Shown here: positions 1 through 64,000 of the stretch, in pieces
Layout of the letters: each line of letters starts with the position of its first letter
How positions within the stretch are numbered: the stretch's first letter is position 1
Source of the DNA: Candidatus Hydrogenedentales bacterium
GTDB taxonomy: Bacteria; Hydrogenedentota; Hydrogenedentia; Hydrogenedentales; SLHB01
Reading direction: 5' to 3'
Length of the DNA: 64,000 bases
Assembly: GCA_041859045.1 (NCBI GenBank)
Contig: JBHELB010000030.1
Coordinates: 41,136 to 105,135, forward strand
Notes under the pieces: model-generated
Told to the model about the DNA's origin: nothing
The model's input: only the letters and a program-made list of their open reading frames with translations
The model's database searches: none
Translations under genes and position numbers: made by a program

Positions 1-450
1 CTCCGGTCTGAGGGCGCGCCCGTGCAAATAGCGCCGTCCCGGACCTCCTCGCAACGCGTCTTCGAGTTGCTCGCGGAAAAAAGACGCCGCGAACCGGTTC
101 AGATCGAGCAGTTGCTGGCGCTGGCCTTCCTCTCGATTCTCCGCCGCCGTGGCGGCCGGCAACCGCACCCCGCCCCGGTCGGCCAGGCGGCGGAGCGCCT
201 CGCCGAAGGGCAGGTTCTCGTGTTTCATCAGAAAACCGAGCGCATCCCCGCCGCTGCCGCATCCGAAGCAATGAAACATCTGCCGGTCCTGGCTGACGGT
301 GAACGAGGGGGTTTTCTCGCTATGAAACGGACACAGCGCCTTATATCGACCAGCCCCTGAAGGCTTGAGATCGAGATAGGCGCCGATAATGTCCACGATG
401 TCGTTAGAAGCGAGCACTTCCGTGACGATCTCTCGGGAGTACCTGGCCAA
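1..450 (-). CDS. dnaG: DNA primase DnaG, N-terminal part (gene continues beyond window start)
   Basis: Reverse-strand translation of 1-450 is one open frame: ...YPREIVTEVLASNDIVDIIGAYLDLKPSGAGRYKALCPFHSEKTPSFTVSQDRQMFHCFGCGSGGDALGFLMKHENLPFGEALRRLADRAG... This is the CHC2 zinc-binding domain of primase. It is absent from the ORF track because the frame runs off the edge. Start codon uncertain (possible TTG near 448-450). Confidence 0.6.
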   Translation of the reverse strand, partial: MARYSREIVTEVLASNDIVDIIGAYLDLKPSGAGRYKALCPFHSEKTPSFTVSQDRQMFHCFGCGSGGDALGFLMKHENLPFGEALRRLADRGGVRLPAATAAENREEGQRQQLLDLNRFAASFFREQLEDALRGGPGRRYLHGRALRPE

Positions 451-795
451 GGGACCTGTTACGTCCTTTCCGCCCGGACGTGCCGCAGCGCGCCGTTCCG
501 GGGTGCCAAATAGGGTAACATGCGCGTTGACAGAGAGTTACGTACCGACTGCTCTAAGGTTTTCTTCCAAAATTCAGCAGATAGAGACAGTACTAGCCAC
601 AATCCTGTCAACTTCGACGGAAGCATAGCACATGTCGCCCCGCGTGTCAATAGGGGAGGGGCGATTTTCCGGAGCATTGGCCGCTCGATCAGCGGAACGT
701 CACCTGGCTTGACCTGGGGCGCGCGGGTGTCTAGGCTGGAGCCGAGGAGGCGGTGCTCCTTGGCGCGGGGAGCGGTTCCTCTAAGAAAGGCCTGT

Positions 796-1668
796 ATGAA
801 GCTTCAGGACATGTGTCGGACCTACAACATTCACTTCAAGAAGACCTTGGGGCAGAATCTGCTGCTCGATGACAATATCAATCGGATCATGGTCAGCGCC
901 GCCGAGTTGGGGCCCCAGGACGATGTGCTTGAGGTGGGGGCGGGACTTGGGGCGCTCACGAAGCACTTAGTCGAGCACGCGGGGCGGGTGTTGTCTATCG
1001 AGATCGACCGGGCCTTCATGCCCTGCCTTGAAGACCAATTCCGCGACCAGGCGAATCTGAAGCTTTTCCGCGGGGATGTCCTGAACCACGTTCCGAGCAA
1101 ACTGCTCGACGAGTACCTGCCGGGGTGGACCGACTACAAAATGGTCTCGAACGTGCCCTACTACATTACTACACCGATTCTTTTTCATTTCTGGGAGGCC
1201 GCGGCCTCTCCCTCGGTCATGGTGGCTATGGTGCAAGACGAAGTCGGCCGCCGGATGTGCGCGGGCGTCGATTCGAGCGAATACGGCGCGTTGGCGATTG
1301 CGGCTCGATGGTACAGCGAAGTCGATATCGTGCACTGGGTCTCGCGGAACTGTTTTCGGCCTATGCCCCAGGTGGACAGTTGCGTCGTTCGCCTGCGCCG
1401 CCGCGCCACGCCGCTTTTCCCCGGGCTCGAACCGCGGTTTCTGATGAGCCTGGTGCGCGCCGCGTTTGCGCAGCGTCGAAAGACCCTGCGGAATTCGTTA
1501 ACCAAGTCCGGGGCGTTTGGCGTGCCCCAGGAACTCGTGTTGAAAGCGTTCGAGACGTGCGAGATCGACCCCCAACGCCGTCCGCAGACGTTGTCACTTG
1601 ACGAGTTTGCCCAACTCGCGCTCGCGATACGTGCGGGGATGGCTCATGCGGAGGAGACATCGGCATGA
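796..1668 (+). CDS. rsmA: 16S rRNA (adenine1518/1519-N6)-dimethyltransferase RsmA/KsgA
   Basis: Frame of ORF 520..1668 trimmed to ATG 796 (MKLQDMCRTYNIHFKKTLGQNLLLD...). SAM motif LEVGAGLGALT and the KsgA family pattern run through the C-terminus. Confidence 0.85.
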   Translation: MKLQDMCRTYNIHFKKTLGQNLLLDDNINRIMVSAAELGPQDDVLEVGAGLGALTKHLVEHAGRVLSIEIDRAFMPCLEDQFRDQANLKLFRGDVLNHVPSKLLDEYLPGWTDYKMVSNVPYYITTPILFHFWEAAASPSVMVAMVQDEVGRRMCAGVDSSEYGALAIAARWYSEVDIVHWVSRNCFRPMPQVDSCVVRLRRRATPLFPGLEPRFLMSLVRAAFAQRRKTLRNSLTKSGAFGVPQELVLKAFETCEIDPQRRPQTLSLDEFAQLALAIRAGMAHAEETSA

Positions 1669-2753
1669 CGCGTGAACGACAGAGCAAGAAGACGGTCCCC
1701 GCCCAACTCGATACGGTGTTCCCGCAGATCATTAACGCGTTGAGCTCCGGCGTGATTGCTCTCGATCGCGACGGTGTGGTGGTCTGTGCGAATCGCGCGG
1801 CCTGCGCGCATCTTGGGGTGGAGCCCGAGGCGATTCGACCTGGCCTTCGGCTTGAGGAGTTGGCCTTGGTGGGGCCTTTGGTGGATGTTGTGCGAGAAGT
1901 TGCGCTCACGCATGCTCCCGTCACGCGCCGCGAACTGGTGCTGTCGCTCGGTCCGGGTATTCAGAAAGAGATCGGGCTGTCCGCGTCGTTGCTTGAAGGG
2001 CCCGAGGCGTTCAACGGCGTCGTGCTGCTCTTCACCGACATGACCGACCGTCGTTCCCTTGAACGCGCCGCGGAAATCAACCGCCAACTGGCGTCGCTGG
2101 GCGAACTGACGGCCGGCGTGGTACACGAACTGCGCAACCCGCTCAGCGTGATCAGCGGCATGTCCGAACTGCTGATTCGGAAACTTTCCGCGGACGAAGG
2201 GTTGCGGGAAATCGCCGAGACCATTTTCGAAGAGGCGGGCGGGCTCGAACGCGCGATCAGCCTATTCCTGGGGTTTGCGCGTCCGTTCTCCGAGGTGCAG
2301 GTCGCGCCGTGCAATCCCGAAGAGATTATCGAGCGCGCGGTGCGTCTGTGCCGCCGCAGGGCGCAGGACAAGAAGGTGACGCTCATGAGCACCGTCGCGG
2401 AAGACTTACCGCGCATTCAGGCCGATGTCAGCCGCACGGCGCAGGCGTTGGTGAACGTTCTGAACAATGCCATTGACGCCGCACCTGCCGAAACCGGCGA
2501 AGTGAACGTGCGAACCTGCGTGGACCGTGCGTACGTCCTGTTTGAAGTGACGGACAATGGCCCCGGCGTTCAACTTGCGCAAGGCGAGGATCTGTTTGCG
2601 CCGTTTTTTACGAAGAAAGAAGGCGGCACCGGCCTCGGGCTATCGATCGTCCACCGCATCATCAGCGCCCACGGTGGCAGCATCTCCTACCGCAACCGCG
2701 AAGAAGGCGGCGTCCGTTTCGAGATCCGGTTGCCGATTCGGCGGCAGGGATAG
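1665..2753 (+). CDS. Sensor histidine kinase (PAS sensor, HisKA, HATPase_c), NtrB-like, orphan
   Basis: H-box HELRNPLSVISGMSELL; N/G boxes VLNNAIDAA...DNGPGV...GGTGLGLSIV; N-terminal PAS-like region. ATG overlaps the rsmA stop (ATGA). No response regulator is adjacent. Confidence 0.8.
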   Translation: MTRERQSKKTVPAQLDTVFPQIINALSSGVIALDRDGVVVCANRAACAHLGVEPEAIRPGLRLEELALVGPLVDVVREVALTHAPVTRRELVLSLGPGIQKEIGLSASLLEGPEAFNGVVLLFTDMTDRRSLERAAEINRQLASLGELTAGVVHELRNPLSVISGMSELLIRKLSADEGLREIAETIFEEAGGLERAISLFLGFARPFSEVQVAPCNPEEIIERAVRLCRRRAQDKKVTLMSTVAEDLPRIQADVSRTAQALVNVLNNAIDAAPAETGEVNVRTCVDRAYVLFEVTDNGPGVQLAQGEDLFAPFFTKKEGGTGLGLSIVHRIISAHGGSISYRNREEGGVRFEIRLPIRRQG

Positions 2754-2759
2754 AGGGCG

Positions 2760-4007
2760 TCAAGCTGTTCCCGCAGACGCGACCGGCGAGGAAACCTGGC
2801 TTGGCTGCGGCAGTAGCCCGCTTCGCATCAGCCATTTGGACATGATGCGCGCGGTTTCCTGGGTGCCCTCGAGAGACGTGTGCATGCCGTCATCAAAAAG
2901 GTCAGCATTTTGGGGATAGTCCGCGGCGAGGTCGTACCAAGCGGCTCCGGTTCTTTCCGCTAGGGCCTTCATACCCTGATCGGACTTAGACCACGCACTG
3001 AGGAAGTCGGGGCTCGTGACGATAGGGCGGGTACCGGCGCGCGGCACTGCTTGCGGCGAACGCGGCGTCGAGACGACCACCGTCTTTACTCCGTCGGCTT
3101 GGGCCATCGCGATGAGGTAGCTCAGGTTGCGTAGCAGATAGGCGTCCGTGTTGGCCTCGAGCATTTGTGCTAACGAGATATCTCGAAGTATACCCTGAGG
3201 ATACGTGCCCTTGGCCTGCTGTTCCTCCCACTCAAACCCGAGGAAGTTTGCCCCATTTTGCAGATCGTAGAGTGTGCGGAGGGCGAAATGCGATTCCGCG
3301 AAGCCGAGCCGGACACGCACGGCGCGGACCAAAGCCGACTGGTCGTACCACGGAATGAGCACAACATTGTCTTGCAGCGGAACGCGAAACCCCGAGTTGT
3401 CGCCTTTGTACGCCTCATGCGGCCAGACGATGCGCGCCAGGGTGTCGTTGAGGCCATCCATGACGATCAACATATCGGGATCGAGACCTGAGATGCGGAA
3501 TGCATAGTTGATGAGTGACTCATAACTCGTGTAACCGTCGCACCCAGCGTTGATCACCCGGACATTCGAGTAGCCTTGTTGTCGGAGCTCCTTCTCAAGG
3601 AGTTTAGGGTAGGAAAATTGGGTGTTTCCCACGGTTGCTGTATAGGTGGTCGAACCGCCCATGCACACGACTCGGAACTCATCAGGCGGTTTGGGGAGGG
3701 CAATTTCGTCATCTTTATACCCCAAAGAATTGTGTGTGAGATCATCTCGTTCGAAATTCGGTGTTGGGAAGTACCCCAAGTAGCGATGCGGCGCAAACCG
3801 CAAGTATCGCGCCGCGAACTCAGGCCGCGCATAGAGGTCGTGAATGGAGGCGTACCGGAGAAAGAGTTGCGCATCGTTTGTATGGTAGAGGGTGTAACGG
3901 ACGTACCATTCCCCTGCGGCAAGCATCAGCACGGAGGTTACGAGCAAGAGGAGTAGGTTGCCCAAGCACCCTTTGGGGGCCGCTTTTTTGCTCGAGTTGG
4001 TCGTCAT
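2760..4007 (-). CDS. Membrane-anchored SGNH/GDSL-family hydrolase
   Basis: N-terminal TM helix. SGNH blocks: block I CMGGSTT, block III DGLNDT, block V DDGMHTS (DxxH). Confidence 0.6.
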   Translation of the reverse strand: MTTNSSKKAAPKGCLGNLLLLLVTSVLMLAAGEWYVRYTLYHTNDAQLFLRYASIHDLYARPEFAARYLRFAPHRYLGYFPTPNFERDDLTHNSLGYKDDEIALPKPPDEFRVVCMGGSTTYTATVGNTQFSYPKLLEKELRQQGYSNVRVINAGCDGYTSYESLINYAFRISGLDPDMLIVMDGLNDTLARIVWPHEAYKGDNSGFRVPLQDNVVLIPWYDQSALVRAVRVRLGFAESHFALRTLYDLQNGANFLGFEWEEQQAKGTYPQGILRDISLAQMLEANTDAYLLRNLSYLIAMAQADGVKTVVVSTPRSPQAVPRAGTRPIVTSPDFLSAWSKSDQGMKALAERTGAAWYDLAADYPQNADLFDDGMHTSLEGTQETARIMSKWLMRSGLLPQPSQVSSPVASAGTA

Positions 4008-4259
4008 ACGCTCTCCTTCGATGTTTGGTCCAGCGACGGGGTATCTTATCCAGGACGCCGGGGAAATAAAAGAAGAAGACTTCGGATATGTCTGAAACGC
4101 GAGTGTTTGGGGCCTCTACCAAAACGATTCGTTTTCCCGGTTCTATGGCAATTTGCCCTGCTCATTTGCCATAATACCCATCGGTGATGCCGCCGGTTGA
4201 ACAAATCGAATCGGCAGGCGTCTGTAGCAGCAGCAGCTTGTTAAGAAGGTGACGAAAAT

Positions 4260-6725
4260 ATGTCAACCTGGGAACGATTTACGGAACGGGCCAAGCACGT
4301 GGTCAGCGCGGCGCGCGAAGAGGCGACGCGGCTGGGCAGCGAGTACGTGCGGACCGAGCATATTCTTTTAGGCTTGTGCCGTGAGCCGGACGGGATCGCG
4401 GCGCGCGCGCTTGAGAACTTGGGTATTGACATCGATGCTCTGGCGCTCGAGATTGAGCAGCAGATCCAGCGCGGCAATGCGGTGGTGTCGGGCGACGACA
4501 TTACGTTTACGCCGCGCGCGAAGAAGGTTTTGGAGCTGGCGGTCGAAGAGGCGCGTCGGTTCAACCACAGCTACATCGGCACGGAGCACATTCTCCTCGG
4601 CCTTATCAAAGAGGGCGAGGGGATTGCGGCCAAGGTGCTGCAGGACATGAAAATCGATCTCGACCGCGTCCAGGCCGAGGTGATTCGCCTGCTGGGCGAC
4701 CAAGGCAAGCCGGGCGCGGCCCCGGCCGCGAGTCAGAAGAAATCGCAGACGCCTGCGCTCGATACGTTCGGACGCGATCTGACGGCGCTCGCCGCGGAAG
4801 ACAAGCTTGACCCGGTGATCGGCCGCGAGGCGGAGATCGAGCGCGTGATCCAGGTGCTCAGCCGCCGGATGAAAAACAACCCCGTGCTGATCGGCGAGGC
4901 GGGCGTCGGTAAGACCGCCATCGTCGAGGGTCTGGCCCAGGCGATCGTCAACGGCGACGTGCCCGACCTGCTGCTGAACCGCCGCGTGCTCACGCTCGAC
5001 CTCGCAGGCGTTGTCGCGGGCACGAAATACCGCGGTCAATTTGAGGAACGCCTCAAGTCGGTGATGAAGGAGATCCGGCGCGCGGACAACATCATCCTGT
5101 TTATTGACGAGTTGCACACCATCGTCGGCGCGGGCGCGGCGGAGGGCGCGGTCGATGCGGCGAATATGCTCAAGCCCGCGTTGGCGCGCGGCGAACTGCA
5201 GTGCATCGGCGCGACGACGATGGACGAATACCGCAAGCACATCGAAAAGGATGCGGCGCTGGCGCGGCGATTCCAGACGATTCTCGTGGATGCGCCGACG
5301 GTGGAGCAGACCATTGAGATCATTCAGGGGTTGCGCGATAAGTACGAAGCGCACCACCGCGTAAAGTTCAGCGACGAGGCGATCGTCGCCGCGGCGAAGT
5401 TGTCGAACCAGTACATCACCGATCGTTACCTGCCCGACAAGGCGGTGGACGTGATCGACGAAGCGGGCAGTCGCGCGCGCTTGCAGATTACCACGCGCCC
5501 CGCTGCGCTCAAGGAAATCGAGCAGGAGATCGAGCGCGTTACCAAGGACAAAGAATCGGCCATTCGCCGGCAAGAGTACGAGAAGGCGGCGAGCTTTCGC
5601 GATCGCGAGCGAACGCTCACGAACGAGCTTGAGGAACGCAAGCGCGAGTGGGAGAAGAAACGCGATTCGTCCGAAACTGTCGTCAACGAAGACGACATCG
5701 CGTACATCGTGTCGAAATGGACCGGCGTGCCGCTGACCAAGCTCGAGGAGAAGGAGTCCGAGCGGCTTCTGCGCATGCGCGACGAACTGCACCAATCCAT
5801 CGTCGGTCAGGAGGAGGCTATCGACGCCGTGACCCGCGCGATCCAGCGGTCCCGCGCGGGATTGCGCAACCGGCGTCGGCCCGTGGGCAGCTTCCTGCTG
5901 CTGGGGCCGACCGGCGTTGGCAAGACCCTGCTCGCCAAGACCCTCGCCCAGTTCCTCTTCGGCAGCGAGGACGCGCTGGTCTCGATCGACATGTCCGAAT
6001 ACATGGAGAAATTCGCGGTCTCTCGCCTGGGCGGTGCGCCTCCGGGGTACGTTGGGTATAACGAAGGCGGCCAGTTGACGGAGCAGGTTCGTCGCCGGCC
6101 GTATTCCGTGGTCTTGTTCGACGAGATCGAGAAGGCCCATCCCGATGTGTTCAACATCCTGCTCCAGGTGCTCGAGGACGGCCACATGACCGACGGCACG
6201 GGGCGCAAGGTCGATTTTCGGAACACAGTCATCGTGATGACCTCGAACGCCGGGGCGCGCCGGATTGGCCGCAACGTGACGGTGGGGTTCCAGCGCGACA
6301 ACGTCGAGGACCAGTACCGCGAGATGCGCGACCGGGTGATCGACGAGGCCCGGAAGGTCTTCAACCCCGAGTTTTTGAACCGGATCGACGAAATTCTCGT
6401 ATTTCACCGGTTGGGACACGAGGAACTGGTCCGCATTGTTGACATTCAAGTGCAGGAGGTGATAGAACGCTGCCGGGAGCAGGGGTTGACCCTGACGATT
6501 ACGAACGAAGCCAAGGAATTCATTGTGCGGAAGGGGAGCGACGAGCAATACGGCGCGCGCCCCCTCAGACGGACCGTGCAGCAGCACATCGAAGACCCCC
6601 TCTCCGAACACCTCCTCCGGGGGACTTTTGCATCCGGAACCACCATTGAGGTGCGTCCGGCCCAGGACGGAGATGAACTGGTCTTCGAAGCCGCCGTGCC
6701 GGTCGGGGAAGGTGCAGCCACGTGA
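4260..6725 (+). CDS. clpC: ATP-dependent Clp protease ATP-binding subunit ClpC (class III AAA+)
   Basis: Two Clp_N repeats (TEHILLGL... twice); Walker [16 protein letters not shown] and a second GPTGVGKT; UVR-like linker [12 protein letters not shown]; 821 aa. Confidence 0.9.
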
Positions 6726-9016
6726 TCACGCGGGGAATAGCGCTAGCGTTCGTGGGGGCCATGTTGAGCCTGACCGCTTGGGCCCAGGACTATGCTGGGC
6801 GGACTGTCGATGAAGTCCGTCTGAATGGGCTGGGGCGGATCAGCGAACAACTCGTTCGCTCCAAACTCGAAGTTCAACCGGCGCAGGCGCTCAGTCCGGG
6901 CGCTATCGCGCGCGACATCCGGCGCATCTACGACCTGGGCTACTTCGAGAAGGTCGATGCGCAAGCCAGCGAAGAAGCCAGCCGACTGGTGGTGATCTAT
7001 TCCGTCGTCGAAAAGCGCATGATCCGCGAGATCAAAATCATCGGCAACAAGAAAGTCCGCACGCGCGTCATTCAAGGCGCGATCTCTTGGAAAGAAGGCG
7101 ACTCCTTCGTCGAGGGCGGCTATCCCGAGGAACGCGACGCCATCGTCAAGGCCTGCGCCCAAAAAGGATTCCCCAACGCCAGCGTCGATATCGTGGCCGA
7201 AAACATCGGCCCGGGGCTGGTGCGTCTTACCTATAGTATTCACGAAGGGGCCAAGGCCCGCGTGAAGTCGGTCACGTTTGAAGGCAATACCGTCTTAACC
7301 GACCGGCAATTGCGCAAGATGATGAAGACCCGCCGCGCGTTCTGGTTCCTGGGCGGTAAGTACGACGAGACCCAGTTCGAGGCCGACCTGAAGAAGGTTA
7401 TTGACGAATACGGCAATTACGGACGGCTCGAGGCGCAGATCGCGAATACCGACCTGACCTACCGCGACAGCGGCAAGGGCATGGACATCGTGATTCGCCT
7501 GGCCGAAGGCCCGGAATACAAGGTTGAAGGCCTTGAGGTCGCGGGCAATCAGGTGTTCGACACCGATGAAGTCGAGCGGCTGGTGAAGGTGAAGGCGGGC
7601 GACGTTCACAACAAAGGACAGGTGACCGAAGACGCCGACACGATCAACAAGGGCTACGAGGACAGCGGCTACATCAATAGTCAGGTCGCGCCGCAAGTGA
7701 CGCTCGATCGCGAGAACAAGACCACGCACATCGTTCACCGCGTGATCGAGAACGACCTGCGCTATATCAAAGAGATCAAGATCACCGGCAACTCCATCAC
7801 GCGCGATGAAGTGATTCGCCGCGAGATGCTGGCCAATCCCGGCGAACGCTTCGACGGCAGCATGCTGCGGTTGAGTCAGCGCAGCCTGGACAACATGGAT
7901 TACTTCGACGATATCCGCATGACGATGGAGGACGTTCCGGGCGACGACCGCTTCTCGAATCTCCTGCTCGATGTGGATGAAGGCAAGACCGGTTCGTTCA
8001 ACTTTGGCGTCGGCTACAGCACGGAAGACAAGTTCGGCGGCTCGGTCGAGTTGAACCTCCGCAATTTCGACATCTCCAACTGGCCGAGTTTCCACGGCGG
8101 CGGCCAGCAGTTCCGCGCGAAGATTTCGCTGGGGCAGGTGAACTCGCAGTACAGCATCAGCTTTACCGATCCCGAGTTCTTGGGCTATCCGCTTAGCTTT
8201 GGCGTGGACCTGTTTGACGAGAGCCACGACGAAGACGCTTACGAAGAAGACACGCGTGGTGGGCAACTGCGTTTCGGAAAAGTCTTGTCGCCGTATGTCA
8301 TGACGCGCCTGGCGCTGCGCTATTCCGATGTCGAGATCAGCGACATTCCCGCGTTTAGCTGGCCGCGCATCCGCCGCGAAAGCACGGACGGCAGCACCAC
8401 AAGCATCGCGTGGGGCATTAACCGCAACACGACCGACATACGCCGCGACCCGAGCACGGGCAGCGTGCATGACTTCCAGATCGAGCTGGCGGGACTCGGC
8501 GGCGACTACGACTTCTATAAGGTCGAGCACGATTCCGCTTGGTACTGGGCGCTCGACAAAAAGAATCAGAAGTGGGTGCTGTCGTTCCGCACGCGCGAGG
8601 ACTACTCGGACAACTACGGCAGTTCGGACTTCATCCCGATTTCGTTCCGTTACTTTGCGGGCGGCACGAGCACCGTGCGCGGGTATGACAGCGGCGACAT
8701 CGGCCCGCAAGAGCGCCGCTTCGTCTTCTGGGGCGATCGCCAGGCCTTGGGCGGCGAGGTGCGCGTGCTGGAGAACCTCGAACTCAAGTATAAGCTGAAC
8801 AAGATGCTGCGCCTGTACACGTTCGTGGACGCGGGCGGCGTTTGGAGCGAAGGCGACGACTTTGACTTGGGCGACATGAAGTATAGCGCGGGCATTGGCG
8901 TTGGCGTGGATATTCCGAAGATGGGTCCGATCCGCATCGACTACGGTTTCCCGCTCAATCCGGAGGATTGGCAGGGCTCCGGGCGCTTGCACTTGACGTC
9001 GGGTTTGAAATTCTAG
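6722..9016 (+). CDS. bamA: Outer membrane protein assembly factor BamA (Omp85)
   Basis: Signal peptide, multiple POTRA-like repeats and a C-terminal surface antigen D15 beta-barrel (…GIGVGVDIPKMGPIRIDYGFPL…LTSGLKF). GTG start at 6722 overlaps the clpC stop by 4 nt (GTGA). Confidence 0.9.
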   Translation: MITRGIALAFVGAMLSLTAWAQDYAGRTVDEVRLNGLGRISEQLVRSKLEVQPAQALSPGAIARDIRRIYDLGYFEKVDAQASEEASRLVVIYSVVEKRMIREIKIIGNKKVRTRVIQGAISWKEGDSFVEGGYPEERDAIVKACAQKGFPNASVDIVAENIGPGLVRLTYSIHEGAKARVKSVTFEGNTVLTDRQLRKMMKTRRAFWFLGGKYDETQFEADLKKVIDEYGNYGRLEAQIANTDLTYRDSGKGMDIVIRLAEGPEYKVEGLEVAGNQVFDTDEVERLVKVKAGDVHNKGQVTEDADTINKGYEDSGYINSQVAPQVTLDRENKTTHIVHRVIENDLRYIKEIKITGNSITRDEVIRREMLANPGERFDGSMLRLSQRSLDNMDYFDDIRMTMEDVPGDDRFSNLLLDVDEGKTGSFNFGVGYSTEDKFGGSVELNLRNFDISNWPSFHGGGQQFRAKISLGQVNSQYSISFTDPEFLGYPLSFGVDLFDESHDEDAYEEDTRGGQLRFGKVLSPYVMTRLALRYSDVEISDIPAFSWPRIRRESTDGSTTSIAWGINRNTTDIRRDPSTGSVHDFQIELAGLGGDYDFYKVEHDSAWYWALDKKNQKWVLSFRTREDYSDNYGSSDFIPISFRYFAGGTSTVRGYDSGDIGPQERRFVFWGDRQALGGEVRVLENLELKYKLNKMLRLYTFVDAGGVWSEGDDFDLGDMKYSAGIGVGVDIPKMGPIRIDYGFPLNPEDWQGSGRLHLTSGLKF

Positions 9017-9210
9017 TTGGCGAACGGGACGGCGTGCTTGCGGCGCTCCGTCCCGGGGTTGTATACTTCCACGATGTTTTGAGCGCTCTCTCAGGGGTAT
9101 TTTGCCCTGCGGAGGGCAGAATGCAGGGGGATAGTTTGGCCATCGGCCCGGGTAGGCCCGGCGCACGAGGAGGACTATTCCGCCAGAGGCAGCAGGAAAG
9201 GATTCACGAC

Positions 9211-9804
9211 GTGAAACTTCGTTACGTAGCGCTGAGTTTGGGTGTGGCGGCCATCGCGATGTTGGCTTTGACGTCCGGCGCGCCGGTTCTTGCACAGAAC
9301 GCCGCCACGCCGGCCGCCGCGGGCGGTTACAAGATTGGTGTCGTCAAGTTCCAGGAAGTCGTTGACACGTACGAGGCGCTGAAGACCCAGCGTGACGCCC
9401 TGCAGAAGGAAGCCGACGAGAAGGCGACCGCGCTCAAGGCCCGCAAAGAGGCCTACGACAAGAAGATCGAAGACTACCGCAAGGCGCGTGAGACGATGGA
9501 CGAGAACGGTCGTCGCGCCAAGGAAGACGAGCTTCGCCGTGAGCAGAACGACCTCAAGAGTCAGATGGACTCTGCGGAGAGCGATCTGAACACCAAGTTC
9601 AACCGTCTGCGCGACTCGACGATGCGCCAGATTCTGACCGTGATTCGCCAGATCGGCGCTAACGAGGGGTACCATCTGATTCTCGACGCCAATCCCGAGG
9701 GATTGACGGGGGCGGTGGTGTACTTCGCGGTCCCGATCGACATCACCGAGAAGGTCAAAGAAGCACTGAAGAAATCGGCGCCTCCGGCCGCTTCGGGTAA
9801 ATAG
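9211..9804 (+). CDS. skp: Periplasmic chaperone Skp/OmpH
   Basis: In-frame GTG at 9211 preceded by AGGAAAGGA. Signal peptide VKLRYVALSLGVAAIAMLALTSGAPVLAQ, then OmpH-like coiled-coil. The ORF track's longer 8968 start adds an implausible N-terminus. Confidence 0.75.
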   Translation: MKLRYVALSLGVAAIAMLALTSGAPVLAQNAATPAAAGGYKIGVVKFQEVVDTYEALKTQRDALQKEADEKATALKARKEAYDKKIEDYRKARETMDENGRRAKEDELRREQNDLKSQMDSAESDLNTKFNRLRDSTMRQILTVIRQIGANEGYHLILDANPEGLTGAVVYFAVPIDITEKVKEALKKSAPPAASGK

Positions 9805-9813
9805 TCCCGCTGA

Positions 9814-9846
9814 GCGCCCCCGGGCCACCGGGGGCGCAGCGGTTTT
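9814..9846 (+). terminator. Rho-independent terminator after skp
   Basis: GCGCCCCCGGG-cca-CCCGGGGGCGC hairpin followed by GGTTTTT. Confidence 0.6.
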
Positions 9847-9888
9847 TAAGGGACACAGCGTGCACCCTCAAGAGCCGGGCCATATCTG

Positions 9889-10941
9889 ATGCGCAGTACT
9901 GTATCGGAGATTGCCGCACTGGTCGGCGGGAGCGTCAAAGGCGACCCCCACACCCCAATTACCGGGGCGCGGGGAATTCGGCACGCCCTGCCGGGCGATT
10001 TGACCTTTTATGCCGATGGCCGCTATGCCCAGGACCTTGCCCGAACCCAAGCTACCGTATTGCTCGTTCGCGAGGAAGTGGACGCACCGGGAAAGATTCA
10101 GATCGTAGTGTCCGATCCTGCCGAAGCGTTTGGCATGGTCATTCAGACCTACCGGGCGCGGCGCGATCAACGTTGCGAGGGGATTCACCCCTCGGCGATT
10201 CTTGGGCGCGATGTACAGGTAGGCGCGGGAGTCTTTCTCGGCCCGCACGTATTCGTCGGCGATGAAACCGTACTCGCCGATGGGGTGGCGCTGCACGCGA
10301 ACGTCGTTGTCGGCGCGGAAGTGGTCATTGGTCCGGACACGGTGGTGCATCCAAACGCCACGATTCGCGAGCAGGTCACGATTGGCGCGCGGTGCGTGAT
10401 TCACAGCGGCACGGTGATCGGCAGCGAGGGGTTTGGTTTTGTCCGGGGGAAAGACGGAATCCGGAAAATCCCGCAACTGGGCACGGTGATTATTGGGGAT
10501 GAGGTTGAAATTGGGGCCAATTCGGCGGTGGACCGAGCCCGGTTCGGCGAGACCGTTATCGGCTCCGGGACGAAAATTGACAACCTGGTCCAGATCGGCC
10601 ACAATGTCCAAATCGGCGAGGACGCCATCATCTGTGGGATGGTGGGGGTGGCAGGGAGTGCGACCCTTGGCCAGCGGGTGACGCTGGCGGCGAGCGCCGG
10701 GGTGACAGGACATATCGAGATTGGCGACGATGTGACGGTGGCGGCCCGGAGTGGGGTCACCAAGTCGATTCCGGCGGGCCGGGTGGTATCCGGTTTTCCG
10801 GCGGACGACCACGAACGCGACAAGCGGGTGATTGCGAGTACACGCCGTCTACCCGAGGCGTTGCGAACGATCCGCGCGCTCGAGCGCCGTATTGAGGAAT
10901 TGGAACAAAAACTGAATGGACTTACAAAGGACCATCGCTAG
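9889..10941 (+). CDS. lpxD: UDP-3-O-(3-hydroxyacyl)glucosamine N-acyltransferase LpxD
   Basis: LpxD N-terminal domain followed by left-handed beta-helix hexapeptide repeats ([20 protein letters not shown]...); 350 aa. Confidence 0.9.
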
Positions 10942-12301
10942 AGAGGTTTCGTTCTCGGGGATCGGGTTGCACACCGGAAACCTGACGACGATGACCTTTC
11001 GGCCCGCCCCGGTAAACCAGGGCATTACCTTCTATCGTATCGATCTCCCGGACCGTCCGGCGATCAAGGCCGATGTCGACCATGTGGTTGATGTTTCTCG
11101 CGGCACCACGATTGGCATCGGCGAGGCCAAGGTTCACACGGTGGAGCACGTCTTGGCGGCGGTCGCGGGATTGGGCATCGATAATCTCGACATCGACGTC
11201 GATGCGAACGAGATCCCCGTGGGCGATGGCAGTTCGCTGCCGTTCCTGGCCACCCTTAAGCGGGCGGGGATCGTCGAGCAAGACGCCGAACGTGAATACA
11301 TCCAGATCAAGACGCCGGTTTACTACCGCAACGACGATGTGACCTTGAGCGTCTTGCCGTCCGACGAACTGCGCGTGACGATGACGATTTCATACGATCA
11401 TCTCGCCGTCGGCACTCAATACGCGTCGTTTGTGATTACCCCTGAGACGTTCGAGAAAGACATCGCCTCCGCGCGCACGTTCTGTTTCCTGCGTGAGGTG
11501 AAGATGCTTCAGGAGCAGGGGTTGATCAAGGGGGGGAGTCTTGAGAACGCCGTGGTGATCGGCGACGAGGCCATTCTCAACGATGAACTCCGCTACCCGG
11601 ATGAGTTCGTGCGGCACAAGGTGCTTGACCTGATCGGCGATCTCTACCTGCTGGGCCGTCCCGTGCGCGGTCACGTGATCGGCGTCAAGTCCGGACACGC
11701 CATGCACGTCAATTTCTCGCGCCAGATCAAGAAGTCGGTTATGAACGGTTCGGCGGCGACCCCTCGCCCCGAAACGCCGCCCTCGCGTCCGCGCGCCAAG
11801 GGGCAATCGCCCGCGCTCGAAGCGACCGCGATTATGAAGGTGTTGCCGCACCGTTTCCCGTTTCTGTTGGTGGATCGTATCCTCTCGTTCGTGCCTTACG
11901 AGCGCGTGGTCGGCATCAAGAACGTAACGGTGAACGAGCCGTTTTTCCAGGGCCACTGGCCACAGATGCCGGTGATGCCCGGGGTGCTGATTGTCGAGAG
12001 CATGGCCCAGGTCAGCGCGGTGCTGATGTTCGGCGAAGGCGCCGAGCCCGGCCGGTTGGCCTTTTTCCTTGGCATCGAGAAGGCGCGTTTCCGGCGGACG
12101 GTGGTCCCGGGCGACCAATTGGTGATCGAGGCGGAAATGATTCACATGCGGCGGAATGCGTGCCGTGTGCGCGCCGTGGCGAAAGTGGACGGATCGCCCG
12201 CGGCGGAGGCGGAGATGCTGTTTGGCATCATGGACGCCCCGCCCCCGAGCGAATCCAAACCCCTTACCGACCCACGTTTAGCGGACAAGACCAAGAAATA
12301 G
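10916..12301 (+). CDS. lpxC: Bifunctional UDP-3-O-acyl-GlcNAc deacetylase / 3-hydroxyacyl-ACP dehydratase (LpxC::FabZ fusion)
   Basis: The N-terminal ~300 aa is LpxC (GIGLHTG; TVEHVLAAV; [15 protein letters not shown]; GHAMHV). The C-terminal ~150 aa is a FabZ hotdog ([14 protein letters not shown]...[24 protein letters not shown]). Overlaps the lpxD 3' end. Confidence 0.85.
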
Positions 12302-12331
12302 GCGCTGCCTCCCGCGCGGCGGCGGGGGAAA

Positions 12332-13240
12332 GTGCGGCGGAGATTGACCATGTACACAGGTACACGTGAATCGCAGACGACGGTGGCTGCGGAAACCAGC
12401 GTCTCCGGGATAGGCCTCCACACGGGCTGTCTTTCTACACTTACGTTTAAGCCCGCGCCACCTGACACGGGGATTGTTTTTCGGCGCGTGGATTTGGCCG
12501 GTGCGCCGATCATTCCGGCCACCCTCGATCACGTGCTCAATACGTCGCTCCGCACGGCGATTGGCGTCGGAACCGCGGAAGTCAACACGGTCGAGCATGT
12601 CCTGGCCGCGTTGGTAGGGTTGGGCATCGATAATGCCCTCGTGGAGGTTGACGCTCCCGAGACGCCCGGCGCCGACGGCAGCGCGTTGCCGTTCGTGAAG
12701 GCCTTGCGCAAGGCCGGTCTTACGGAGCAGGACCGTCCCCGGCGCTACTACGAGATTCTCGATCCGGTGCGCCATCGTCACGAAGACGCCCTTATGACCA
12801 TTGAGCCTTCCGACGGATTCCGAATCAGCATGACGATCAGTTTCGATCATCCCGCGATTGGCACTCAGCTTGCCTCATTCGCGATTACTCCAGAAGTATT
12901 TGAACGCGAGATCGCCCCCGCGCGCACGTTCGGTTTCCTGTGCCACATGCGCTCACTCATGAGCCAGGGCATCATCCAGGGCGTGAGTCTCGAGAACTCG
13001 GTCGTGATTGGCGACGAAGGCGTGCTAAATGACGACCTGCGTTTCCCCGATGAGTTTGTGCGTCACAAGATTCTCGACTTGATGGGCGACCTCTATCTAT
13101 TGGGGCGTCCCCTGCGCGGTCATGTGACCGCCGCCAAGACCGGCCACGCTTCGCACGTTGCTTTCTCACGGCGTCTGCGCCAGCAGGCGGCGCGTTTGCC
13201 CAGGTTGGCGCGTCCCGCGAAGGCGATTGCGGTGCGCTAG
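12332..13240 (+). CDS. lpxC: Second, stand-alone LpxC paralog (UDP-3-O-acyl-GlcNAc deacetylase)
   Basis: About 60-65% identical by eye to the LpxC part of the upstream fusion. Zn-ligand and catalytic positions are retained (TVEHVLAAL; FVRHKILDLMGDLYL; GHASHV). An alternative start is MYTGT at 12350. Confidence 0.8.
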   Translation: MRRRLTMYTGTRESQTTVAAETSVSGIGLHTGCLSTLTFKPAPPDTGIVFRRVDLAGAPIIPATLDHVLNTSLRTAIGVGTAEVNTVEHVLAALVGLGIDNALVEVDAPETPGADGSALPFVKALRKAGLTEQDRPRRYYEILDPVRHRHEDALMTIEPSDGFRISMTISFDHPAIGTQLASFAITPEVFEREIAPARTFGFLCHMRSLMSQGIIQGVSLENSVVIGDEGVLNDDLRFPDEFVRHKILDLMGDLYLLGRPLRGHVTAAKTGHASHVAFSRRLRQQAARLPRLARPAKAIAVR

Positions 13241-13260
13241 GCCAAGCTCAAGGGGGGGCG

Positions 13261-13608
13261 ATGAGCGAAGACACCATTTTTGGCAAGATAGTTCGGGGCG
13301 AAATCCCGTCCGTTCCGGTCTACTCCGACGACGACTTCTACGCCTTTCGCGACATCAACCCCGGCGCCCCCACTCATGTCCTCGTCGTGCCGCGCAAGCC
13401 GATTCCGCGCGTGGTTGATGCGACCGATGACGATGCCCTGATGCTGGGCAAGCTCATTCTCGTCGCGAACAAGGTGGCCGTGCAGGAAGGCCTAACCGAG
13501 AACGGGTTCCGCTACGTCATCAACTGCGGCGAATGGGGCGGCCAGACCGTGTATCACCTTCACCTTCACATCCTCGGCGGGCGCCCCATGGCCTGGCCTC
13601 CCGGTTGA
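13261..13608 (+). CDS. HIT-family (histidine triad) nucleotide hydrolase
   Basis: HIT motif HLHLHILGG; 115 aa. Confidence 0.8.
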   Translation: MSEDTIFGKIVRGEIPSVPVYSDDDFYAFRDINPGAPTHVLVVPRKPIPRVVDATDDDALMLGKLILVANKVAVQEGLTENGFRYVINCGEWGGQTVYHLHLHILGGRPMAWPPG

Positions 13609-13636
13609 CCTTCCTTCACGAACAAGGAGCCTTCGC

Positions 13637-14497
13637 GTGCCCACCCCAAACACCGCCACCCAACTGTGCGCCGTTATCGGCAACCCGATTGAGCATTCCC
13701 TGTCCCCGGCCATGCACAACGCCGGGTACGCCGCGCTGGGCCTGAACTGGGTCTACCTTGCGTTCAAAGTGGAAGACCTCAAGGGGTGTATGGCGGGCAT
13801 GCGTGCGCTGCCAAATTTCCGTGGCATGAGCGTGACCGTGCCCCACAAGATCGCGGTGATGGAATACCTCGACGAGATCGATCCCATGGCCCTGCATGTG
13901 GGCTCCGTGAACACGGTCAGTCACGAGAACGGCCGACTCATCGGCTCCACCACCGACGGCCCCGGGGCGCTGCGCGCATTTTCCGATGCCGGCGTTTCCA
14001 TGGATGGCAAGAAAGTACTGTTTATCGGCAGCGGCGGCGCGGTGCGCGCGGTGTCATTCGCAGTGGCAGAGATGACCAAAGCCACGCAGATCACCATCCT
14101 GGGCGAGATTCCCGACCAAGTCGCCGGTTTGGTGACAGATCTCCAAGAAAAGGCGCATGCACCCGCCATCGGCGGCGACGCAAAGAGCGATCTCGAAACC
14201 GCGATGGCCACGCACGACATCATTCTGCATGGCACCCCCGTGGGGATGCACCCGCATGTCGACGGCACCTGCGTGCCCAAGGCGTTTTTCCGTCCCGGCC
14301 AGGTCGTCTTCGATATGGTCTACCGTCCGCAGAAGACTCGTCTGCTGCGCGAGGCGGAAGAGGCCGGCTGCACGATCCTGTTTGGCATCCACATGCTGAT
14401 CAATCAGGCCGTGTTGCAGTTTGAGCGCTGGACCGGCCAGCCCGCGCCGATGCAGGCCATGCACGACGCGGCCATGGCGGGACTGCGAGAGGACTAA
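13637..14497 (+). CDS. aroE: Shikimate dehydrogenase AroE
   Basis: N-terminal LCAVIGNPIEHSLSPAMHNAGYAALGL; VTVPHK motif; Rossmann GSGGAVRAV. Confidence 0.85.
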   Translation: MPTPNTATQLCAVIGNPIEHSLSPAMHNAGYAALGLNWVYLAFKVEDLKGCMAGMRALPNFRGMSVTVPHKIAVMEYLDEIDPMALHVGSVNTVSHENGRLIGSTTDGPGALRAFSDAGVSMDGKKVLFIGSGGAVRAVSFAVAEMTKATQITILGEIPDQVAGLVTDLQEKAHAPAIGGDAKSDLETAMATHDIILHGTPVGMHPHVDGTCVPKAFFRPGQVVFDMVYRPQKTRLLREAEEAGCTILFGIHMLINQAVLQFERWTGQPAPMQAMHDAAMAGLRED

Positions 14498-14500
14498 ACC

Positions 14501-15019
14501 GTGAATCTCGTGCTTATTGGTTATCGCGGCACCGGCAAGTCGCATCTCGCTTCGTTGTTGGCAAAACGCCTTGGCTTGCGCGCGCTCAGCACCGACGCCG
14601 AAATCGTGCGCCGCGCGGGGTGTAGCATTCCGGCGTTTGTCGCGGCCCACGGTTGGGACAAATTTCGCGATCTCGAATCGGAAGTTGTGCGCGATGCCGC
14701 GGCGCAGGATGGCCTGGTGCTCGACACCGGCGGCGGGGCGATTCTGCGCGACGCGAACGTCGCCGCGCTGCGTTCTACAGGGGTATTGTTCTGGTTAACG
14801 GCGTCTGTGGATGAAATCGTATCGCGGATCGGCTCCGACAACAACCGGCCTTCCCTGACCGGCGCCAAGAGTTTTACCGACGAAGTGGCCGAAGTGTTGG
14901 CCGTTCGCGAGCCCCTCTACGCCGCCGCGGCGCACTACACCCTGGCCACCGAAGGGCGCAGTCCCGAGGCCTGCGCGGACGAGATCGCCGCTGAATTTGA
15001 GCGCCTTCGCGCTGGTTGA
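14501..15019 (+). CDS. aroK: Shikimate kinase AroK
   Basis: GTG start; P-loop GYRGTGKSHLASLLAKRLG; 172 aa. Confidence 0.85.
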   Translation: MNLVLIGYRGTGKSHLASLLAKRLGLRALSTDAEIVRRAGCSIPAFVAAHGWDKFRDLESEVVRDAAAQDGLVLDTGGGAILRDANVAALRSTGVLFWLTASVDEIVSRIGSDNNRPSLTGAKSFTDEVAEVLAVREPLYAAAAHYTLATEGRSPEACADEIAAEFERLRAG

Positions 15020-15040
15020 GCGGTGCGTTTTTTCAAAAGA

Positions 15041-15069
15041 TTGCGGAGGGGGCACTGCGGTGCTACACT
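15041..15069 (+). promoter_or_regulatory. Candidate sigma70-type promoter for the EIIA(Ntr) gene
   Basis: TTGCGG-17 nt-TACACT. Confidence 0.3.
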
Positions 15070-15153
15070 GACGCCCAGATAGTGTATTTGCCCTTGCGGC
15101 ACCGATGGGATGGACTGCCGCGGGGGCGAGTTTTCCAAAGGACGGCGGGAACG

Positions 15154-15984
15154 ATGTTACTGACCAAATTTATCCCCAAGAATTGTATTGTTCCGACCCT
15201 CGAATCAACCACAAAGGCCGACGCCTTAAAAGAGTTGACGCACCTGCTCTTCGACAAGAAAAAGATGAAGGGCGTGGGGCCGGCGCTCGACCAGATCATT
15301 GCGCGCGAGGTTACGGAGAGCACGGGGATTGGCCGAGGCATCGCCGTTCCCCATGCGCGCGTGACGGGCATGCGTTCGCTGGCCTGCGCGGTGGGCCGTT
15401 CGCCGGAAGGGCTCGATTTCCTCGCGGTGGACCGCAAGCCGGTCCATCTCGTGTTTCTGATCTGCTATCCCCCCACGGAACAGACGACCTATCTCAATTT
15501 CGTGGCCACGGTGGCGCGTCTCCTGAGCGATCCCGCGCGTCTGCAGAAAATGCTCAAGGCGGGCACGGCCGACGAAATGTTCGACATTCTCGAGACAGAC
15601 TCGCAGCAATTTCTCGAGAAACCCGAGAAGAAGGGCGAAGCCCTCAAGGCCGATCCGGACCTCGGCAAAGTGATGGACGCGCACGCCGACCTCATTTTGT
15701 TGGCGCGGCTGCAACTCTGCCAGGAAATGCTGACATCGGCCAAGACCGGTAAATCAGAGATCAAACAGCGCATCGATACGATCCGTTCGTTGGTCGCTCC
15801 GAAAATCTTGGCCCATTATGACCGGTTGATGAAGAGCCGTCCGCCTGCGCTGGTTTCGGTCGAAGGCGACACCTGCCAAGGGTGTTTCATGCGGCTGCCC
15901 TCGAAATTTGTCCAGGAAGTGCGTCAAGACCCGGATCATATCCATACCTGCTCGAACTGCAGCCGCTACATCTACGTGGTATAG
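15154..15984 (+). CDS. PTS EIIA(Ntr)-like nitrogen regulatory protein fused to a C-terminal C4 zinc-ribbon (COG1579-like) domain
   Basis: EIIA type-2 domain with conserved His (IGRGIAVPHARV...). C-terminus ...VSVEGDTCQGCFMRLPSKFVQEVRQDPDHIHTCSNCSRYIYVV matches the CxxC...CxxC ribbon of COG1579 / zf-RING_7 proteins. Start trimmed to ATG 15154. Confidence 0.6.
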   Translation: MLLTKFIPKNCIVPTLESTTKADALKELTHLLFDKKKMKGVGPALDQIIAREVTESTGIGRGIAVPHARVTGMRSLACAVGRSPEGLDFLAVDRKPVHLVFLICYPPTEQTTYLNFVATVARLLSDPARLQKMLKAGTADEMFDILETDSQQFLEKPEKKGEALKADPDLGKVMDAHADLILLARLQLCQEMLTSAKTGKSEIKQRIDTIRSLVAPKILAHYDRLMKSRPPALVSVEGDTCQGCFMRLPSKFVQEVRQDPDHIHTCSNCSRYIYVV

Positions 15985-16082
15985 TGGATTTCAGAGTCGT
16001 CCGCGCCGGAACTCCCGGCGCGGCGGTTTTGTAATGGGACCGCCGGGATCGCATCTCGGCCGAAGGGGAGGAGGGTCCTCTT

Positions 16083-16571
16083 ATGTTGTCGAGCAGTCAA
16101 CAGCAGATGCTTGTGCGCAACTGTCAGCTCTTCAAAGGACTCGATCCCAACGACGTCGCCAAGATCTTCGCGCACGGCAGCACCGTGAACATGTCCAAAG
16201 GCCAGGTGATCTTTTACCAGGGCACGACCGGGAATACCATGTACGTTGTTCTGGGCGGCAAGGTTAACCTCTACGACGGCCGCAAGGTCGCCGTGGCGCT
16301 CGGCCCGGGCGACACCTTCGGCGAGATGGCCCTCATCAGCAATGAGCCCCGCAGCCTCAGCGCGGCCGCCGCGGAAGACTGTCTGCTGTTCATGATGACC
16401 GAGACCTTTTTCCAGCGACTTATGACCAAGCGCGTCGCGATTCAGATTCTGCTCAACCTCGTGGGTACGCTCAGCCAGCGGTTGCGCGACACCAACGCCC
16501 GCCTGGCCAAGGTGAAAAGCCAGCTTGCCGAGCAGGAAGCGCCCCAGAACGACGCGGAGCCTGCTGAATAG
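16083..16571 (+). CDS. Stand-alone cyclic-nucleotide-binding (CAP/Crp effector) domain protein
   Basis: cNMP-binding signature GPGDTFGEMALISNEPRSLSAAA; no DNA-binding HTH. Confidence 0.7.
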   Translation: MLSSSQQQMLVRNCQLFKGLDPNDVAKIFAHGSTVNMSKGQVIFYQGTTGNTMYVVLGGKVNLYDGRKVAVALGPGDTFGEMALISNEPRSLSAAAAEDCLLFMMTETFFQRLMTKRVAIQILLNLVGTLSQRLRDTNARLAKVKSQLAEQEAPQNDAEPAE

Positions 16572-16779
16572 AGGGTCGCCTTCCATCGTCGCCAATTTTC
16601 CCGGCGACGGACCACGCATGCGGTATTTTCGGATCTATGCGCTCGGATTGGATCAGAAAATATCATTAATCGCATATTTTTAAAAAATAGACCGTAAATT
16701 ATAAGTCCCGGTTTGACAGTGGGTTGAAGCCAGGATACAATAAATTCAGGTCTTGGCGCTGCAAAAATATTGGGAACGT

Positions 16780-16807
16780 TAAAGTTACGTCGTTCATTGG
16801 CCGATAA
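16780..16807 (+). promoter_or_regulatory. Sigma28 (FliA)-type promoter upstream of fliD
   Basis: TAAA-16 nt-GCCGATAA inside an unusually AT-rich ~240-nt intergenic region, about 55 nt upstream of the fliD ATG. Confidence 0.5.
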
Positions 16808-16864
16808 AAAGAACGGATTTCCGTCTGGAGCGGAAGCATAGTTTGTGAGCTGGAGGCGGCGGCC

Positions 16865-18586
16865 ATGTCTGGAAGCTTTTCAGTAGGCGGACTCGTTAGC
16901 GGGCTGGATTCGAATACCCTCATCGCTCAGCTTATGCAGATTGAGCGGCAGCCCGTGACGCGGATGCAGCAGCGCGTCTCGGCGCTGACGACGCAGCGCA
17001 CGACGATGAACGAACTGCGCACGCAACTTCAGACTCTCCGCAATGTAGCCTACGATTTCAAACTGAAGAGCACCTTCTCCAAGTTTTCCGCCACCTCCAG
17101 CGACACCGACGTCGCCACCGCCAGCGCCTCACTGGGCAGTCCGGTGTCCGGCGCGTACACGATTGACGTGACCCGTCTCGCGAGCGCGACGGTGGTGCGC
17201 GGGGCCGGCGCCATCGGTGCTCCGATTAATCCTGACGCGACCTTGGCCTCCACGGGGATGGTGAATACGGTGAGCGCGGGCACGTTCTCGGTGAACGGCG
17301 TGCAGTTCACCGTCGATCCCGCGACGCAGAGCCTGAACCAGGTGTTGTCGGCGATTAATTCGAGCGCCGCAGGCGTGACCGCAACATACGATTCCGCGCG
17401 CGATCGCGTGGTGTTTACGAACTCCACCCCCGGCAGCACGAACTTCATCAATTTCGGCGTGACGGGGGACACCAGCAATTTCCTCGAAGCAATCAACGTT
17501 CGCACCGCCACGCAGTCCACCAACACCAGCGGGACCACGGAAGTCGTGGGGACGCGGAACCTGGGCGCAGCCAACGTCGGCGCGACGCTGAACACGGTTT
17601 CGTTTTCAGGCGGCGCCATGACGAGCGGGACATTCTCGATCAACGGCGTGGCGTTTACGGTGGATACCGCGGCGGATTCGCTGTCCGATGTCCTCGGGCG
17701 GATCAATTCCTCGGACGCCCAAGTGACCGCGACCTATGACTCCGCGTCCGATACCGTGCGCATCGCCTCGAAGACGTTGGGCAGCCGTACAGTGAATTTC
17801 AGCGCTGGAACGAGTAATTTCATCTCGCTCATGAAGCTCGACACCGCGACGCAGGTGGTGGGGCAGGACGCGCAGTTTACGGTGAACGGCGGCGATGTGC
17901 AGACCCGTAACTCGAACGAAGTCACCGATGCGATCGCGGACGTTACGCTGAATTTCAAGAGCTTGGGCACGACGACGGTGACGGTCGGGGCCGACGACTC
18001 GGGTGTGATTGACTCGGTCAAGGCGTTCTTGGACAGCGTCAACGCGACGTTGACGCGACTGCGGGAACTGACCTCGAACGACGGGGATTTCTCCGGCGAT
18101 GCGTTGCTGAGTGAAATCGACTCCACGATCAAGACGACGGTGCTGGGGCTGGTTTCCGGAATCGGCGGAAGCTACACGACGCTGGGCGACATCGGCATCT
18201 CGACGGGCGAGACGTTCGATTCCAAGGCCGTGACGCAGTATTCGCTGGATGAAACAAAGTTCAAAGAAGCCTTGGCCAAAGACCGCGGGAACGTGACGAA
18301 TCTGTTCACGAATTCGGGCGGCACCGGCGTGGGCGATGTCCTCAAGACGTATCTCGAGACGATGACGGGGACCTCGGGGCCGCTCAATGAGCGCGTGAAG
18401 ACCGGCGGCACCTATGACCGGATGTTGCAGGACTACAACGATCGCATCGAACAGATGGAGCGACGGCTGGAATTGAAGGAGACGCGGTTACGCCAGCAGT
18501 TTACGCGCCTTGAGACCATGTCGGCCAACTTTCAATCGCAGAGCGCGTCGCTTTCGCGCATCAGTAGCGGAAGTAGTGTATTCTAA
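16865..18586 (+). CDS. fliD: Flagellar filament cap protein FliD (hook-associated protein 2)
   Basis: N-terminus ...GLVSGLDSNTLIAQLMQIERQPVTRMQQR...GAYTIDVTRLASA and C-terminal coiled-coil NDRIEQMERRLELKETRLRQQFTRLETM are typical of FliD; fliS follows. Confidence 0.8.
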   Translation: MSGSFSVGGLVSGLDSNTLIAQLMQIERQPVTRMQQRVSALTTQRTTMNELRTQLQTLRNVAYDFKLKSTFSKFSATSSDTDVATASASLGSPVSGAYTIDVTRLASATVVRGAGAIGAPINPDATLASTGMVNTVSAGTFSVNGVQFTVDPATQSLNQVLSAINSSAAGVTATYDSARDRVVFTNSTPGSTNFINFGVTGDTSNFLEAINVRTATQSTNTSGTTEVVGTRNLGAANVGATLNTVSFSGGAMTSGTFSINGVAFTVDTAADSLSDVLGRINSSDAQVTATYDSASDTVRIASKTLGSRTVNFSAGTSNFISLMKLDTATQVVGQDAQFTVNGGDVQTRNSNEVTDAIADVTLNFKSLGTTTVTVGADDSGVIDSVKAFLDSVNATLTRLRELTSNDGDFSGDALLSEIDSTIKTTVLGLVSGIGGSYTTLGDIGISTGETFDSKAVTQYSLDETKFKEALAKDRGNVTNLFTNSGGTGVGDVLKTYLETMTGTSGPLNERVKTGGTYDRMLQDYNDRIEQMERRLELKETRLRQQFTRLETMSANFQSQSASLSRISSGSSVF

Positions 18587-18600
18587 AGAAGGAGGCGCCG

Positions 18601-19050
18601 ATGACATATCCGTCCGCCGCACAATATAGCTCGGTCTATCGCCAAGTCGATGTCGAAACGGCGTCGCAAGGCAAATTGATCGTTATGCTGTTTGATGGCG
18701 CGATACAGCGCGCGCAGGAAGGGATGTACCAACTCGAGAAGGGACATCTCGAAGGCGTGCATAACAACCTGGTGCGTGCGCAAGAGATCCTCGCGGAACT
18801 TCGCGCGTCGCTCAATATGAAGGCGGGCGACATCGCGCGGAACCTGGACCGGATATACGAATATCTGCAACACCTGCTCATCAAGGGCAATTTGCGCAAA
18901 GAAGCCGAGCCCATCGAGGAATGTGTCGCCTATCTCAAGGATCTGCGCGATACCTGGGCCGAACTGTTCGATCGCATCGCGCGGGAGCAGAAACCCGCCG
19001 CGCCGCACCTTAATCAGCACGGCTCCGCGTTCATTAATATGCGCGGGTAA
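18601..19050 (+). CDS. fliS: Flagellar export chaperone FliS
   Basis: ...VETASQGKLIVMLFDGAIQRAQ...; 149 aa; immediately downstream of fliD. Confidence 0.8.
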   Translation: MTYPSAAQYSSVYRQVDVETASQGKLIVMLFDGAIQRAQEGMYQLEKGHLEGVHNNLVRAQEILAELRASLNMKAGDIARNLDRIYEYLQHLLIKGNLRKEAEPIEECVAYLKDLRDTWAELFDRIAREQKPAAPHLNQHGSAFINMRG

Positions 19051-19098
19051 GTCTTGGGCGAATCCCAAAATCGTTTTCCGTCATCCGCTTGACTGGCT

Positions 19099-20382
19099 AT
19101 GGGCGGAGGCGTAGACTCCCGCCCCATGCGCTCATCTCATCTTCGCCTCTGTATCGCCGCCTTTTTGTTGGACTGCGCCGTCGTGTCGGGCACTACGGCG
19201 CTGCCTTTCTACTTGTACGACCACCTGAACGAAGGACCGCTGGCTTCCGGCACCATCGGGGCCCTGCAGGCGGCGTGCTATGCGGGGACGTGTCTACTGT
19301 CCGCAGGGGTACTGCGCCGTTCCAAGCGGTTCCTGCCTTGGGCCCTTACGGGCGGCACGATTTTCACACTGTGTTACAGCATCGCGCCCTTGTTCCCCGC
19401 CACGTGGTTCGCCGCGGCCACGACGATAGGCTCCATGGTTGGCATGGCGCTGGTCTGGCCGGCGTTTCAGGCGTACGTGGGAAGCGAGCCCGCGTCGGGC
19501 CTTCGTCATCGGCGGATGGCGCTCTACAATTTCAGTTGGAGCGCAGGGCTGGCCGTGGGGGCGCTCCTGGGAGGGCCGCTCTACGACCTTCACTATCTCT
19601 TGCCCTTTGCCGCACTTTTCCTCATGGGCGTGACGGCAATAGGGCTTCTGTTGTCGCTGCCTCGCGAAGCCGAACATGCGCCTGCAGAGTCCAGCGAGGA
19701 ATCGCGCCTAGCCGAGGGGGGACGCGCCCAGTCGATCCAGACCTATCTCTATGCCGCATGGGTGGCCAATTTTGTGGCATTTGGCGCGCTCAACGTCGTG
19801 CGCGCGGTGTTTCCCAAGCGCATTGATGAAGTCGTGGCTTCGGGCAGCTTGACGCTGTTCACAGCGCCCGTTCCGGCGGGCTGGCAGGCCGCCACAGTCT
19901 TCTCCGTGATGCCGTTTGTCCTGTGCCTGGTGTCGGCAGTCTTGATGCCCTGGTTTGGTCTACGCCGGTTCTGGCGCAATCGCTTCTGGCCAGTGGTATT
20001 GTCGCAAATCGCCACGGCGGGCTCGCTCTGGGTGCTGGGCACCACGCACAGCCTCGCGCTGATGGTGTTGAGCGCGATGGTGATTGGGGTCAACAGCGCG
20101 CTCTGCTTTATCGTGAGCCAACACTGGAGCATAGCCGATCCGGCGCTGAAGCATCGGCGCGCGGCGGTACACGAGGGGGCCAATGGCCTGGGCGGGTTCA
20201 CGTGGGCATTGGGTTACGGGATCGCCGCGCAGGCGCTAGGTACCTCGTGGCCGTTCCAGGCGAGCATCGTGTGGGGCGTGGCGTTGGTCTTGCTGCAATT
20301 GGCGCTTATCGCGCGGGGCCGTCGTCTGGCGGCACAGCAACCGTCGGTTGCGGCAAGCGCCTCGGCATCCCTACAGGGTTGA
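19099..20382 (+). CDS. MFS-type transporter (about 12 TM)
   Basis: Polytopic hydrophobic protein, 427 aa; start may be the internal M at 19126. Confidence 0.65.
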   Translation: MGGGVDSRPMRSSHLRLCIAAFLLDCAVVSGTTALPFYLYDHLNEGPLASGTIGALQAACYAGTCLLSAGVLRRSKRFLPWALTGGTIFTLCYSIAPLFPATWFAAATTIGSMVGMALVWPAFQAYVGSEPASGLRHRRMALYNFSWSAGLAVGALLGGPLYDLHYLLPFAALFLMGVTAIGLLLSLPREAEHAPAESSEESRLAEGGRAQSIQTYLYAAWVANFVAFGALNVVRAVFPKRIDEVVASGSLTLFTAPVPAGWQAATVFSVMPFVLCLVSAVLMPWFGLRRFWRNRFWPVVLSQIATAGSLWVLGTTHSLALMVLSAMVIGVNSALCFIVSQHWSIADPALKHRRAAVHEGANGLGGFTWALGYGIAAQALGTSWPFQASIVWGVALVLLQLALIARGRRLAAQQPSVAASASASLQG

Positions 20383-20426
20383 CGTATACTGTGTCCGCAT
20401 GCCGGACACGTTGAGAGAGGTATTCT

Positions 20427-21275
20427 GTGGTTGATCCATTTTCCGCCGAATTCTACTCGCAGCACAGCGAATTGAGCGATCCAGGGCCTTACGCGGCGCA
20501 TTTCGAGGATTTGCCTGATGCCCTCGGGCCGCTGTGCGAGGCGCTTCATGGCCTGCTCGTGCATGTATTCCATGCGCCAAAATATGGGTTTCAGGTGCCG
20601 CAAGAGCGCGTGCCGGAGATTCAGCTGTTGGGCGTACAGCATATTCTCGAGACTCTGCTGCGTCATGACGATCAGCCATTGACCGCGCCGAGGCCGCCGG
20701 AACGGCGACTCATCGCGAGTTGCCGCCACTACTCTCTGCTTCTCGTGTCGGTGCTGCGCAGCCGAGGGATTCCCGCGCGTATTCGTTGCGGTTTCGAGAC
20801 GTACATCCACCGCAATCGCAACGGGGATCATTGGGTGTGCGAGATGTACGATGCGGGGCTCGGTCGGTGGCGGTTTGTGGACGCGGAACTCGACACTCTG
20901 CATCGCGAGGCATTCCGCATTTCGTTCGACCCGGTGGACCTAGGGCCGGAGCAGTTCATCCCCGCCGGAGCGGCGTGGCAGCGTTGTCGCCGCGGCACGT
21001 TGGATCCCCAGCGCTGCGGCCTGCTGAACGTCTGGGGCTGGTCCTACGTGCGCGCAAACGTCGTGCGCGACGTGCTGTGCCTGAACAAGGTTGAGCTCTT
21101 CCCGTGGGACGGCACGCCGCTTACCGCACTCACGGAGCTATCCCCTGAACAGGAGGCATTGGTCGAACACCTCGCGGAGTTGACCTACCCCGCTGTTCAG
21201 ACAGAAGCTGTTCAGGCCGTATACCGCACGCATCCCGAGTTGCACCCGCTGCCGCTTGTGCCGTTCGGCGAATAA
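20427..21275 (+). CDS. Transglutaminase-like cysteine peptidase domain protein
   Basis: Cys/His/Asp core: CRHYSLLLVSVLRSRGIPARIRCGF...GDHWVCEMYD...FVDAE. Confidence 0.6.
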   Translation: MVDPFSAEFYSQHSELSDPGPYAAHFEDLPDALGPLCEALHGLLVHVFHAPKYGFQVPQERVPEIQLLGVQHILETLLRHDDQPLTAPRPPERRLIASCRHYSLLLVSVLRSRGIPARIRCGFETYIHRNRNGDHWVCEMYDAGLGRWRFVDAELDTLHREAFRISFDPVDLGPEQFIPAGAAWQRCRRGTLDPQRCGLLNVWGWSYVRANVVRDVLCLNKVELFPWDGTPLTALTELSPEQEALVEHLAELTYPAVQTEAVQAVYRTHPELHPLPLVPFGE

Positions 21276-21290
21276 ACGACGCGCTACACG

Positions 21291-22694
21291 TTAATCCGTC
21301 TCGATCACCACGACCGTGTCGATAGCGTCGGGAAGGGGAGAGGGGACGGTAAGCACCAACCCTTCCGCACCCGCCTCGACGGATACCGCGTCGCCGCCGT
21401 TCAGCAGAGTGCAACGTTTTGGGCACACTTTTTGGGTCTCGGGGAGGGTCAGCTTCTGCCCGGCTTCCGCATTGAGCAGATGAACGTAATGGCGCGACCC
21501 TTTCGAAGTCATGACGCCCCACGGCTGTGGTGGCATGGGGCCGCCGCGGGTCTCGTAAATCGCTTCGCCGTACGCGTCCATGAGTTTGCCGATCTGTTCG
21601 AGCCGCTCCACGAAGTCTTCCTGAATCGAGCCGTCAGGGCGCGGACCGATGTTGAGCAGGAAATTCGCGTTATGGCCCGCGGCGCGCACGAGTTCATCGA
21701 ACAGCGTCTCGACGCTCTTCGGCTCTGTTTCTCCGGAGTGGTAGCCCCACGAAACGCCGATAGTGTCGCAGGTTTCCAGCGGCAACGCGCCGATGACGGC
21801 GTCCGCGCTGAATCCAGTCGTGTTGCCACCCGGCAAGTCTTTCTCAAACATCTGGAAGTCTTCACCGGGATACGGCGCGACGTGGTGGTTGTCGCCAATG
21901 AGCGCATGGGGCTGAAGGCGGTGGATTAGAGAATAGGTCTGCTCCAAGCGCCAATCACTCTGCGTTTTGTGCGGGTCGGCGTTTTTTTGGCCCATGTTCT
22001 TGTACTGTTGGTCCCACCAGCCGTCGAACCAAATACCCGCGATATGGCCGTAATCCCCGCCGAGCAGTTCGGCAAGTTGCGCGTCCATATAGTCGAGATA
22101 CTTCGAGAAGTCGCCTTGCGGCGCACGGCCGGTGTGGTGGCCCGTGGCGCCCCAGGGGTAGTACTCGGGGTGATGCCAATCGAGGTGGCTGTGGTAAAAG
22201 AACAGCGGCATGTCCTGGCGTTTGCAGGCATCGGTCAACATCTTGAGCACGTCTTTGCCGTAGGGCGTCTTGCGCACGATGTTGTAGTCGCTTACTTTCG
22301 AGTCCCACATCGCGAACCCGTCGTGGTGCTTGCTGGTGATCGTGATGTAGCGCATCCCCGCGCGTTTGGCCAAGGCCACCCACGCGTCCGGATCGTACTT
22401 GACGGGGTTGAACTGCGCGGGAAGTTTCTCGTATTCAGCGACGGGAATCTTCTCAACTTCCATGACCCATTCGCCGCGGCCGATCACCGAGTACACGCCC
22501 CAATGGATGAATAGACCGAACTTGGCATCCTGAAACCACTGCCGGGCACGGAGATTGGATTCGCTGGGGATATATTCTTTCATGACGCACGCTTTCCCTT
22601 GGTTAGAGTCGTTACGATATTTCGATTGGGTTGGAGTACAGGAGACCGCGCCGGCGCAGAGCAGCAAGACTATCCAGCGCGCCGCCTTTCGCAT
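21291..22694 (-). CDS. Alpha-L-fucosidase, GH29, secreted
   Basis: Signal peptide; GH29 motifs KFGLFIHWGVYSV and YITITSKHHDGFAMWDS. Confidence 0.8.
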   Translation of the reverse strand: MRKAARWIVLLLCAGAVSCTPTQSKYRNDSNQGKACVMKEYIPSESNLRARQWFQDAKFGLFIHWGVYSVIGRGEWVMEVEKIPVAEYEKLPAQFNPVKYDPDAWVALAKRAGMRYITITSKHHDGFAMWDSKVSDYNIVRKTPYGKDVLKMLTDACKRQDMPLFFYHSHLDWHHPEYYPWGATGHHTGRAPQGDFSKYLDYMDAQLAELLGGDYGHIAGIWFDGWWDQQYKNMGQKNADPHKTQSDWRLEQTYSLIHRLQPHALIGDNHHVAPYPGEDFQMFEKDLPGGNTTGFSADAVIGALPLETCDTIGVSWGYHSGETEPKSVETLFDELVRAAGHNANFLLNIGPRPDGSIQEDFVERLEQIGKLMDAYGEAIYETRGGPMPPQPWGVMTSKGSRHYVHLLNAEAGQKLTLPETQKVCPKRCTLLNGGDAVSVEAGAEGLVLTVPSPLPDAIDTVVVIETD

Positions 22695-22696
22695 CG

Positions 22697-23620
22697 CTAT
22701 TCCTTTTCAGGAAGGATCAGCCGCCGTAGTTTACCGAGAAACCCCGGTTTGCCCTTTGCCAACGCTACGCGCACCGCCCCTGGGTCCAGGGGAATGTGCG
22801 GCGGGTTGCCCGACACCCGCACCAATACCACGGTAATATTATCCGAACCGCCGTGATCCAGCGCTTTGCCCACCAGCATGCGGGCGGCGCCCTGCAAACT
22901 CGGCAGCGCGAGACACTCGGCAATTTGCACGTCATCGACTTGGTTTGACAGGCCGTCGGAGCAGATAAGCAAGGTGTCGCCACGTCGAATGGCTACCGAG
23001 AACAGATCGGGTCGAACCGAGCCCTTGGTGCCGACGGCGCGCGTAATGAGATTTTTGAGCGAGTGGGTACGGGCTTCCTCTTCGGATAGATAGCCGTTGC
23101 GGACCTGCTCGGCGACTAGGGAGTGGTCGTCGGTGATCTGCCAGATCTGGCCCTCGTTGCGGGAGAGATAGACTCGGCTGTCGCCCACCTGCGCCACGTA
23201 GGCGTGATCGCCCAGGATCAGCGCCGCGGAAACGGTCGTTCCCATGCCGGTGAACTCGGGGTGGTTTTCCGCCTCGTCGAAAACGCGCCGGTTGGCGATA
23301 TCGACCGCAGCGCGCAGACGCCGAACGGGGCCAGCGGCGTTGTCTTGGTAATACTGAGCGAACAGGGCATCGAGTGCGAGTTTGCTGGCGAATCCCCCGC
23401 CGCTCACGCCGCCCATACCGTCGGCCACGGCAAACAAGAAGCCGAATTCGTGGGATTGCTCGGCCGTTTCCGGCGCATACAAAGCCGCACGGTCCTCATT
23501 GTATGTCCGTTTTTTGCCGATATCGGAGAGGATGTACCCCTGAAGGTACGCCCCTTCCCATGCATACTCGACATTGCCGCCGTCGTCCGGGCCGCTCAAT
23601 GTCGCCGAAAATTGAGTCAT
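22697..23620 (-). CDS. PP2C-family Ser/Thr protein phosphatase
   Basis: RTYNEDRAAL; FAVADGMGGVSGG; GSDNITVVLVRV. Confidence 0.85.
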   Translation of the reverse strand: MTQFSATLSGPDDGGNVEYAWEGAYLQGYILSDIGKKRTYNEDRAALYAPETAEQSHEFGFLFAVADGMGGVSGGGFASKLALDALFAQYYQDNAAGPVRRLRAAVDIANRRVFDEAENHPEFTGMGTTVSAALILGDHAYVAQVGDSRVYLSRNEGQIWQITDDHSLVAEQVRNGYLSEEEARTHSLKNLITRAVGTKGSVRPDLFSVAIRRGDTLLICSDGLSNQVDDVQIAECLALPSLQGAARMLVGKALDHGGSDNITVVLVRVSGNPPHIPLDPGAVRVALAKGKPGFLGKLRRLILPEKE

Positions 23621-23806
23621 TGACTTCGTAATCCCCGCAGTCCCCCCTCGGGGGATTCACTATCCCGGGCTGGTAGACCAACCCCAAGAGCGGCGTGCAT
23701 TCTAGACGGGCAGCGGCGCGGTTTCAACTTAGGTTGAGCTAGCAAAGCTAGTACCCCAATGTCCGGCATCGTGTGCACCGCCGCGAATCGTGTGCGTGCT
23801 GTTTGC

Positions 23807-24772
23807 CTACAGCCAACGTTCAAGCCACTCGTCGGCCTTTTCCATGACACTCGCGGGCATGGCGTGGCCGTTCGCGTGAATCGCGCATTGGAGCGCGTCC
23901 TCAGCGCCAAGGAGTTTGTAGACATGCCGCGCCGCCTTAACCGCTTTCTCGCTGCTCTTGGCGTTGGGCACTTCGGGATCGTTCGAAGCCGCCAGCACCA
24001 GCGTGGGGCTCGGGGCGGCCAAGGCAAGCACGTGCTCCCAATCGAACGGGAACTTGCCTTCTTTGATAGCCTTGCGAAGCGCGGGAATGAGCGGAAACTC
24101 GTCGTCCGTTGCCCAGCGTTGCGGTTCTTTGTCGTCGGCGAAGCGGGCAAAACCGCAACTCGCGACGCAGGTCGTGACGCGCTCGTCGAACGCAGCCAGC
24201 AACAGCGCGTTGACGGCGCCCAGACCGTGGCCGATGACGCCAATGCGGGCCGCATCAACGCGGCGCATGTCGCACAGGACATCCACCGCGCACATGTGGT
24301 CGGCCAGCATCTTGCCCAGCAGCGAGCCCTTGGGATTGTCTTTGTAAAACGCGGTTGCGTTGCAGGCTTTTGTTCCGTGGCTGACGCGCTCGCCCATGCA
24401 CACGCAGTCGGGCACCATGGTGACGTAGCCCAGTTCGGCGTACCGTGCCGCGAACGCGAGTTTTGCGTCGCCATCCAGGCCGGCGGGCTCATCTTTGCCG
24501 TACGGCGCGCGCTGATGGCAGCACACAATGGCGGGCAACTCTTCTTTGCCGTCAGGAACAAACACCCACGCGGAGATTCGTTCCCATTCGTCGACAAAGT
24601 AATTGATGCGGCGGCGCACATACCCATGCCGCTGCACCTCGTCGGCCGTCTTCACCTGGATATCGACACGCTCGCGCGGCAAGGCACCCAAGACCCCGAG
24701 AACGGCCTTCTCGATCTCGCCTCGCGTCGTTGGCCAATCGGCCAGACTCTTTAGCTTCGACAAATCGGTCAT
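23807..24772 (-). CDS. Alpha/beta-hydrolase fold protein (dienelactone-hydrolase/esterase-like) with atypical GHGLG nucleophile elbow
   Basis: Fold-level resemblance; IGVIGHGLGAVNALLLA sits where GxSxG is expected. Confidence 0.5.
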   Translation of the reverse strand: MTDLSKLKSLADWPTTRGEIEKAVLGVLGALPRERVDIQVKTADEVQRHGYVRRRINYFVDEWERISAWVFVPDGKEELPAIVCCHQRAPYGKDEPAGLDGDAKLAFAARYAELGYVTMVPDCVCMGERVSHGTKACNATAFYKDNPKGSLLGKMLADHMCAVDVLCDMRRVDAARIGVIGHGLGAVNALLLAAFDERVTTCVASCGFARFADDKEPQRWATDDEFPLIPALRKAIKEGKFPFDWEHVLALAAPSPTLVLAASNDPEVPNAKSSEKAVKAARHVYKLLGAEDALQCAIHANGHAMPASVMEKADEWLERWL

Positions 24773-24924
24773 TGCGCACCCGCCCCTCTTCCATTCGCCT
24801 GCGCACTACGCCCGGACACGCCCCCTCCCAAGTGGCCTAGTCATATTAGCGTGGGGTTCGCGCAAGGGTCAACTTCCAGCGCGCTTTTTTTTGTCCCCGT
24901 CCCGCATCCATTTTCAGGGCGGCA

Positions 24925-24954
24925 TTGACGAAAAGCGCCGTCAAGACGTATGCT
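24925..24954 (+). promoter_or_regulatory. Candidate sigma70 promoter with an overlapping inverted repeat upstream of the HD-GYP gene
   Basis: TTGACG-17/18 nt-(G)TATGCT. The -35 is half of the palindrome TTGACG-8 nt-CGTCAA. Confidence 0.3.
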
Positions 24955-24976
24955 GGGAAAGCGTAACGGCCCGTGA

Positions 24977-26299
24977 GTGTTTGCCGAATCGAGGGGACTG
25001 AATCAGGGGGAGCCAACTCGCATGTCCAATTCACCCGACACGATCCGTATCCCTCTGGATGAGTTGATGGCCTGTCTTTCCGAAACGCTGGATATGGCGA
25101 GCCCGGAACTCGTGAATCACCATGTCCAGGTCGCTTATATCAGCCATTGCGTGGGAGTGGAGGTCGGGCTCGAAAAAAGCCAACTGCAACAGCTCGTGAT
25201 GGCGGCGTATCTCCACGATATCGGCGCATTTTCCCTTCAGACCCGGCAGAGTCTCCTGGCTTTTGAAGACACGGACGCACATCACCACGCGAGGGTCGGT
25301 TACCAATTGCTGACGACATTCCCGCCGTTTGAGCGCGCGGCGCGCCTCATTCGCTTCCACCATGTGCCGTGGGCCGGGGGAGAGGGCGTCTACTGGGAAG
25401 GCGATTCGGTGCCGCTCGACAGTCACATCCTGCACCTGGCCGATCGCGCGGCGGTGCTGTTGCGTCCACATACCCCGGCCCTGCACCAGGCTTCCATGGT
25501 GTGCGAGCGCATCTCCGAACAGTCGGGAACGATGTTCATGCCCGATCTGGTCAACGCGTTCTTGCGCGCGTCGGCCTCGGAAGTTTTCTGGTTTGACCTG
25601 ATCTCGAGCGGGTTGCCGGGGCTCATGCGCCGGCGTGTGCATCTGCCGACTCTGGACCTTGGCATGGATGGATTGCTTCTGCTCGCCGATCTTTTCCGGC
25701 GCATCATCGATTTTCGGAGCCCGTTCACGGCCACGCACTGCAGCGGTGTGGCTGCGAGCGCGGGGGTATTGGCGCGGTATGCGGCGTTTTCCGAGCGCGA
25801 CCGCGCGCTCATGCTGGCCGCCGCCTATCTGCACGATCTGGGCAAACTCGCCGTGCCGACCGAAATCATCGAGAAACCCGGTCGGCTCTCGCCGGAGGAA
25901 TTCGAGATCATGCAATCGCACGTCTACCACACGTTTCGGGTGCTTGAGCCCATTGCCGGACTGGAAGAAGTGCGGCGCTGGGGTAGCTATCACCAGGAAC
26001 GCCTCGATGGCTCGGGATATCCCTTCCGGCTCAAGGGGGACTCACTGCCTGCGGGGGCGCGCCTTCTAGCCGTAGCGGATATTTTCACCGCACTGACGGA
26101 AAACCGTCCCTACCGGGAAGGAATGCCTGCAAAGGAAGCCGTAAACGCCCTGCAACGCATGGCGAAGGCCGGCCAGGTCGATCGAGAATATGTCGCGCTC
26201 GTGGTGGAGCACTTCGAGGAGTTGGACCACGCCCGTCAAGACGCGCAAGACGCGTCAACGCGAGAGTATACGTCGTTTCAGGAGTTGGTGGGGAACTGA
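24977..26299 (+). CDS. HD-GYP domain protein (tandem HD domains; putative c-di-GMP phosphodiesterase)
   Basis: Two HD motifs (AAYLHDIG; AAYLHDLGK) and HQERLDGSGYP. An alternative start is M at 25022. Confidence 0.75.
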   Translation: MFAESRGLNQGEPTRMSNSPDTIRIPLDELMACLSETLDMASPELVNHHVQVAYISHCVGVEVGLEKSQLQQLVMAAYLHDIGAFSLQTRQSLLAFEDTDAHHHARVGYQLLTTFPPFERAARLIRFHHVPWAGGEGVYWEGDSVPLDSHILHLADRAAVLLRPHTPALHQASMVCERISEQSGTMFMPDLVNAFLRASASEVFWFDLISSGLPGLMRRRVHLPTLDLGMDGLLLLADLFRRIIDFRSPFTATHCSGVAASAGVLARYAAFSERDRALMLAAAYLHDLGKLAVPTEIIEKPGRLSPEEFEIMQSHVYHTFRVLEPIAGLEEVRRWGSYHQERLDGSGYPFRLKGDSLPAGARLLAVADIFTALTENRPYREGMPAKEAVNALQRMAKAGQVDREYVALVVEHFEELDHARQDAQDASTREYTSFQELVGN

Positions 26300-26305
26300 C
26301 TCTGA

Positions 26306-26713
26306 CTACTTGAGCAATCCGTTCGAGTACAACAAAAAGAACACAAGCCCCGCGATGGCCAGGGCGAGAATGAGGCCCTTCATCAGTCCTCGGCCCGGCG
26401 TATATCCGGCGTAGTCGTCTTCCTCTTCCCCATCGGCCTCATCTTCGGCGTGTTCGTCCGATTCCTGCGCCAAGGCCGCCCGCTCCTCGTCCGTCATCTC
26501 GTGCCAAGACTGTTCAATAATCTGCTGGGCGTCGTGGACGCAGTCCTCGGGCACCTGAAGCTCAATGGCCAAGGGGGACGCCATGGGCAGCGAGGAGGTG
26601 TAGTACTCGTTCTGCAGGAAGACGGGGATGTCCTCAGACTCGAGCAAGGCTCGATAGAAGTGCGCCTCGGTCGGGTCCTTAAACGACATCAAGGTCACTA
26701 GTTTGTGCGCCAT
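26306..26713 (-). CDS. DUF2007-like small protein with a C-terminal TM helix
   Basis: Weak family-level resemblance only (N-terminal MAHKLVTLMSFKDPTEAHFYRALLESEDIPVF...); acidic linker; hydrophobic C-terminus. Confidence 0.4.
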   Translation of the reverse strand: MAHKLVTLMSFKDPTEAHFYRALLESEDIPVFLQNEYYTSSLPMASPLAIELQVPEDCVHDAQQIIEQSWHEMTDEERAALAQESDEHAEDEADGEEEDDYAGYTPGRGLMKGLILALAIAGLVFFLLYSNGLLK

Positions 26714-26790
26714 GTCGATATCCTTGTGCTGAGAAACGCGATGGGACCGGCCGCAAGACCGGTCCCATCGGAATCCGCTAATCGCGCCGC

Positions 26791-28008
26791 CTATTCGCCG
26801 CCGCTCACGCCGGCTTCGTTCAGCTTGGCGATCATGTCCACCATCGGCACAAAGAGCGCCAACGCAAGCATAATCACCACGACGCCGATGATAATCGTCA
26901 CCAACGGCTGAAGGGCTTCGCCCAGTGCGCCGACGGCGATGTTCACTTCTTCTTCGTGCGTGTCGGCCAACTGCTCGGCGATGTCGTCGAGCGAGCCGGA
27001 CTCTTCGCCGGTCACCAACATGTCCGTGACGAGCGGCGGCACAACGTCCGAGGCGTCACGCAGAGGCGCTTCCATACCGAGACCCTGCTCGACGCTGTTG
27101 CGCACGTTCTGCACGGTATGCGCCATGGCCTGGTTGTGCACGGCGCTGCGCACGAGGTCGAGCGTGACCATCATGGACAACCCGCTGCGCAGCAGCAGCG
27201 ACAAGGAACGGGTGAACTCGGCCACGGCGTAGTTGCGCAGGATCGGGCCGATGACCGGGATGCGCAGTTTCCAGCGGTCGACACGCAAACGCGCCAACGG
27301 ACCGCGCACCCAAATCTTGTAGACAACCAGTAGCGCGATGAGGAGCGCAATCATCAACCACCACCAGGAGCCGATGAAGTTGGTCGTGGCGATGAACATC
27401 TGGCTGTAGCGCGGCAAGGTGACGTCGAGCTTGTTGAACAGTTGTTCGAACTGCGGCACCACCACCTTGGCGATCAGCAGGATCACGCCGAAGCAGGCCA
27501 GCAAGAGCACGACGGGGTAGATCATCGCCGCCTGCACGCGTTTGCGGAGCAGGTCGCGATGTTCGCGGTAGGAGACCAGGCGCTTCAGTACCGTGACCAA
27601 CGTACCGCTGGCCTCACTGGCTTTCACCAAGTTGACAAAAACGGGGCTGAAATACCGGGGATGGCGCTCGAACGCCTGCCACAACGGGTTGCCCGCTTCC
27701 ACAAACTGGGTGATGTCGCTCACCAACCCGCGCACACTGGCGCGATGACTTCGCGCAGCGATGGCGTGCAGCGATTTCAGGATAGGCGTGCCCGCTTCGA
27801 GCATCATGATCAGTTGGCGTAAGAACGCGGTGACTTCACGCCCGCGTGCGGCGCCTACCCCCATGAAACTGCTTGCCGGCCGCGCGGACATGGACGGCGA
27901 CGCCGCCGAGACATCCTCGGCGCCACCGAGGGTCTGCACGGTGCTCTTCTTGCTGGTCCGCCGGACCCGCTTGATCCGCTCACTCGGCTCGTCGGCGTTG
28001 CTGGCCAT
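26791..28008 (-). CDS. GspF/PilC-family inner-membrane platform protein (paralog 1 of 3)
   Basis: Two T2SS-F repeats (...LLRSGLSMMVTLDLV..., ...LVTGEESGSLDDIAEQLA...); three TM segments. Confidence 0.8.
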   Translation of the reverse strand: MASNADEPSERIKRVRRTSKKSTVQTLGGAEDVSAASPSMSARPASSFMGVGAARGREVTAFLRQLIMMLEAGTPILKSLHAIAARSHRASVRGLVSDITQFVEAGNPLWQAFERHPRYFSPVFVNLVKASEASGTLVTVLKRLVSYREHRDLLRKRVQAAMIYPVVLLLACFGVILLIAKVVVPQFEQLFNKLDVTLPRYSQMFIATTNFIGSWWWLMIALLIALLVVYKIWVRGPLARLRVDRWKLRIPVIGPILRNYAVAEFTRSLSLLLRSGLSMMVTLDLVRSAVHNQAMAHTVQNVRNSVEQGLGMEAPLRDASDVVPPLVTDMLVTGEESGSLDDIAEQLADTHEEEVNIAVGALGEALQPLVTIIIGVVVIMLALALFVPMVDMIAKLNEAGVSGGE

Positions 28009-28061
28009 AATCCTCGTTCCTCCCTTTGCTTGGCCCGGGCGCTCTTGCGCGAAACCGGCGG

Positions 28062-29057
28062 TTACGAGTTCGACGCCGGGGGCTCTCCCTCAAACCAATA
28101 GCGTACGTCATAGGTCCCATTGTCGCGAAACAAGACCACCGCCTCGAGACGGTCCTGCGGACCGGCATTGGGACGCGTCTTGTCTTGCACAACGGCCTCG
28201 ACCACAATCCGGAAACATGTCGACTTCAACGCCAACGCCGGGGGCAGCGCGTCGGGGGTTGTGGGATCGGGCGCGACGTTGAATGACGCCGGCTGAACCC
28301 CCGTAGCCACCACCAGATCGTTGAGTGATGTAAACGGACGTTTTTCCGCCGCGGCGCGCGCCGCATCGAGCGGGATATTCAACACCGCCGCCAGCACGTC
28401 CGGCGCGGCGCTGTTGATGTTAATGAAGCGCACTGGGTTCGCAGGATCCTCGACCGTATAAACGGTCACAAAATCCCGATTGATCTTCTTGAGCACATCC
28501 AGACTGACCAACTTGCGCGAAGCAAGGTCGTCCAGGCTCGTCAGCCACCGTCCAGCGGGATTGGCGGGCTCCCCGGGCAGCGCGGGCAGGCTCGCGCGAA
28601 TTGCGCGCGCCGTATTTCCATCCACGCCCAGCAGCGCTTCAAGCACTCGAGTCGGCGCGTGATTAAGGTTCACCTTCGCAGATTCGTCCACAATGCGCAC
28701 CGTGACGTTCGAGGCGTAGCGCTCGCTCACGCTCACGCCTTGCGGGACGGTTCTGTCGGTGCCGTACACGGGCAGCGTCAACGCCAAACTCGCGGGAACC
28801 GGCGTCTGGCCTTGTGCATCGGCAACGGCCTTCTGGATTGTGCCCACCGCCGCCTCGAATCCGCCCAATGCGGCCATCCGCGCCTGGGTTTGACCAAGGA
28901 CGACTTCGGCGCGGTCGCGATCGAGCAGCGCATAGGTGACATAGGCCGCTCCCAGCATCGACAACACCACCAACAGCCCCAGCGCGGTCAACAGCGCCGC
29001 ACCCTGGTTGCCGCGGCGTGTCCCCATTCCATGCTTCATGATCGGCCCCCTATCCAT
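28062..29057 (-). CDS. GspK-like minor pseudopilin (PilX_N-type helix, helix-hairpin-helix repeats)
   Basis: N-terminal hydrophobic helix with no Glu at +5 (GAALLTALGLLVVLSMLGAAY); SAKVNLNHAP and FININSAAPDVLAAVLNIP HhH motifs typical of GspK. Confidence 0.6.
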   Translation of the reverse strand: MDRGPIMKHGMGTRRGNQGAALLTALGLLVVLSMLGAAYVTYALLDRDRAEVVLGQTQARMAALGGFEAAVGTIQKAVADAQGQTPVPASLALTLPVYGTDRTVPQGVSVSERYASNVTVRIVDESAKVNLNHAPTRVLEALLGVDGNTARAIRASLPALPGEPANPAGRWLTSLDDLASRKLVSLDVLKKINRDFVTVYTVEDPANPVRFININSAAPDVLAAVLNIPLDAARAAAEKRPFTSLNDLVVATGVQPASFNVAPDPTTPDALPPALALKSTCFRIVVEAVVQDKTRPNAGPQDRLEAVVLFRDNGTYDVRYWFEGEPPASNS

Positions 29058-29659
29058 TCACCGGTACCCGGAACACCGCGACGCGAGTCACCGCGTCGAT
29101 CGGCCGACCGGGCAAGGATACCGTCACACTCACGCGGACCATGGCGGGCAATCGCGTCTCACGCCATTCCGGCTGCCAGTCCGACTGACCGCCCCGCGGC
29201 AAGAACTCGACGCGGAGCTGGGTCACGTCTTCCGCAATCTTCGTGGCGGGGTCCGTCGCGCCGGGACCGCTCAGCGCGCCTTGGTAACGGTTCAGTACGG
29301 GGCTGCCGCCTTTCCGTTCCACTGCGTAGCGCACCGTGCCGCTCTGCATCTGGCTAGCATCCGCCAACGGGACCTGCACCGGCACCACCAATTCGTCGTT
29401 GGCCGCGCCTTCGGCTTCGCCCCGTGCGCCGCGCAACGGAGAGCCGGACAGCGCAGGCGACAACACCGCACTCATGTCCTTGCGGATCTGGTCGAGCGCG
29501 TAGACGGCGCGCTGATCAAGTTCGGCGCGCGTCCGGACAATGCTCCAATCCGTCCACATACGGCTGAAAATGGCCATGCCTATCGTGGTTACTACGCCCG
29601 CGATGGCAATTACGACAATCAACTCGATGAGGCTGAACCCTGAACGCCGCGTTCGCATG
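29050..29659 (-). CDS. Prepilin-type pseudopilin, GspJ-like
   Basis: Start trimmed to MRTRRSGFSLIELIVVIAIAG (G|FSLIE class III signal, Glu at +5). Confidence 0.6.
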
Positions 29660-29660
29660 T

Positions 29661-30188
29661 TCACGAAAGCCCCTCCACCGCGGCCCGCGGCAGCGCCGAG
29701 GTCAATGCGACCCGGTGCGTGCGCCCTGCCCGTGTCCAGTCCACCACCACCGTCACTTCGGTATGCGCCGACGTCGCCGAGGGAACCCGCGCAAAGGCGC
29801 TCCAAGTGAATCCCTTATATACATTGTTTTCGCGCATGAACTCGGGAGAGCCCTCTTTCAACGTCGCAGGGGCGATCCCGACGGGCTGCGGCTTCTCGTC
29901 TTTGGCCTCCGGCGCAAGAACGGGGATTTCTTTACCCACCTCGCCGCCGGTTTTCCAAACGTAGTTTTTCGGCATGGCCACGATCTCGCTCAGCTTGGCC
30001 TCGGCTAAGGTTGCCGCGATGGATTCGTCGCGCGCCAGGAGTATCGCTGAATGGCTCGAAAAGAACAGTGTGATGATGATGGTTGCCGCAATTCCCACCA
30101 CGGCCAACGCGACGATCACTTCGATGAGAGTAAAGCCCGCCCGCTCGTTGCGCCGGACTCCGTGTGAGTGCACGCGTAATGAGTTCAC
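29661..30188 (-). CDS. Prepilin-type pseudopilin, GspI/GspH-like
   Basis: ...RRNERAGFTLIEVIVALAVVGIAATI (G|FTLIE). Confidence 0.6.
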   Translation of the reverse strand: MNSLRVHSHGVRRNERAGFTLIEVIVALAVVGIAATIIITLFFSSHSAILLARDESIAATLAEAKLSEIVAMPKNYVWKTGGEVGKEIPVLAPEAKDEKPQPVGIAPATLKEGSPEFMRENNVYKGFTWSAFARVPSATSAHTEVTVVVDWTRAGRTHRVALTSALPRAAVEGLS

Positions 30189-30570
30189 GCAGTCGCTCCC
30201 TTACGTTGGCCTCCGTCGAGACACTCCATCGGCCACTGTTGCATCGGCTGCCGCTGCGCCAGAGTGGCTATCCCCTCAACACCCCCCGAGAGCCCATCGA
30301 CTTGCCACGGTCCGCGGAACTGGGCTCTCTGCGTCTGGGGAATATCCCCTCCGCCTCCGGCGGGTAATCTTTTACACCACCGAACGAATCGCGTCTTTCG
30401 CGCTTTCCGCCCCATATCCTACCGGGAGTCCGGGGCGTTGTCAACTGCTTTTCCAGAAGCGTTTGCCGCTTCTTTCTGGACGGCTCTAACCCCTGACGGG
30501 GATTTCCCCAATCCCTCCCACAGATGCTTTCCCTGCTAGTGCTCAAGAAAAAGGTTCGTCGGAGGGGCAT

Positions 30571-30598
30571 TAAAGCTTTTTCGAGCGACTGCCGATAC
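30571..30598 (+). promoter_or_regulatory. Sigma28 (FliA)-type promoter of the flagellin gene
   Basis: TAAAGCTT-...-GCCGATAC (TAAA-16 nt-GCCGATAC), about 80 nt upstream of the ATG. Same spacing as the fliD promoter. Confidence 0.55.
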
Positions 30599-30636
30599 AT
30601 TTCACGGAGCCCAGAAGAATCTGGCAGCCCAGCCGA

Positions 30637-30670
30637 TGCAAGGATTGCAGAGGTTAACGTTCAAGGAGGA
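30637..30670 (+). promoter_or_regulatory. Flagellin 5'-UTR: GGA-in-hairpin-loop plus GGA-containing Shine-Dalgarno (CsrA-like binding architecture)
   Basis: tgcaaGGAttgca hairpin with GGA in the loop, then caaGGAGGAac SD 8 nt before the ATG. Confidence 0.35.
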
Positions 30671-30678
30671 ACATCGCT

Positions 30679-31497
30679 ATGGGTCTGCGTATCAACACCA
30701 ATGTGGCCGCGCTAAATGCTAGCCGTGTGCTGCGCCGGTCCACCCTCTCTCTCAACAAGACCCTCGAACGTCTCTCCAGCGGTCTGCGCATCAACCGGGC
30801 CGCGGACGACGCCGCGGGTCTGGCCATTGCCGAAGCGTTTCGTTCTGTCGTGCGCGGTTCGGCGGTGGCGCAACGCAACGCGCAAGACGGCATCAGCCTC
30901 GTGCAGACGGCGGAAGGCGCGTTGAGCGAAACGACCAACATCCTTCAGCGCATGCGCGAGTTGGCCGTGCAGGCGTCAAACGGCACGCAGAGCAGCACCA
31001 ACCGCTTGTCGCTCAACAGCGAAGTGGTCCAACTGCTCGAGCAGATCGACGACATCGCCCTCGACACCGAGTTCAACGGCCTGTTTGTCCTGAGCGCGCC
31101 GCAGACCGTGACACTCCAAGCCGGTGTGCAGGCGGGGCAGACATTGTTACTGAACCTGACCGGCGCGAAGACCAATGACATCGGGGTGAACGGCATCTCG
31201 ATCTCGTCCTTCAATTCGGCACAGTCCGCTATCTCCACCATCGATGCCGCGCTCAAGAGCGTGTCTTCGTTGCGGAGCTCGCTGGGCGCGATCCAGAACC
31301 GGTTGGAGTTCACGATCAGCGTGCTGGCGATTCAGGAAGAGAACTCGTCGTACTCGGAGAGCGCGATTCGCGACGCCGATATGGCGCGCGAGACCATCGA
31401 CTTCACGCGCAACCAGATTCTGGTCAGTGCGGGCACCTCGGTCTTGGCCCAGGCCAACGTCGTACCGCAGACCGCCTTGCAACTCCTCGGCAGCTAG
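30679..31497 (+). CDS. fliC: Flagellin (short, 272 aa, D0/D1 only)
   Basis: MGLRINTNVAALNASRVL...LSSGLRINRAADDAAGLAIAE... N-terminal, and ...LVSAGTSVLAQANVVPQTALQLLGS C-terminal, flagellin domains. Confidence 0.9.
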   Translation: MGLRINTNVAALNASRVLRRSTLSLNKTLERLSSGLRINRAADDAAGLAIAEAFRSVVRGSAVAQRNAQDGISLVQTAEGALSETTNILQRMRELAVQASNGTQSSTNRLSLNSEVVQLLEQIDDIALDTEFNGLFVLSAPQTVTLQAGVQAGQTLLLNLTGAKTNDIGVNGISISSFNSAQSAISTIDAALKSVSSLRSSLGAIQNRLEFTISVLAIQEENSSYSESAIRDADMARETIDFTRNQILVSAGTSVLAQANVVPQTALQLLGS

Positions 31498-31537
31498 GTC
31501 CTCGGGTGGGGTTAGCCCCCTCGATTGCACCGTCGCA

Positions 31538-31564
31538 CCGGCCCGCAGCCCGCCTGCGGGCCGG
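31538..31564. terminator. Bidirectional hairpin between the convergent flagellin and pilin genes
   Basis: CCGGCCCGCAG-cccgc-CTGCGGGCCGG perfect 11-bp stem, then TATTT on the plus strand. Confidence 0.5.
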
Positions 31565-31592
31565 AACTATTTCGGGGAGAAAGCGATTGTTC

Positions 31593-32279
31593 TTATTCTT
31601 GCTGCGACAATCGCTCAAACGCGTAGACGGAAGGGTCGGTGGTCAGGGGAACTTCCGTGACGCGTACGGGGTAGTCTGAAGCAGCCCACTGCGCGCCACG
31701 ACGGTATTCCACACTACCGTCCAACCAGAGTACATTGCCCCCGTCCGGATGATTTTTGTGAGGCGGAAGCAATTCGGAACGATTCGTGTCACCGGGCACG
31801 AAATAGATGTCCCACGCGACCGGCAAGCGCGGGATGGCCTCCTCGGGGGGCGGCAAAACAATCGGAGCCGCCGTGTATGCGCCAAGGTAATCGTAACTCC
31901 CTCGCAGCCCCACACGCCCCAGTGCGGTGTCGAAGCCAATTCTCCCTTCGGACTCTGCGAACTTCTCCGCTTCTTTCTCGTTCTCATTCGTCCGCGGGTC
32001 TGAAGGGCAAACGAATTGGCTTCGAGTCAATCCGTATTCGGCGATCAACGCCACGAGCCCGTCGGCGTTACCATTTCCGCCGTTCCAGGGGAGTTGCCCC
32101 CGGTTTTCCGCCGCGTACAGATGAAGCGCCATCCCTATCTGCATCAGATTGGCGGAACAGGACGAGCGCCGCGCGCTTTCGCGTGCGCGCGCCAAGGTGG
32201 GCAGTAGGATCGCCGCGAGAACGCCAATAATCGCGATCGTGCTGAGAAGTTCGATCAGCGTGAAACCCCGACGGCTCAT
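31593..32279 (-). CDS. DUF1559 / H-X9-DG prepilin-type protein (candidate major pilin or pseudopilin of the locus)
   Basis: [55 protein letters not shown]...; C-terminal ...[19 protein letters not shown] (H-X9-DG). Confidence 0.75.
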
Positions 32280-32683
32280 GGTTCTGCCTCCCGCCAGTCG
32301 GTCACGCGCGGGCCATCTCCCGATGAGGCAATGCGTGCGGCCAACGTCACCCGCGATAGCACTTGGCCGTCTGAACGATATTCGCCCGTGGCCACGACTT
32401 CCAGCATGTCACCTTCCTTAGGCGCAGGCGAAAGGCTAAATGAACCTTCACCTAACGTCACCGTCGTGTTCTGCACGGAATTCCCCGCGCGGAGCTGCGC
32501 GACGGCGTAGTCGATCCCGGCTTCCGCAAGGTTGCGCGCCACGAGGCGACGTTCGTGGGCGCGGGCGGTGTCGTAACTGCGCAACACAGCCGAACCCAGT
32601 CCCGCCGCGAGTGCCCCAATTACCGCCATAATCACTATCGCCAGCACAAGCGCGAACCCCTGGCTCGACGAAGTTGTTCTCAT
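32276..32683 (-). CDS. PilX_N-like minor pilin-associated protein
   Basis: N-terminal [23 protein letters not shown] helix with no Glu at +5; 135 aa. Confidence 0.45.
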
Positions 32684-33222
32684 GGCAGTACCCCCCGTTC
32701 GGGCGCCCGAAACGCCGCCGTGACCCGGCGGGGTTCCTCGGCGCGCTGGCCCCGGCCGGGACGCTGAGGCAGATACGTGAGCGTCGCCGAACGCGATGTG
32801 GCGGTAATCTCCACGGTCTTCAGCGGCAGCGGTTCACGAGACGTCTTGTGGAGCAACAACCCCTGCGGTGTCTCCGTGAAATGGGCGAAGGTCAGCGCGG
32901 GCGCGGCCTCTCCGGGCTCCAGGTTTCCAATCACCAGATAGCGGTGCTCGCCTTGCGCCGCGAGCCCCATGTCGAGAACGACGGATTGCGCGTTCGTGCG
33001 GTACGGCCCGAGCACCGCGCGCACGCCCTTGGCCTCGCGTACGGCGTTGCGGAAGTTGTCGTCCAGTGCGCTGGCCATGCTGACGCGATCCACAGCGTTT
33101 TGGCCTGCTGCGGCCAGTCGCGACGTCTGCACATACAGCGTCAGGCTCAGCGACAACAGCACGGTGAAAGAAGCCGCATAGAGAATCATTTCAAGAAGCG
33201 ATGTGCCGGCGTTTCGACGCAT
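32680..33222 (-). CDS. Prepilin-type pseudopilin (PilW/GspJ-like)
   Basis: MRRNAGTSLLEMILYAASFTVLLSL (G|TSLLE); start trimmed from ORF 32680..33252. Confidence 0.55.
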   Translation of the reverse strand: MRRNAGTSLLEMILYAASFTVLLSLSLTLYVQTSRLAAAGQNAVDRVSMASALDDNFRNAVREAKGVRAVLGPYRTNAQSVVLDMGLAAQGEHRYLVIGNLEPGEAAPALTFAHFTETPQGLLLHKTSREPLPLKTVEITATSRSATLTYLPQRPGRGQRAEEPRRVTAAFRAPERGVLP

Positions 33223-33611
33223 TAGGACGCACCTCGCGCCGCCGCGATACACGTCGTCAGGGTCTTGGTGATACGGCGGCCGTTGTCGCCCGTCCAGGTA
33301 AGTTCGGCGGTCACACTCCAGAGCCTCGGCACGCCGTCGAACGGCTGAATCGTCACCTGTCCTTGCGCTTCGGGCAACGTTTCCGGGATAGCGATCGTAA
33401 ACGGCTGTTGACCGGATATCGCGCCGCGTTCGCCTGCACGCACCAACTCGATTTCATTCTCAAGGGTGGACAGAGCGGTTTCGCTCTGCGCGGCGTGGCG
33501 GATTTTTGAGTGATAGTGCAGGACCATCTGCGCGCCGCCGAGCACGGCCGCGCCAAAGACGCCAAGCGCCACAACCATCTCGATGAGCAGGTATCCGCGC
33601 CGCCGCATCAT
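33222..33611 (-). CDS. Prepilin-type pseudopilin (PilV/GspI-like, 129 aa)
   Basis: MMRRRGYLLIEMVVALGVFGAAVLGG (G|YLLIE). The ATGATG at 33611 overlaps the stop of the ATPase gene; the ORF-track 33872 start is an artefact. Confidence 0.55.
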   Translation of the reverse strand: MMRRRGYLLIEMVVALGVFGAAVLGGAQMVLHYHSKIRHAAQSETALSTLENEIELVRAGERGAISGQQPFTIAIPETLPEAQGQVTIQPFDGVPRLWSVTAELTWTGDNGRRITKTLTTCIAAARGAS

Positions 33612-34894
33612 CCACGTGCCTCCTTCGTGCTGGGTGGGAGCACGCGCACGATCTCGTCCAGCGACGTAACGCCTGAGGCCGCACGCTGCAACGCGGCCGC
33701 GTGAAGCGGCGTCATGCCCGCCGCAAGGGCCTCCGCCTGTATCTGTCGCGTCGGCATGCGGCGCAGGACGGCATCGCCGACGCCGTCGGTAACCGCGAGC
33801 GCTTCTCCCACGGCAATCCGGCCCCAATAGCCTATCCCGCGACATTCCGCACACCCTACGGCCTGCCGCCACGTACCTGGGGCGTTGTCTATGTCATATG
33901 CCTCGAGCAAAGCCCGAGACGGCGCGGTCTCCGTGGCGCAGTGTGGACAAAGCCGCCGCAATAGCCGCTGGGCAAGCACGCCCGTGATGGATGATGCCGC
34001 CAGAAACGGCTCGATACCCATGTCGAGCAATCGCGCGAACACCCCGGCGGCGACGCCGGAGTGAATCGTGCTGATGACCAGGTGCCCGGTCAGGCCAGCT
34101 TGCACGGCAAGCGAGGCGGTCTCGGCGTCGCGAATCTCGCCGACCATGATCACCTCGGGGTCTTGACGCAACGCCGCGCGCAGGGCGCTCTCGAAAGTGA
34201 ACCCGGCGGCAGGGTTGATTTGAGTCTGGGCGGTGCGCGGCAAGCGGTACTCCACGGGGTCTTCAAGCGTGACCATGTTGACAGTGTTTCCGCGCTGGCG
34301 CTGGATTTCTTGGAGAAGGGCGTAGATCGTCGTCGTCTTGCCGCTCGAACTAGGCCCCGTGAGCAGCAACGTACCTTGTGGGCGCGCCACCAGCTCACGC
34401 AGGCGCGCCGTCACGGCGGCATCAAACCCCAGTTCGGCGAGCACAGGCGGCTGCGCGGAACCGCCCAGAAGGCGCAGGACTAGTTTCTCGCCGTTTATGG
34501 TGGGAAACGCCGCCACGCGCACAGCCTGTGCGCATGGCGTCGCGCCAGCCTCGATGCGTCCGTCCTGCGGCGTGTCGCGCTGATAGACCACCATGCGCGC
34601 GAGCACTTTGCAGCGGGTAACGAGGCGGTCGTGGTGATGTTTTGGGTAGCAGAGCACGTCGTGCAGCAGACCGTCGAGCCGCCAGCGGACAACGACGCGG
34701 TCTTCCCAAGGTTCCAGGTGCAGATCCGACGCGTGGTGCGCCGCTGCCTGCGCCAATAGCGTATCCAGGGCCAAGCACGCGCCCTGTTCGCCTCGCTCGA
34801 ACTCCTCGAGCACCTGGGCTTCGACCGCACGGAACGGCATCGGCGCAGGCTCGCGCCCGCCGTCTTCCCGATCGATAATCCGCAGTGCAGGCAT
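33608..34894 (-). CDS. GspE/PilB-family secretion ATPase lacking the N1 domain (TadA-sized, 428 aa)
   Basis: Start trimmed to MPALRIIDRE, with AGGAG 6 nt upstream. Walker A LLLTGPSSSGKTTT; VTLEDPVEY; C-terminal tetra-Cys CPHC...CAEC. The first 186 aa of ORF 33608..35452 are out-of-context Arg/Cys-rich read-through. Confidence 0.8.
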   Translation of the reverse strand: MPALRIIDREDGGREPAPMPFRAVEAQVLEEFERGEQGACLALDTLLAQAAAHHASDLHLEPWEDRVVVRWRLDGLLHDVLCYPKHHHDRLVTRCKVLARMVVYQRDTPQDGRIEAGATPCAQAVRVAAFPTINGEKLVLRLLGGSAQPPVLAELGFDAAVTARLRELVARPQGTLLLTGPSSSGKTTTIYALLQEIQRQRGNTVNMVTLEDPVEYRLPRTAQTQINPAAGFTFESALRAALRQDPEVIMVGEIRDAETASLAVQAGLTGHLVISTIHSGVAAGVFARLLDMGIEPFLAASSITGVLAQRLLRRLCPHCATETAPSRALLEAYDIDNAPGTWRQAVGCAECRGIGYWGRIAVGEALAVTDGVGDAVLRRMPTRQIQAEALAAGMTPLHAAALQRAASGVTSLDEIVRVLPPSTKEARG

Positions 34895-34911
34895 TGGGTC
34901 GGTCTCCTCTC

Positions 34912-36084
34912 CTACATCGAATTCAGCAACGCATCCGTGAACGCCACAAGGGTTGTGAACAACCACATCGAGAATTGCAGCACGAGAAACCCCATCGCGA
35001 TCACGCACGCAGGAAACACAAGTTCGTTCAACAGCAGTATCCCGTTGTGAAACCGGTCGAACGCAATGCGCCCCTCTTGTTCGAGGCTCTCGGGCAACAG
35101 TCCGCTGGCGTCGCCCATTGAGGCAAGTGCGCGGAACCCGGGCGAGAATGCGGATTCCCCCTGGATCGCGTGCGCAAACGGCTGCCCCAGCCCGACCGCC
35201 GCACGAACACGCCCTAGGGCCGCACGCAACGCGGGGCGCACGTCGAGCGCAACGGCTTGATCCAAGACCTCTGTTAACGGTACGCCTGAAGCAAGCAGGG
35301 GATGCATGAACTGCGCGGTCAGGGCCATGTCGCGCGCCTGCAAGATTCCACGAAGTCCAGGCACATGCGATGCCGCGTTGCGCACACGCCGCCGCCCGTT
35401 TTGAGACAGAAAGAGAGGGAATACCATGGCCGCCGGGATCAGCGCCAGCCAAACCGCCGTTGGCAGGCCAGCGTACGTCACTTTACAGAACGTCGTCACA
35501 AAGTCATGCGTGGCGGGCATCGCAACCGAGGCGTCGAAATCCTTGAGCACCGCGTCGAGTTGGGGCGAAAAGGAGCGAGAAATGTACCACCCCACCAAGA
35601 GCAGAACCGCATAAACAGCCAACACAAACCTTGCGGAACTGCGCACCGCCATCGCCACGCGTTCCTCGCGCTGAAGATCGCCGCGAAGTTGATCGAGGGT
35701 CTGCTCCAGATTGCCTGCCTGCTCCGCGGCGGCCACGCGCGCAACGTACTGCGCCGGGAAAAAGAGCGGGCGGCGCTTGAGCGCCTCATGAAGGTGGAAT
35801 CCCGATTCGATATCGTCCGCCAAGGCAAGCAGCAAGACATAAAAAGGATGATTTTTCGTCTCGCTCGCGGCGAGACGAAGTCCCGTGGTCAACGGCGCGT
35901 TACGGCACACAATGGATTGGAAAAGAACCGTGATCTCGATGAGATACCGGCGGCGCTTGCGGCCATTGAACGGAAACGGACCGCGCCATGTATCCGCCGG
36001 TACGGAAAAGCGCTGGCCCCGGCGAAAGAACAGCGCCAGGTCCAGTGAGAGAAAACGGTGCATTTTACTCGGCTTCATGGACAT
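34912..36084 (-). CDS. GspF/PilC-family platform protein (paralog 2)
   Basis: Two T2SS-F repeats (...LFFPAQYVARVAAAEQAGNLEQTL..., ...ASMGDASGLLPESLEQ...); TM helices; atypical N-terminus. Confidence 0.75.
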   Translation of the reverse strand: MSMKPSKMHRFLSLDLALFFRRGQRFSVPADTWRGPFPFNGRKRRRYLIEITVLFQSIVCRNAPLTTGLRLAASETKNHPFYVLLLALADDIESGFHLHEALKRRPLFFPAQYVARVAAAEQAGNLEQTLDQLRGDLQREERVAMAVRSSARFVLAVYAVLLLVGWYISRSFSPQLDAVLKDFDASVAMPATHDFVTTFCKVTYAGLPTAVWLALIPAAMVFPLFLSQNGRRRVRNAASHVPGLRGILQARDMALTAQFMHPLLASGVPLTEVLDQAVALDVRPALRAALGRVRAAVGLGQPFAHAIQGESAFSPGFRALASMGDASGLLPESLEQEGRIAFDRFHNGILLLNELVFPACVIAMGFLVLQFSMWLFTTLVAFTDALLNSM

Positions 36085-36096
36085 TTCATCCGCAAC

Positions 36097-37299
36097 CTAA
36101 ATATCGTCCACCCGGATTCCGTAGAGCGGCAGCAGCACCAGCAGCCAGGTGGCGACGACGATCCCGCCCACGGCCAGCACGGCGATCGGCCCCGACGCGG
36201 TCACGAGGGCTCTATCCATCGACGCGACGCGCTGTTCGAGGGTGTCCGCCGCGTGCAGCAGCGCCTCGGGTATGTCGCCACGTTCCTCCGCACCGGCCAA
36301 GAACCAGCCGCTGATGTGGTCGAAATAGCCTGTGGCGGCCAGAGATTCGGATAGCGAGTATCCCGCGCTGACCCGGCCTGCCGCCTGGAGCGCGGCGCTC
36401 TCGATATCGGGATTTCCGCCCGCCGCGCCGGCGAGTTCCATCGCGTCGACAAGGGGAACGCCGCTGGACGTGAGCAAGCCCAGCGCGCGAACGAAACGGG
36501 CCTGGGCCGATAGGCGCAGGTATTTTCCAAAGAACGGCTGCACCCGGAACAGCGCGTAGAAAAGTTGCCGCCACCCCAGCACTTTCCACGCGACAAAGGC
36601 CAGCCCCGCCGCAATGGCTATTCCCGCGCCGAACCACGGCCAGCCTATCTGGGTCAGCGAGACAAAGAAGAACGCGAGCCGCGACACGATGCCGTTTCGG
36701 CCCGCGCCATTCTCCAGTAGGGAGATCTGGGGTAATACGGACGCGATAAGAAAAAACTGCACCACCAGCGCCGCCAAGGTCACCACGCCGGGATACGCCA
36801 GCGCCGCCAACATTTGGCCGCGCAATGACGAGACGCGCCGGGCATGTTCCATCAGCAGCACGAGCACGCCGGTGAGGTTGCCCGTCCGCTCGCCCGCGCG
36901 CACCATGCTGGAAAACAGCGGCGGAAAGACATGAGGCGTATTGGCGTCGAGGGCCGACCCCAGCGAGGAGCCCGCCTCGACGCGCTCGCGCAGATTATTG
37001 ACCGCGCCGCGTAGGCGGCGGCTGCTCACGTCGCGCGCGAGCCCTTCCAAGCTCATGGGCAAGGGGAGTCCGCTACGCGCCACCGCAAGCAGGTGCGCAC
37101 TGAGCAAATGCAGATCGTCCCAGTTCAACGCCCCTTTGAGCCGCTGATATCCGGTTACCTTCACCACCGGCTCGATCGCGTTTACCTGATACCCTTGTTC
37201 CTCGAGGGTCTTGACCGCCATCGCCGCAGTCGCGGCTTCGAGGCGGCCGTCGGCGGAAGTCCCACTCGGGTCGACTGCGCGGTAGAAGAACAAAGGCAT
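36097..37299 (-). CDS. GspF/PilC-family platform protein (paralog 3, canonical PilC-like N-terminus)
   Basis: MPLFFYRAVDPSGTSADGRLEAATAAMAVKTLEEQGYQVNAIEP...; ...MVRAGERTGNLTGVL...; 400 aa. Confidence 0.8.
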   Translation of the reverse strand: MPLFFYRAVDPSGTSADGRLEAATAAMAVKTLEEQGYQVNAIEPVVKVTGYQRLKGALNWDDLHLLSAHLLAVARSGLPLPMSLEGLARDVSSRRLRGAVNNLRERVEAGSSLGSALDANTPHVFPPLFSSMVRAGERTGNLTGVLVLLMEHARRVSSLRGQMLAALAYPGVVTLAALVVQFFLIASVLPQISLLENGAGRNGIVSRLAFFFVSLTQIGWPWFGAGIAIAAGLAFVAWKVLGWRQLFYALFRVQPFFGKYLRLSAQARFVRALGLLTSSGVPLVDAMELAGAAGGNPDIESAALQAAGRVSAGYSLSESLAATGYFDHISGWFLAGAEERGDIPEALLHAADTLEQRVASMDRALVTASGPIAVLAVGGIVVATWLLVLLPLYGIRVDDI

Positions 37300-37370
37300 C
37301 TGCGAAACTCCTCCTGAAGGGGAAAGGGAACGCTGTTCAGGAGTTTAATGCGCGCGCGAGGGAAAAGCGA

Positions 37371-37883
37371 TCAGCGAGAGAAAGACGAAGGTTTGCTTTG
37401 GGAGATGTTGCACAGGCGGATCGAGAACTGTTTTTCGAAGTCTCGGCGCATTTCGAGCGGCATGTGGGTCTGTCCGGAAGCGAGGACGGGCTGCGCCGCC
37501 GCGCCCCGAAGGTCGGCGCTATCGAACGGGGCGTGCCGCACGTCGCCCACCGGCTCCGCGGCAAGGCCCAATCCCAACACGAGCAGCGCCAACAGCGCCG
37601 CGCGCTGGAGCACGAGCCTGAACGAAAACGCAGGCATGGGCAACATGGTCCGTTTGGTCCGACTAAGTTCCGCCATTGCCTGGCGCAAGCGCGCAAACTG
37701 GTAACGCGGCGACGGATGCTCGAGCAGACCGCGAACGTGTGCGTACGTCGCTCGAAGCGTTGACAGTTCCTCGCGGCAATCGGCGCAGCGCTCGAGATGA
37801 AACTCCACCTCGAGCCGATCGGCCAGTCGCAGGTCGCCGTCCGCATAACGGACGAGCCTTGTCTCCATTCGACTACAGTCCAT
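37371..37883 (-). CDS. Anti-sigma factor, zf-HC2 type, single TM
   Basis: HLERCADCREEL (H-x3-C-x2-C), a central hydrophobic helix, and position directly downstream of the ECF sigma gene. Confidence 0.6.
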   Translation of the reverse strand: MDCSRMETRLVRYADGDLRLADRLEVEFHLERCADCREELSTLRATYAHVRGLLEHPSPRYQFARLRQAMAELSRTKRTMLPMPAFSFRLVLQRAALLALLVLGLGLAAEPVGDVRHAPFDSADLRGAAAQPVLASGQTHMPLEMRRDFEKQFSIRLCNISQSKPSSFSR

Positions 37884-37889
37884 AGTGCT

Positions 37890-38489
37890 CTAATCTCTCA
37901 TGGCCAGGAGTACGTCTCCCAGCAGCTCGCGCAATTTGCGCACCGCCAACAGCTTCCTCGAACGCACCGTGTTCACGGGGCATTGCATCACCTTGGCGAT
38001 GTCTTCGAGCGGCAACCCATCCACCACGCGCAGCACGAAGGCCATTTTCTGGTCTTCCGGCAACTCGTTCATCGCCTGGTCCAGCAGCGCGCTCAGTTCG
38101 CCGCGTTCCGCCGAAAACTGCGGAGAGCCTCCCTTGTTCTGTTCGGCCTCCGCATACCACCCCGCCTGCACCGTCTGGTCGCGTTGTGCGCGCTTGGCCT
38201 CGCGGCAGCGCTCGAACCATACCATCCGCGCAAACGTGAAAAGATAGGCAGGAAACGACCCGGTGGCCGCGTATCGCTTGCGCAGTTTCCATACCCGCAA
38301 GAACGTTTCGTGGCACAGATCCTCCGCTAGCGCCGGGTTGCGTCCCATCGCGCAGAAGAAATTCTGCAACTTACGGTAGTAGCGTTGGTACAGCGCCTCA
38401 AACGCATCCGCGCTGTCGCCCTGCGCCGCCAACATCAGCTCAATGTCCGACCGGATTCCTTCGCAGCGATCGACCCCAGCCATGGTCAC
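37890..38489 (-). CDS. ECF-family RNA polymerase sigma factor (sigma-70 regions 2 and 4)
   Basis: Region 2 ...FEALYQRYYRKLQNFFCAMGRNPALAEDLCHETFLRVW...; region 4 ...LPEDQKMAFVLRVVDGLPLEDIAKVMQCPVNTVRSR. Confidence 0.85.
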   Translation of the reverse strand: MTMAGVDRCEGIRSDIELMLAAQGDSADAFEALYQRYYRKLQNFFCAMGRNPALAEDLCHETFLRVWKLRKRYAATGSFPAYLFTFARMVWFERCREAKRAQRDQTVQAGWYAEAEQNKGGSPQFSAERGELSALLDQAMNELPEDQKMAFVLRVVDGLPLEDIAKVMQCPVNTVRSRKLLAVRKLRELLGDVLLAMRD

Positions 38490-38566
38490 CCCCTGTCGTA
38501 TACTAATGAGCCGTCGACCCCCAATCGATCAAACTCAGCCCGCGTAGGACGCAAACTCACGCATTG

Positions 38567-38595
38567 AGGATATATCAACCCACGGAATGCGTCAA
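38567..38595 (-). promoter_or_regulatory. Candidate sigma70-type promoter for the ECF sigma / anti-sigma / pilus operon
   Basis: Minus-strand TTGACG-17 nt-TATCCT in an AT-richer ~250-nt intergenic region, about 70 nt upstream of the sigma gene. Confidence 0.3.
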
Positions 38596-38730
38596 TAGAA
38601 AAATTGCGTACGTTGTTGGTTTTTTCAATCACCACCTGAAAGAAATTTCCAGTCCGCTCGACGCTGTCGATCCGCGATTTTGCTTTTCGTGGCCAGTTTT
38701 CTTAGCTTGTTCCCTAGTGGGAGGTTGCCT

Positions 38731-39057
38731 GTGGAACGACCAAGAAATCACTCTCTGTTTTCTGCGTGCTGGGGACCCAGTTCGTCGTTGGCGCGGCTGG
38801 GAATTGCCGCTGTGATCTTGCTCGTCGCCGGAGGACTTACAGCAAGCTTCGTCGTGCGCGCGACGTCGGCCCCAAGTGCCACGGTCGCTGTCGCCGAGAA
38901 TACATCGGCGACCGACGACGAACGGCAGCTCAGTGCAAGCGAACAACAGGCCGCGGCAGAAGAAGGCGAGTATCAGCAAGAAACCCGGCGGCAGAAAAGA
39001 CATACGCTTCGCTGGATTTTCAGATCGCTACGGCAATTCCTCAGGCTTCTAGACTAG
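38731..39057 (+). CDS. Hypothetical small membrane protein (weak call)
   Basis: GTG-initiated frame with one TM helix (LARLGIAAVILLVAGGLTASFVV) and an acidic tail. Local GC3 is modest and an antisense ORF also exists. Confidence 0.25.
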   Translation: MERPRNHSLFSACWGPSSSLARLGIAAVILLVAGGLTASFVVRATSAPSATVAVAENTSATDDERQLSASEQQAAAEEGEYQQETRRQKRHTLRWIFRSLRQFLRLLD

Positions 39058-39232
39058 CGCGTAGCGGGAGCTCGGCGACCGTTCCTGCGCCTATCCCTTC
39101 CACATTTCCAGCAGCCGCTGGAACGCGGTGGGGTGAGTCTGATAGAGCCCGGCGGCGATCCGTCCGGTGTAGAGCAGGAACCCGCCGATGAGCCACGTGC
39201 CCAGCAGGAATAATCCAAGAGTGCGAAGGCGA

Positions 39233-39613
39233 TTAGCGGCCGACACGCTTTTCAAGCTCCTTGAGTTGACTCGCGAGAAGGGCCACCTCTTGAGTCAGCG
39301 CGCGAGTGCGTTCGGTCTGGCGGGAAATGATGATCGAGAAACTGAGCACAATCCCGAGCAAGAAGGCGAACGACAGCGCGAAGAGCAGCGTGACGTACTG
39401 AAAATGCAGGAGGCGCGCGGTCCACACGATGAGGCTGGGGAAAATGCCGAATATGAGTCCCGTACACGCGACCGCGAGCCAGAGCAGAGCATAGCGCTCT
39501 TTGAGCATGCCGCGGCGAACGACCTCAAGCACGAGAATGAGCAGCAACACGCTGACGCCCAGTAATGCGAAGCGGTGCACAGACTCGAGGGTGACGAGCG
39601 GCCCGTTATTCAT
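39233..39613 (-). CDS. DUF2304-like small integral membrane protein (partner of polyprenyl-phosphate GT2 enzymes)
   Basis: Start trimmed to MNNGPLVTLESVHRF...; four hydrophobic helices and a C-terminal coiled segment; overlaps the upstream GT2 gene. Confidence 0.5.
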   Translation of the reverse strand: MNNGPLVTLESVHRFALLGVSVLLLILVLEVVRRGMLKERYALLWLAVACTGLIFGIFPSLIVWTARLLHFQYVTLLFALSFAFLLGIVLSFSIIISRQTERTRALTQEVALLASQLKELEKRVGR

Positions 39614-40334
39614 GGTGCGAAGTCTCCGGCGCTTTGGCGAACTTGCGGAAGAGATCGAGCACGATGGCAAGTGCGACCTTGACGATATAGTACGCGGCGC
39701 GGTGAGGGGTAATCGAGGTAACCCCGCCTTGGCGCTCATGCATCTCGACGGGAATCTCCGCGGCGGTGAGTCCGGCGCGGTAGAGTATAACCAGCGCCTC
39801 GGGCTCGGGGTAGTCCTCGGGGTAATGACGGGCGAAGAGCGAGAACGCCGCGCGGTTGGCCGCGCGAAAACCGCTGGTGGTGTCGGTGATGCCGCCGCCC
39901 ATCACCGCGTCGACCAACCGCGACAACAGCGATTTGCCCACACGCCGCGAAAAACTGGGCTGGTAGCGCGTGTCGGCAACGTAGCGCGAACCGATGGCGA
40001 GATCGGCGCGGCCTTGCTCGACAAACTCCACCAAGCGAGGAATGTCCGTCACCGGGTGCTGGCCATCGGCGTCGCACTGCACGGCGATGTCGTAACCATG
40101 ACGCAGGGCATATTTGAAACCGGTCTGCATCGCCCCGCCGATCCCGAGGTTGATCGGCAACGATACCAGTTTCACGCCCGGCACGGATTCCGCCACGCGC
40201 GCGGTATTGTCGAGCGAACCGTCGTCGACCACCAGGGTGTCGTACTGCGGCAAGGTCTCGCGCAGATGCTGCAGGACTGCGCCGAGCGCGGCCTCTTCGT
40301 TGTACGCCGGAACGATCACCAACACGCGGCTCAT
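39606..40334 (-). CDS. GT2-family glycosyltransferase (polyprenyl-phosphate sugar synthase, DPM1/GtrB-like, 242 aa)
   Basis: MSRVLVIVPAYNEE...LVVDDGSLDNT...VQCDADGQHP (DxD/DAD); start trimmed from ORF 39606..40559. Confidence 0.75.
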   Translation of the reverse strand: MSRVLVIVPAYNEEAALGAVLQHLRETLPQYDTLVVDDGSLDNTARVAESVPGVKLVSLPINLGIGGAMQTGFKYALRHGYDIAVQCDADGQHPVTDIPRLVEFVEQGRADLAIGSRYVADTRYQPSFSRRVGKSLLSRLVDAVMGGGITDTTSGFRAANRAAFSLFARHYPEDYPEPEALVILYRAGLTAAEIPVEMHERQGGVTSITPHRAAYYIVKVALAIVLDLFRKFAKAPETSHHE

Positions 40335-41341
40335 GGGCGTGTCTCCTTGCGGCGCACACCGAAGTGCCAGAAGCCGTCGATCATGCCCAGCCCGCGTGCG
40401 ATGTCGCGCAGGAAACAGAGGTCGCCAAACATCAGGAACCGCGAATTGCCGGTACGGCTCGCCATGCGGAACGCCATCGGCACGCGAAGCGCGGCATAGA
40501 CCAATGCGCACGCCGCCCACACACAAATCGCTACTTTCAGCATCGGCATCGGCACCCAAAGCGACGCGGCGATGAGCTTAAGGAAACCCGCTATGAGCAG
40601 TAGCGCAAGTCCCGGCGCGATCAGATCGACGGTCCCCGCGTAACGGTCTCCGCGGCCCGCGCGATGGGGATGCTTGCAGTAGAGCTTTACGCGCCAAAAC
40701 CCGTGCGCGTACTGGGTGCGCAGGTAGGGCCAGAGCCGGGTAGGATGGTAATGGTGGACACGGGCCTCCGGCGCGAAGCGGAGCACGCCCCCCGCTTGCG
40801 TCAGCCGGTACGCCAAATCGTTGTCTTCGCCCGATGCCACGCGAAACGCCTCGTCGAATCCACCCACGGCGTCGAATGCCGCCTTGCGGTACGCTACGTT
40901 AAACGAACCGAGAAAGTCCACCTCTTCGCCGAAGCGCTCGTGCCGCATGAGGATCTCTTCGTGCACCATCCGCGCAAGCAACGCATCGCTGTTGGCGATG
41001 CCGTAAGTCCCCCCCACGCCCACGACCCGTTCGTCCACAGCGGCCGCCATCAGGCGTACGATCCAGTCCGGCTCAGGCACGCAGTCGCTGTCCGTAAACG
41101 CCACCCACTCGCCCGTGGCCAGCCGCGCACCATGGTTCCGCGCCGCGGCAGGCCCCTGATTGGCCTGGTGCACGTAGCGGACCCGCGGAAACTCTTGGAC
41201 AATGCCCGCGCTGTTGTCGGTCGAGCCATCGTCGACGGCGATGATCTCAAGATCGCGGTAGGTCTGCGCACAGCACGCCGTCAGGCATTCGCGCAGCGTA
41301 CGCTCCGCGTTGTATACCGGTACGACGATTGACACCAACAT
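40331..41341 (-). CDS. GT2-family glycosyltransferase with C-terminal TM helices
   Basis: MLVSIVVPVYNAERTL...IIAVDDGSTDNS...AFTDSDCVPEPDW; start trimmed to 41341. Confidence 0.75.
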   Translation of the reverse strand: MLVSIVVPVYNAERTLRECLTACCAQTYRDLEIIAVDDGSTDNSAGIVQEFPRVRYVHQANQGPAAARNHGARLATGEWVAFTDSDCVPEPDWIVRLMAAAVDERVVGVGGTYGIANSDALLARMVHEEILMRHERFGEEVDFLGSFNVAYRKAAFDAVGGFDEAFRVASGEDNDLAYRLTQAGGVLRFAPEARVHHYHPTRLWPYLRTQYAHGFWRVKLYCKHPHRAGRGDRYAGTVDLIAPGLALLLIAGFLKLIAASLWVPMPMLKVAICVWAACALVYAALRVPMAFRMASRTGNSRFLMFGDLCFLRDIARGLGMIDGFWHFGVRRKETRP

Positions 41342-41829
41342 TACTGCTCCTTGTGCGCCGCCAGACGTGCTACCGCCTCGCGTACGGCCCCAATCAACGC
41401 GCCCCGCGCCGGGCGATAGCCTTCGTGCGCGGCAGGCGGCTCGGCGCACAGACGCGGCAACTCCGTGACGTCAAGCACCATACGCCCCCACCCCCGGCGC
41501 TCAACGGCTTCGGCGAGGTCGAGCTGATGATCGGTCATGTGTTCACGATACCGCATCAGGCGCGGAACCACCACGAGCGGCCGCCGCACCTCCAGCGCGT
41601 CGATCACCGACCCGATGCCGCCGTGACATACGATGAGCCGCGCCTCGCGCTGCAGCGCCAACGCCTCCTCGCGTGGTTTGAAGTCAAAATACTCGGCGTG
41701 TTCGGGAAAGGCCTTACCCATGCCAATTTGGATCACGACGCGCTCGCCGGTATCCCGGGCAATCTCATCCATTTTGCAGATCAACCGCGGGAAATCCATG
41801 AACATCGTACCGACGGTGACGTAGATCAT
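41341..41829 (-). CDS. Alg13-like glycosyltransferase C-terminal domain protein (PssE/Cps14G-like, GT28_C)
   Basis: MIYVTVGTM...VVIQIGMGK...LIVCHGGIGSVIDALEVRRPLVVVPR. Confidence 0.65.
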   Translation of the reverse strand: MIYVTVGTMFMDFPRLICKMDEIARDTGERVVIQIGMGKAFPEHAEYFDFKPREEALALQREARLIVCHGGIGSVIDALEVRRPLVVVPRLMRYREHMTDHQLDLAEAVERRGWGRMVLDVTELPRLCAEPPAAHEGYRPARGALIGAVREAVARLAAHKEQ

Positions 41830-42314
41830 GGCGTCCAGCCCTCGGGGTGCTCTTCATCGACCAGGCTGCCGCGGAAGCGCGCGCGGGGCCCGTATGCGCT
41901 CAGCAGCTCCGGCCATTGCACATAGAATTCGTCGGCCAGCCAATACAGCACCCGGCCCGTTACCGAGGGATGCCGGACCTGCGCGCCGCACTCGATGTAG
42001 ACGATGTAGGCGCGGCGCAGCAAGGCGTGAATCGCCACGGGGATCGCGATCTCCGCGCCGGTAGACACCACCATATCCGGACGTTCGACGCGAAAGATGC
42101 GCCACAAGCGCCAGAGATTGCACAGGAATTCAATGGGATTGCGCGCCATGTTGGGTACAAGGTAGGCATGGGGCAGGCGACGCGTGGTGTCGGCGTCGTA
42201 ACAAAAGTAGAAAACGTCGTGGCCCTCGAAGGCCTCGCCTAGTTGCAGCATTTCCGTCAAATGCCCCCCGTGCGAACAGGTCAGGCAGATCTTGAGGCGC
42301 CGCCCGTCGGACAT
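41826..42314 (-). CDS. Alg14-like glycosyltransferase N-terminal/membrane-anchor subunit (PssD/Cps14F-like)
   Basis: Start trimmed to MSDGRRLKICLTCSHGGHLTEMLQL...; DMVVSTGAEIAIPVAIHALL. Confidence 0.65.
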   Translation of the reverse strand: MSDGRRLKICLTCSHGGHLTEMLQLGEAFEGHDVFYFCYDADTTRRLPHAYLVPNMARNPIEFLCNLWRLWRIFRVERPDMVVSTGAEIAIPVAIHALLRRAYIVYIECGAQVRHPSVTGRVLYWLADEFYVQWPELLSAYGPRARFRGSLVDEEHPEGWTP

Positions 42315-43267
42315 CAGTGCCCTCGCGCCGCGCCAGGCGGAATGCGTTGCACGAGACCTTTCACAATGCCCCAGGCATAGGGCCAGATGAAAACCCATCG
42401 TGCGGCCCACCGCGGCGCGGCCATGCGCAGGCTGCCGAATTTCACCGCGAGATACCCCAGGGTCAGTAGAAGCGGCGCCGCCGCCAGGCACGTGCCGACC
42501 ATCGGCGCGAAAGGCAGCGTCAACACGCCCGCGAGCAGCATGGCGGCGATCACGGGGATCGCCAAGGTGTACCACCACAACCCGCCGCGATGCCGTGAGG
42601 CGCGCATCATCACCACGATATCACGCCCCATCATCACCGCCTTACGCCATAGGCCGCGTAGACGGGTCTCGTAGTTGTGTTGAGCCGCCGCGCCCTCCTC
42701 GAACCAAATCGTGTAGCCCGCGCCGCGTAGCGCCAACGAAACATACACGTCCTCCGCCGCGCTGTGCCCAGGCAGCCGCAGCCAGCCGCCGATCTGACGC
42801 AAGGCCTCCGTGCGGAAGTAACTATTGCCGCCGATAACACCGTCGGTCTCGCCGGTGCGGCGGGTTTCGACGAGAAACCACATGTGATGCAGCCACGCCG
42901 CGAAGTTGCGGCGGCCAATAGCGGGATGACGCCCAGTGCCGCCGCCGATGCGCGGGTCGCCATCAAGCACCTTCTTCGCCAGCGCCACCCACTCCGGCGC
43001 GAGAACACAGTCGGCGTCGGTGAACGCAAGATAGTCGGTATGGCAGGCGTCAAGCACGGCGTTGCGGGCTTCATACAACCCCGTGGTCTTGCTGGCGAGC
43101 ACTCGAGCGCCGAACTGCGCCGCCACCGCCGCGGTTGGGTCCGACAAATCATCCAGCGCAACGATAATCTCGTCCGGCGGCACCGTCTGGTTGCGGATGC
43201 TCTCCAGACACGGCCCAATGATATGCTGCGCGTTGCGCGCGCACACCGCCAAAGTCAATGTGGCCAT
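42314..43267 (-). CDS. GT2-family glycosyltransferase with C-terminal multi-TM domain
   Basis: Start trimmed to MATLTLAVCARNAQHI...; ...IVALDDLSDPT...AFTDADCVLAPEW...; C-terminal hydrophobic helices. Confidence 0.65.
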   Translation of the reverse strand: MATLTLAVCARNAQHIIGPCLESIRNQTVPPDEIIVALDDLSDPTAAVAAQFGARVLASKTTGLYEARNAVLDACHTDYLAFTDADCVLAPEWVALAKKVLDGDPRIGGGTGRHPAIGRRNFAAWLHHMWFLVETRRTGETDGVIGGNSYFRTEALRQIGGWLRLPGHSAAEDVYVSLALRGAGYTIWFEEGAAAQHNYETRLRGLWRKAVMMGRDIVVMMRASRHRGGLWWYTLAIPVIAAMLLAGVLTLPFAPMVGTCLAAAPLLLTLGYLAVKFGSLRMAAPRWAARWVFIWPYAWGIVKGLVQRIPPGAARGH

Positions 43268-43335
43268 GTGGAACCTCCCCTGCTGAACGAAGTATAGCGG
43301 ATCGATGTGGAAAGCACGAAAGCGTACTGCAATTC

Positions 43336-44088
43336 TTAGGAGAAGATTCCGGCGGCGGCGATTAGGGCGGAGACTTTCTGCGCGCACACGGCGAGAATCG
43401 GCGCAAAGAGAATCGCGGGAAGCAGGTTGGCCATGCGAATGGTCTTGAGTTCGAGGAGGCCGAGGCCGATCCCTATGAGCAGGACCCCGCCTGTGGCCGA
43501 CATCTCGACGACCCACGGCGTCGTTTCGGTCACGTTGCCCAGCGCCGAGCCCAGCAGCAGCGCGGCCACGGTAATTCCGCCTTGCACGACGAGAATGGTG
43601 CCGAGGGTGAGATAGACGCCTGGCCCCAGCGCGGCGGCGAAGACCATCGACGCGAAAAGGTCGAGCGAACTCTTGATCGCGAGGAGGCGGAAATCGCCCA
43701 CGAGCCCGTCCTGAATGCTGCCGAGCACGGTCAGCGGCCCCACGCAGAATACGAGGCTAGTGGTCACGAATCCGCGCGATACACTCCATCCTTCCACCGC
43801 GCCCGTGTGCCCGCCGAGCTTCATCTCGGCCCAGCGCCCGAGACGCTCCATGCGAGCATCGAGGTCAAGCGCTTCGCCCGCGAGCGCGCCTAACAGCACC
43901 GCGCCAAGCGGAACGAGTATCTGTTGGGTGCGAATCGCCATGCTGATGGCGATGGCGATGGTGACGAGGCCGACACCGTCCATTAACGTCTCGCGAAAAC
44001 GTGTGGGGATGCGTCGGCCGGCCAGAAGGCCAACGCTTGTGCCCAACGCGACCGTGCCGATGTTGATGAACGTTCCGGTGGCGATCAT
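43336..44088 (-). CDS. DUF554 (YqgA-like) integral membrane protein
   Basis: Start trimmed to MIATGTFINIGTVALGTSVGLLAG...; polytopic. Confidence 0.5.
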   Translation of the reverse strand: MIATGTFINIGTVALGTSVGLLAGRRIPTRFRETLMDGVGLVTIAIAISMAIRTQQILVPLGAVLLGALAGEALDLDARMERLGRWAEMKLGGHTGAVEGWSVSRGFVTTSLVFCVGPLTVLGSIQDGLVGDFRLLAIKSSLDLFASMVFAAALGPGVYLTLGTILVVQGGITVAALLLGSALGNVTETTPWVVEMSATGGVLLIGIGLGLLELKTIRMANLLPAILFAPILAVCAQKVSALIAAAGIFS

Positions 44089-44107
44089 ATGGAAATGTGC
44101 GGCTGGA

Positions 44108-45598
44108 TCATCCGAGCAGTTTCCGGCCTTCGGAGGATTTGATGCCCGAGGTGACGCGTACAAACGCTTCTTCATCGCTGCACGCCGAAATAGCCTGCTC
44201 GCGGTCAACCACGCCCTTTTGGTACAGCTCGACGGCGTATTGATCAAAACTGCGCATCTCGCTGTCGACCTCAATGATATTGTGTAAGCGACCGATATCG
44301 CCTTCGAGAATCGCGTCGCGCACGATGGGCTTCCCGCCAATCAACAGTTCGACGCACGGCACACGGCCGCCCCCCTTCTTTTTTAGCAGTCGCTGACACG
44401 CCACGCCGCGCAGGCTGTACGCGAGCTCTTGGCGAATCAGATCGCGTTCGGCTTGCGGGAAATAGCTGATGACACGGTTTACCGTGTCCACGGCCGTCAT
44501 CGTGTGCAGCGTGCTGAACACGAGGTGACCCGTTTCCGCCGCGCTGATGGCGGCGCGTATCGTCTCCATGTCGCGCATCTCGCCCACCAGAATCACGTCG
44601 GGGTCTTCGCGCAGCGCCCCGCGCAGGGCATTGGCGAAACTAAACGTATCGCGCCCGACCTGGCGCTGCGAGATGATGCTCTTCTTGTCGCGGTAGACAA
44701 ATTCGATCGGGTCTTCCACGGTGATGATGTGCGCGTGCCGGGTGCTATTGATGTAATCGACGAGTGCGGCAAGCGTGGTCGATTTGCCGCTGCCGGTGAT
44801 TCCGCATACCAGAAAGAGTCCGCGGTGGGCGTTTGCGATCTCGAGACATGCGGGCGGGATTGCAAGTTGTTCGAAGGGGATCGGCTCTTCTGGAATGAAA
44901 CGGATCGCGAGGCACATCGCCCCGAGTTTGATGTAACCGCTGCACCGCAGGTAGCAGACGCCTGCCAAATGGTACTGAAAGCTGATCTCGCGTTCCGATT
45001 CGAGCCGCTCCACTTCGGCCTTGCCGCCGAGTTGAAACAACACCTCGCGCATGTCATCGGCACTAAGCGGCGGGGCATCCGTGGGAATGAGTTCTCCGTC
45101 GATACGCAAGTACGGCGGGGCGCCCGCGCGCAGATGAATGTCTGACGCCTTGCGTTGCTGCATTTCCTCGATGAGCTGGTTGATGTTGAAGTCGAAATGC
45201 CGATATCGATCGACGATCACTTCCCAGGACCGCGACCGCAGCGTGCGCACGGCAAACTTCTCGACAAACGCATCGATAGGCAGAAGCTGCGGCGTCTGCC
45301 GCCATTCAAACCCGGGGAGGGTGAGTCCGCACGCGCCGTTTTCAAGGGTCACTTGATAGGGAATGTGCGTGGCGTCAAGCGCTTCTTTGAGGGACTCCGG
45401 CGCGGTACTTTCTTTGAGAGCAAAGTTGAAGTGAAGGTATTCAACCTTCTTGCCCATGTCGGATGACCGCGCGACAAACTCGCAGCCATTGGTCTTGAAC
45501 CGCAGTTCCTCGGGTTGTCCGAGGTCCTTGAGCACGGCCGTCACGCCTGTTCGAAACACGTCAAACAGCGTGCTCTTCGAGTTTGTCCCGATTACCAT
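44108..45598 (-). CDS. PilT-like type IV pilus retraction ATPase with ~150-aa N-terminal extension of unknown function
   Basis: PilT core from ...ASDIHLRAGAPPYLRIDGEL... with Walker A LVCGITGSGKSTT, Asp box and HTMTAVDT. The N-terminal 150 aa have no recognisable family. Start trimmed to MVIGTNSK (45598). Confidence 0.75.
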   Translation of the reverse strand: MVIGTNSKSTLFDVFRTGVTAVLKDLGQPEELRFKTNGCEFVARSSDMGKKVEYLHFNFALKESTAPESLKEALDATHIPYQVTLENGACGLTLPGFEWRQTPQLLPIDAFVEKFAVRTLRSRSWEVIVDRYRHFDFNINQLIEEMQQRKASDIHLRAGAPPYLRIDGELIPTDAPPLSADDMREVLFQLGGKAEVERLESEREISFQYHLAGVCYLRCSGYIKLGAMCLAIRFIPEEPIPFEQLAIPPACLEIANAHRGLFLVCGITGSGKSTTLAALVDYINSTRHAHIITVEDPIEFVYRDKKSIISQRQVGRDTFSFANALRGALREDPDVILVGEMRDMETIRAAISAAETGHLVFSTLHTMTAVDTVNRVISYFPQAERDLIRQELAYSLRGVACQRLLKKKGGGRVPCVELLIGGKPIVRDAILEGDIGRLHNIIEVDSEMRSFDQYAVELYQKGVVDREQAISACSDEEAFVRVTSGIKSSEGRKLLG

Positions 45599-45699
45599 CC
45601 GCACCCCCGCTGGTCCGTTGCGCCGAACGCCTGAGGCCACGAAAACGCATCTCTGGGCCGCAAAGACGCTACCACGGGCTGAAAGACGGAGTCAACGAC

Positions 45700-45745
45700 G
45701 ACAAAACCCCGGGGAAACCTCGTTAGAGCCCCCCGGGGTTGGTTT
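45700..45745 (-). terminator. Rho-independent terminator of the amtB-glnK operon
   Basis: Minus-strand RNA AACCCCGGGGGG-loop-CCCCGGGGUUUUGU: two self-complementary CCCCGGGG blocks followed by a U-run. Confidence 0.5.
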
Positions 45746-45766
45746 CGACGCACTCACCTTTGACGG

Positions 45767-47489
<1,723 letters not shown>

Positions 47490-47765
47490 CTTGCACCCCT
47501 CCAATCCAAATTGGTCGGCACAATAGCGGCGCCACCCGGCACGGTAAGCGCGCGGCCACTCGCCAACATTCCTGTACTTTGAGAAGGTACTTTCCTACAG
47601 ATAGGTATGCCCGATGTTGCCCGTTCTGCCCTTGAGTCACCCACGGACCGCGAAAAGCCGCCCGGATGGCCTTTTCCCGTGCCTGCGGTCCAAAAGGAAG
47701 GGAGCAAGCCGTGTGCCGACAAAGGCGCGAGGAGATTCAGCGAAGGGGAAAGGGATTTGGGGAGA

Positions 47766-47853
47766 TGGTGCCGGGAGCGAGACTCGAACTCGCAAGCCTG
47801 ATTAAAGGCACTAGGTCCTTAGCCTAGCGTGTATGCCATTCCACCATCCCGGC
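47766..47853 (-). tRNA. tRNA-Leu, type II (long variable arm), anticodon reads AAG
   Basis: GCCGGGA-UG-GUG-GAAUGGCAUA-CAC-G-CUAGG-CUAAGGA-CCUAG-[17-nt variable arm]-GCGAG-UUCGAGU-CUCGC-UCCCGGC-A-CCA. Three-bp D-stem and A73 discriminator as in bacterial tRNA-Leu. Anticodon loop C-U-A-A-G-G-A. Confidence 0.7.
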
Positions 47854-48046
47854 AACCAGGCGCAGAGTGTAGCAAAAGATGAAGCGCCCCTGCAACTCGA
47901 TGTTTCCTGCGTTATTGCCGCGTTTTCCCAGGGGTGTTCTCTTTTTGTGCAAGCGGAGGCGCTTCGGGCATACTGCGCCGTATCTCGAACTAGGTGGACA
48001 CTTCCGTCCACGGCCCCGTGAACCAAGAGCGTGGGGGAGCTGTATC

Positions 48047-50299
48047 GTGAGATCGTTGGTGGGATTGGCCATCACGGCATGGGCCGCCGTCGCGGCTTCA
48101 GAGGATGTGAGAAGCATGCAAGTCCATTTTGAGAACGCATTAGGCACAATCGCTTTGGTTGAAACCCCTGTCGCGCAGTTCACCGTGCCCGACATCGCGG
48201 GAAGTGCCCCAAAAGTCGCCTGTAGCCCTCTCGAACGCGCCCCTGAATGGACGCGCGTGCGCGTCACGTGGGAATTAACCGAACGGGTGACGGTTAGTGA
48301 AGCGGTCGTGCCGTTCAATCTGTCCATGAACCCCGATTTTTGGTGGGCGCCTCACCTCGCGCCCGAAGAGGGGTTCTGCATCGCGCAGCACGTTTTCCGG
48401 TCCCCGGCGTTGATCGCGCAGGACGGTCCAACGACCCTGGTTCTCGTCCCGGATCTCGACATCTGCGGCCAAAACGAGGCCGCGCCGTGGTTTATGGATC
48501 TCGATGCGCCAAACAAACGATTCGCGATCGGATTCTCCAATACCGACGTGCCGCTCCACGTGCTTTACAAGAAGGCTCCCGGCATGAGGCTTGGTCCGGG
48601 AAAAATCGAGTTAGGCTTTTTTGTAACGGCGTACAAGGATACTGATAGTCCGCGCAATCCGTGGGGGAAAGTGACGGAACTCTTGTGGGATCGCTACGCA
48701 CGTCCGCTCTACGCGAAAGGCGAGCCCGGCACGGTCCCCATGGATCGCTACGTGGACCACACCTACCGCTGGGCGCTGGATTCATGGCGCGACGCCGTGT
48801 GGCAGGAGTTTGAGATAGACGGCAAGAAAGTGGGCGGTCCCGCGTTCATCGTAAACGTCACGCAGTCGCCGAACTACAAGAAACCGTTCCGGCAACGCGA
48901 GTTTCTGTCTCTCTGGAATCAGGCCTGGTTCTCGACCTTGCGCGCGGGGACAGGTATGTATCGTTACGGCCGCAAGACGGAAGACCACGCGCTCATCGAG
49001 CGCGCCAAGCAGACATTGGAGTTCACGCTCGCCGCGCCCGAGAAGGACGGCATCTTCTACACCGTCTACGGCGCGCCGAACCATCAAGTCACCGTCGACG
49101 GTGTCGAAGTGACGCGCTCCCTGGGATGGGACCACGCCAAGTGGACCAACTCGGATCGCTGTCCGCTTAACTTCGGCGTGACACCGGACTGGTTCCACAT
49201 TCTCGACAACTCCTGGACAAGCCTCCTGTTGTTACGTTGGTATGAGGACGTCGAGAAAGATGAACGTATCCTGCGCTTTGTGACGCGCTATGCGGACAAA
49301 CTGCTGACCTTGCAGGATGCCGACGGGTTCTTTCCCGGCTGGCTCCATCCCGAGACGCTCGAGAAGGCGTCGGTCATGAACCAAACGCCCGAGACGAGCA
49401 TGAGCGTGACGTTCCTGCTCAAACTGGCCGAGATTACCGGCGAAGCAAAATACAAGAAGGCTGCGCTCAAGGCGATGGACGCGCTTCTCGTCGAGGTGGT
49501 TCCCCAAGGGCGCTGGGAAGATTTCGAAACCTACTGGTCCTGCAGTGGTTGGGGGAACGAGACGTATGTAGGCAAGAAGATCGCGCGCAATGCGATGTAC
49601 AAACAGTGCAACTTAAGCACGTTCTGGACCGCTGAGGCTTTGCTCGAGACCTACCGCGCCACCAAGAACGACGTCTATCTTAGGTGGGGGCGTCGCACGC
49701 TGGATGAACTCGCCATGACCCAACAGGTATGGCAACCGCCGTATATCTACATTCCCGCCCTGGGCGGCTTCGGCGTGATGAACGTGGACGGCGAATGGAA
49801 TGATTCGCGGCAATGTCTGTTCGCACCGCTGTTCATGGAGTATTACAAGGAAACGGGCGACGCCCAGCTCTTCGAACGCGGCGTGGCGGCGCTCAAATCG
49901 GCGTTCGTGATGATGTATTGTCCGGAGAACCCGAGTCAGAAGGCGCTCTGGGAAAAGGTGTGGCCTTTCCTCGGCCGGGAAGACTACGGGTTCATGATGG
50001 AAAACTACGGACACGGCGGTCGCGTTTCGAAAGAGGGCGAAGGCGTGGGCGAGTTCACCATCTTTACGTGGGGCAACGGCGCCGCGTCGGAGGCGCGCGC
50101 CAACGTGTACGACCGCTTTGGCGATGTTTACATTGATCTTTCGCGCAACCAAGGATTCGGGATCGACTCCATTGCGGTTACGCGCGAGGGCGACCACTTT
50201 ATTCTGCAAGACCTGACCAATACCCCGCGCGATATCCGCGTCGTGTATAGCGACGGCGCAAAGAAGAGGTTGCGGCTCGAGAAGAAGGCGGTGTTGTAG
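48047..50299 (+). CDS. Secreted 750-aa protein, possibly an (alpha/alpha)-toroid glycoside hydrolase/lyase-like enzyme (function uncertain)
   Basis: GTG start with signal peptide VRSLVGLAITAWAAVAAS; no confidently recognised catalytic motif; Trp/Tyr-rich helical repeats. Confidence 0.4.
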   Translation: MRSLVGLAITAWAAVAASEDVRSMQVHFENALGTIALVETPVAQFTVPDIAGSAPKVACSPLERAPEWTRVRVTWELTERVTVSEAVVPFNLSMNPDFWWAPHLAPEEGFCIAQHVFRSPALIAQDGPTTLVLVPDLDICGQNEAAPWFMDLDAPNKRFAIGFSNTDVPLHVLYKKAPGMRLGPGKIELGFFVTAYKDTDSPRNPWGKVTELLWDRYARPLYAKGEPGTVPMDRYVDHTYRWALDSWRDAVWQEFEIDGKKVGGPAFIVNVTQSPNYKKPFRQREFLSLWNQAWFSTLRAGTGMYRYGRKTEDHALIERAKQTLEFTLAAPEKDGIFYTVYGAPNHQVTVDGVEVTRSLGWDHAKWTNSDRCPLNFGVTPDWFHILDNSWTSLLLLRWYEDVEKDERILRFVTRYADKLLTLQDADGFFPGWLHPETLEKASVMNQTPETSMSVTFLLKLAEITGEAKYKKAALKAMDALLVEVVPQGRWEDFETYWSCSGWGNETYVGKKIARNAMYKQCNLSTFWTAEALLETYRATKNDVYLRWGRRTLDELAMTQQVWQPPYIYIPALGGFGVMNVDGEWNDSRQCLFAPLFMEYYKETGDAQLFERGVAALKSAFVMMYCPENPSQKALWEKVWPFLGREDYGFMMENYGHGGRVSKEGEGVGEFTIFTWGNGAASEARANVYDRFGDVYIDLSRNQGFGIDSIAVTREGDHFILQDLTNTPRDIRVVYSDGAKKRLRLEKKAVL

Positions 50300-50397
50300 T
50301 ACGTTGGCAGGAGAAGATTCCACTGCACACAAAGAGATAGAACTTTTCTCTCAGTACCGATATTTTCCTTGCTTGTGCGACAGAAAGGGACGTAATT

Positions 50398-51396
50398 ATG
50401 CTTTACCGACGATTGGGGCAAAACGGCCCCGAGGTTTCCGTGGTGGCGTTTGGCGCGTGGCAGATCGGCGATCCCACGTACTGGGGCGCGGACGCGGCGG
50501 CCGATGCGGAAGGCGCGTTGGCGGCGGCGTTGGATGCGGGCGTGAACCTGTTTGACACGGCCGAGATGTATGCGGCGGGCGAGGCGGAACGCGTGCTGGG
50601 ACAATTGCTGGGCGCGCGGCGCTCGAAAGTGCTCATTGCGAGCAAGGTCAAACCCGACAATTGCGTTCCGGGAGGGCTTCGCGCGGCGTGCGAGGGAAGT
50701 CTTCAGCGGTTGGGCACGGACGTGATCGATTTGTATCAAATTCATTGGCCGTTTCGACAGATGCCGTTTGAGGACGCCTATGCGGAACTCGCGGCATTGC
50801 GCGATGAAGGGAAGATTCGCTACATCGGTGTGTCTAATTTCGGCCCGACGGATCTTGACGCATGGTTTGCCAAGGGCGAATGCGTATCCGATCAAGTTGC
50901 GTATAGTCTTGTGTTTCGCGCGATTGAACACGAGATCGTTCCCGCTTGTACACGGCGCGGCGTGGGCGTCATGGCGTATATGCCGCTGCTGCAAGGGCTC
51001 GTGTCGTGCCGTTGGGCCAGTGCGGACGAGATGCCCGAGAATCGGCGTCGCACGCGACACTTCTCTTCGGAACGATCGGCCACGCGCCACGGCGAGGCCG
51101 GGTGCGAGGAGTTGACGTTCAAGACGTTGGCCGAGTTGAAGGCGCTGGCCGCGGAGATTGGGGTGGTTCCCGCGGCGCTGGCGTTGGCGTGGGTGATCGC
51201 CCAACCGGGCGTGAGCACGGCGCTCCTCGGCGCGCGCAACGCGGCGCAATTGGCCGCGAACCTGGAGGCGGTGGACCTGTTGCCGTTGTCGGCCGAGCTT
51301 GACGCACGGCTCGAGGCGCTGTCGCGTCCGCTCAAGGACCGCCTCGGCGCGAACGCCGATCTCTGGTTTAGCGCGGAGAACTCGCGCATTAAGTGA
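50398..51396 (+). CDS. Aldo/keto reductase family oxidoreductase
   Basis: MLYRRLGQNGPEVSVVAFGAWQIG...LFDTAEMYAAGEAERVLG...IDLYQIHWP... Confidence 0.85.
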   Translation: MLYRRLGQNGPEVSVVAFGAWQIGDPTYWGADAAADAEGALAAALDAGVNLFDTAEMYAAGEAERVLGQLLGARRSKVLIASKVKPDNCVPGGLRAACEGSLQRLGTDVIDLYQIHWPFRQMPFEDAYAELAALRDEGKIRYIGVSNFGPTDLDAWFAKGECVSDQVAYSLVFRAIEHEIVPACTRRGVGVMAYMPLLQGLVSCRWASADEMPENRRRTRHFSSERSATRHGEAGCEELTFKTLAELKALAAEIGVVPAALALAWVIAQPGVSTALLGARNAAQLAANLEAVDLLPLSAELDARLEALSRPLKDRLGANADLWFSAENSRIK

Positions 51397-51416
51397 CGGG
51401 GAAGGGAAGAGACGTG

Positions 51417-52877
51417 ATGGAATCGCGCCACGGCCACTTAGGGCGGACCTGCGCGCTTGGTGCGGTTCTGATCCTTGCCGTGGGGCTGCGGGTGACCGGC
51501 CTTGCCAATGAAAGCCCGTGGGGAGACGAAGCCGTCACGCTGACGCCGCTTGCAGCCCCTTCGTTTGCGGAGTTCTATGCCGAATCAGCCAATATTTCTC
51601 CCATGTATCCCGTGTATTACGTGTTCGAGTACCTCTGGGCGCGGTGTTTCGGCGCCGAGGCGCACACGATCCGCGGACTCTCCGTCTTGTTTGGAGTGCT
51701 CACCATCCCCGTGGTTTGGATGACGGGCCGTCGATTGTTTGGGGACCGCGCGGCGCTGGTGGCCGCTCTCTTTGTCGCCCTGAGCCCGATGCACATTCGG
51801 TTTAGTCAGGAAATCCGGTTTTACGCGTTGAGTTGGTTCCTCGTCGCGGTGTCAAGCTACTGTTTCGTTCGGCTGTGGCACACTCCACGGTCCCGGCGCT
51901 GGAGACTTTTCTATGCAGCAACGAGTTTCATGCTCCTATTTACCCACCCTCTGAACGCACTGGTGTTGCCCGCCCACGCGCTGGCGCTGTTGCTGGATTC
52001 CGAACGTCGCCGCTATGTGTCGGGATGGGTGCTATTCCACGCACCGCTCTTCCTCGCGTTTGGTGTGTGGAGCGTGTTCGCGCTTGAGGGATTCGATGAA
52101 AGCCGCGCATGGATCGCTTCGCGGCTGCTTCAGGAATGCGGTACGGCCCTAAGTTGGTACGCGGGCACCGGCGCGTTCGTTGCGCGAATCCATGTCCCCG
52201 GAATGGTTGAGACGGCAATGAAACTAGGGATAGTGGCGGGCGCTGCCGTCGCCGCCGGATGGACGTTCTGGAAAGGCGCGCGCGGCAATGCGGCGGCGCG
52301 ATTCGTGGCGCTGTGGGCAGTGCTTCCCCCGGTACTAATGTTGATCGTGTCTTGGATGGTAATACCGTGTTTTGTGGCGCGTTACGCGGGGTACGCCTCG
52401 CTGGGCGTCGCCTTAATGTTTGGCGCCCTATTTCATGATGCGCCTACGGGGCGGGGTAGAAAGGCGCTTGCGCTGCTTTTGGCCTGTCTGTTCGCCGGGC
52501 AGGCGCTTCTGCTGCATCTGTCGCGTCCGCTCCGAACGGACTGGCGCGCGGCCGCCGCCGCGATTCAAGTTGCGTCGCCGTCCCCTCGGGTCTTCGTGAA
52601 CAACGCGCCTGCTCAGTTTGCGTTTGCGTACGCACTGGGCAACTCACGTGTTATGCCCTTGTTGATGAAAGATGCCCCCTCGCTTACGAGATATCTGACC
52701 GAAGTAGATGCGCCGGCAGTGGTTTGTATCGATCCGGAGGCCAATGATCTCGGGCCTGACGTGTCCGCTGCGCTGGAGACGTTGGGGCGATCCTATCGAG
52801 TAGAGCAGTTTCCAGGACGCACCAAACCGCTTTCCCTGTACTTCGTGTCGCCGCCTGCGCATCACGCTGCACAGTAG
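51417..52877 (+). CDS. GT39/ArnT/PMT-like polytopic membrane glycosyltransferase (polyprenyl-phosphate-sugar dependent)
   Basis: About 11 TM; N-terminal periplasmic loop with GDEAVTL (DE motif region); family-level call only. Confidence 0.55.
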   Translation: MESRHGHLGRTCALGAVLILAVGLRVTGLANESPWGDEAVTLTPLAAPSFAEFYAESANISPMYPVYYVFEYLWARCFGAEAHTIRGLSVLFGVLTIPVVWMTGRRLFGDRAALVAALFVALSPMHIRFSQEIRFYALSWFLVAVSSYCFVRLWHTPRSRRWRLFYAATSFMLLFTHPLNALVLPAHALALLLDSERRRYVSGWVLFHAPLFLAFGVWSVFALEGFDESRAWIASRLLQECGTALSWYAGTGAFVARIHVPGMVETAMKLGIVAGAAVAAGWTFWKGARGNAAARFVALWAVLPPVLMLIVSWMVIPCFVARYAGYASLGVALMFGALFHDAPTGRGRKALALLLACLFAGQALLLHLSRPLRTDWRAAAAAIQVASPSPRVFVNNAPAQFAFAYALGNSRVMPLLMKDAPSLTRYLTEVDAPAVVCIDPEANDLGPDVSAALETLGRSYRVEQFPGRTKPLSLYFVSPPAHHAAQ

Positions 52878-52883
52878 CGGGGG

Positions 52884-53813
52884 CTAGCGCTTGCTGGGGA
52901 GTCCGTCGAGCAAGGTTTGTGCTTCCTGCAAACGTTCGGTGGAGACGTCATCGCGGGCCAGCAGTGCGAGCAAGTGTGCGCGAGCCTCATCCAAGCGGCG
53001 CGCGGCAATGAAAATACGCGCCAGGGCCAGTCGTCCGTAGTGAAAATTTGGATTGGCCTCGATGGTCTCTTCCATCGCGCGTATGGCCGGGCGCAATTGG
53101 CCTTCACGCAGCAGAATGTCCGCGAGATGCATCGCGATGCCTTCCTGCTCCGGACTTAGCGTATGGGCGCGCTCGAGGTGTGCGATCGCGCCCGCGAGAT
53201 TGCCTTCGCTCTCACATGCGACCGCCGCGTCGTGCAGCGCGTTCACGCGTTCCATGGTGGAAGCGTCCTTCTTGCAGTAAAACACCCCGTACTTGCCGCA
53301 GGGCAGTCGGAATAATTGCGTAAGCGGTGTGTACTCGGCGAAATCCTCGACGCTCCACTGACTGCGATGAAGTTCACCGGGGTTGCCGTGCGCTTCGGGG
53401 TGCTCCCAGCCTTCGCCGAGCGGAATGTTGACGAGAAGCGCACGATCGGCCTTGGCGTAAAGATGTGCAAGGACGTCAAGCCCATCGCGCTTCTCCAGAT
53501 GTTCGATCACGTCGCCCGCGATGATGAGGTCGTACTGAGGAAGCGTAGGCGCAAGTTCGCGAATGTCGCCGATCGCGATGTGGTTGTGCAGCGCGCGCTG
53601 GTGGGCCTGAATATACGGTTCCCAGAACTCGATGCCGTCGATGCGCACCTGCCACGTGTCCGGTCCGACGCGCTCGTTCATGACGTCGAGATATTCGCGG
53701 CAAAGAAAACCCCAGAGCCCGAAACCAAGGCCGACATCAAGCACGGAGCGCGGCTGCAACGTGATGATGTGCGACAGGCAGTGGCTAATGTGAACCGACG
53801 TGCTCACGGGCAT
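52884..53813 (-). CDS. Class I SAM-dependent methyltransferase fused to C-terminal TPR repeats
   Basis: Motif I VLDVGLGFGLWG; motif II/III DLIIAGDVIEHL; C-terminal TPR-like helices (AIAHLERAHTLSPEQEGIAMHLADILLREGQLRPAI...). Confidence 0.6.
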   Translation of the reverse strand: MPVSTSVHISHCLSHIITLQPRSVLDVGLGFGLWGFLCREYLDVMNERVGPDTWQVRIDGIEFWEPYIQAHQRALHNHIAIGDIRELAPTLPQYDLIIAGDVIEHLEKRDGLDVLAHLYAKADRALLVNIPLGEGWEHPEAHGNPGELHRSQWSVEDFAEYTPLTQLFRLPCGKYGVFYCKKDASTMERVNALHDAAVACESEGNLAGAIAHLERAHTLSPEQEGIAMHLADILLREGQLRPAIRAMEETIEANPNFHYGRLALARIFIAARRLDEARAHLLALLARDDVSTERLQEAQTLLDGLPSKR

Positions 53814-53852
53814 AGGAGGTCCTCCTCGGGATAGGGCTCCCGGCTCGGCGCG

Positions 53853-54629
53853 CTACTTGAAACTTCGCACCAGCGACTCGACCAGCAGATACCAGCCGTC
53901 GGCCAGCACGAACAAAATGATCTTGAACGGCAACGACACCAGTACAGGCGGAAGCATCATCATTCCCATGGACATGAGCGTACTTGCGACCACCATGTCG
54001 ATGATGAGAAACGGGATGTAGATGATGAAGCCGATCGTGAATGCCGTCTTGAGTTCGCTCAACACAAATGCGTTGATCAGCACATGCGTGGGGACGTCAT
54101 TCGGTGTGGCGGGGCGCGGCAACTTGCCGATGCGCAAGAACAGCGCCACGGCCTTGGCGTCCGATTGCTTGAACATAAACTGCCGGATGGGTTTGAGGCC
54201 CTGTTCGAGCGCCTGAGTCCGGTTCAGTTCCCCTCGAATGTAGGGTTGAAGCGCGTCCTGGTTTACGCGCTCGTAGGTTGGCGCCATGATGAAGAACGTG
54301 AGGAACAGCGCAAGGCCGATGAGCACCTGGTTGGGCGGCGTCTGCTGCGTGGCCATCGCCTGGCGCAGGAACCCGAACACGACGACGATGCGCGTGAACG
54401 AAGTCGTCATGACCAGAATCGCCGGGGCCAGCGACAACACCGTGAGCAACATCGCCAGCGTCATGAGCTGCGAGATGTTTTGCGGACTCGATGCGTTGTT
54501 GGCGAAGTTCAAGAGGTTCGAGCCGAGCGGATTGCCGTCGCCGCCCGCCGCCTGCGCCCACGCCACAGCGGGAAACAGCAGCGGCGCCGCGATCCCCGCG
54601 TGGATTGCGATTTTAGTCCTTGTGGTCAC
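53853..54629 (-). CDS. fliP: Flagellar type III export apparatus protein FliP
   Basis: ...LAPAILVMTTSFTRIVVVFGFLRQAMATQQTPPNQVLIGLALFLTFFIMAPT... (highly conserved FliP core) with signal peptide. Confidence 0.85.
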   Translation of the reverse strand: MTTRTKIAIHAGIAAPLLFPAVAWAQAAGGDGNPLGSNLLNFANNASSPQNISQLMTLAMLLTVLSLAPAILVMTTSFTRIVVVFGFLRQAMATQQTPPNQVLIGLALFLTFFIMAPTYERVNQDALQPYIRGELNRTQALEQGLKPIRQFMFKQSDAKAVALFLRIGKLPRPATPNDVPTHVLINAFVLSELKTAFTIGFIIYIPFLIIDMVVASTLMSMGMMMLPPVLVSLPFKIILFVLADGWYLLVESLVRSFK

Positions 54630-55416
54630 GGGGCAGCTCCCGCAGGTATTCCTGCAGGCGTTGGATATCCGTACGCAAAGAAGACAAGTCGTCTTCTTCC
54701 TCCACAGGCGTTGTCTCGGGCCGGAGCATGTTCTGCGCGCTCGTCTTCAGATAATCCGCGAACCGCGCGCGCGGCGCGGGTTTTTCCTGAGGCGGCATGG
54801 GGGAGAGTTGTGCCTCCGGCGACCTCGCGGGAGCCGTTGCCACAGGCGCGCCGCGGAGCAGTTGCGGATCGAACGCGGCCTCGTCGAATTCCGCGACGAG
54901 TTGAACCGACTGCGGAGTCGCGCCGATCACGAGCACCCGCCCGCCCATCACGACGAAATGCAGACAGATTCCCTTGTCCAGGTAAAGACGCCCGATCGGA
55001 CGCGCCAACTTTGGTGCGGTAAATAAGCCGCTTCGGCTGCCCCAACGCGTCAATGCAACGCGCACGGCGAGAATGAGCGCGATGACGACGAATAGCCCCG
55101 CCAGCGCCTTGAGGCTGATTTCGAACAGGGACTGGTCGCGGGGGGGCGTGTTCCGGATGTCGGATGCGCCCGCTGCGGCAGGCTCAGCGTCATACGCACG
55201 GTAAACATCTTCCATCTTTCGCTGTTCGTCGTCGGACATCGTGGCAAGCGGGGGGGAGGGTTCCGCCTCGGGGGACGGAAGTTGCGCAATGGGTTGCGCC
55301 GCGCTCACGGGGTCGAGGTCCGGCGGCGGAGTGGTGTGCGCAGCGTCGTTCTCCTGCGCCCACGCCCCCACGCACAGCAACAAGGCCAGCAGCCATCCCG
55401 CGCTACGCGTCCTCAA
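54613..55416 (-). CDS. fliO: FliO/FliZ-like flagellar biosynthesis protein with extended Pro-rich N-terminus
   Basis: Single TM LAGLFVVIALILAVRV followed by ...GRLYLDKGICLHFVVMGGRVLVIGATPQSV (FliO-type segment); position between fliN and fliP. Confidence 0.5.
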   Translation of the reverse strand: MRTRSAGWLLALLLCVGAWAQENDAAHTTPPPDLDPVSAAQPIAQLPSPEAEPSPPLATMSDDEQRKMEDVYRAYDAEPAAAGASDIRNTPPRDQSLFEISLKALAGLFVVIALILAVRVALTRWGSRSGLFTAPKLARPIGRLYLDKGICLHFVVMGGRVLVIGATPQSVQLVAEFDEAAFDPQLLRGAPVATAPARSPEAQLSPMPPQEKPAPRARFADYLKTSAQNMLRPETTPVEEEDDLSSLRTDIQRLQEYLRELPRDHKD

Positions 55417-55747
55417 TGCTGTCCTCCTCGACTTTTTCGCCCGCTCCGATGATCTCTCCGATGCGGATGTGCAAAGAATCGCCGATCACGACGACTTCGC
55501 CCCGAGCCAACGCAAGGCCATTGACGTAGATATCCGTCATTTCACCAGCCAGCTTGTCCAACTGGACAACCGCGCCCGGTTTGAGATCGAGAATCTCGCG
55601 CACAAGCATGCTTGCCTTGCCCAGCGACGCTGTTAGAGAGAGGCGAACCGCGGCCAGGTCCTCGATGGCGAGGTTATCCGGCGCCACCCCAAGGGCGGGG
55701 TTGACCTCGGCGAATTCGAGTTCATGAGGCTCAGGAGTGTTCGTCAT
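55403..55747 (-). CDS. fliN: Flagellar motor switch protein FliN (SpoA domain only)
   Basis: ...ASLGKASMLVREILDLKPGAVVQLDKLAGEMTDIYVNGLALARGEVVVIGDSLHIRIGEII. Confidence 0.8.
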   Translation of the reverse strand: MTNTPEPHELEFAEVNPALGVAPDNLAIEDLAAVRLSLTASLGKASMLVREILDLKPGAVVQLDKLAGEMTDIYVNGLALARGEVVVIGDSLHIRIGEIIGAGEKVEEDSIEDA

Positions 55748-55765
55748 CCACGTTCACCGCCGCCG

Positions 55766-56356
55766 CTAATCATGCACGGCCCAGTTGCTATGTACAACCC
55801 GGAGAATCTTGAGCGGCTCTTTAGCCTTCTTTTTTTCCTTCTCCGTCACGAGCTGTTCAAGCAGCGCGTTGCTTTGTTGCAGCGCTTCCTTCTGAATGCT
55901 CTGCTTCACGAGGGGATCGTCCAACTCCGCGCGCGTGTGATACCCGTGAAGCGTGGCCAGGATATTCTCGAACAAGGGCTTGTTTTTCGTGATCAATTCG
56001 GCCACTTCGGCGCTGCTGCAAAGAAACGCCACTTTATACATCAGCTTTGAAGAGGGAATGTTCGGGTCGGGCATGATAACGTTGGCAAAACTCTCGTCAA
56101 ACGACACCATCGCCGCACCCTCGGGGATTTTGTCCCCCGGGGCTGCTTCGTCGGCGTGCTCCGTCGCCGCAGATTCTTCACCGTGCGCGCCGCCCATTTT
56201 GGGCACAAGCACAAACCACGTCAGCGCCGCCCCCGCCACCAGCGAGACGACCACCGCGCCGAGCAACACGACAAGCGTGCGGGACTTGGCGGCCTTCTCG
56301 GGCGAAGCCGTTTCCTCGGACTGCTTTTCCTTGCTCTTTCCCTTTTCGTCTGCCAT
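55766..56356 (-). CDS. fliL: Flagellar basal-body-associated protein FliL
   Basis: N-terminal Lys/Glu-rich tail, single TM (TLVVLLGAVVVSLVAGAALTWFVLV) and FliL-like C-terminal domain. Start trimmed to ATG 56356 with GGAGGAG SD. Confidence 0.6.
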   Translation of the reverse strand: MADEKGKSKEKQSEETASPEKAAKSRTLVVLLGAVVVSLVAGAALTWFVLVPKMGGAHGEESAATEHADEAAPGDKIPEGAAMVSFDESFANVIMPDPNIPSSKLMYKVAFLCSSAEVAELITKNKPLFENILATLHGYHTRAELDDPLVKQSIQKEALQQSNALLEQLVTEKEKKKAKEPLKILRVVHSNWAVHD

Positions 56357-56416
56357 GCCGCGCTCCTCCACCCCTGGATCCTTGGGCGCCCCCAATTACG
56401 GCGCACGTCTGTATGC

Positions 56417-56445
56417 ATTATCGTTGAACGTCGTGCGATGTTCAA
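56417..56445 (-). promoter_or_regulatory. Sigma70-type promoter of the fliL-fliN-fliO-fliP operon, overlapped by an inverted repeat
   Basis: Minus strand TTGAAC-17 nt-GATAAT. Plus strand shows CGTTGAACG...GTTCAACG inverted repeat across the -35 and spacer. Confidence 0.35.
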
Positions 56446-56534
56446 CGGGATTCGCACTTCTTCGAATTCCTGCTATACTAGCGTCTCCCCGGTTTGCGGG
56501 AGCTAATGAATTGCCGAGACGGGAGACGTAGGCC

Positions 56535-56756
56535 ATGCCGCTATTTAGTTTTGCGTGTGAGCAGTGTTCGAATATCAGTGAGATTCTCGTGCGCGGGAAC
56601 GAAACCCCTGCGTGTCCCTCGTGTGGCTCGACGAAGCTCGTGAAGCAGGCCAGTGCCTTTGCGCCAAAGATGGGGTCTTCCGCGTCTTCCCCGGCGCCCT
56701 CGGGCTGCGGCGCATGCGCGATGGGCGGCGGCGGCTGTCCGTATCAGGGCGGGTAA
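56535..56756 (+). CDS. FmdB-family zinc-ribbon protein
   Basis: MPLFSFACEQCSNISEILVRGNETPACPSCGSTKLVKQ (CxxC...CxxC) then a Gly/Cys-rich tail. Confidence 0.6.
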   Translation: MPLFSFACEQCSNISEILVRGNETPACPSCGSTKLVKQASAFAPKMGSSASSPAPSGCGACAMGGGGCPYQGG

Positions 56757-56761
56757 ACCGC

Positions 56762-57100
56762 TCAGGGCCGAATCCGGACGGGTTCGCCGCAATCCAAGCA
56801 ATGCGCGCTGCCTTTGGAGTAGTTCGCGGGAATGATCATCTCCATGCCGCATGCCGGACACGATTCGATGCGTTCGAGCGGACGCGCCTTTGCAGGCACG
56901 GCCAACAGGTAGCAGTACACCGGCAGCGGGAAGAACAGCGATAGCACCAACGTGGTGCTCGCCGCACGCTTCTTTTGTGTGGCGACGAGTACATTCACGA
57001 CGAGCAGACTGAAATGGCCCGCAACCAGCACCAGAATCGCCAGCACCGTGAGTACGGTTGGCAGCACGGTGGGTGCACTCACACTTTCCTCCATCCCCAT
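56762..57100 (-). CDS. Hypothetical two-TM protein with C-terminal zinc ribbon
   Basis: Hydrophobic helices then CPACG...CLDCG. Confidence 0.35.
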   Translation of the reverse strand: MGMEESVSAPTVLPTVLTVLAILVLVAGHFSLLVVNVLVATQKKRAASTTLVLSLFFPLPVYCYLLAVPAKARPLERIESCPACGMEMIIPANYSKGSAHCLDCGEPVRIRP

Positions 57101-57170
57101 ACGGCAAGCCCTCCTTTGTGCTCATTGTCGGGGGCGAAGAGGGCTCTGTCAAGCGCGCGAGGCGCGGCGA

Positions 57171-57623
57171 TCAGTAGAGCACGTGGAGCAGTCCGGAAAG
57201 GAGGACGGTGGCGGTGGCGAGCAGCACAACGATGCCCGTCCAGAAACGTCCTGCCCGGCGCAGACGTTCGCCCACGCCGCGGCGAGACGTTACGAGAATC
57301 GCCATCGTGAACGTTGCCAACGCAAACGCGATCTTGACCCCCATGAGGGCATGATACGCAGGTTCGGAAGGGTGGGCGGGGCGCATTACGCAGAGGTAGT
57401 TGAAGAGTCCGCTGAGCAGCAACAGGCCAATGGCGGTGTGAATGGTTATACGCCAACGGTGAAGCACGGCGGCGCGGAGCCGGGCGTGTTCTTCGCTGCC
57501 CAGGGCCGCTTGTGCGGCGGGACTGAGCACCGCCCACAGAAAGAAGCCGCCTCCCAGCGCCACCGTGGCCGCGAACACGTGGGTCCATCGCATCAGCAGC
57601 GCCGCATACCAAAAGGGTTCCAC
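57171..57623 (-). CDS. Hypothetical four-TM membrane protein (CopD-like topology)
   Basis: 150 aa, four predicted helices; no motif-level assignment. Confidence 0.4.
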   Translation of the reverse strand: MEPFWYAALLMRWTHVFAATVALGGGFFLWAVLSPAAQAALGSEEHARLRAAVLHRWRITIHTAIGLLLLSGLFNYLCVMRPAHPSEPAYHALMGVKIAFALATFTMAILVTSRRGVGERLRRAGRFWTGIVVLLATATVLLSGLLHVLY

Positions 57624-57750
57624 GTCATGTTCTCCTTATCAGCCGGGATTCATCCCCGTGCAACAACCTTCGGCGCGGTCATGGTATTCCTGCGCGTTGA
57701 AATGGAGAGGGGACCCTTTCCAAACGAAAGGGTCCCCGTGGTCAGTGAGC

Positions 57751-60700
57751 CTAGTGGAGGCCGAGGATCGCGTTGATCGCGAATTGAACGTCGGCGACAT
57801 TCCCGCGACGATCCCCCGTAATGTCGATCGGTGCCGGTTGGCCTAACTGCAGGATCGCGTTAATGGCCATCTGGACGTCCCGCGCGTCCGCACGGCCGTC
57901 CCCGTTGATATCGGCGGCCTCGGCGGTCGGAATCGTGGCGGCGCGCGAATCGATCATCACTTGCCGCGTCTCGCCCGACGCGTAAGGATTCCCATCCGCG
58001 TCGTATGCGGTGACCGTCCATTCATACGTGGCGCCGTCAGCGAGGGCAAACTCCGAATCGCCTTTGAAGACGGTGTACGGGTTGCGCAAGCCATTGAGGC
58101 GAATCGGCTCGGGGCGTATGCCGCTCCACGTGGTCGGTGTGAGGTCCACGCTGTACTCAACGGCCGGGGTGTCCTCGCGTGGACGCCAGGAGAAGACCGC
58201 CGCCGGATTCACTACGCTGTTCGCTGCGGGCTGCACAAGGCCAACCGCGCCCGATCCTCCCGTTGCGAGGACGACTTCGGTGGTGTACGTGTATGGGAAC
58301 GCCGAACCGCTGGAGAACTGGATTTCCACGAAGTAGGCCACAGTCTGGCCCGGCGTGGGCGCGACGGTGGCGGTGTACGTGCCGGGGGCGGAGGCGGTCA
58401 ACGTGGTGGACTGCCAACTCGAGGCTACGCCGGGGCTGCGGAAGTCGCGGGTGGAGGCGGTGGATTGCCACTGCCGGACAACCGTGGGCGTGCCCCCCGA
58501 GACCGTGACGGTCAACGTGGTGCTGCCCGGCGAGGCCACCCAGGAGATTTGCGGCATCGAGGTCGAGTCGTTGGCCACGGCGCGATACCACGGAATCGCC
58601 GTTTGCAGGGCGTTCTCGGGGCCGGTCACGGCCGGATTCGAGCCCACTAGCGTCTGGTTCACGTTCGGCACGAACCGAAGGCTCATGATGTTCTTGCTGC
58701 GCTCTTCCTCCGTGAAGCGCGTCGAATCGACAAGCGCCGAGTAGTAGTGTTGCGTGGCGTCGGGCGCCGTGTAGTGGTCGCCCGTGGCCATGATGGCGTA
58801 CTTCGGAATGCTGAAGCGATCCAGCAGCCGGTACGGGTCGATGCTTGGCGTCAATGGACTGCCCTCGACTCCCGGTCCAAGGAGCGCCTGACCGCGTGCC
58901 AGGGAGAGTCGTCCGAAGACGTCGAAACCGATCGGCGAGAAATCGACCCACACCGGGTAGAGCGTCGAGCTGAATGAGGTGTACAGCGACTTATAGTAGT
59001 CGCCCTGAACATCGAAGTTCAGTTGATTGAACACCAGTGGCGCTACGCCCTTGACGCGCGGGTCGACCGCGGCCGTCAGCCACGCGGCCCAGCCGCGCTT
59101 GCCCGCGCCCGCAACGACAAATCCATCGAACGGCGTTAGCGCATTGTCGGAGGCCCATTCGGAGAGCGCATCCATCGCGCGAACGGCGGCCTTGGTCATT
59201 GGCAAGAGCACTGGCCATTGCTCGTCGGCCCCATTGAGATATTGCGCCATGGAGAACGCCAGCAGCTTGTCTTCGGAGTAGGTCGTGCCCGGGGCATCGG
59301 CGAACGTGATAGGTTGATTCGGCACAACCGTCAGAACCGCGACGCGCGTGCTCGCGCTGATTGCGAACTGGATCAGGTCGGCCGGCGGCGCCGGAGGGGT
59401 GCCCGTCAGATCGGCGGTCGTGCCGCCGGTCAAGTACAGCAGACAGTGCCGCCCGACGCCGATGTTGGCGTTGAGCGCCGTGGGGGTGATCACCGTCAGT
59501 CGATGTTTCCACACGTACGGCGAGTCCACATCCGCCGGGGTGCGGTAGGTGTGCCACGCGAGCGAGGTGAGTTCGAGCGCTTGCGCGGTCACGTTCTGAA
59601 GGCCCAGAGGAATCGTTCCCAGGGATTTCCATGACTTGGCAAGGTTTGCAGCCGGCGGATAGGTCTCCGCCGCGTTCACATACGCATCTAGCGCGGTGTT
59701 CTGGAAAACGCGAATATACTTGTTCTTCGTCAGCGTCGAGGTTTTCGGCTCGTTGTTCACGACCGTGAGCGACACGTCGTAACTGCCCGCCGCGCCGTAG
59801 GTATGCGAAGGATTCTTCTCGCCGCTGGTCTGGAAATCGCCAAAATCCCAGGCCCACGAAGTAATCGTGGCGCCGGGGCCCGGCAGCGATTGGTCGGTGA
59901 ACTGCACCTGCCTGGACATGTCGGGGAAGATGCGAGTCTTATCCGAAGTGAATAACGCCGTCAGGTCTGGCGGCAGCACCGTGATGGTCTTGGAGACCGA
60001 GGCAAGTTTCTCGCCGTCGAAGACCGTCAAGCTCACCGTATAGGTTCCCTCGGCCGTGTACGTGTGTTTCGGGTTTTGCTCCGTCGAGTCGTCGCCATCG
60101 CCGAAGTACCACAGCCACTGCCATTGGTTATCCACCGGGCGCGAGCCTGCCGTCGTCAGATCGGTGAAAGAAGTCTCCATCCCTATGCGCGTGGGGTTGG
60201 GCGTCCATGTGAAATCGACAGACGGCGGACGCGTCACGCGAATGTAGTTCGATTTACTCTCGAAAACCGAGTCTATCCCGTCCGTAACGGTCAGGGTTAC
60301 GGTAAACGTTCCGTCCACGAGGTACGTGTGCGCCGGGTTAAGGTTGCCCGCCGTGCTGGGATCGTTCGATTTCCAGACGGCCGTTTGCCCATCGCCGAAA
60401 TCCCATGTGCGCTGCGTTACCGGCAGCGCCTGTGCGGGCACCGTCGTTGCGTCCGTGAACTGCACCGTGCCGCCGACATCCAGCAATAGCGGCGTGGCGG
60501 AGAAATTGGGGATGGCCATATCCTTGACGCGGATGAAGTCCGCCTTTGTCGCGGTGTACGAGCCGGTGGCGTCCGCGACGGTCAGTTTGACCGTGTACAG
60601 ACCAGGACGAGCGTACGCGTGCGACGGATTTCTCTGTGCGCTTGCCCCGCCATCGCCGAAATCCCAGGTCCACGTTGTGATGGGGTGATTCCCCGGCGTC

Positions 60701-62238
60701 GACTGGTCGTAGAAGGACAGTATCTGCTGTACTGCCGCCAAGGTCGAGGACACGCCGAAGTCTGGCGTGGGGGGAACCGACAGCTCAACTTGGATGTAGC
60801 TGTCACGGACCGCGGTATTCGAGACAAATCCGTCGGATACCGTGAGCGATACGGTGTAAGTGCCCTGCTGCTGGTATACGTGCGAGGGGTTTTGGACCGT
60901 GCTCGTACTTCCATCGCCGAAACTCCAGAACCACGAGGAGATCGGGCGCGAACCCGGCGTCGAAATATCGGTGAAATTCACGACCTGTCCCGTGAACACG
61001 TTCGTCGGAACGCCTACGAATCCCGCTGTGGGCGCCGTCGCCTCCGTCACGTGGATATAGTTGGTCTTGGTCGTGGACACCTGTTGGAACCCATCGTAGA
61101 TTTCCAACGTGACGGTATAATTTCCGGCGTTCTGATAGACATGGACGGGGTTCTGCTCGAGACTCGTCTGCCCGTCCCCGAAGTTCCAGCGCCACTGCAA
61201 AATCGCCGATGAACCCGGAGTCGAAGTATCGTCGAAATAGATATTTTGTCCCGTGAGCACCTGGGTCGGCGTAGCCACGAAGTCCGCTACGGGTGCCTTG
61301 CGCACCACGTTGATATAGTTCACCTTGGTTTCCGTGTCGGAGTCTGTGTCGGCCGTTACGGTTAACGACACCGTGTAGGTGCCCGGGTGAGCATATTGAT
61401 GCGACGGACTCTGCTCGGTGCTGGTTTGTCCATCTCCGAAATTCCACAGCCACCCCGAAATCGGCAAGCTGCCCTGCACGCTTTGATCGATGAACTGAAG
61501 CGAGGAACCCAAATTCACACTGGTTTGCGACGCGGTGAATTGGGCGACGGGCGGGATTTTCGTCGATACTTTGATGTACTGGGTCCTCACGGTCTGCGTC
61601 GCGGCGTTCGCGCTGACCACGCGCAACGACACCGTGTATGCGCCCGGGAAGAGGTAGCGATGCGTCGGGTTCTGTACCGTGCTCGAACTGCCGTCGCCGA
61701 AGTCCCAAATCCAGTTCGTGATCGGGCCATAGCCCGCCGCGAATGTCGATTGATCGCGGAACGTAACCAGTTCATTCACGAACACATCGGTCGCATCCGC
61801 ACTGAAATTGGCCACCAGCGAAGCGTTCGCAGTGACCGTCACGGTTTTCGGAACCACGCCCACCGAAGTGACGCGAATCTCGCCCTGCGCCGCCACACCG
61901 CCCATCTTCGTGCGATCCACTTGGACGACCACGGTGATCGGGTCGTCGGGACCATTGCTGACGCCGTCTTCCGGGGGCAACATCGCGCCTGTCTGCGGAT
62001 CCACATTGGAGAGCACGATCCAGGGCTGAGTCGTCGTCACGCGAATTGGCGCAAGCGGCTGCGAGCTAAATACCTTCGCCACCGAGAACGTTAGGATGTC
62101 CTTTTCCGTCCCGAAGTCGAGGCTTGTGGGGGCCACCAGCAACGCGAGACTGAAGTCGGGCGCGGGACACCCCACCAGTCCACCCGCGAGCAACCCTCCT
62201 GCCAAGATCAGCACGCACATGCCTCGGATGGCGCTCAT
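57751..62238 (-). CDS. Large surface lipoprotein with 8 PKD repeats, a central ~350-aa putative alpha/beta-hydrolase-like domain, an Ig/FN3-like region and a C-terminal type-I dockerin
   Basis: Start trimmed to MSAIRGM (AGGAGGAG SD); lipobox LVGC. Eight WxFGDG...NPxHxY PKD repeats. C-terminus [21 protein letters not shown]...[23 protein letters not shown] is a two-repeat dockerin. Confidence 0.8.
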   Translation of the reverse strand: [1495 protein letters not shown]

Positions 62239-62537
62239 CAGTCGCACTCCTCCTGTCCGTTTCGAGGTCCAAACCAAATCGCTGCCAGAAGACAATACTC
62301 CCCCTGGCAGGAAGTCTTACAGTAACCCCCTAAATGATGACAGGTTCCGGAAGTCCAGTCAATAGTTTTACTTTCCTAAACTGTGGTTCTGCGTCGTACC
62401 TGAATTGTACGCGATGCCCTGCCGATGCGCAAGGCGTGACACAGGACAGAACAGTTGATCACTGGTCCAGAGCTTTCTACACTGGCGTGGGGGGAGGGTG
62501 TCGAATTTCGCCCCGCGCGGGGTGGAGAGGGGAGACT

Positions 62538-63860
62538 ATGACACCGAAGGTGGACACGGCAGCTATTCCCAATTTCTGCGCGCACGAGCACTGGGGAAGC
62601 TTTGATGCGTTTGGGATGGCGCCCGAGGGATTCCGTGCCGATGTGGTGTGCGGCGCTCAGCCCAGACGCGCGGTGACGGTTTTCGATCTGCTATTGGATC
62701 CCTACCTTGGGTATCGGCTGATCTGCGCGGGAATAGATCTGAATGGCGTCGCGCGCGCGGCTGGAGCGGATTCCTTTTACGAGTGGGTGGAAACCGATCG
62801 GGCTCCCGCGCTGGCCGCTTTGAATCATGCGCTGGACCCGCATCGCATGTCGGGCGCTTACGCTTGTATCCGCCGAGGGATTCAAGCGTTGCACGGCGCG
62901 GATATCGACGAAGTGTTGCGCACGGGAACGGGGCTCGATGCACTCAACGATGCCTTGGCGCGGCGGTATCGCGGAGTCTATGTCTGGTACCGCGAGGGCA
63001 TGCGCCGTGCCGCGTTTTCGGGCCTCATACGTCCGGTGCATCCCGAATATTACCTGCGCGAAGAGACGCCCGACCTCGCCGCCGAGGAGCGCGAGATGAC
63101 CGCGACGTTGCTTCGCGTCGATCCGTTTCTGGAGCTGTGGCCTGCCGAGTGTCCGCGCCGCGACGCCTTGGCGGCGGCGACGCGCACGTCGCCCAGCAAC
63201 GCCGACGGGTGGCGGGCGTTTATTGCCGCGGTGTTCGACAGAGTCGCAAAGGGCGGCGGGCGCGGTATCAAGCAGGCACAGGCGTATTCCCGCAGCCTGC
63301 GGTTCGAGTTTCGCCGCGACGACGAAATCCCCTGGGGCGCGATCAGACATCCCGAGGAGGTCCGCGCGTTTCAGGACTGGGTCATGCACGAGTGTTGTCG
63401 CCAAGCGGCGGAGCGCGGCTGGCCTCACCAGATCCACGTGGGCACGCACAACCTCGAGCAATCCCGCCCATGGCCGCTCACCGAGCTTGCGTGCCGGTAC
63501 CCCGGTATGAAGCTCGTCTTGTTGCATACGTGGCCCTATTCCGACGAGGCGGGGGCGATGGCGCAGCAATTTCCTAACGTATATCTCGACCCGTGCTGGT
63601 TGGTCGTCCTGAATCCTGAATTTCTCCGTCGCGCACTTGCCGCCTGGCTCTGCTACGTGCCCTCGCACAAGATTCTTCTCAGCCACGACGCCACGTCTTT
63701 GGAAATGGCCGTAGGCGCGGCGCAGTTTGCGCGGGAAGTCTTGGCGGATACGCTCACTCATGCCTTTGCCGATGCGCGCGGCCGCGCGGAGGACCTTCCG
63801 AAGTGCATGGAGCGCATCCTGCACGGAAACGCCGCGGATATTTTCCTAGGCGCCTCATAG
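62538..63860 (+). CDS. Amidohydrolase-2 family metal-dependent TIM-barrel hydrolase
   Basis: CAHEHW (HxH), ...ILLSHDA..., C-terminal ILHGNAADIFLG. Start trimmed to MTPKVDTAAIPNF (62538). Confidence 0.6.
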   Translation: MTPKVDTAAIPNFCAHEHWGSFDAFGMAPEGFRADVVCGAQPRRAVTVFDLLLDPYLGYRLICAGIDLNGVARAAGADSFYEWVETDRAPALAALNHALDPHRMSGAYACIRRGIQALHGADIDEVLRTGTGLDALNDALARRYRGVYVWYREGMRRAAFSGLIRPVHPEYYLREETPDLAAEEREMTATLLRVDPFLELWPAECPRRDALAAATRTSPSNADGWRAFIAAVFDRVAKGGGRGIKQAQAYSRSLRFEFRRDDEIPWGAIRHPEEVRAFQDWVMHECCRQAAERGWPHQIHVGTHNLEQSRPWPLTELACRYPGMKLVLLHTWPYSDEAGAMAQQFPNVYLDPCWLVVLNPEFLRRALAAWLCYVPSHKILLSHDATSLEMAVGAAQFAREVLADTLTHAFADARGRAEDLPKCMERILHGNAADIFLGAS

Positions 63861-64000
63861 ACAAAGACTTGCGCGCCATGTCCAACTTCCCCTGAGGGGG
63901 GTTGTAGGTTTCGCCGGAACAGTGTATCCTGTTTGTCGATGTCGGCCGGCTCGCCCGAGTCGGTAGGGGAGACATCGCGGGTGGTTTCGAGCGGCTAAGC

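Follow-up and report, generated by a model that had tools for sequence, protein, structure and literature searches.

Two separately conserved type IV filament cassettes, one pairing diverged platform genes with an N1-less ATPase, in the uncultured phylum Hydrogenedentota

Do three GspF/PilC-type platform genes that share a neighborhood with a single shortened assembly ATPase belong to one filament machine or to more than one? The window, by which we mean the whole 64-kb stretch of DNA that was analyzed, encodes three proteins of the GspF/PilC type, each with two T2SSF domains, alongside one 428-amino-acid (aa) ATPase, seven proteins that resemble prepilins and an ECF sigma factor with its anti-sigma factor. 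Coordinate checks and Pfam/NCBIfam family matches established that all genes listed in the initial annotation exist, on the minus strand and where they had been placed, and that those assigned to the filament are type IV filament components. The remark that the combination is not a textbook arrangement was likewise borne out, and no description of two diverged full-length platform genes with a single shortened ATPase was found in the literature.

The genes are laid out as two cassettes. Cassette A (38531-31593) runs in the order sigma factor, anti-sigma factor, platform F3, platform F2, ATPase, three minor pilins and a DUF1559 pilin, and cassette B (30444-26791) in the order GspI-, GspJ- and GspK-like genes, then platform F1; between these two blocks (1 and 2, respectively) sits a plus-strand flagellin gene (30679-31497), which the initial annotation omitted. 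Cassette A was found in 11 other Hydrogenedentota loci (L005, L006, L010, L011-L014, L017, L018, L033 and L047), in each without I/J/K/F1 within 10 kb, and cassette B was found alone in about 22 loci (L008, L009 and about 20 metagenome loci); A and B are unlinked in every one of them. The region is therefore two separately conserved, separately regulated type IV filament cassettes, both typical of the phylum, whose side-by-side placement is limited to the present lineage, where it might reflect a functional link. The proposal of one operon stood in part: the recomputed gaps of 17 bp (ATPase/F2) and 12 bp (F2/F3) hold, and stop/start overlaps of 1 to 4 nt from the ATPase through the DUF1559 gene were confirmed, supporting translational coupling of that stretch, but blocks 1 and 2 are split by the opposite flagellin gene, differ in their promoters and are not neighbors elsewhere.

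The difference in promoters is seen at the heads of the cassettes. Cassette A opens with an ECF-type sigma factor gene (37890-38489, minus strand; 199 aa; Pfam Sigma70_r2, r4_2 and Sigma70_ECF), an ortholog of which heads the cassette in L005, L010, L011, L013, L017 and L047, followed by a gene for a zf-HC2 anti-sigma factor (37371-37883 in the correct frame, minus strand; 170 aa; Pfam zf-HC2, 29.6 bits) with one transmembrane segment by hydropathy (residues 85-115) and a periplasmic tail (about 55 aa). The promoter-like motif TGATCG-N17-CATT lies upstream of the sigma gene (38505-38531, minus strand), and a second copy lies 48 nt upstream of F3 (37347-37373, minus strand). These are the only two matches to TGATC[AG]-N17-CAT[AT] in the window; the motif also precedes the sigma gene in L005, L010, L013, L017 and L047 and F3 in 7/10 cassette-A loci with a located F3 start, all 12 occurrences in the 11 cassette-A loci are upstream of one gene or the other, and 372 kb of cassette-B loci contain no match. 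What ties the motif to the ECF factor is its placement and its conservation rather than agreement with a known ECF-group consensus, and on this basis we regard 38505-38531 as the putative ECF promoter by which cassette A would be autoregulated and 37347-37373 as one from which the structural operon is putatively transcribed in an ECF-dependent manner. Cassette B, on the other hand, is preceded by a sigma-70-like promoter pattern (TTGACA-17-TAGGAT; 30416-30444, minus strand) with a leader of about 220 nt, and TTGAC[ACGT]-N16-18-TAnnn[AT] precedes the GspI-like gene in 16/16 distinct cassette-B loci.

The GspE/PilB-family assembly ATPase of cassette A (33608-34894, minus strand; T2SSE, 338 bits) consists of N2 and a C-terminal domain that bears the zinc motif CxxC...CxxC, only the N1 domain being absent. 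The absence of N1, as originally described, agrees with three observations: (i) the protein covers positions 113-485 of the 486 in the GspE profile; (ii) it aligns to 1P9R, the N1-deleted EpsE crystal construct; and (iii) Pfam gave no T2SSE_N match even in its longest upstream ORF. The description of the enzyme as Tad-sized, however, reflects a coincidence of length, since it scores 423 bits with the GspE profile versus 41.5 bits with the TadA/CpaF-family model (cut-off, 373) and keeps the Cys4 zinc motif. Proteins of about 425 aa that share 52 to 61% identity with it are numerous in Hydrogenedentota, and in the phylogeny the ATPases of this phylum fall into two clades, one of cassette A and one of orphans.

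All three GspF-like ORFs match the T2SSF profile in two stretches and are, as had been claimed, full-length platform paralogs: F1 (26791-28008, minus strand; 405 aa) with 165.9 bits, F2 (34912-36084, minus strand; 388-390 aa) with 94.7 bits and F3 (36097-37299, minus strand; 400 aa) with 139.6 bits. The word "triplicated" does not describe them, since they are ancient paralogs arranged 2 + 1 that belong to three separate monophyletic families of orthologs with an identity between families of 20 to 23%. F1 is the most conserved and the closest to canonical GspF (TIGR02120, 283.6 bits, versus only 88 bits for F2), with orthologs up to 71% identical, and mean pairwise identity within families is 58% for F1, 39% for F3 and 31% for F2; an exhaustive search with F2 gave 16 matches below 1e-30, the best at 31 to 35% identity. 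F3 has an N-domain (T2SSF_N in the pipeline gene call), two T2SSF domains and three transmembrane segments (TMS), spans GspF profile positions 1-395, and carries Tyr-Pro in TMS1 and Gly-Pro in TMS3. F2 has the same domains and segments without the N-domain, lacks the TMS1 proline and the TMS3 glutamate, and bears an N-terminal W-x-G-P motif that occurs in 8/12 and 28/40 F2 sequences versus 0/48 other GspF proteins. F1 has a basic low-complexity N-tail in place of the N-domain, and its channel motifs are Tyr-Pro and Gln-Pro. The channel glutamate of canonical GspF/PilC is thus gone from F3 and F2 and replaced by glutamine in F1.

Since the Tyr-Pro and Glu-Pro motifs have been reported as conserved in all GspF/PilC proteins (PMC10790770), their loss from F2, together with its being the fastest evolving of the three, could be taken to mean that F2, and perhaps F3, is a functionless, decaying duplicate and the double platform an evolutionary relic. 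We find this scarcely credible, because the F2 gene is intact and syntenic, with constant length and position, in 11/11 cassette-A loci across the phylum, has a composition typical of coding sequence (GC3, 0.71), fits tightly between F3 and the ATPase, and encodes a protein that has kept both T2SSF domains and its three transmembrane segments while gaining a conserved family-specific motif. Strict co-occurrence and asymmetric divergence suggest instead that F3 and F2 may form a hetero-oligomeric platform. Such a platform is the accepted reading for TadB and TadC of Tad/type IVc systems (PMC10790770; bioRxiv 10.1101/576694), which likewise have two adjacent platform genes per ATPase. However, TadB and TadC have one T2SSF domain each, the product of gene fission (bioRxiv 10.1101/576694), whereas F3 and F2 have two each; moreover, the ATPase here lies outside the TadA/CpaF family and has a GspE-type zinc domain, and Flp-type pilins, TadZ and RcpA are absent.

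The pilins of cassette A begin with pA (33222-33611, minus strand; 129 aa; G/YLLIE, Glu at +5), whose ATG overlaps the ATPase stop (ATGA) and which is GspI-like by hhalign, matching the block-2 GspI-like family over its full length with 97.7% probability. The second, pB (32680-33222, minus strand; 180 aa; G/TSLLE, Glu at +5), is recognizable only by its N-terminal helix and has no Pfam match; it occupies the GspJ position, and gene order alone makes it a possible GspJ counterpart. The third, pX (32276-32683, minus strand; 135 aa; no Glu5), is a miniature GspK-like/PilX_N protein with weak PilX_N and NF037980 matches; in hhalign it pairs with the N-terminus of the GspK-like family of block 2 at 97% probability. 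The DUF1559/H-X9-DG prepilin (31593-32279, minus strand; 228 aa; G/FTLIE; N_methyl) exceeds the cut-offs of PF07596 (53.6 bits) and TIGR04294 (23.4 bits; cut-off, 19) and is the best-conserved pilin of the cassette (orthologs 45 to 50% identical, Cys41/Cys91 conserved) and the candidate major subunit. In cassette B, the GspI-like minor pseudopilin (29661-30188, minus strand; 175 aa; N_methyl; TIGR01707, 34.9 bits, below cut-off) comes first in all loci and is followed by GspJ-like (29050-29658, minus strand; 202 aa; MRTRRSG/FSLIE; N_methyl, weak T2SSJ) and GspK-like proteins, the latter with an HHH domain and no Glu5 (28062-29057, minus strand; 331 aa; HHH_3, 29.8 bits; weak T2SSK; NF037980, 70 bits, below cut-off). 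A single complete G-H-I-J-K set, as proposed at the outset, is not what these genes form: block 1 has I-like and K-like pilins of its own, in block-2 order, so that the pilins make up two tip sets in parallel, with a single G-like pilin in addition.

The resemblance to the type II secretion system (T2SS) comprises an ATPase with N2 and a zinc-bearing C-terminal domain that is best matched by GspE models and EpsE structures, platforms with two T2SSF domains and three transmembrane segments, GspI-, GspJ- and GspK-like minor pseudopilins with a K-type lacking Glu5, and a GspG-like N-terminus of the candidate major pilin. The differences are that (i) cassettes A and B have no N1E domain, GspC/L/M or secretin; (ii) two platform genes stand beside the ATPase and a third in a separate cassette, all three altered at the channel glutamate; (iii) the candidate major pilin of cassette A is a DUF1559/H-X9-DG protein; (iv) the gene order of cassette A is F-F-E-I'-J'-K'-G, under putative ECF sigma control; and (v) every NCBIfam equivalog score is under its cut-off. 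The initial annotation had also placed secretin, prepilin peptidase, PilM/N/O and GspL/M outside the window, and Pfam scans of about 60 ORFs over the whole 64 kb found none of them. Genes for BamA, Skp and Lpx in the window mark the host as a diderm. A PilT-family ATPase missed at first is encoded at 44108-45640 (398.7 bits; cut-off, 319.1).

With an above-cut-off PilT-family protein 5.6 kb upstream that could act as a retraction motor, and an ATPase that scores nearly equally on PilB and GspE structures (299.9 versus 301.6 bits), cassette A could be read not as a pseudopilus of the secretion type but as a type IVa-like pilus that retracts and serves in adhesion, twitching or uptake. This seems quite improbable to us, as PilT is linked to cassette A in no other locus, the Pfam scans of the window found neither PilMNOPQ nor PilY1, the minor pilins are GspI/K-like, with pX a K-type without Glu5, and the GspE profile outscores that of PilB (385 bits).

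Cassette B has neither an ATPase nor a major pilin and must therefore borrow both in trans. This need to cooperate with other loci could be met if all three paralogs belonged to one multi-locus machine, in which the single N1-less ATPase would drive a platform of F1, F2 and F3, for example, as a 1:1:1 heterotrimer, with block-2 I/J/K as the tip complex and the small block-1 pilins as H-like or accessory subunits. The adjacent, co-oriented placement of the cassettes in the window and the apparently wide distribution of all three platform families in the phylum are in keeping with such a machine, and three paralogs fit numerically the trimer reported for PulF, which matches the hexameric ATPase (PMC10790770). 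We nevertheless consider it unlikely, because no other locus links the two cassettes, their promoter types differ, with no ECF-type motif upstream of cassette B, I-like and K-like minor pilins are already part of cassette A, an orphan sister-paralog ATPase in the phylum could serve F1, and the three families evolve at sharply unequal rates. Type IVa pili offer a partial parallel in alternative minor-pilin priming clusters; Myxococcus xanthus, for example, has several that encode minor pilins and PilY1. Cassette B resembles such clusters as a self-standing tip module that needs a motor and major pilin from elsewhere. Unlike them, it encodes a platform protein as well, its subunits being GspI/J/K-like and not PilX/W/V/FimU, and there is no PilY1.

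Taken together, the explanation that we favor, with a probability of about 0.6, is that cassette A encodes a minimal, self-contained machine for a pseudopilus, built on a heteromeric platform, and cassette B an accessory module without an ATPase. According to this model, an envelope signal would free the cassette-A sigma factor from its anti-sigma factor, and the freed sigma would fire the two TGATCG-N17-CAT promoters, that of its own gene and that of F3. The coupled operon would then provide (i) the N1-less GspE/PilB-type hexameric ATPase; (ii) a platform built from two diverged full-length paralogs, F3 with an N-domain and F2 without one but with the W-x-G-P motif; (iii) a priming set of minor pilins, namely, pA (I-like), pB and pX (K-like, no Glu5); and (iv) the DUF1559 pilin, which would be polymerized into a short pseudopilus as its principal subunit, with secretion or a surface filament as the output. 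Cassette B, read from its sigma-70-like promoter, would supply a second GspI/J/K-like tip complex and the third platform, F1, its ATPase being donated either by cassette A or by the orphan sister paralog of other Hydrogenedentota.

In the T2SS, the N1 domain docks on GspL, so that a machine whose ATPase lacks it would do without GspL/M and PilM/N/O, like the Com system (ComGA-ComGG) of monoderms. Com is similar in other respects as well, being a minimal one-operon machine with an N1-less ATPase, no GspL/PilMNO, no secretin, a platform without an N-domain, and one major and several minor pilins, and the Gln-Pro of ComGB TMS3 (PMC10790770) matches that of F1. Cassette A differs from it in its diderm host, in having two platforms, in minor pilins that are GspI/K-like and not ComGD-G, in the lack of adjacent DNA-uptake genes and in scores far below the cut-offs of the ComGA (229 versus 300) and ComGB (147 versus 240) models. 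The uncharacterized Planctomycetota-type F-E-pilin cassettes (L073, L085, L087 and L090) also have a platform gene, an N1-less ATPase and then small pilin genes, but their platform gene is single, no F2-type gene was detected in them, and canonical Tyr-Pro/Glu-Pro is present in 5/6. It is these single-platform cassettes whose ATPases form the sister group of the cassette-A ATPase in the phylogeny.

Translation of the open reading frames (ORFs) and scans with Pfam and NCBIfam models recovered, on the minus strand, every gene that the initial annotation had listed for the locus. Cassette A comprises genes for an ECF sigma factor (37890-38489; ORF translation, Pfam/NCBIfam), a zf-HC2 anti-sigma factor (37371-37883 in the correct frame; ORF translation, Pfam), the GspF/PilC-type platform proteins F3 (36097-37299) and F2 (34912-36084), an ATPase of 428 aa (33608-34894), the minor pilins pA (33222-33611) and pB (32680-33222), both with Glu5, a PilX_N-like protein without Glu5, pX (32276-32683), and a DUF1559/H-X9-DG prepilin (31593-32279), while cassette B comprises genes for GspI-like (29661-30188), GspJ-like (29050-29658) and GspK-like (28062-29057) proteins and the third platform paralog, F1 (26791-28008). 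The platform proteins, the ATPase and the DUF1559 prepilin were assigned with Pfam/NCBIfam models. On recomputation, the 17-bp and 12-bp gaps proved correct, as did the overlaps of 1-4 nt between stop and start codons in the stretch from the ATPase gene to the DUF1559 gene. Pipeline gene calls on contigs of the same organism gave an identical gene set; lengths also agreed, except in a few cases where an alternative start codon had been chosen. A gene missing from the earlier list, encoding a flagellin of 272 aa (30679-31497, plus strand), lies between the two cassettes, convergent with cassette A and divergent from cassette B. The host is a flagellated diderm, since genes for BamA, Skp, LpxD, LpxC and flagellar proteins also occur in the window, and the closest named relatives of the ATPase and F1 come from Candidatus Hydrogenedentes/Hydrogenedentota metagenome-assembled genomes (MAGs).

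The initial annotation had read the two blocks as one hybrid locus, probably one operon, and this did not hold when homologous loci were compared. The contexts of ATPase homologs (80 loci on contigs of one genome per species, mapped with phmmer) and separately inspected loci contained cassette A in 11 cases, with the gene order, often headed by the sigma/anti-sigma pair, of a platform gene with an N-domain, a second platform gene, the short ATPase, three small pilins and the DUF1559 pilin; all taxon-labelled examples belong to Hydrogenedentota, and no I/J/K/F1 genes were found within 10 kb of cassette A in these 11 loci. Conversely, the contexts of F1 homologs showed I-J-K-F1 as a stand-alone unit of four genes in about 22 loci, in none of which an ATPase, F2 or F3 lay close by. 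The two cassettes are adjacent only in the organism of the window (L001-L004). A standard system split by assembly was likewise rejected, because the same cassette boundaries recur on megabase-size contigs. In genome annotation, a "hybrid three-platform locus" of this type is best counted as two systems or modules and not as one. Beyond F1 lie genes for an HD-domain protein (24977-26299, plus strand; two HD_5 stretches and a weak HDOD match) and a DUF2007 "signal transducing" protein (26306-26713, minus strand), and neither is conserved beside cassette B in other genomes.

The kind of machinery can be named because every part of the cassettes belongs to a known family, and on sequence grounds it is a member of the type IV filament superfamily. 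Pfam scans of the approximately 60 ORFs in the window detected no secretin, prepilin peptidase (PilD/GspO), PilM/N/O/P/Q or GspL/M, in line with the initial annotation's statement on the secretin, prepilin peptidase, PilMNO and GspLM, and GspD, GspC, GspL and GspM were also absent from the related cassette loci with Pfam-annotated gene calls. Four established systems were considered and rejected: (i) the type II secretion system (T2SS) sensu stricto, because GspE and GspF matches lie below cut-off and GspD and GspC/L/M are absent from the window and the cassette loci; (ii) the type IVa pilus, because PilB and PilC matches lie below the cut-offs and no PilMNOPQ occurs in the window; (iii) Tad, because the ATPase belongs to the wrong family and the platforms carry two T2SSF stretches, unlike the single-domain TadB/TadC; and (iv) the Com pseudopilus, because the ComGA and ComGB models score below their cut-offs. 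The closest architectures to cassette A include Com, which is similarly minimal and N1-less, and Tad, which shares the two platform genes. Outside Tad and the Archaea, platform duplicates are mentioned in a survey of the superfamily only as rare and unexplored, in 8% of representative systems (Denise et al., bioRxiv 10.1101/576694). No description of the cassettes was found in the literature on Hydrogenedentota T2SS or pili, DUF1559 pilins and paired GspF/PilC proteins. A different multi-paralog arrangement is indicated by phmmer mapping in a Planctomycetota MAG, where PilT, two GspE-like and two GspF-like ORFs would fall in one locus (L063, approximately 4800-12500), in a sequence whose high G+C content makes gene calls unreliable.

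The window also encodes a PilT-family ATPase that had gone unlisted (44108-45640, minus strand; 398.7 bits against a family cut-off of 319.1), which raises the question of a retractile type IVa-like pilus served by this nearby protein. We regard such a pilus as doubtful, as the PilT gene is unlinked to the cassettes in other loci and PilMNOPQ is absent from the window. A block of glycosyltransferase genes separates cassette A from the PilT gene, which is located 5.6 kb upstream, and about 150 residues at the N-terminus of the PilT-family protein form an extension without a match.

The ATPase is a clear member of the T2SSE family (PF00437; 338 bits against a cut-off of 24.9), covers positions 113-485 of the 486 in the GspE profile, lacking positions 1-112 (the N1 domain), and matches the N1-deleted EpsE crystal construct 1P9R nearly end to end; the CxxC...CxxC zinc motif is retained and readable in the sequence. 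Against known structures it scores about equally with GspE (301.6 bits) and PilB (299.9 bits), and it remains below the GspE (TIGR02533; 423 bits against 630) and PilB (TIGR02538; 385 against 676) equivalog cut-offs. Scores on the PilT, ComGA (NF041000; 229 bits against 300) and TadA-family (41.5 bits against 373) models were much lower, and the earlier description of the protein as Tad-sized is therefore a matter of length only. In the T2SS, the N1 domain of GspE is the docking site of GspL, so that an ATPase without N1 fits the lack of GspL/M. Many proteins of similar length (about 425 aa) share 52-61% identity with it, and in a neighbour-joining tree the Hydrogenedentota ATPases form two sister clades, one of which is always found in cassette A. 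The second N1-less GspE-like ATPase, 50-56% identical to that of the window and termed here the orphan ATPase (L015-L049 and L058; for example, L037:9875-11224 and L024:9874-11190), has no conserved filament genes within 6 kb, as judged by neighbourhood clustering. With single-platform F-E-pilin cassettes of Planctomycetota type as the outgroup, the simplest history would be a duplication, in the stem of Hydrogenedentota, of the F gene of an ancestral F-E-I'-J'-K'-pilin cassette, followed by a separate duplication of the ATPase that left one copy unlinked.

All three platform paralogs match the T2SSF model above cut-off, in agreement with the first reading, and each keeps two T2SSF domains and three hydrophobic segments. 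The term "triplicated," on the other hand, is not supported: the F1, F2 and F3 families are each monophyletic and only 20-23% identical to one another, which excludes a recent triplication. None reached the cut-offs of the GspF equivalog (TIGR02120, 424 bits; F1 283.6, F3 208.6, F2 87.8), PilC (best 268 against 700) or ComGB (NF041012; at most 147 against 240) models. F1 is the most conserved paralog (mean pairwise identity within the family 58%, compared with 39% for F3 and 31% for F2) and the nearest to canonical GspF. The N-terminus is a basic tail in the F1 of cassette B and an N-domain in F3 (profile positions 1-395; T2SSF_N in the pipeline gene call), while F2 has no N-domain and carries a W-x-G-P motif, present in 8/12 and 28/40 F2 sequences and in none of 48 other GspF proteins. 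A word-indexed homolog search with F2 returned its own sequence and remote matches of about 24% identity, and nothing else, so that the existence of the F2 family is visible only by exhaustive search. That F2 is a relic seems highly improbable, given that it is universally present in cassette A, with its domains intact and a conserved motif of its own. At L014, an apparent extra F3-like gene lies upstream of F3 (791-2020 and 2094-3302), which would give three tandem platform genes, F2 included, before the ATPase.

The paralogs also differ at the TMS1 and TMS3 motifs, which read Tyr-Pro and Gln-Pro in F1, Tyr-Pro and (Gly, Ala)-Pro in F3, and Tyr-(Leu, Val) and hydrophobic or small residue-Pro in F2, while Tyr-Pro and Glu-Pro are found in canonical references and in the single platforms of the sister Planctomycetota-type cassettes. 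PulF has been reported to be trimeric, with a central channel constricted by Tyr168 and Glu370; the trimer-with-ion-channel model builds on this constriction, which was described as conserved across all T2SS and T4aP homologs, and ComGB was reported to have Gln-Pro, matching F1 (PMC10790770). F3 and F2, full-length and strongly asymmetric, accompany one ATPase throughout the phylum and both lack the channel glutamate, making the pair a natural test of platform stoichiometry and of the channel requirement. In what oligomeric state, and by what mechanism, the GspF/PilC platform works is among the least resolved questions on type IV filament machines.

Among the pilins, the I-like, J-like and DUF1559 proteins scored above the PF07963 and TIGR02532 cut-offs, and G|xxxxE motifs are directly readable in pA and pB. 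Matches to specific pseudopilin models stayed below cut-off (GspG 36 bits against 89, GspI 35 against 44, GspJ 18 against 65, GspK 70 against 130). In profile-profile comparisons, pA matched the GspI-like family of cassette B over its full length (97.7% probability) and pX the N-terminal part of the GspK-like family (97%); for pB, the N-terminal helix alone was recognisable, also in a profile search of PDB sequences. Cassette A thus appears to carry a separate I'-(J')-K' set, ordered as in cassette B, plus the DUF1559 pilin, and instead of the complete G-H-I-J-K pseudopilus proposed earlier, these profile links point to two parallel tip sets and one G-like pilin. The DUF1559 pilin belongs to PF07596 (53.6 bits against 23.3) and matches TIGR04294 (23.4 against 19), with a C-terminal H-X9-DG motif conserved among orthologs. 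As the best-conserved pilin of cassette A (orthologs 45-50% identical), it is the likeliest major subunit. Its single-sequence AlphaFold2 model (mean pLDDT 48.5) is unusable past the N-terminal helix, and profiles of the DUF1559 pilin and pB matched the N-terminal pilin helix in PDB sequences and nothing more. A Verru_Chthon pilin cassette (TIGR02596/02599/02600) was rejected, as its models scored 17-22 bits where the cut-offs are 70-332. In several genomes, DUF1559-type prepilin genes of greater length (270-390 aa) occur approximately 4-10 kb from F1 (L093, L101, L114, L118) and close to the orphan ATPase (L037, L049, L052); the phylum therefore has several DUF1559 paralogs, which could be alternative substrates of these machines.

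The two cassettes are headed by different promoter-like sequences. Alignment of upstream regions revealed TGATC[AG]-N17-CAT[AT] upstream of the sigma gene and again upstream of F3; these are the only two sites in the window on either strand (shuffle expectation, 0.42), all 12 occurrences in the 11 cassette-A loci precede the sigma gene or F3 by 30-125 nt, and none was found in 372 kb of cassette-B loci. From this position and conservation, we infer that the motif is the promoter of cassette A's own ECF sigma factor, with one autoregulatory and one structural copy. Cassette B is headed by a sigma-70-like, promoter-like TTGAC[ACGT]-N16-18-TAnnn[AT] site in 16/16 distinct loci (window copy, 30444-30416, minus strand), followed by a leader of 80-220 nt before the first gene (window copy, 30189-30415, minus strand); the leaders (L008, L009, L093-L118) are G+C-rich and too divergent for alignment. 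An Rfam scan of the window returned one tRNA and nothing else, with no family in its cassette-B leader, so that the window copy is not a known riboswitch; a regulatory RNA of another kind is possible. The flagellin gene has an upstream promoter-like site of its own (30571-30598, plus strand; TAAAGCTT-N12-GCCGATAC), which resembles the FliA (sigma-28) consensus.

A single machine using all three platforms would be numerically attractive if the platform is trimeric, but we consider it unlikely for several reasons: (i) the cassettes are unlinked elsewhere; (ii) their promoters differ; (iii) the tip sets are duplicated; and (iv) an orphan ATPase exists. We favour instead two modules, in which cassette A would by itself make up a minimal pseudopilus machine. 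The ECF pair would switch it on, the N1-less hexameric ATPase would act on a platform of F3 and F2, and pA, pB and pX would prime a filament into which the DUF1559 pilin would then polymerise. The output could be secretion, a periplasmic piston or a surface fibre. Cassette B, with a platform of its own, would form a second tip complex and, having no ATPase or major pilin, must use both from elsewhere. The orphan ATPase is a candidate partner, although its pairing with F1 is only hinted at by the slow evolution of both.

On these terms cassette A would represent a minimal diderm machine, with an ATPase without N1 and no GspL/M, and through a concrete operon it links a DUF1559 prepilin with one specific machine. 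DUF1559 is a very large and unexplained family in Planctomycetota and related phyla. A bolder reading, which we hold to be a long shot when its parts are taken jointly, is that (i) Hydrogenedentota filament platforms are obligately heteromeric, with F3/F2 or an F1:F2:F3 heterotrimer on one ATPase hexamer; (ii) small or hydrophobic residues replace the polar Tyr/Glu constriction through which PulF is proposed to conduct ions; (iii) no ion channel of the proposed kind takes part in coupling ATPase movement to pilin insertion; (iv) the different paralogs let each trimer position take on a role of its own; and (v) the machine might display the expanded DUF1559 prepilin-like family, as a bacterial counterpart of the archaeal bindosome.

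Elsewhere in the window, flagellar genes are scattered (FliD/FliS at 16865-19050 and FliN/O/P at 53853-55747), and two consecutive LpxC genes on the plus strand both exceed 340 bits on the LpxC model, the first (10916-12301; 461 aa) fused to a FabA/FabZ-like dehydratase domain and the second (12332-13240; 302 aa) plain. A protein of 1514 aa (57751-62295, minus strand) combines eight PKD repeats with a PhoPQ-activated pathogenicity-related domain and a C-terminal dockerin, and could be secreted or exposed at the surface.
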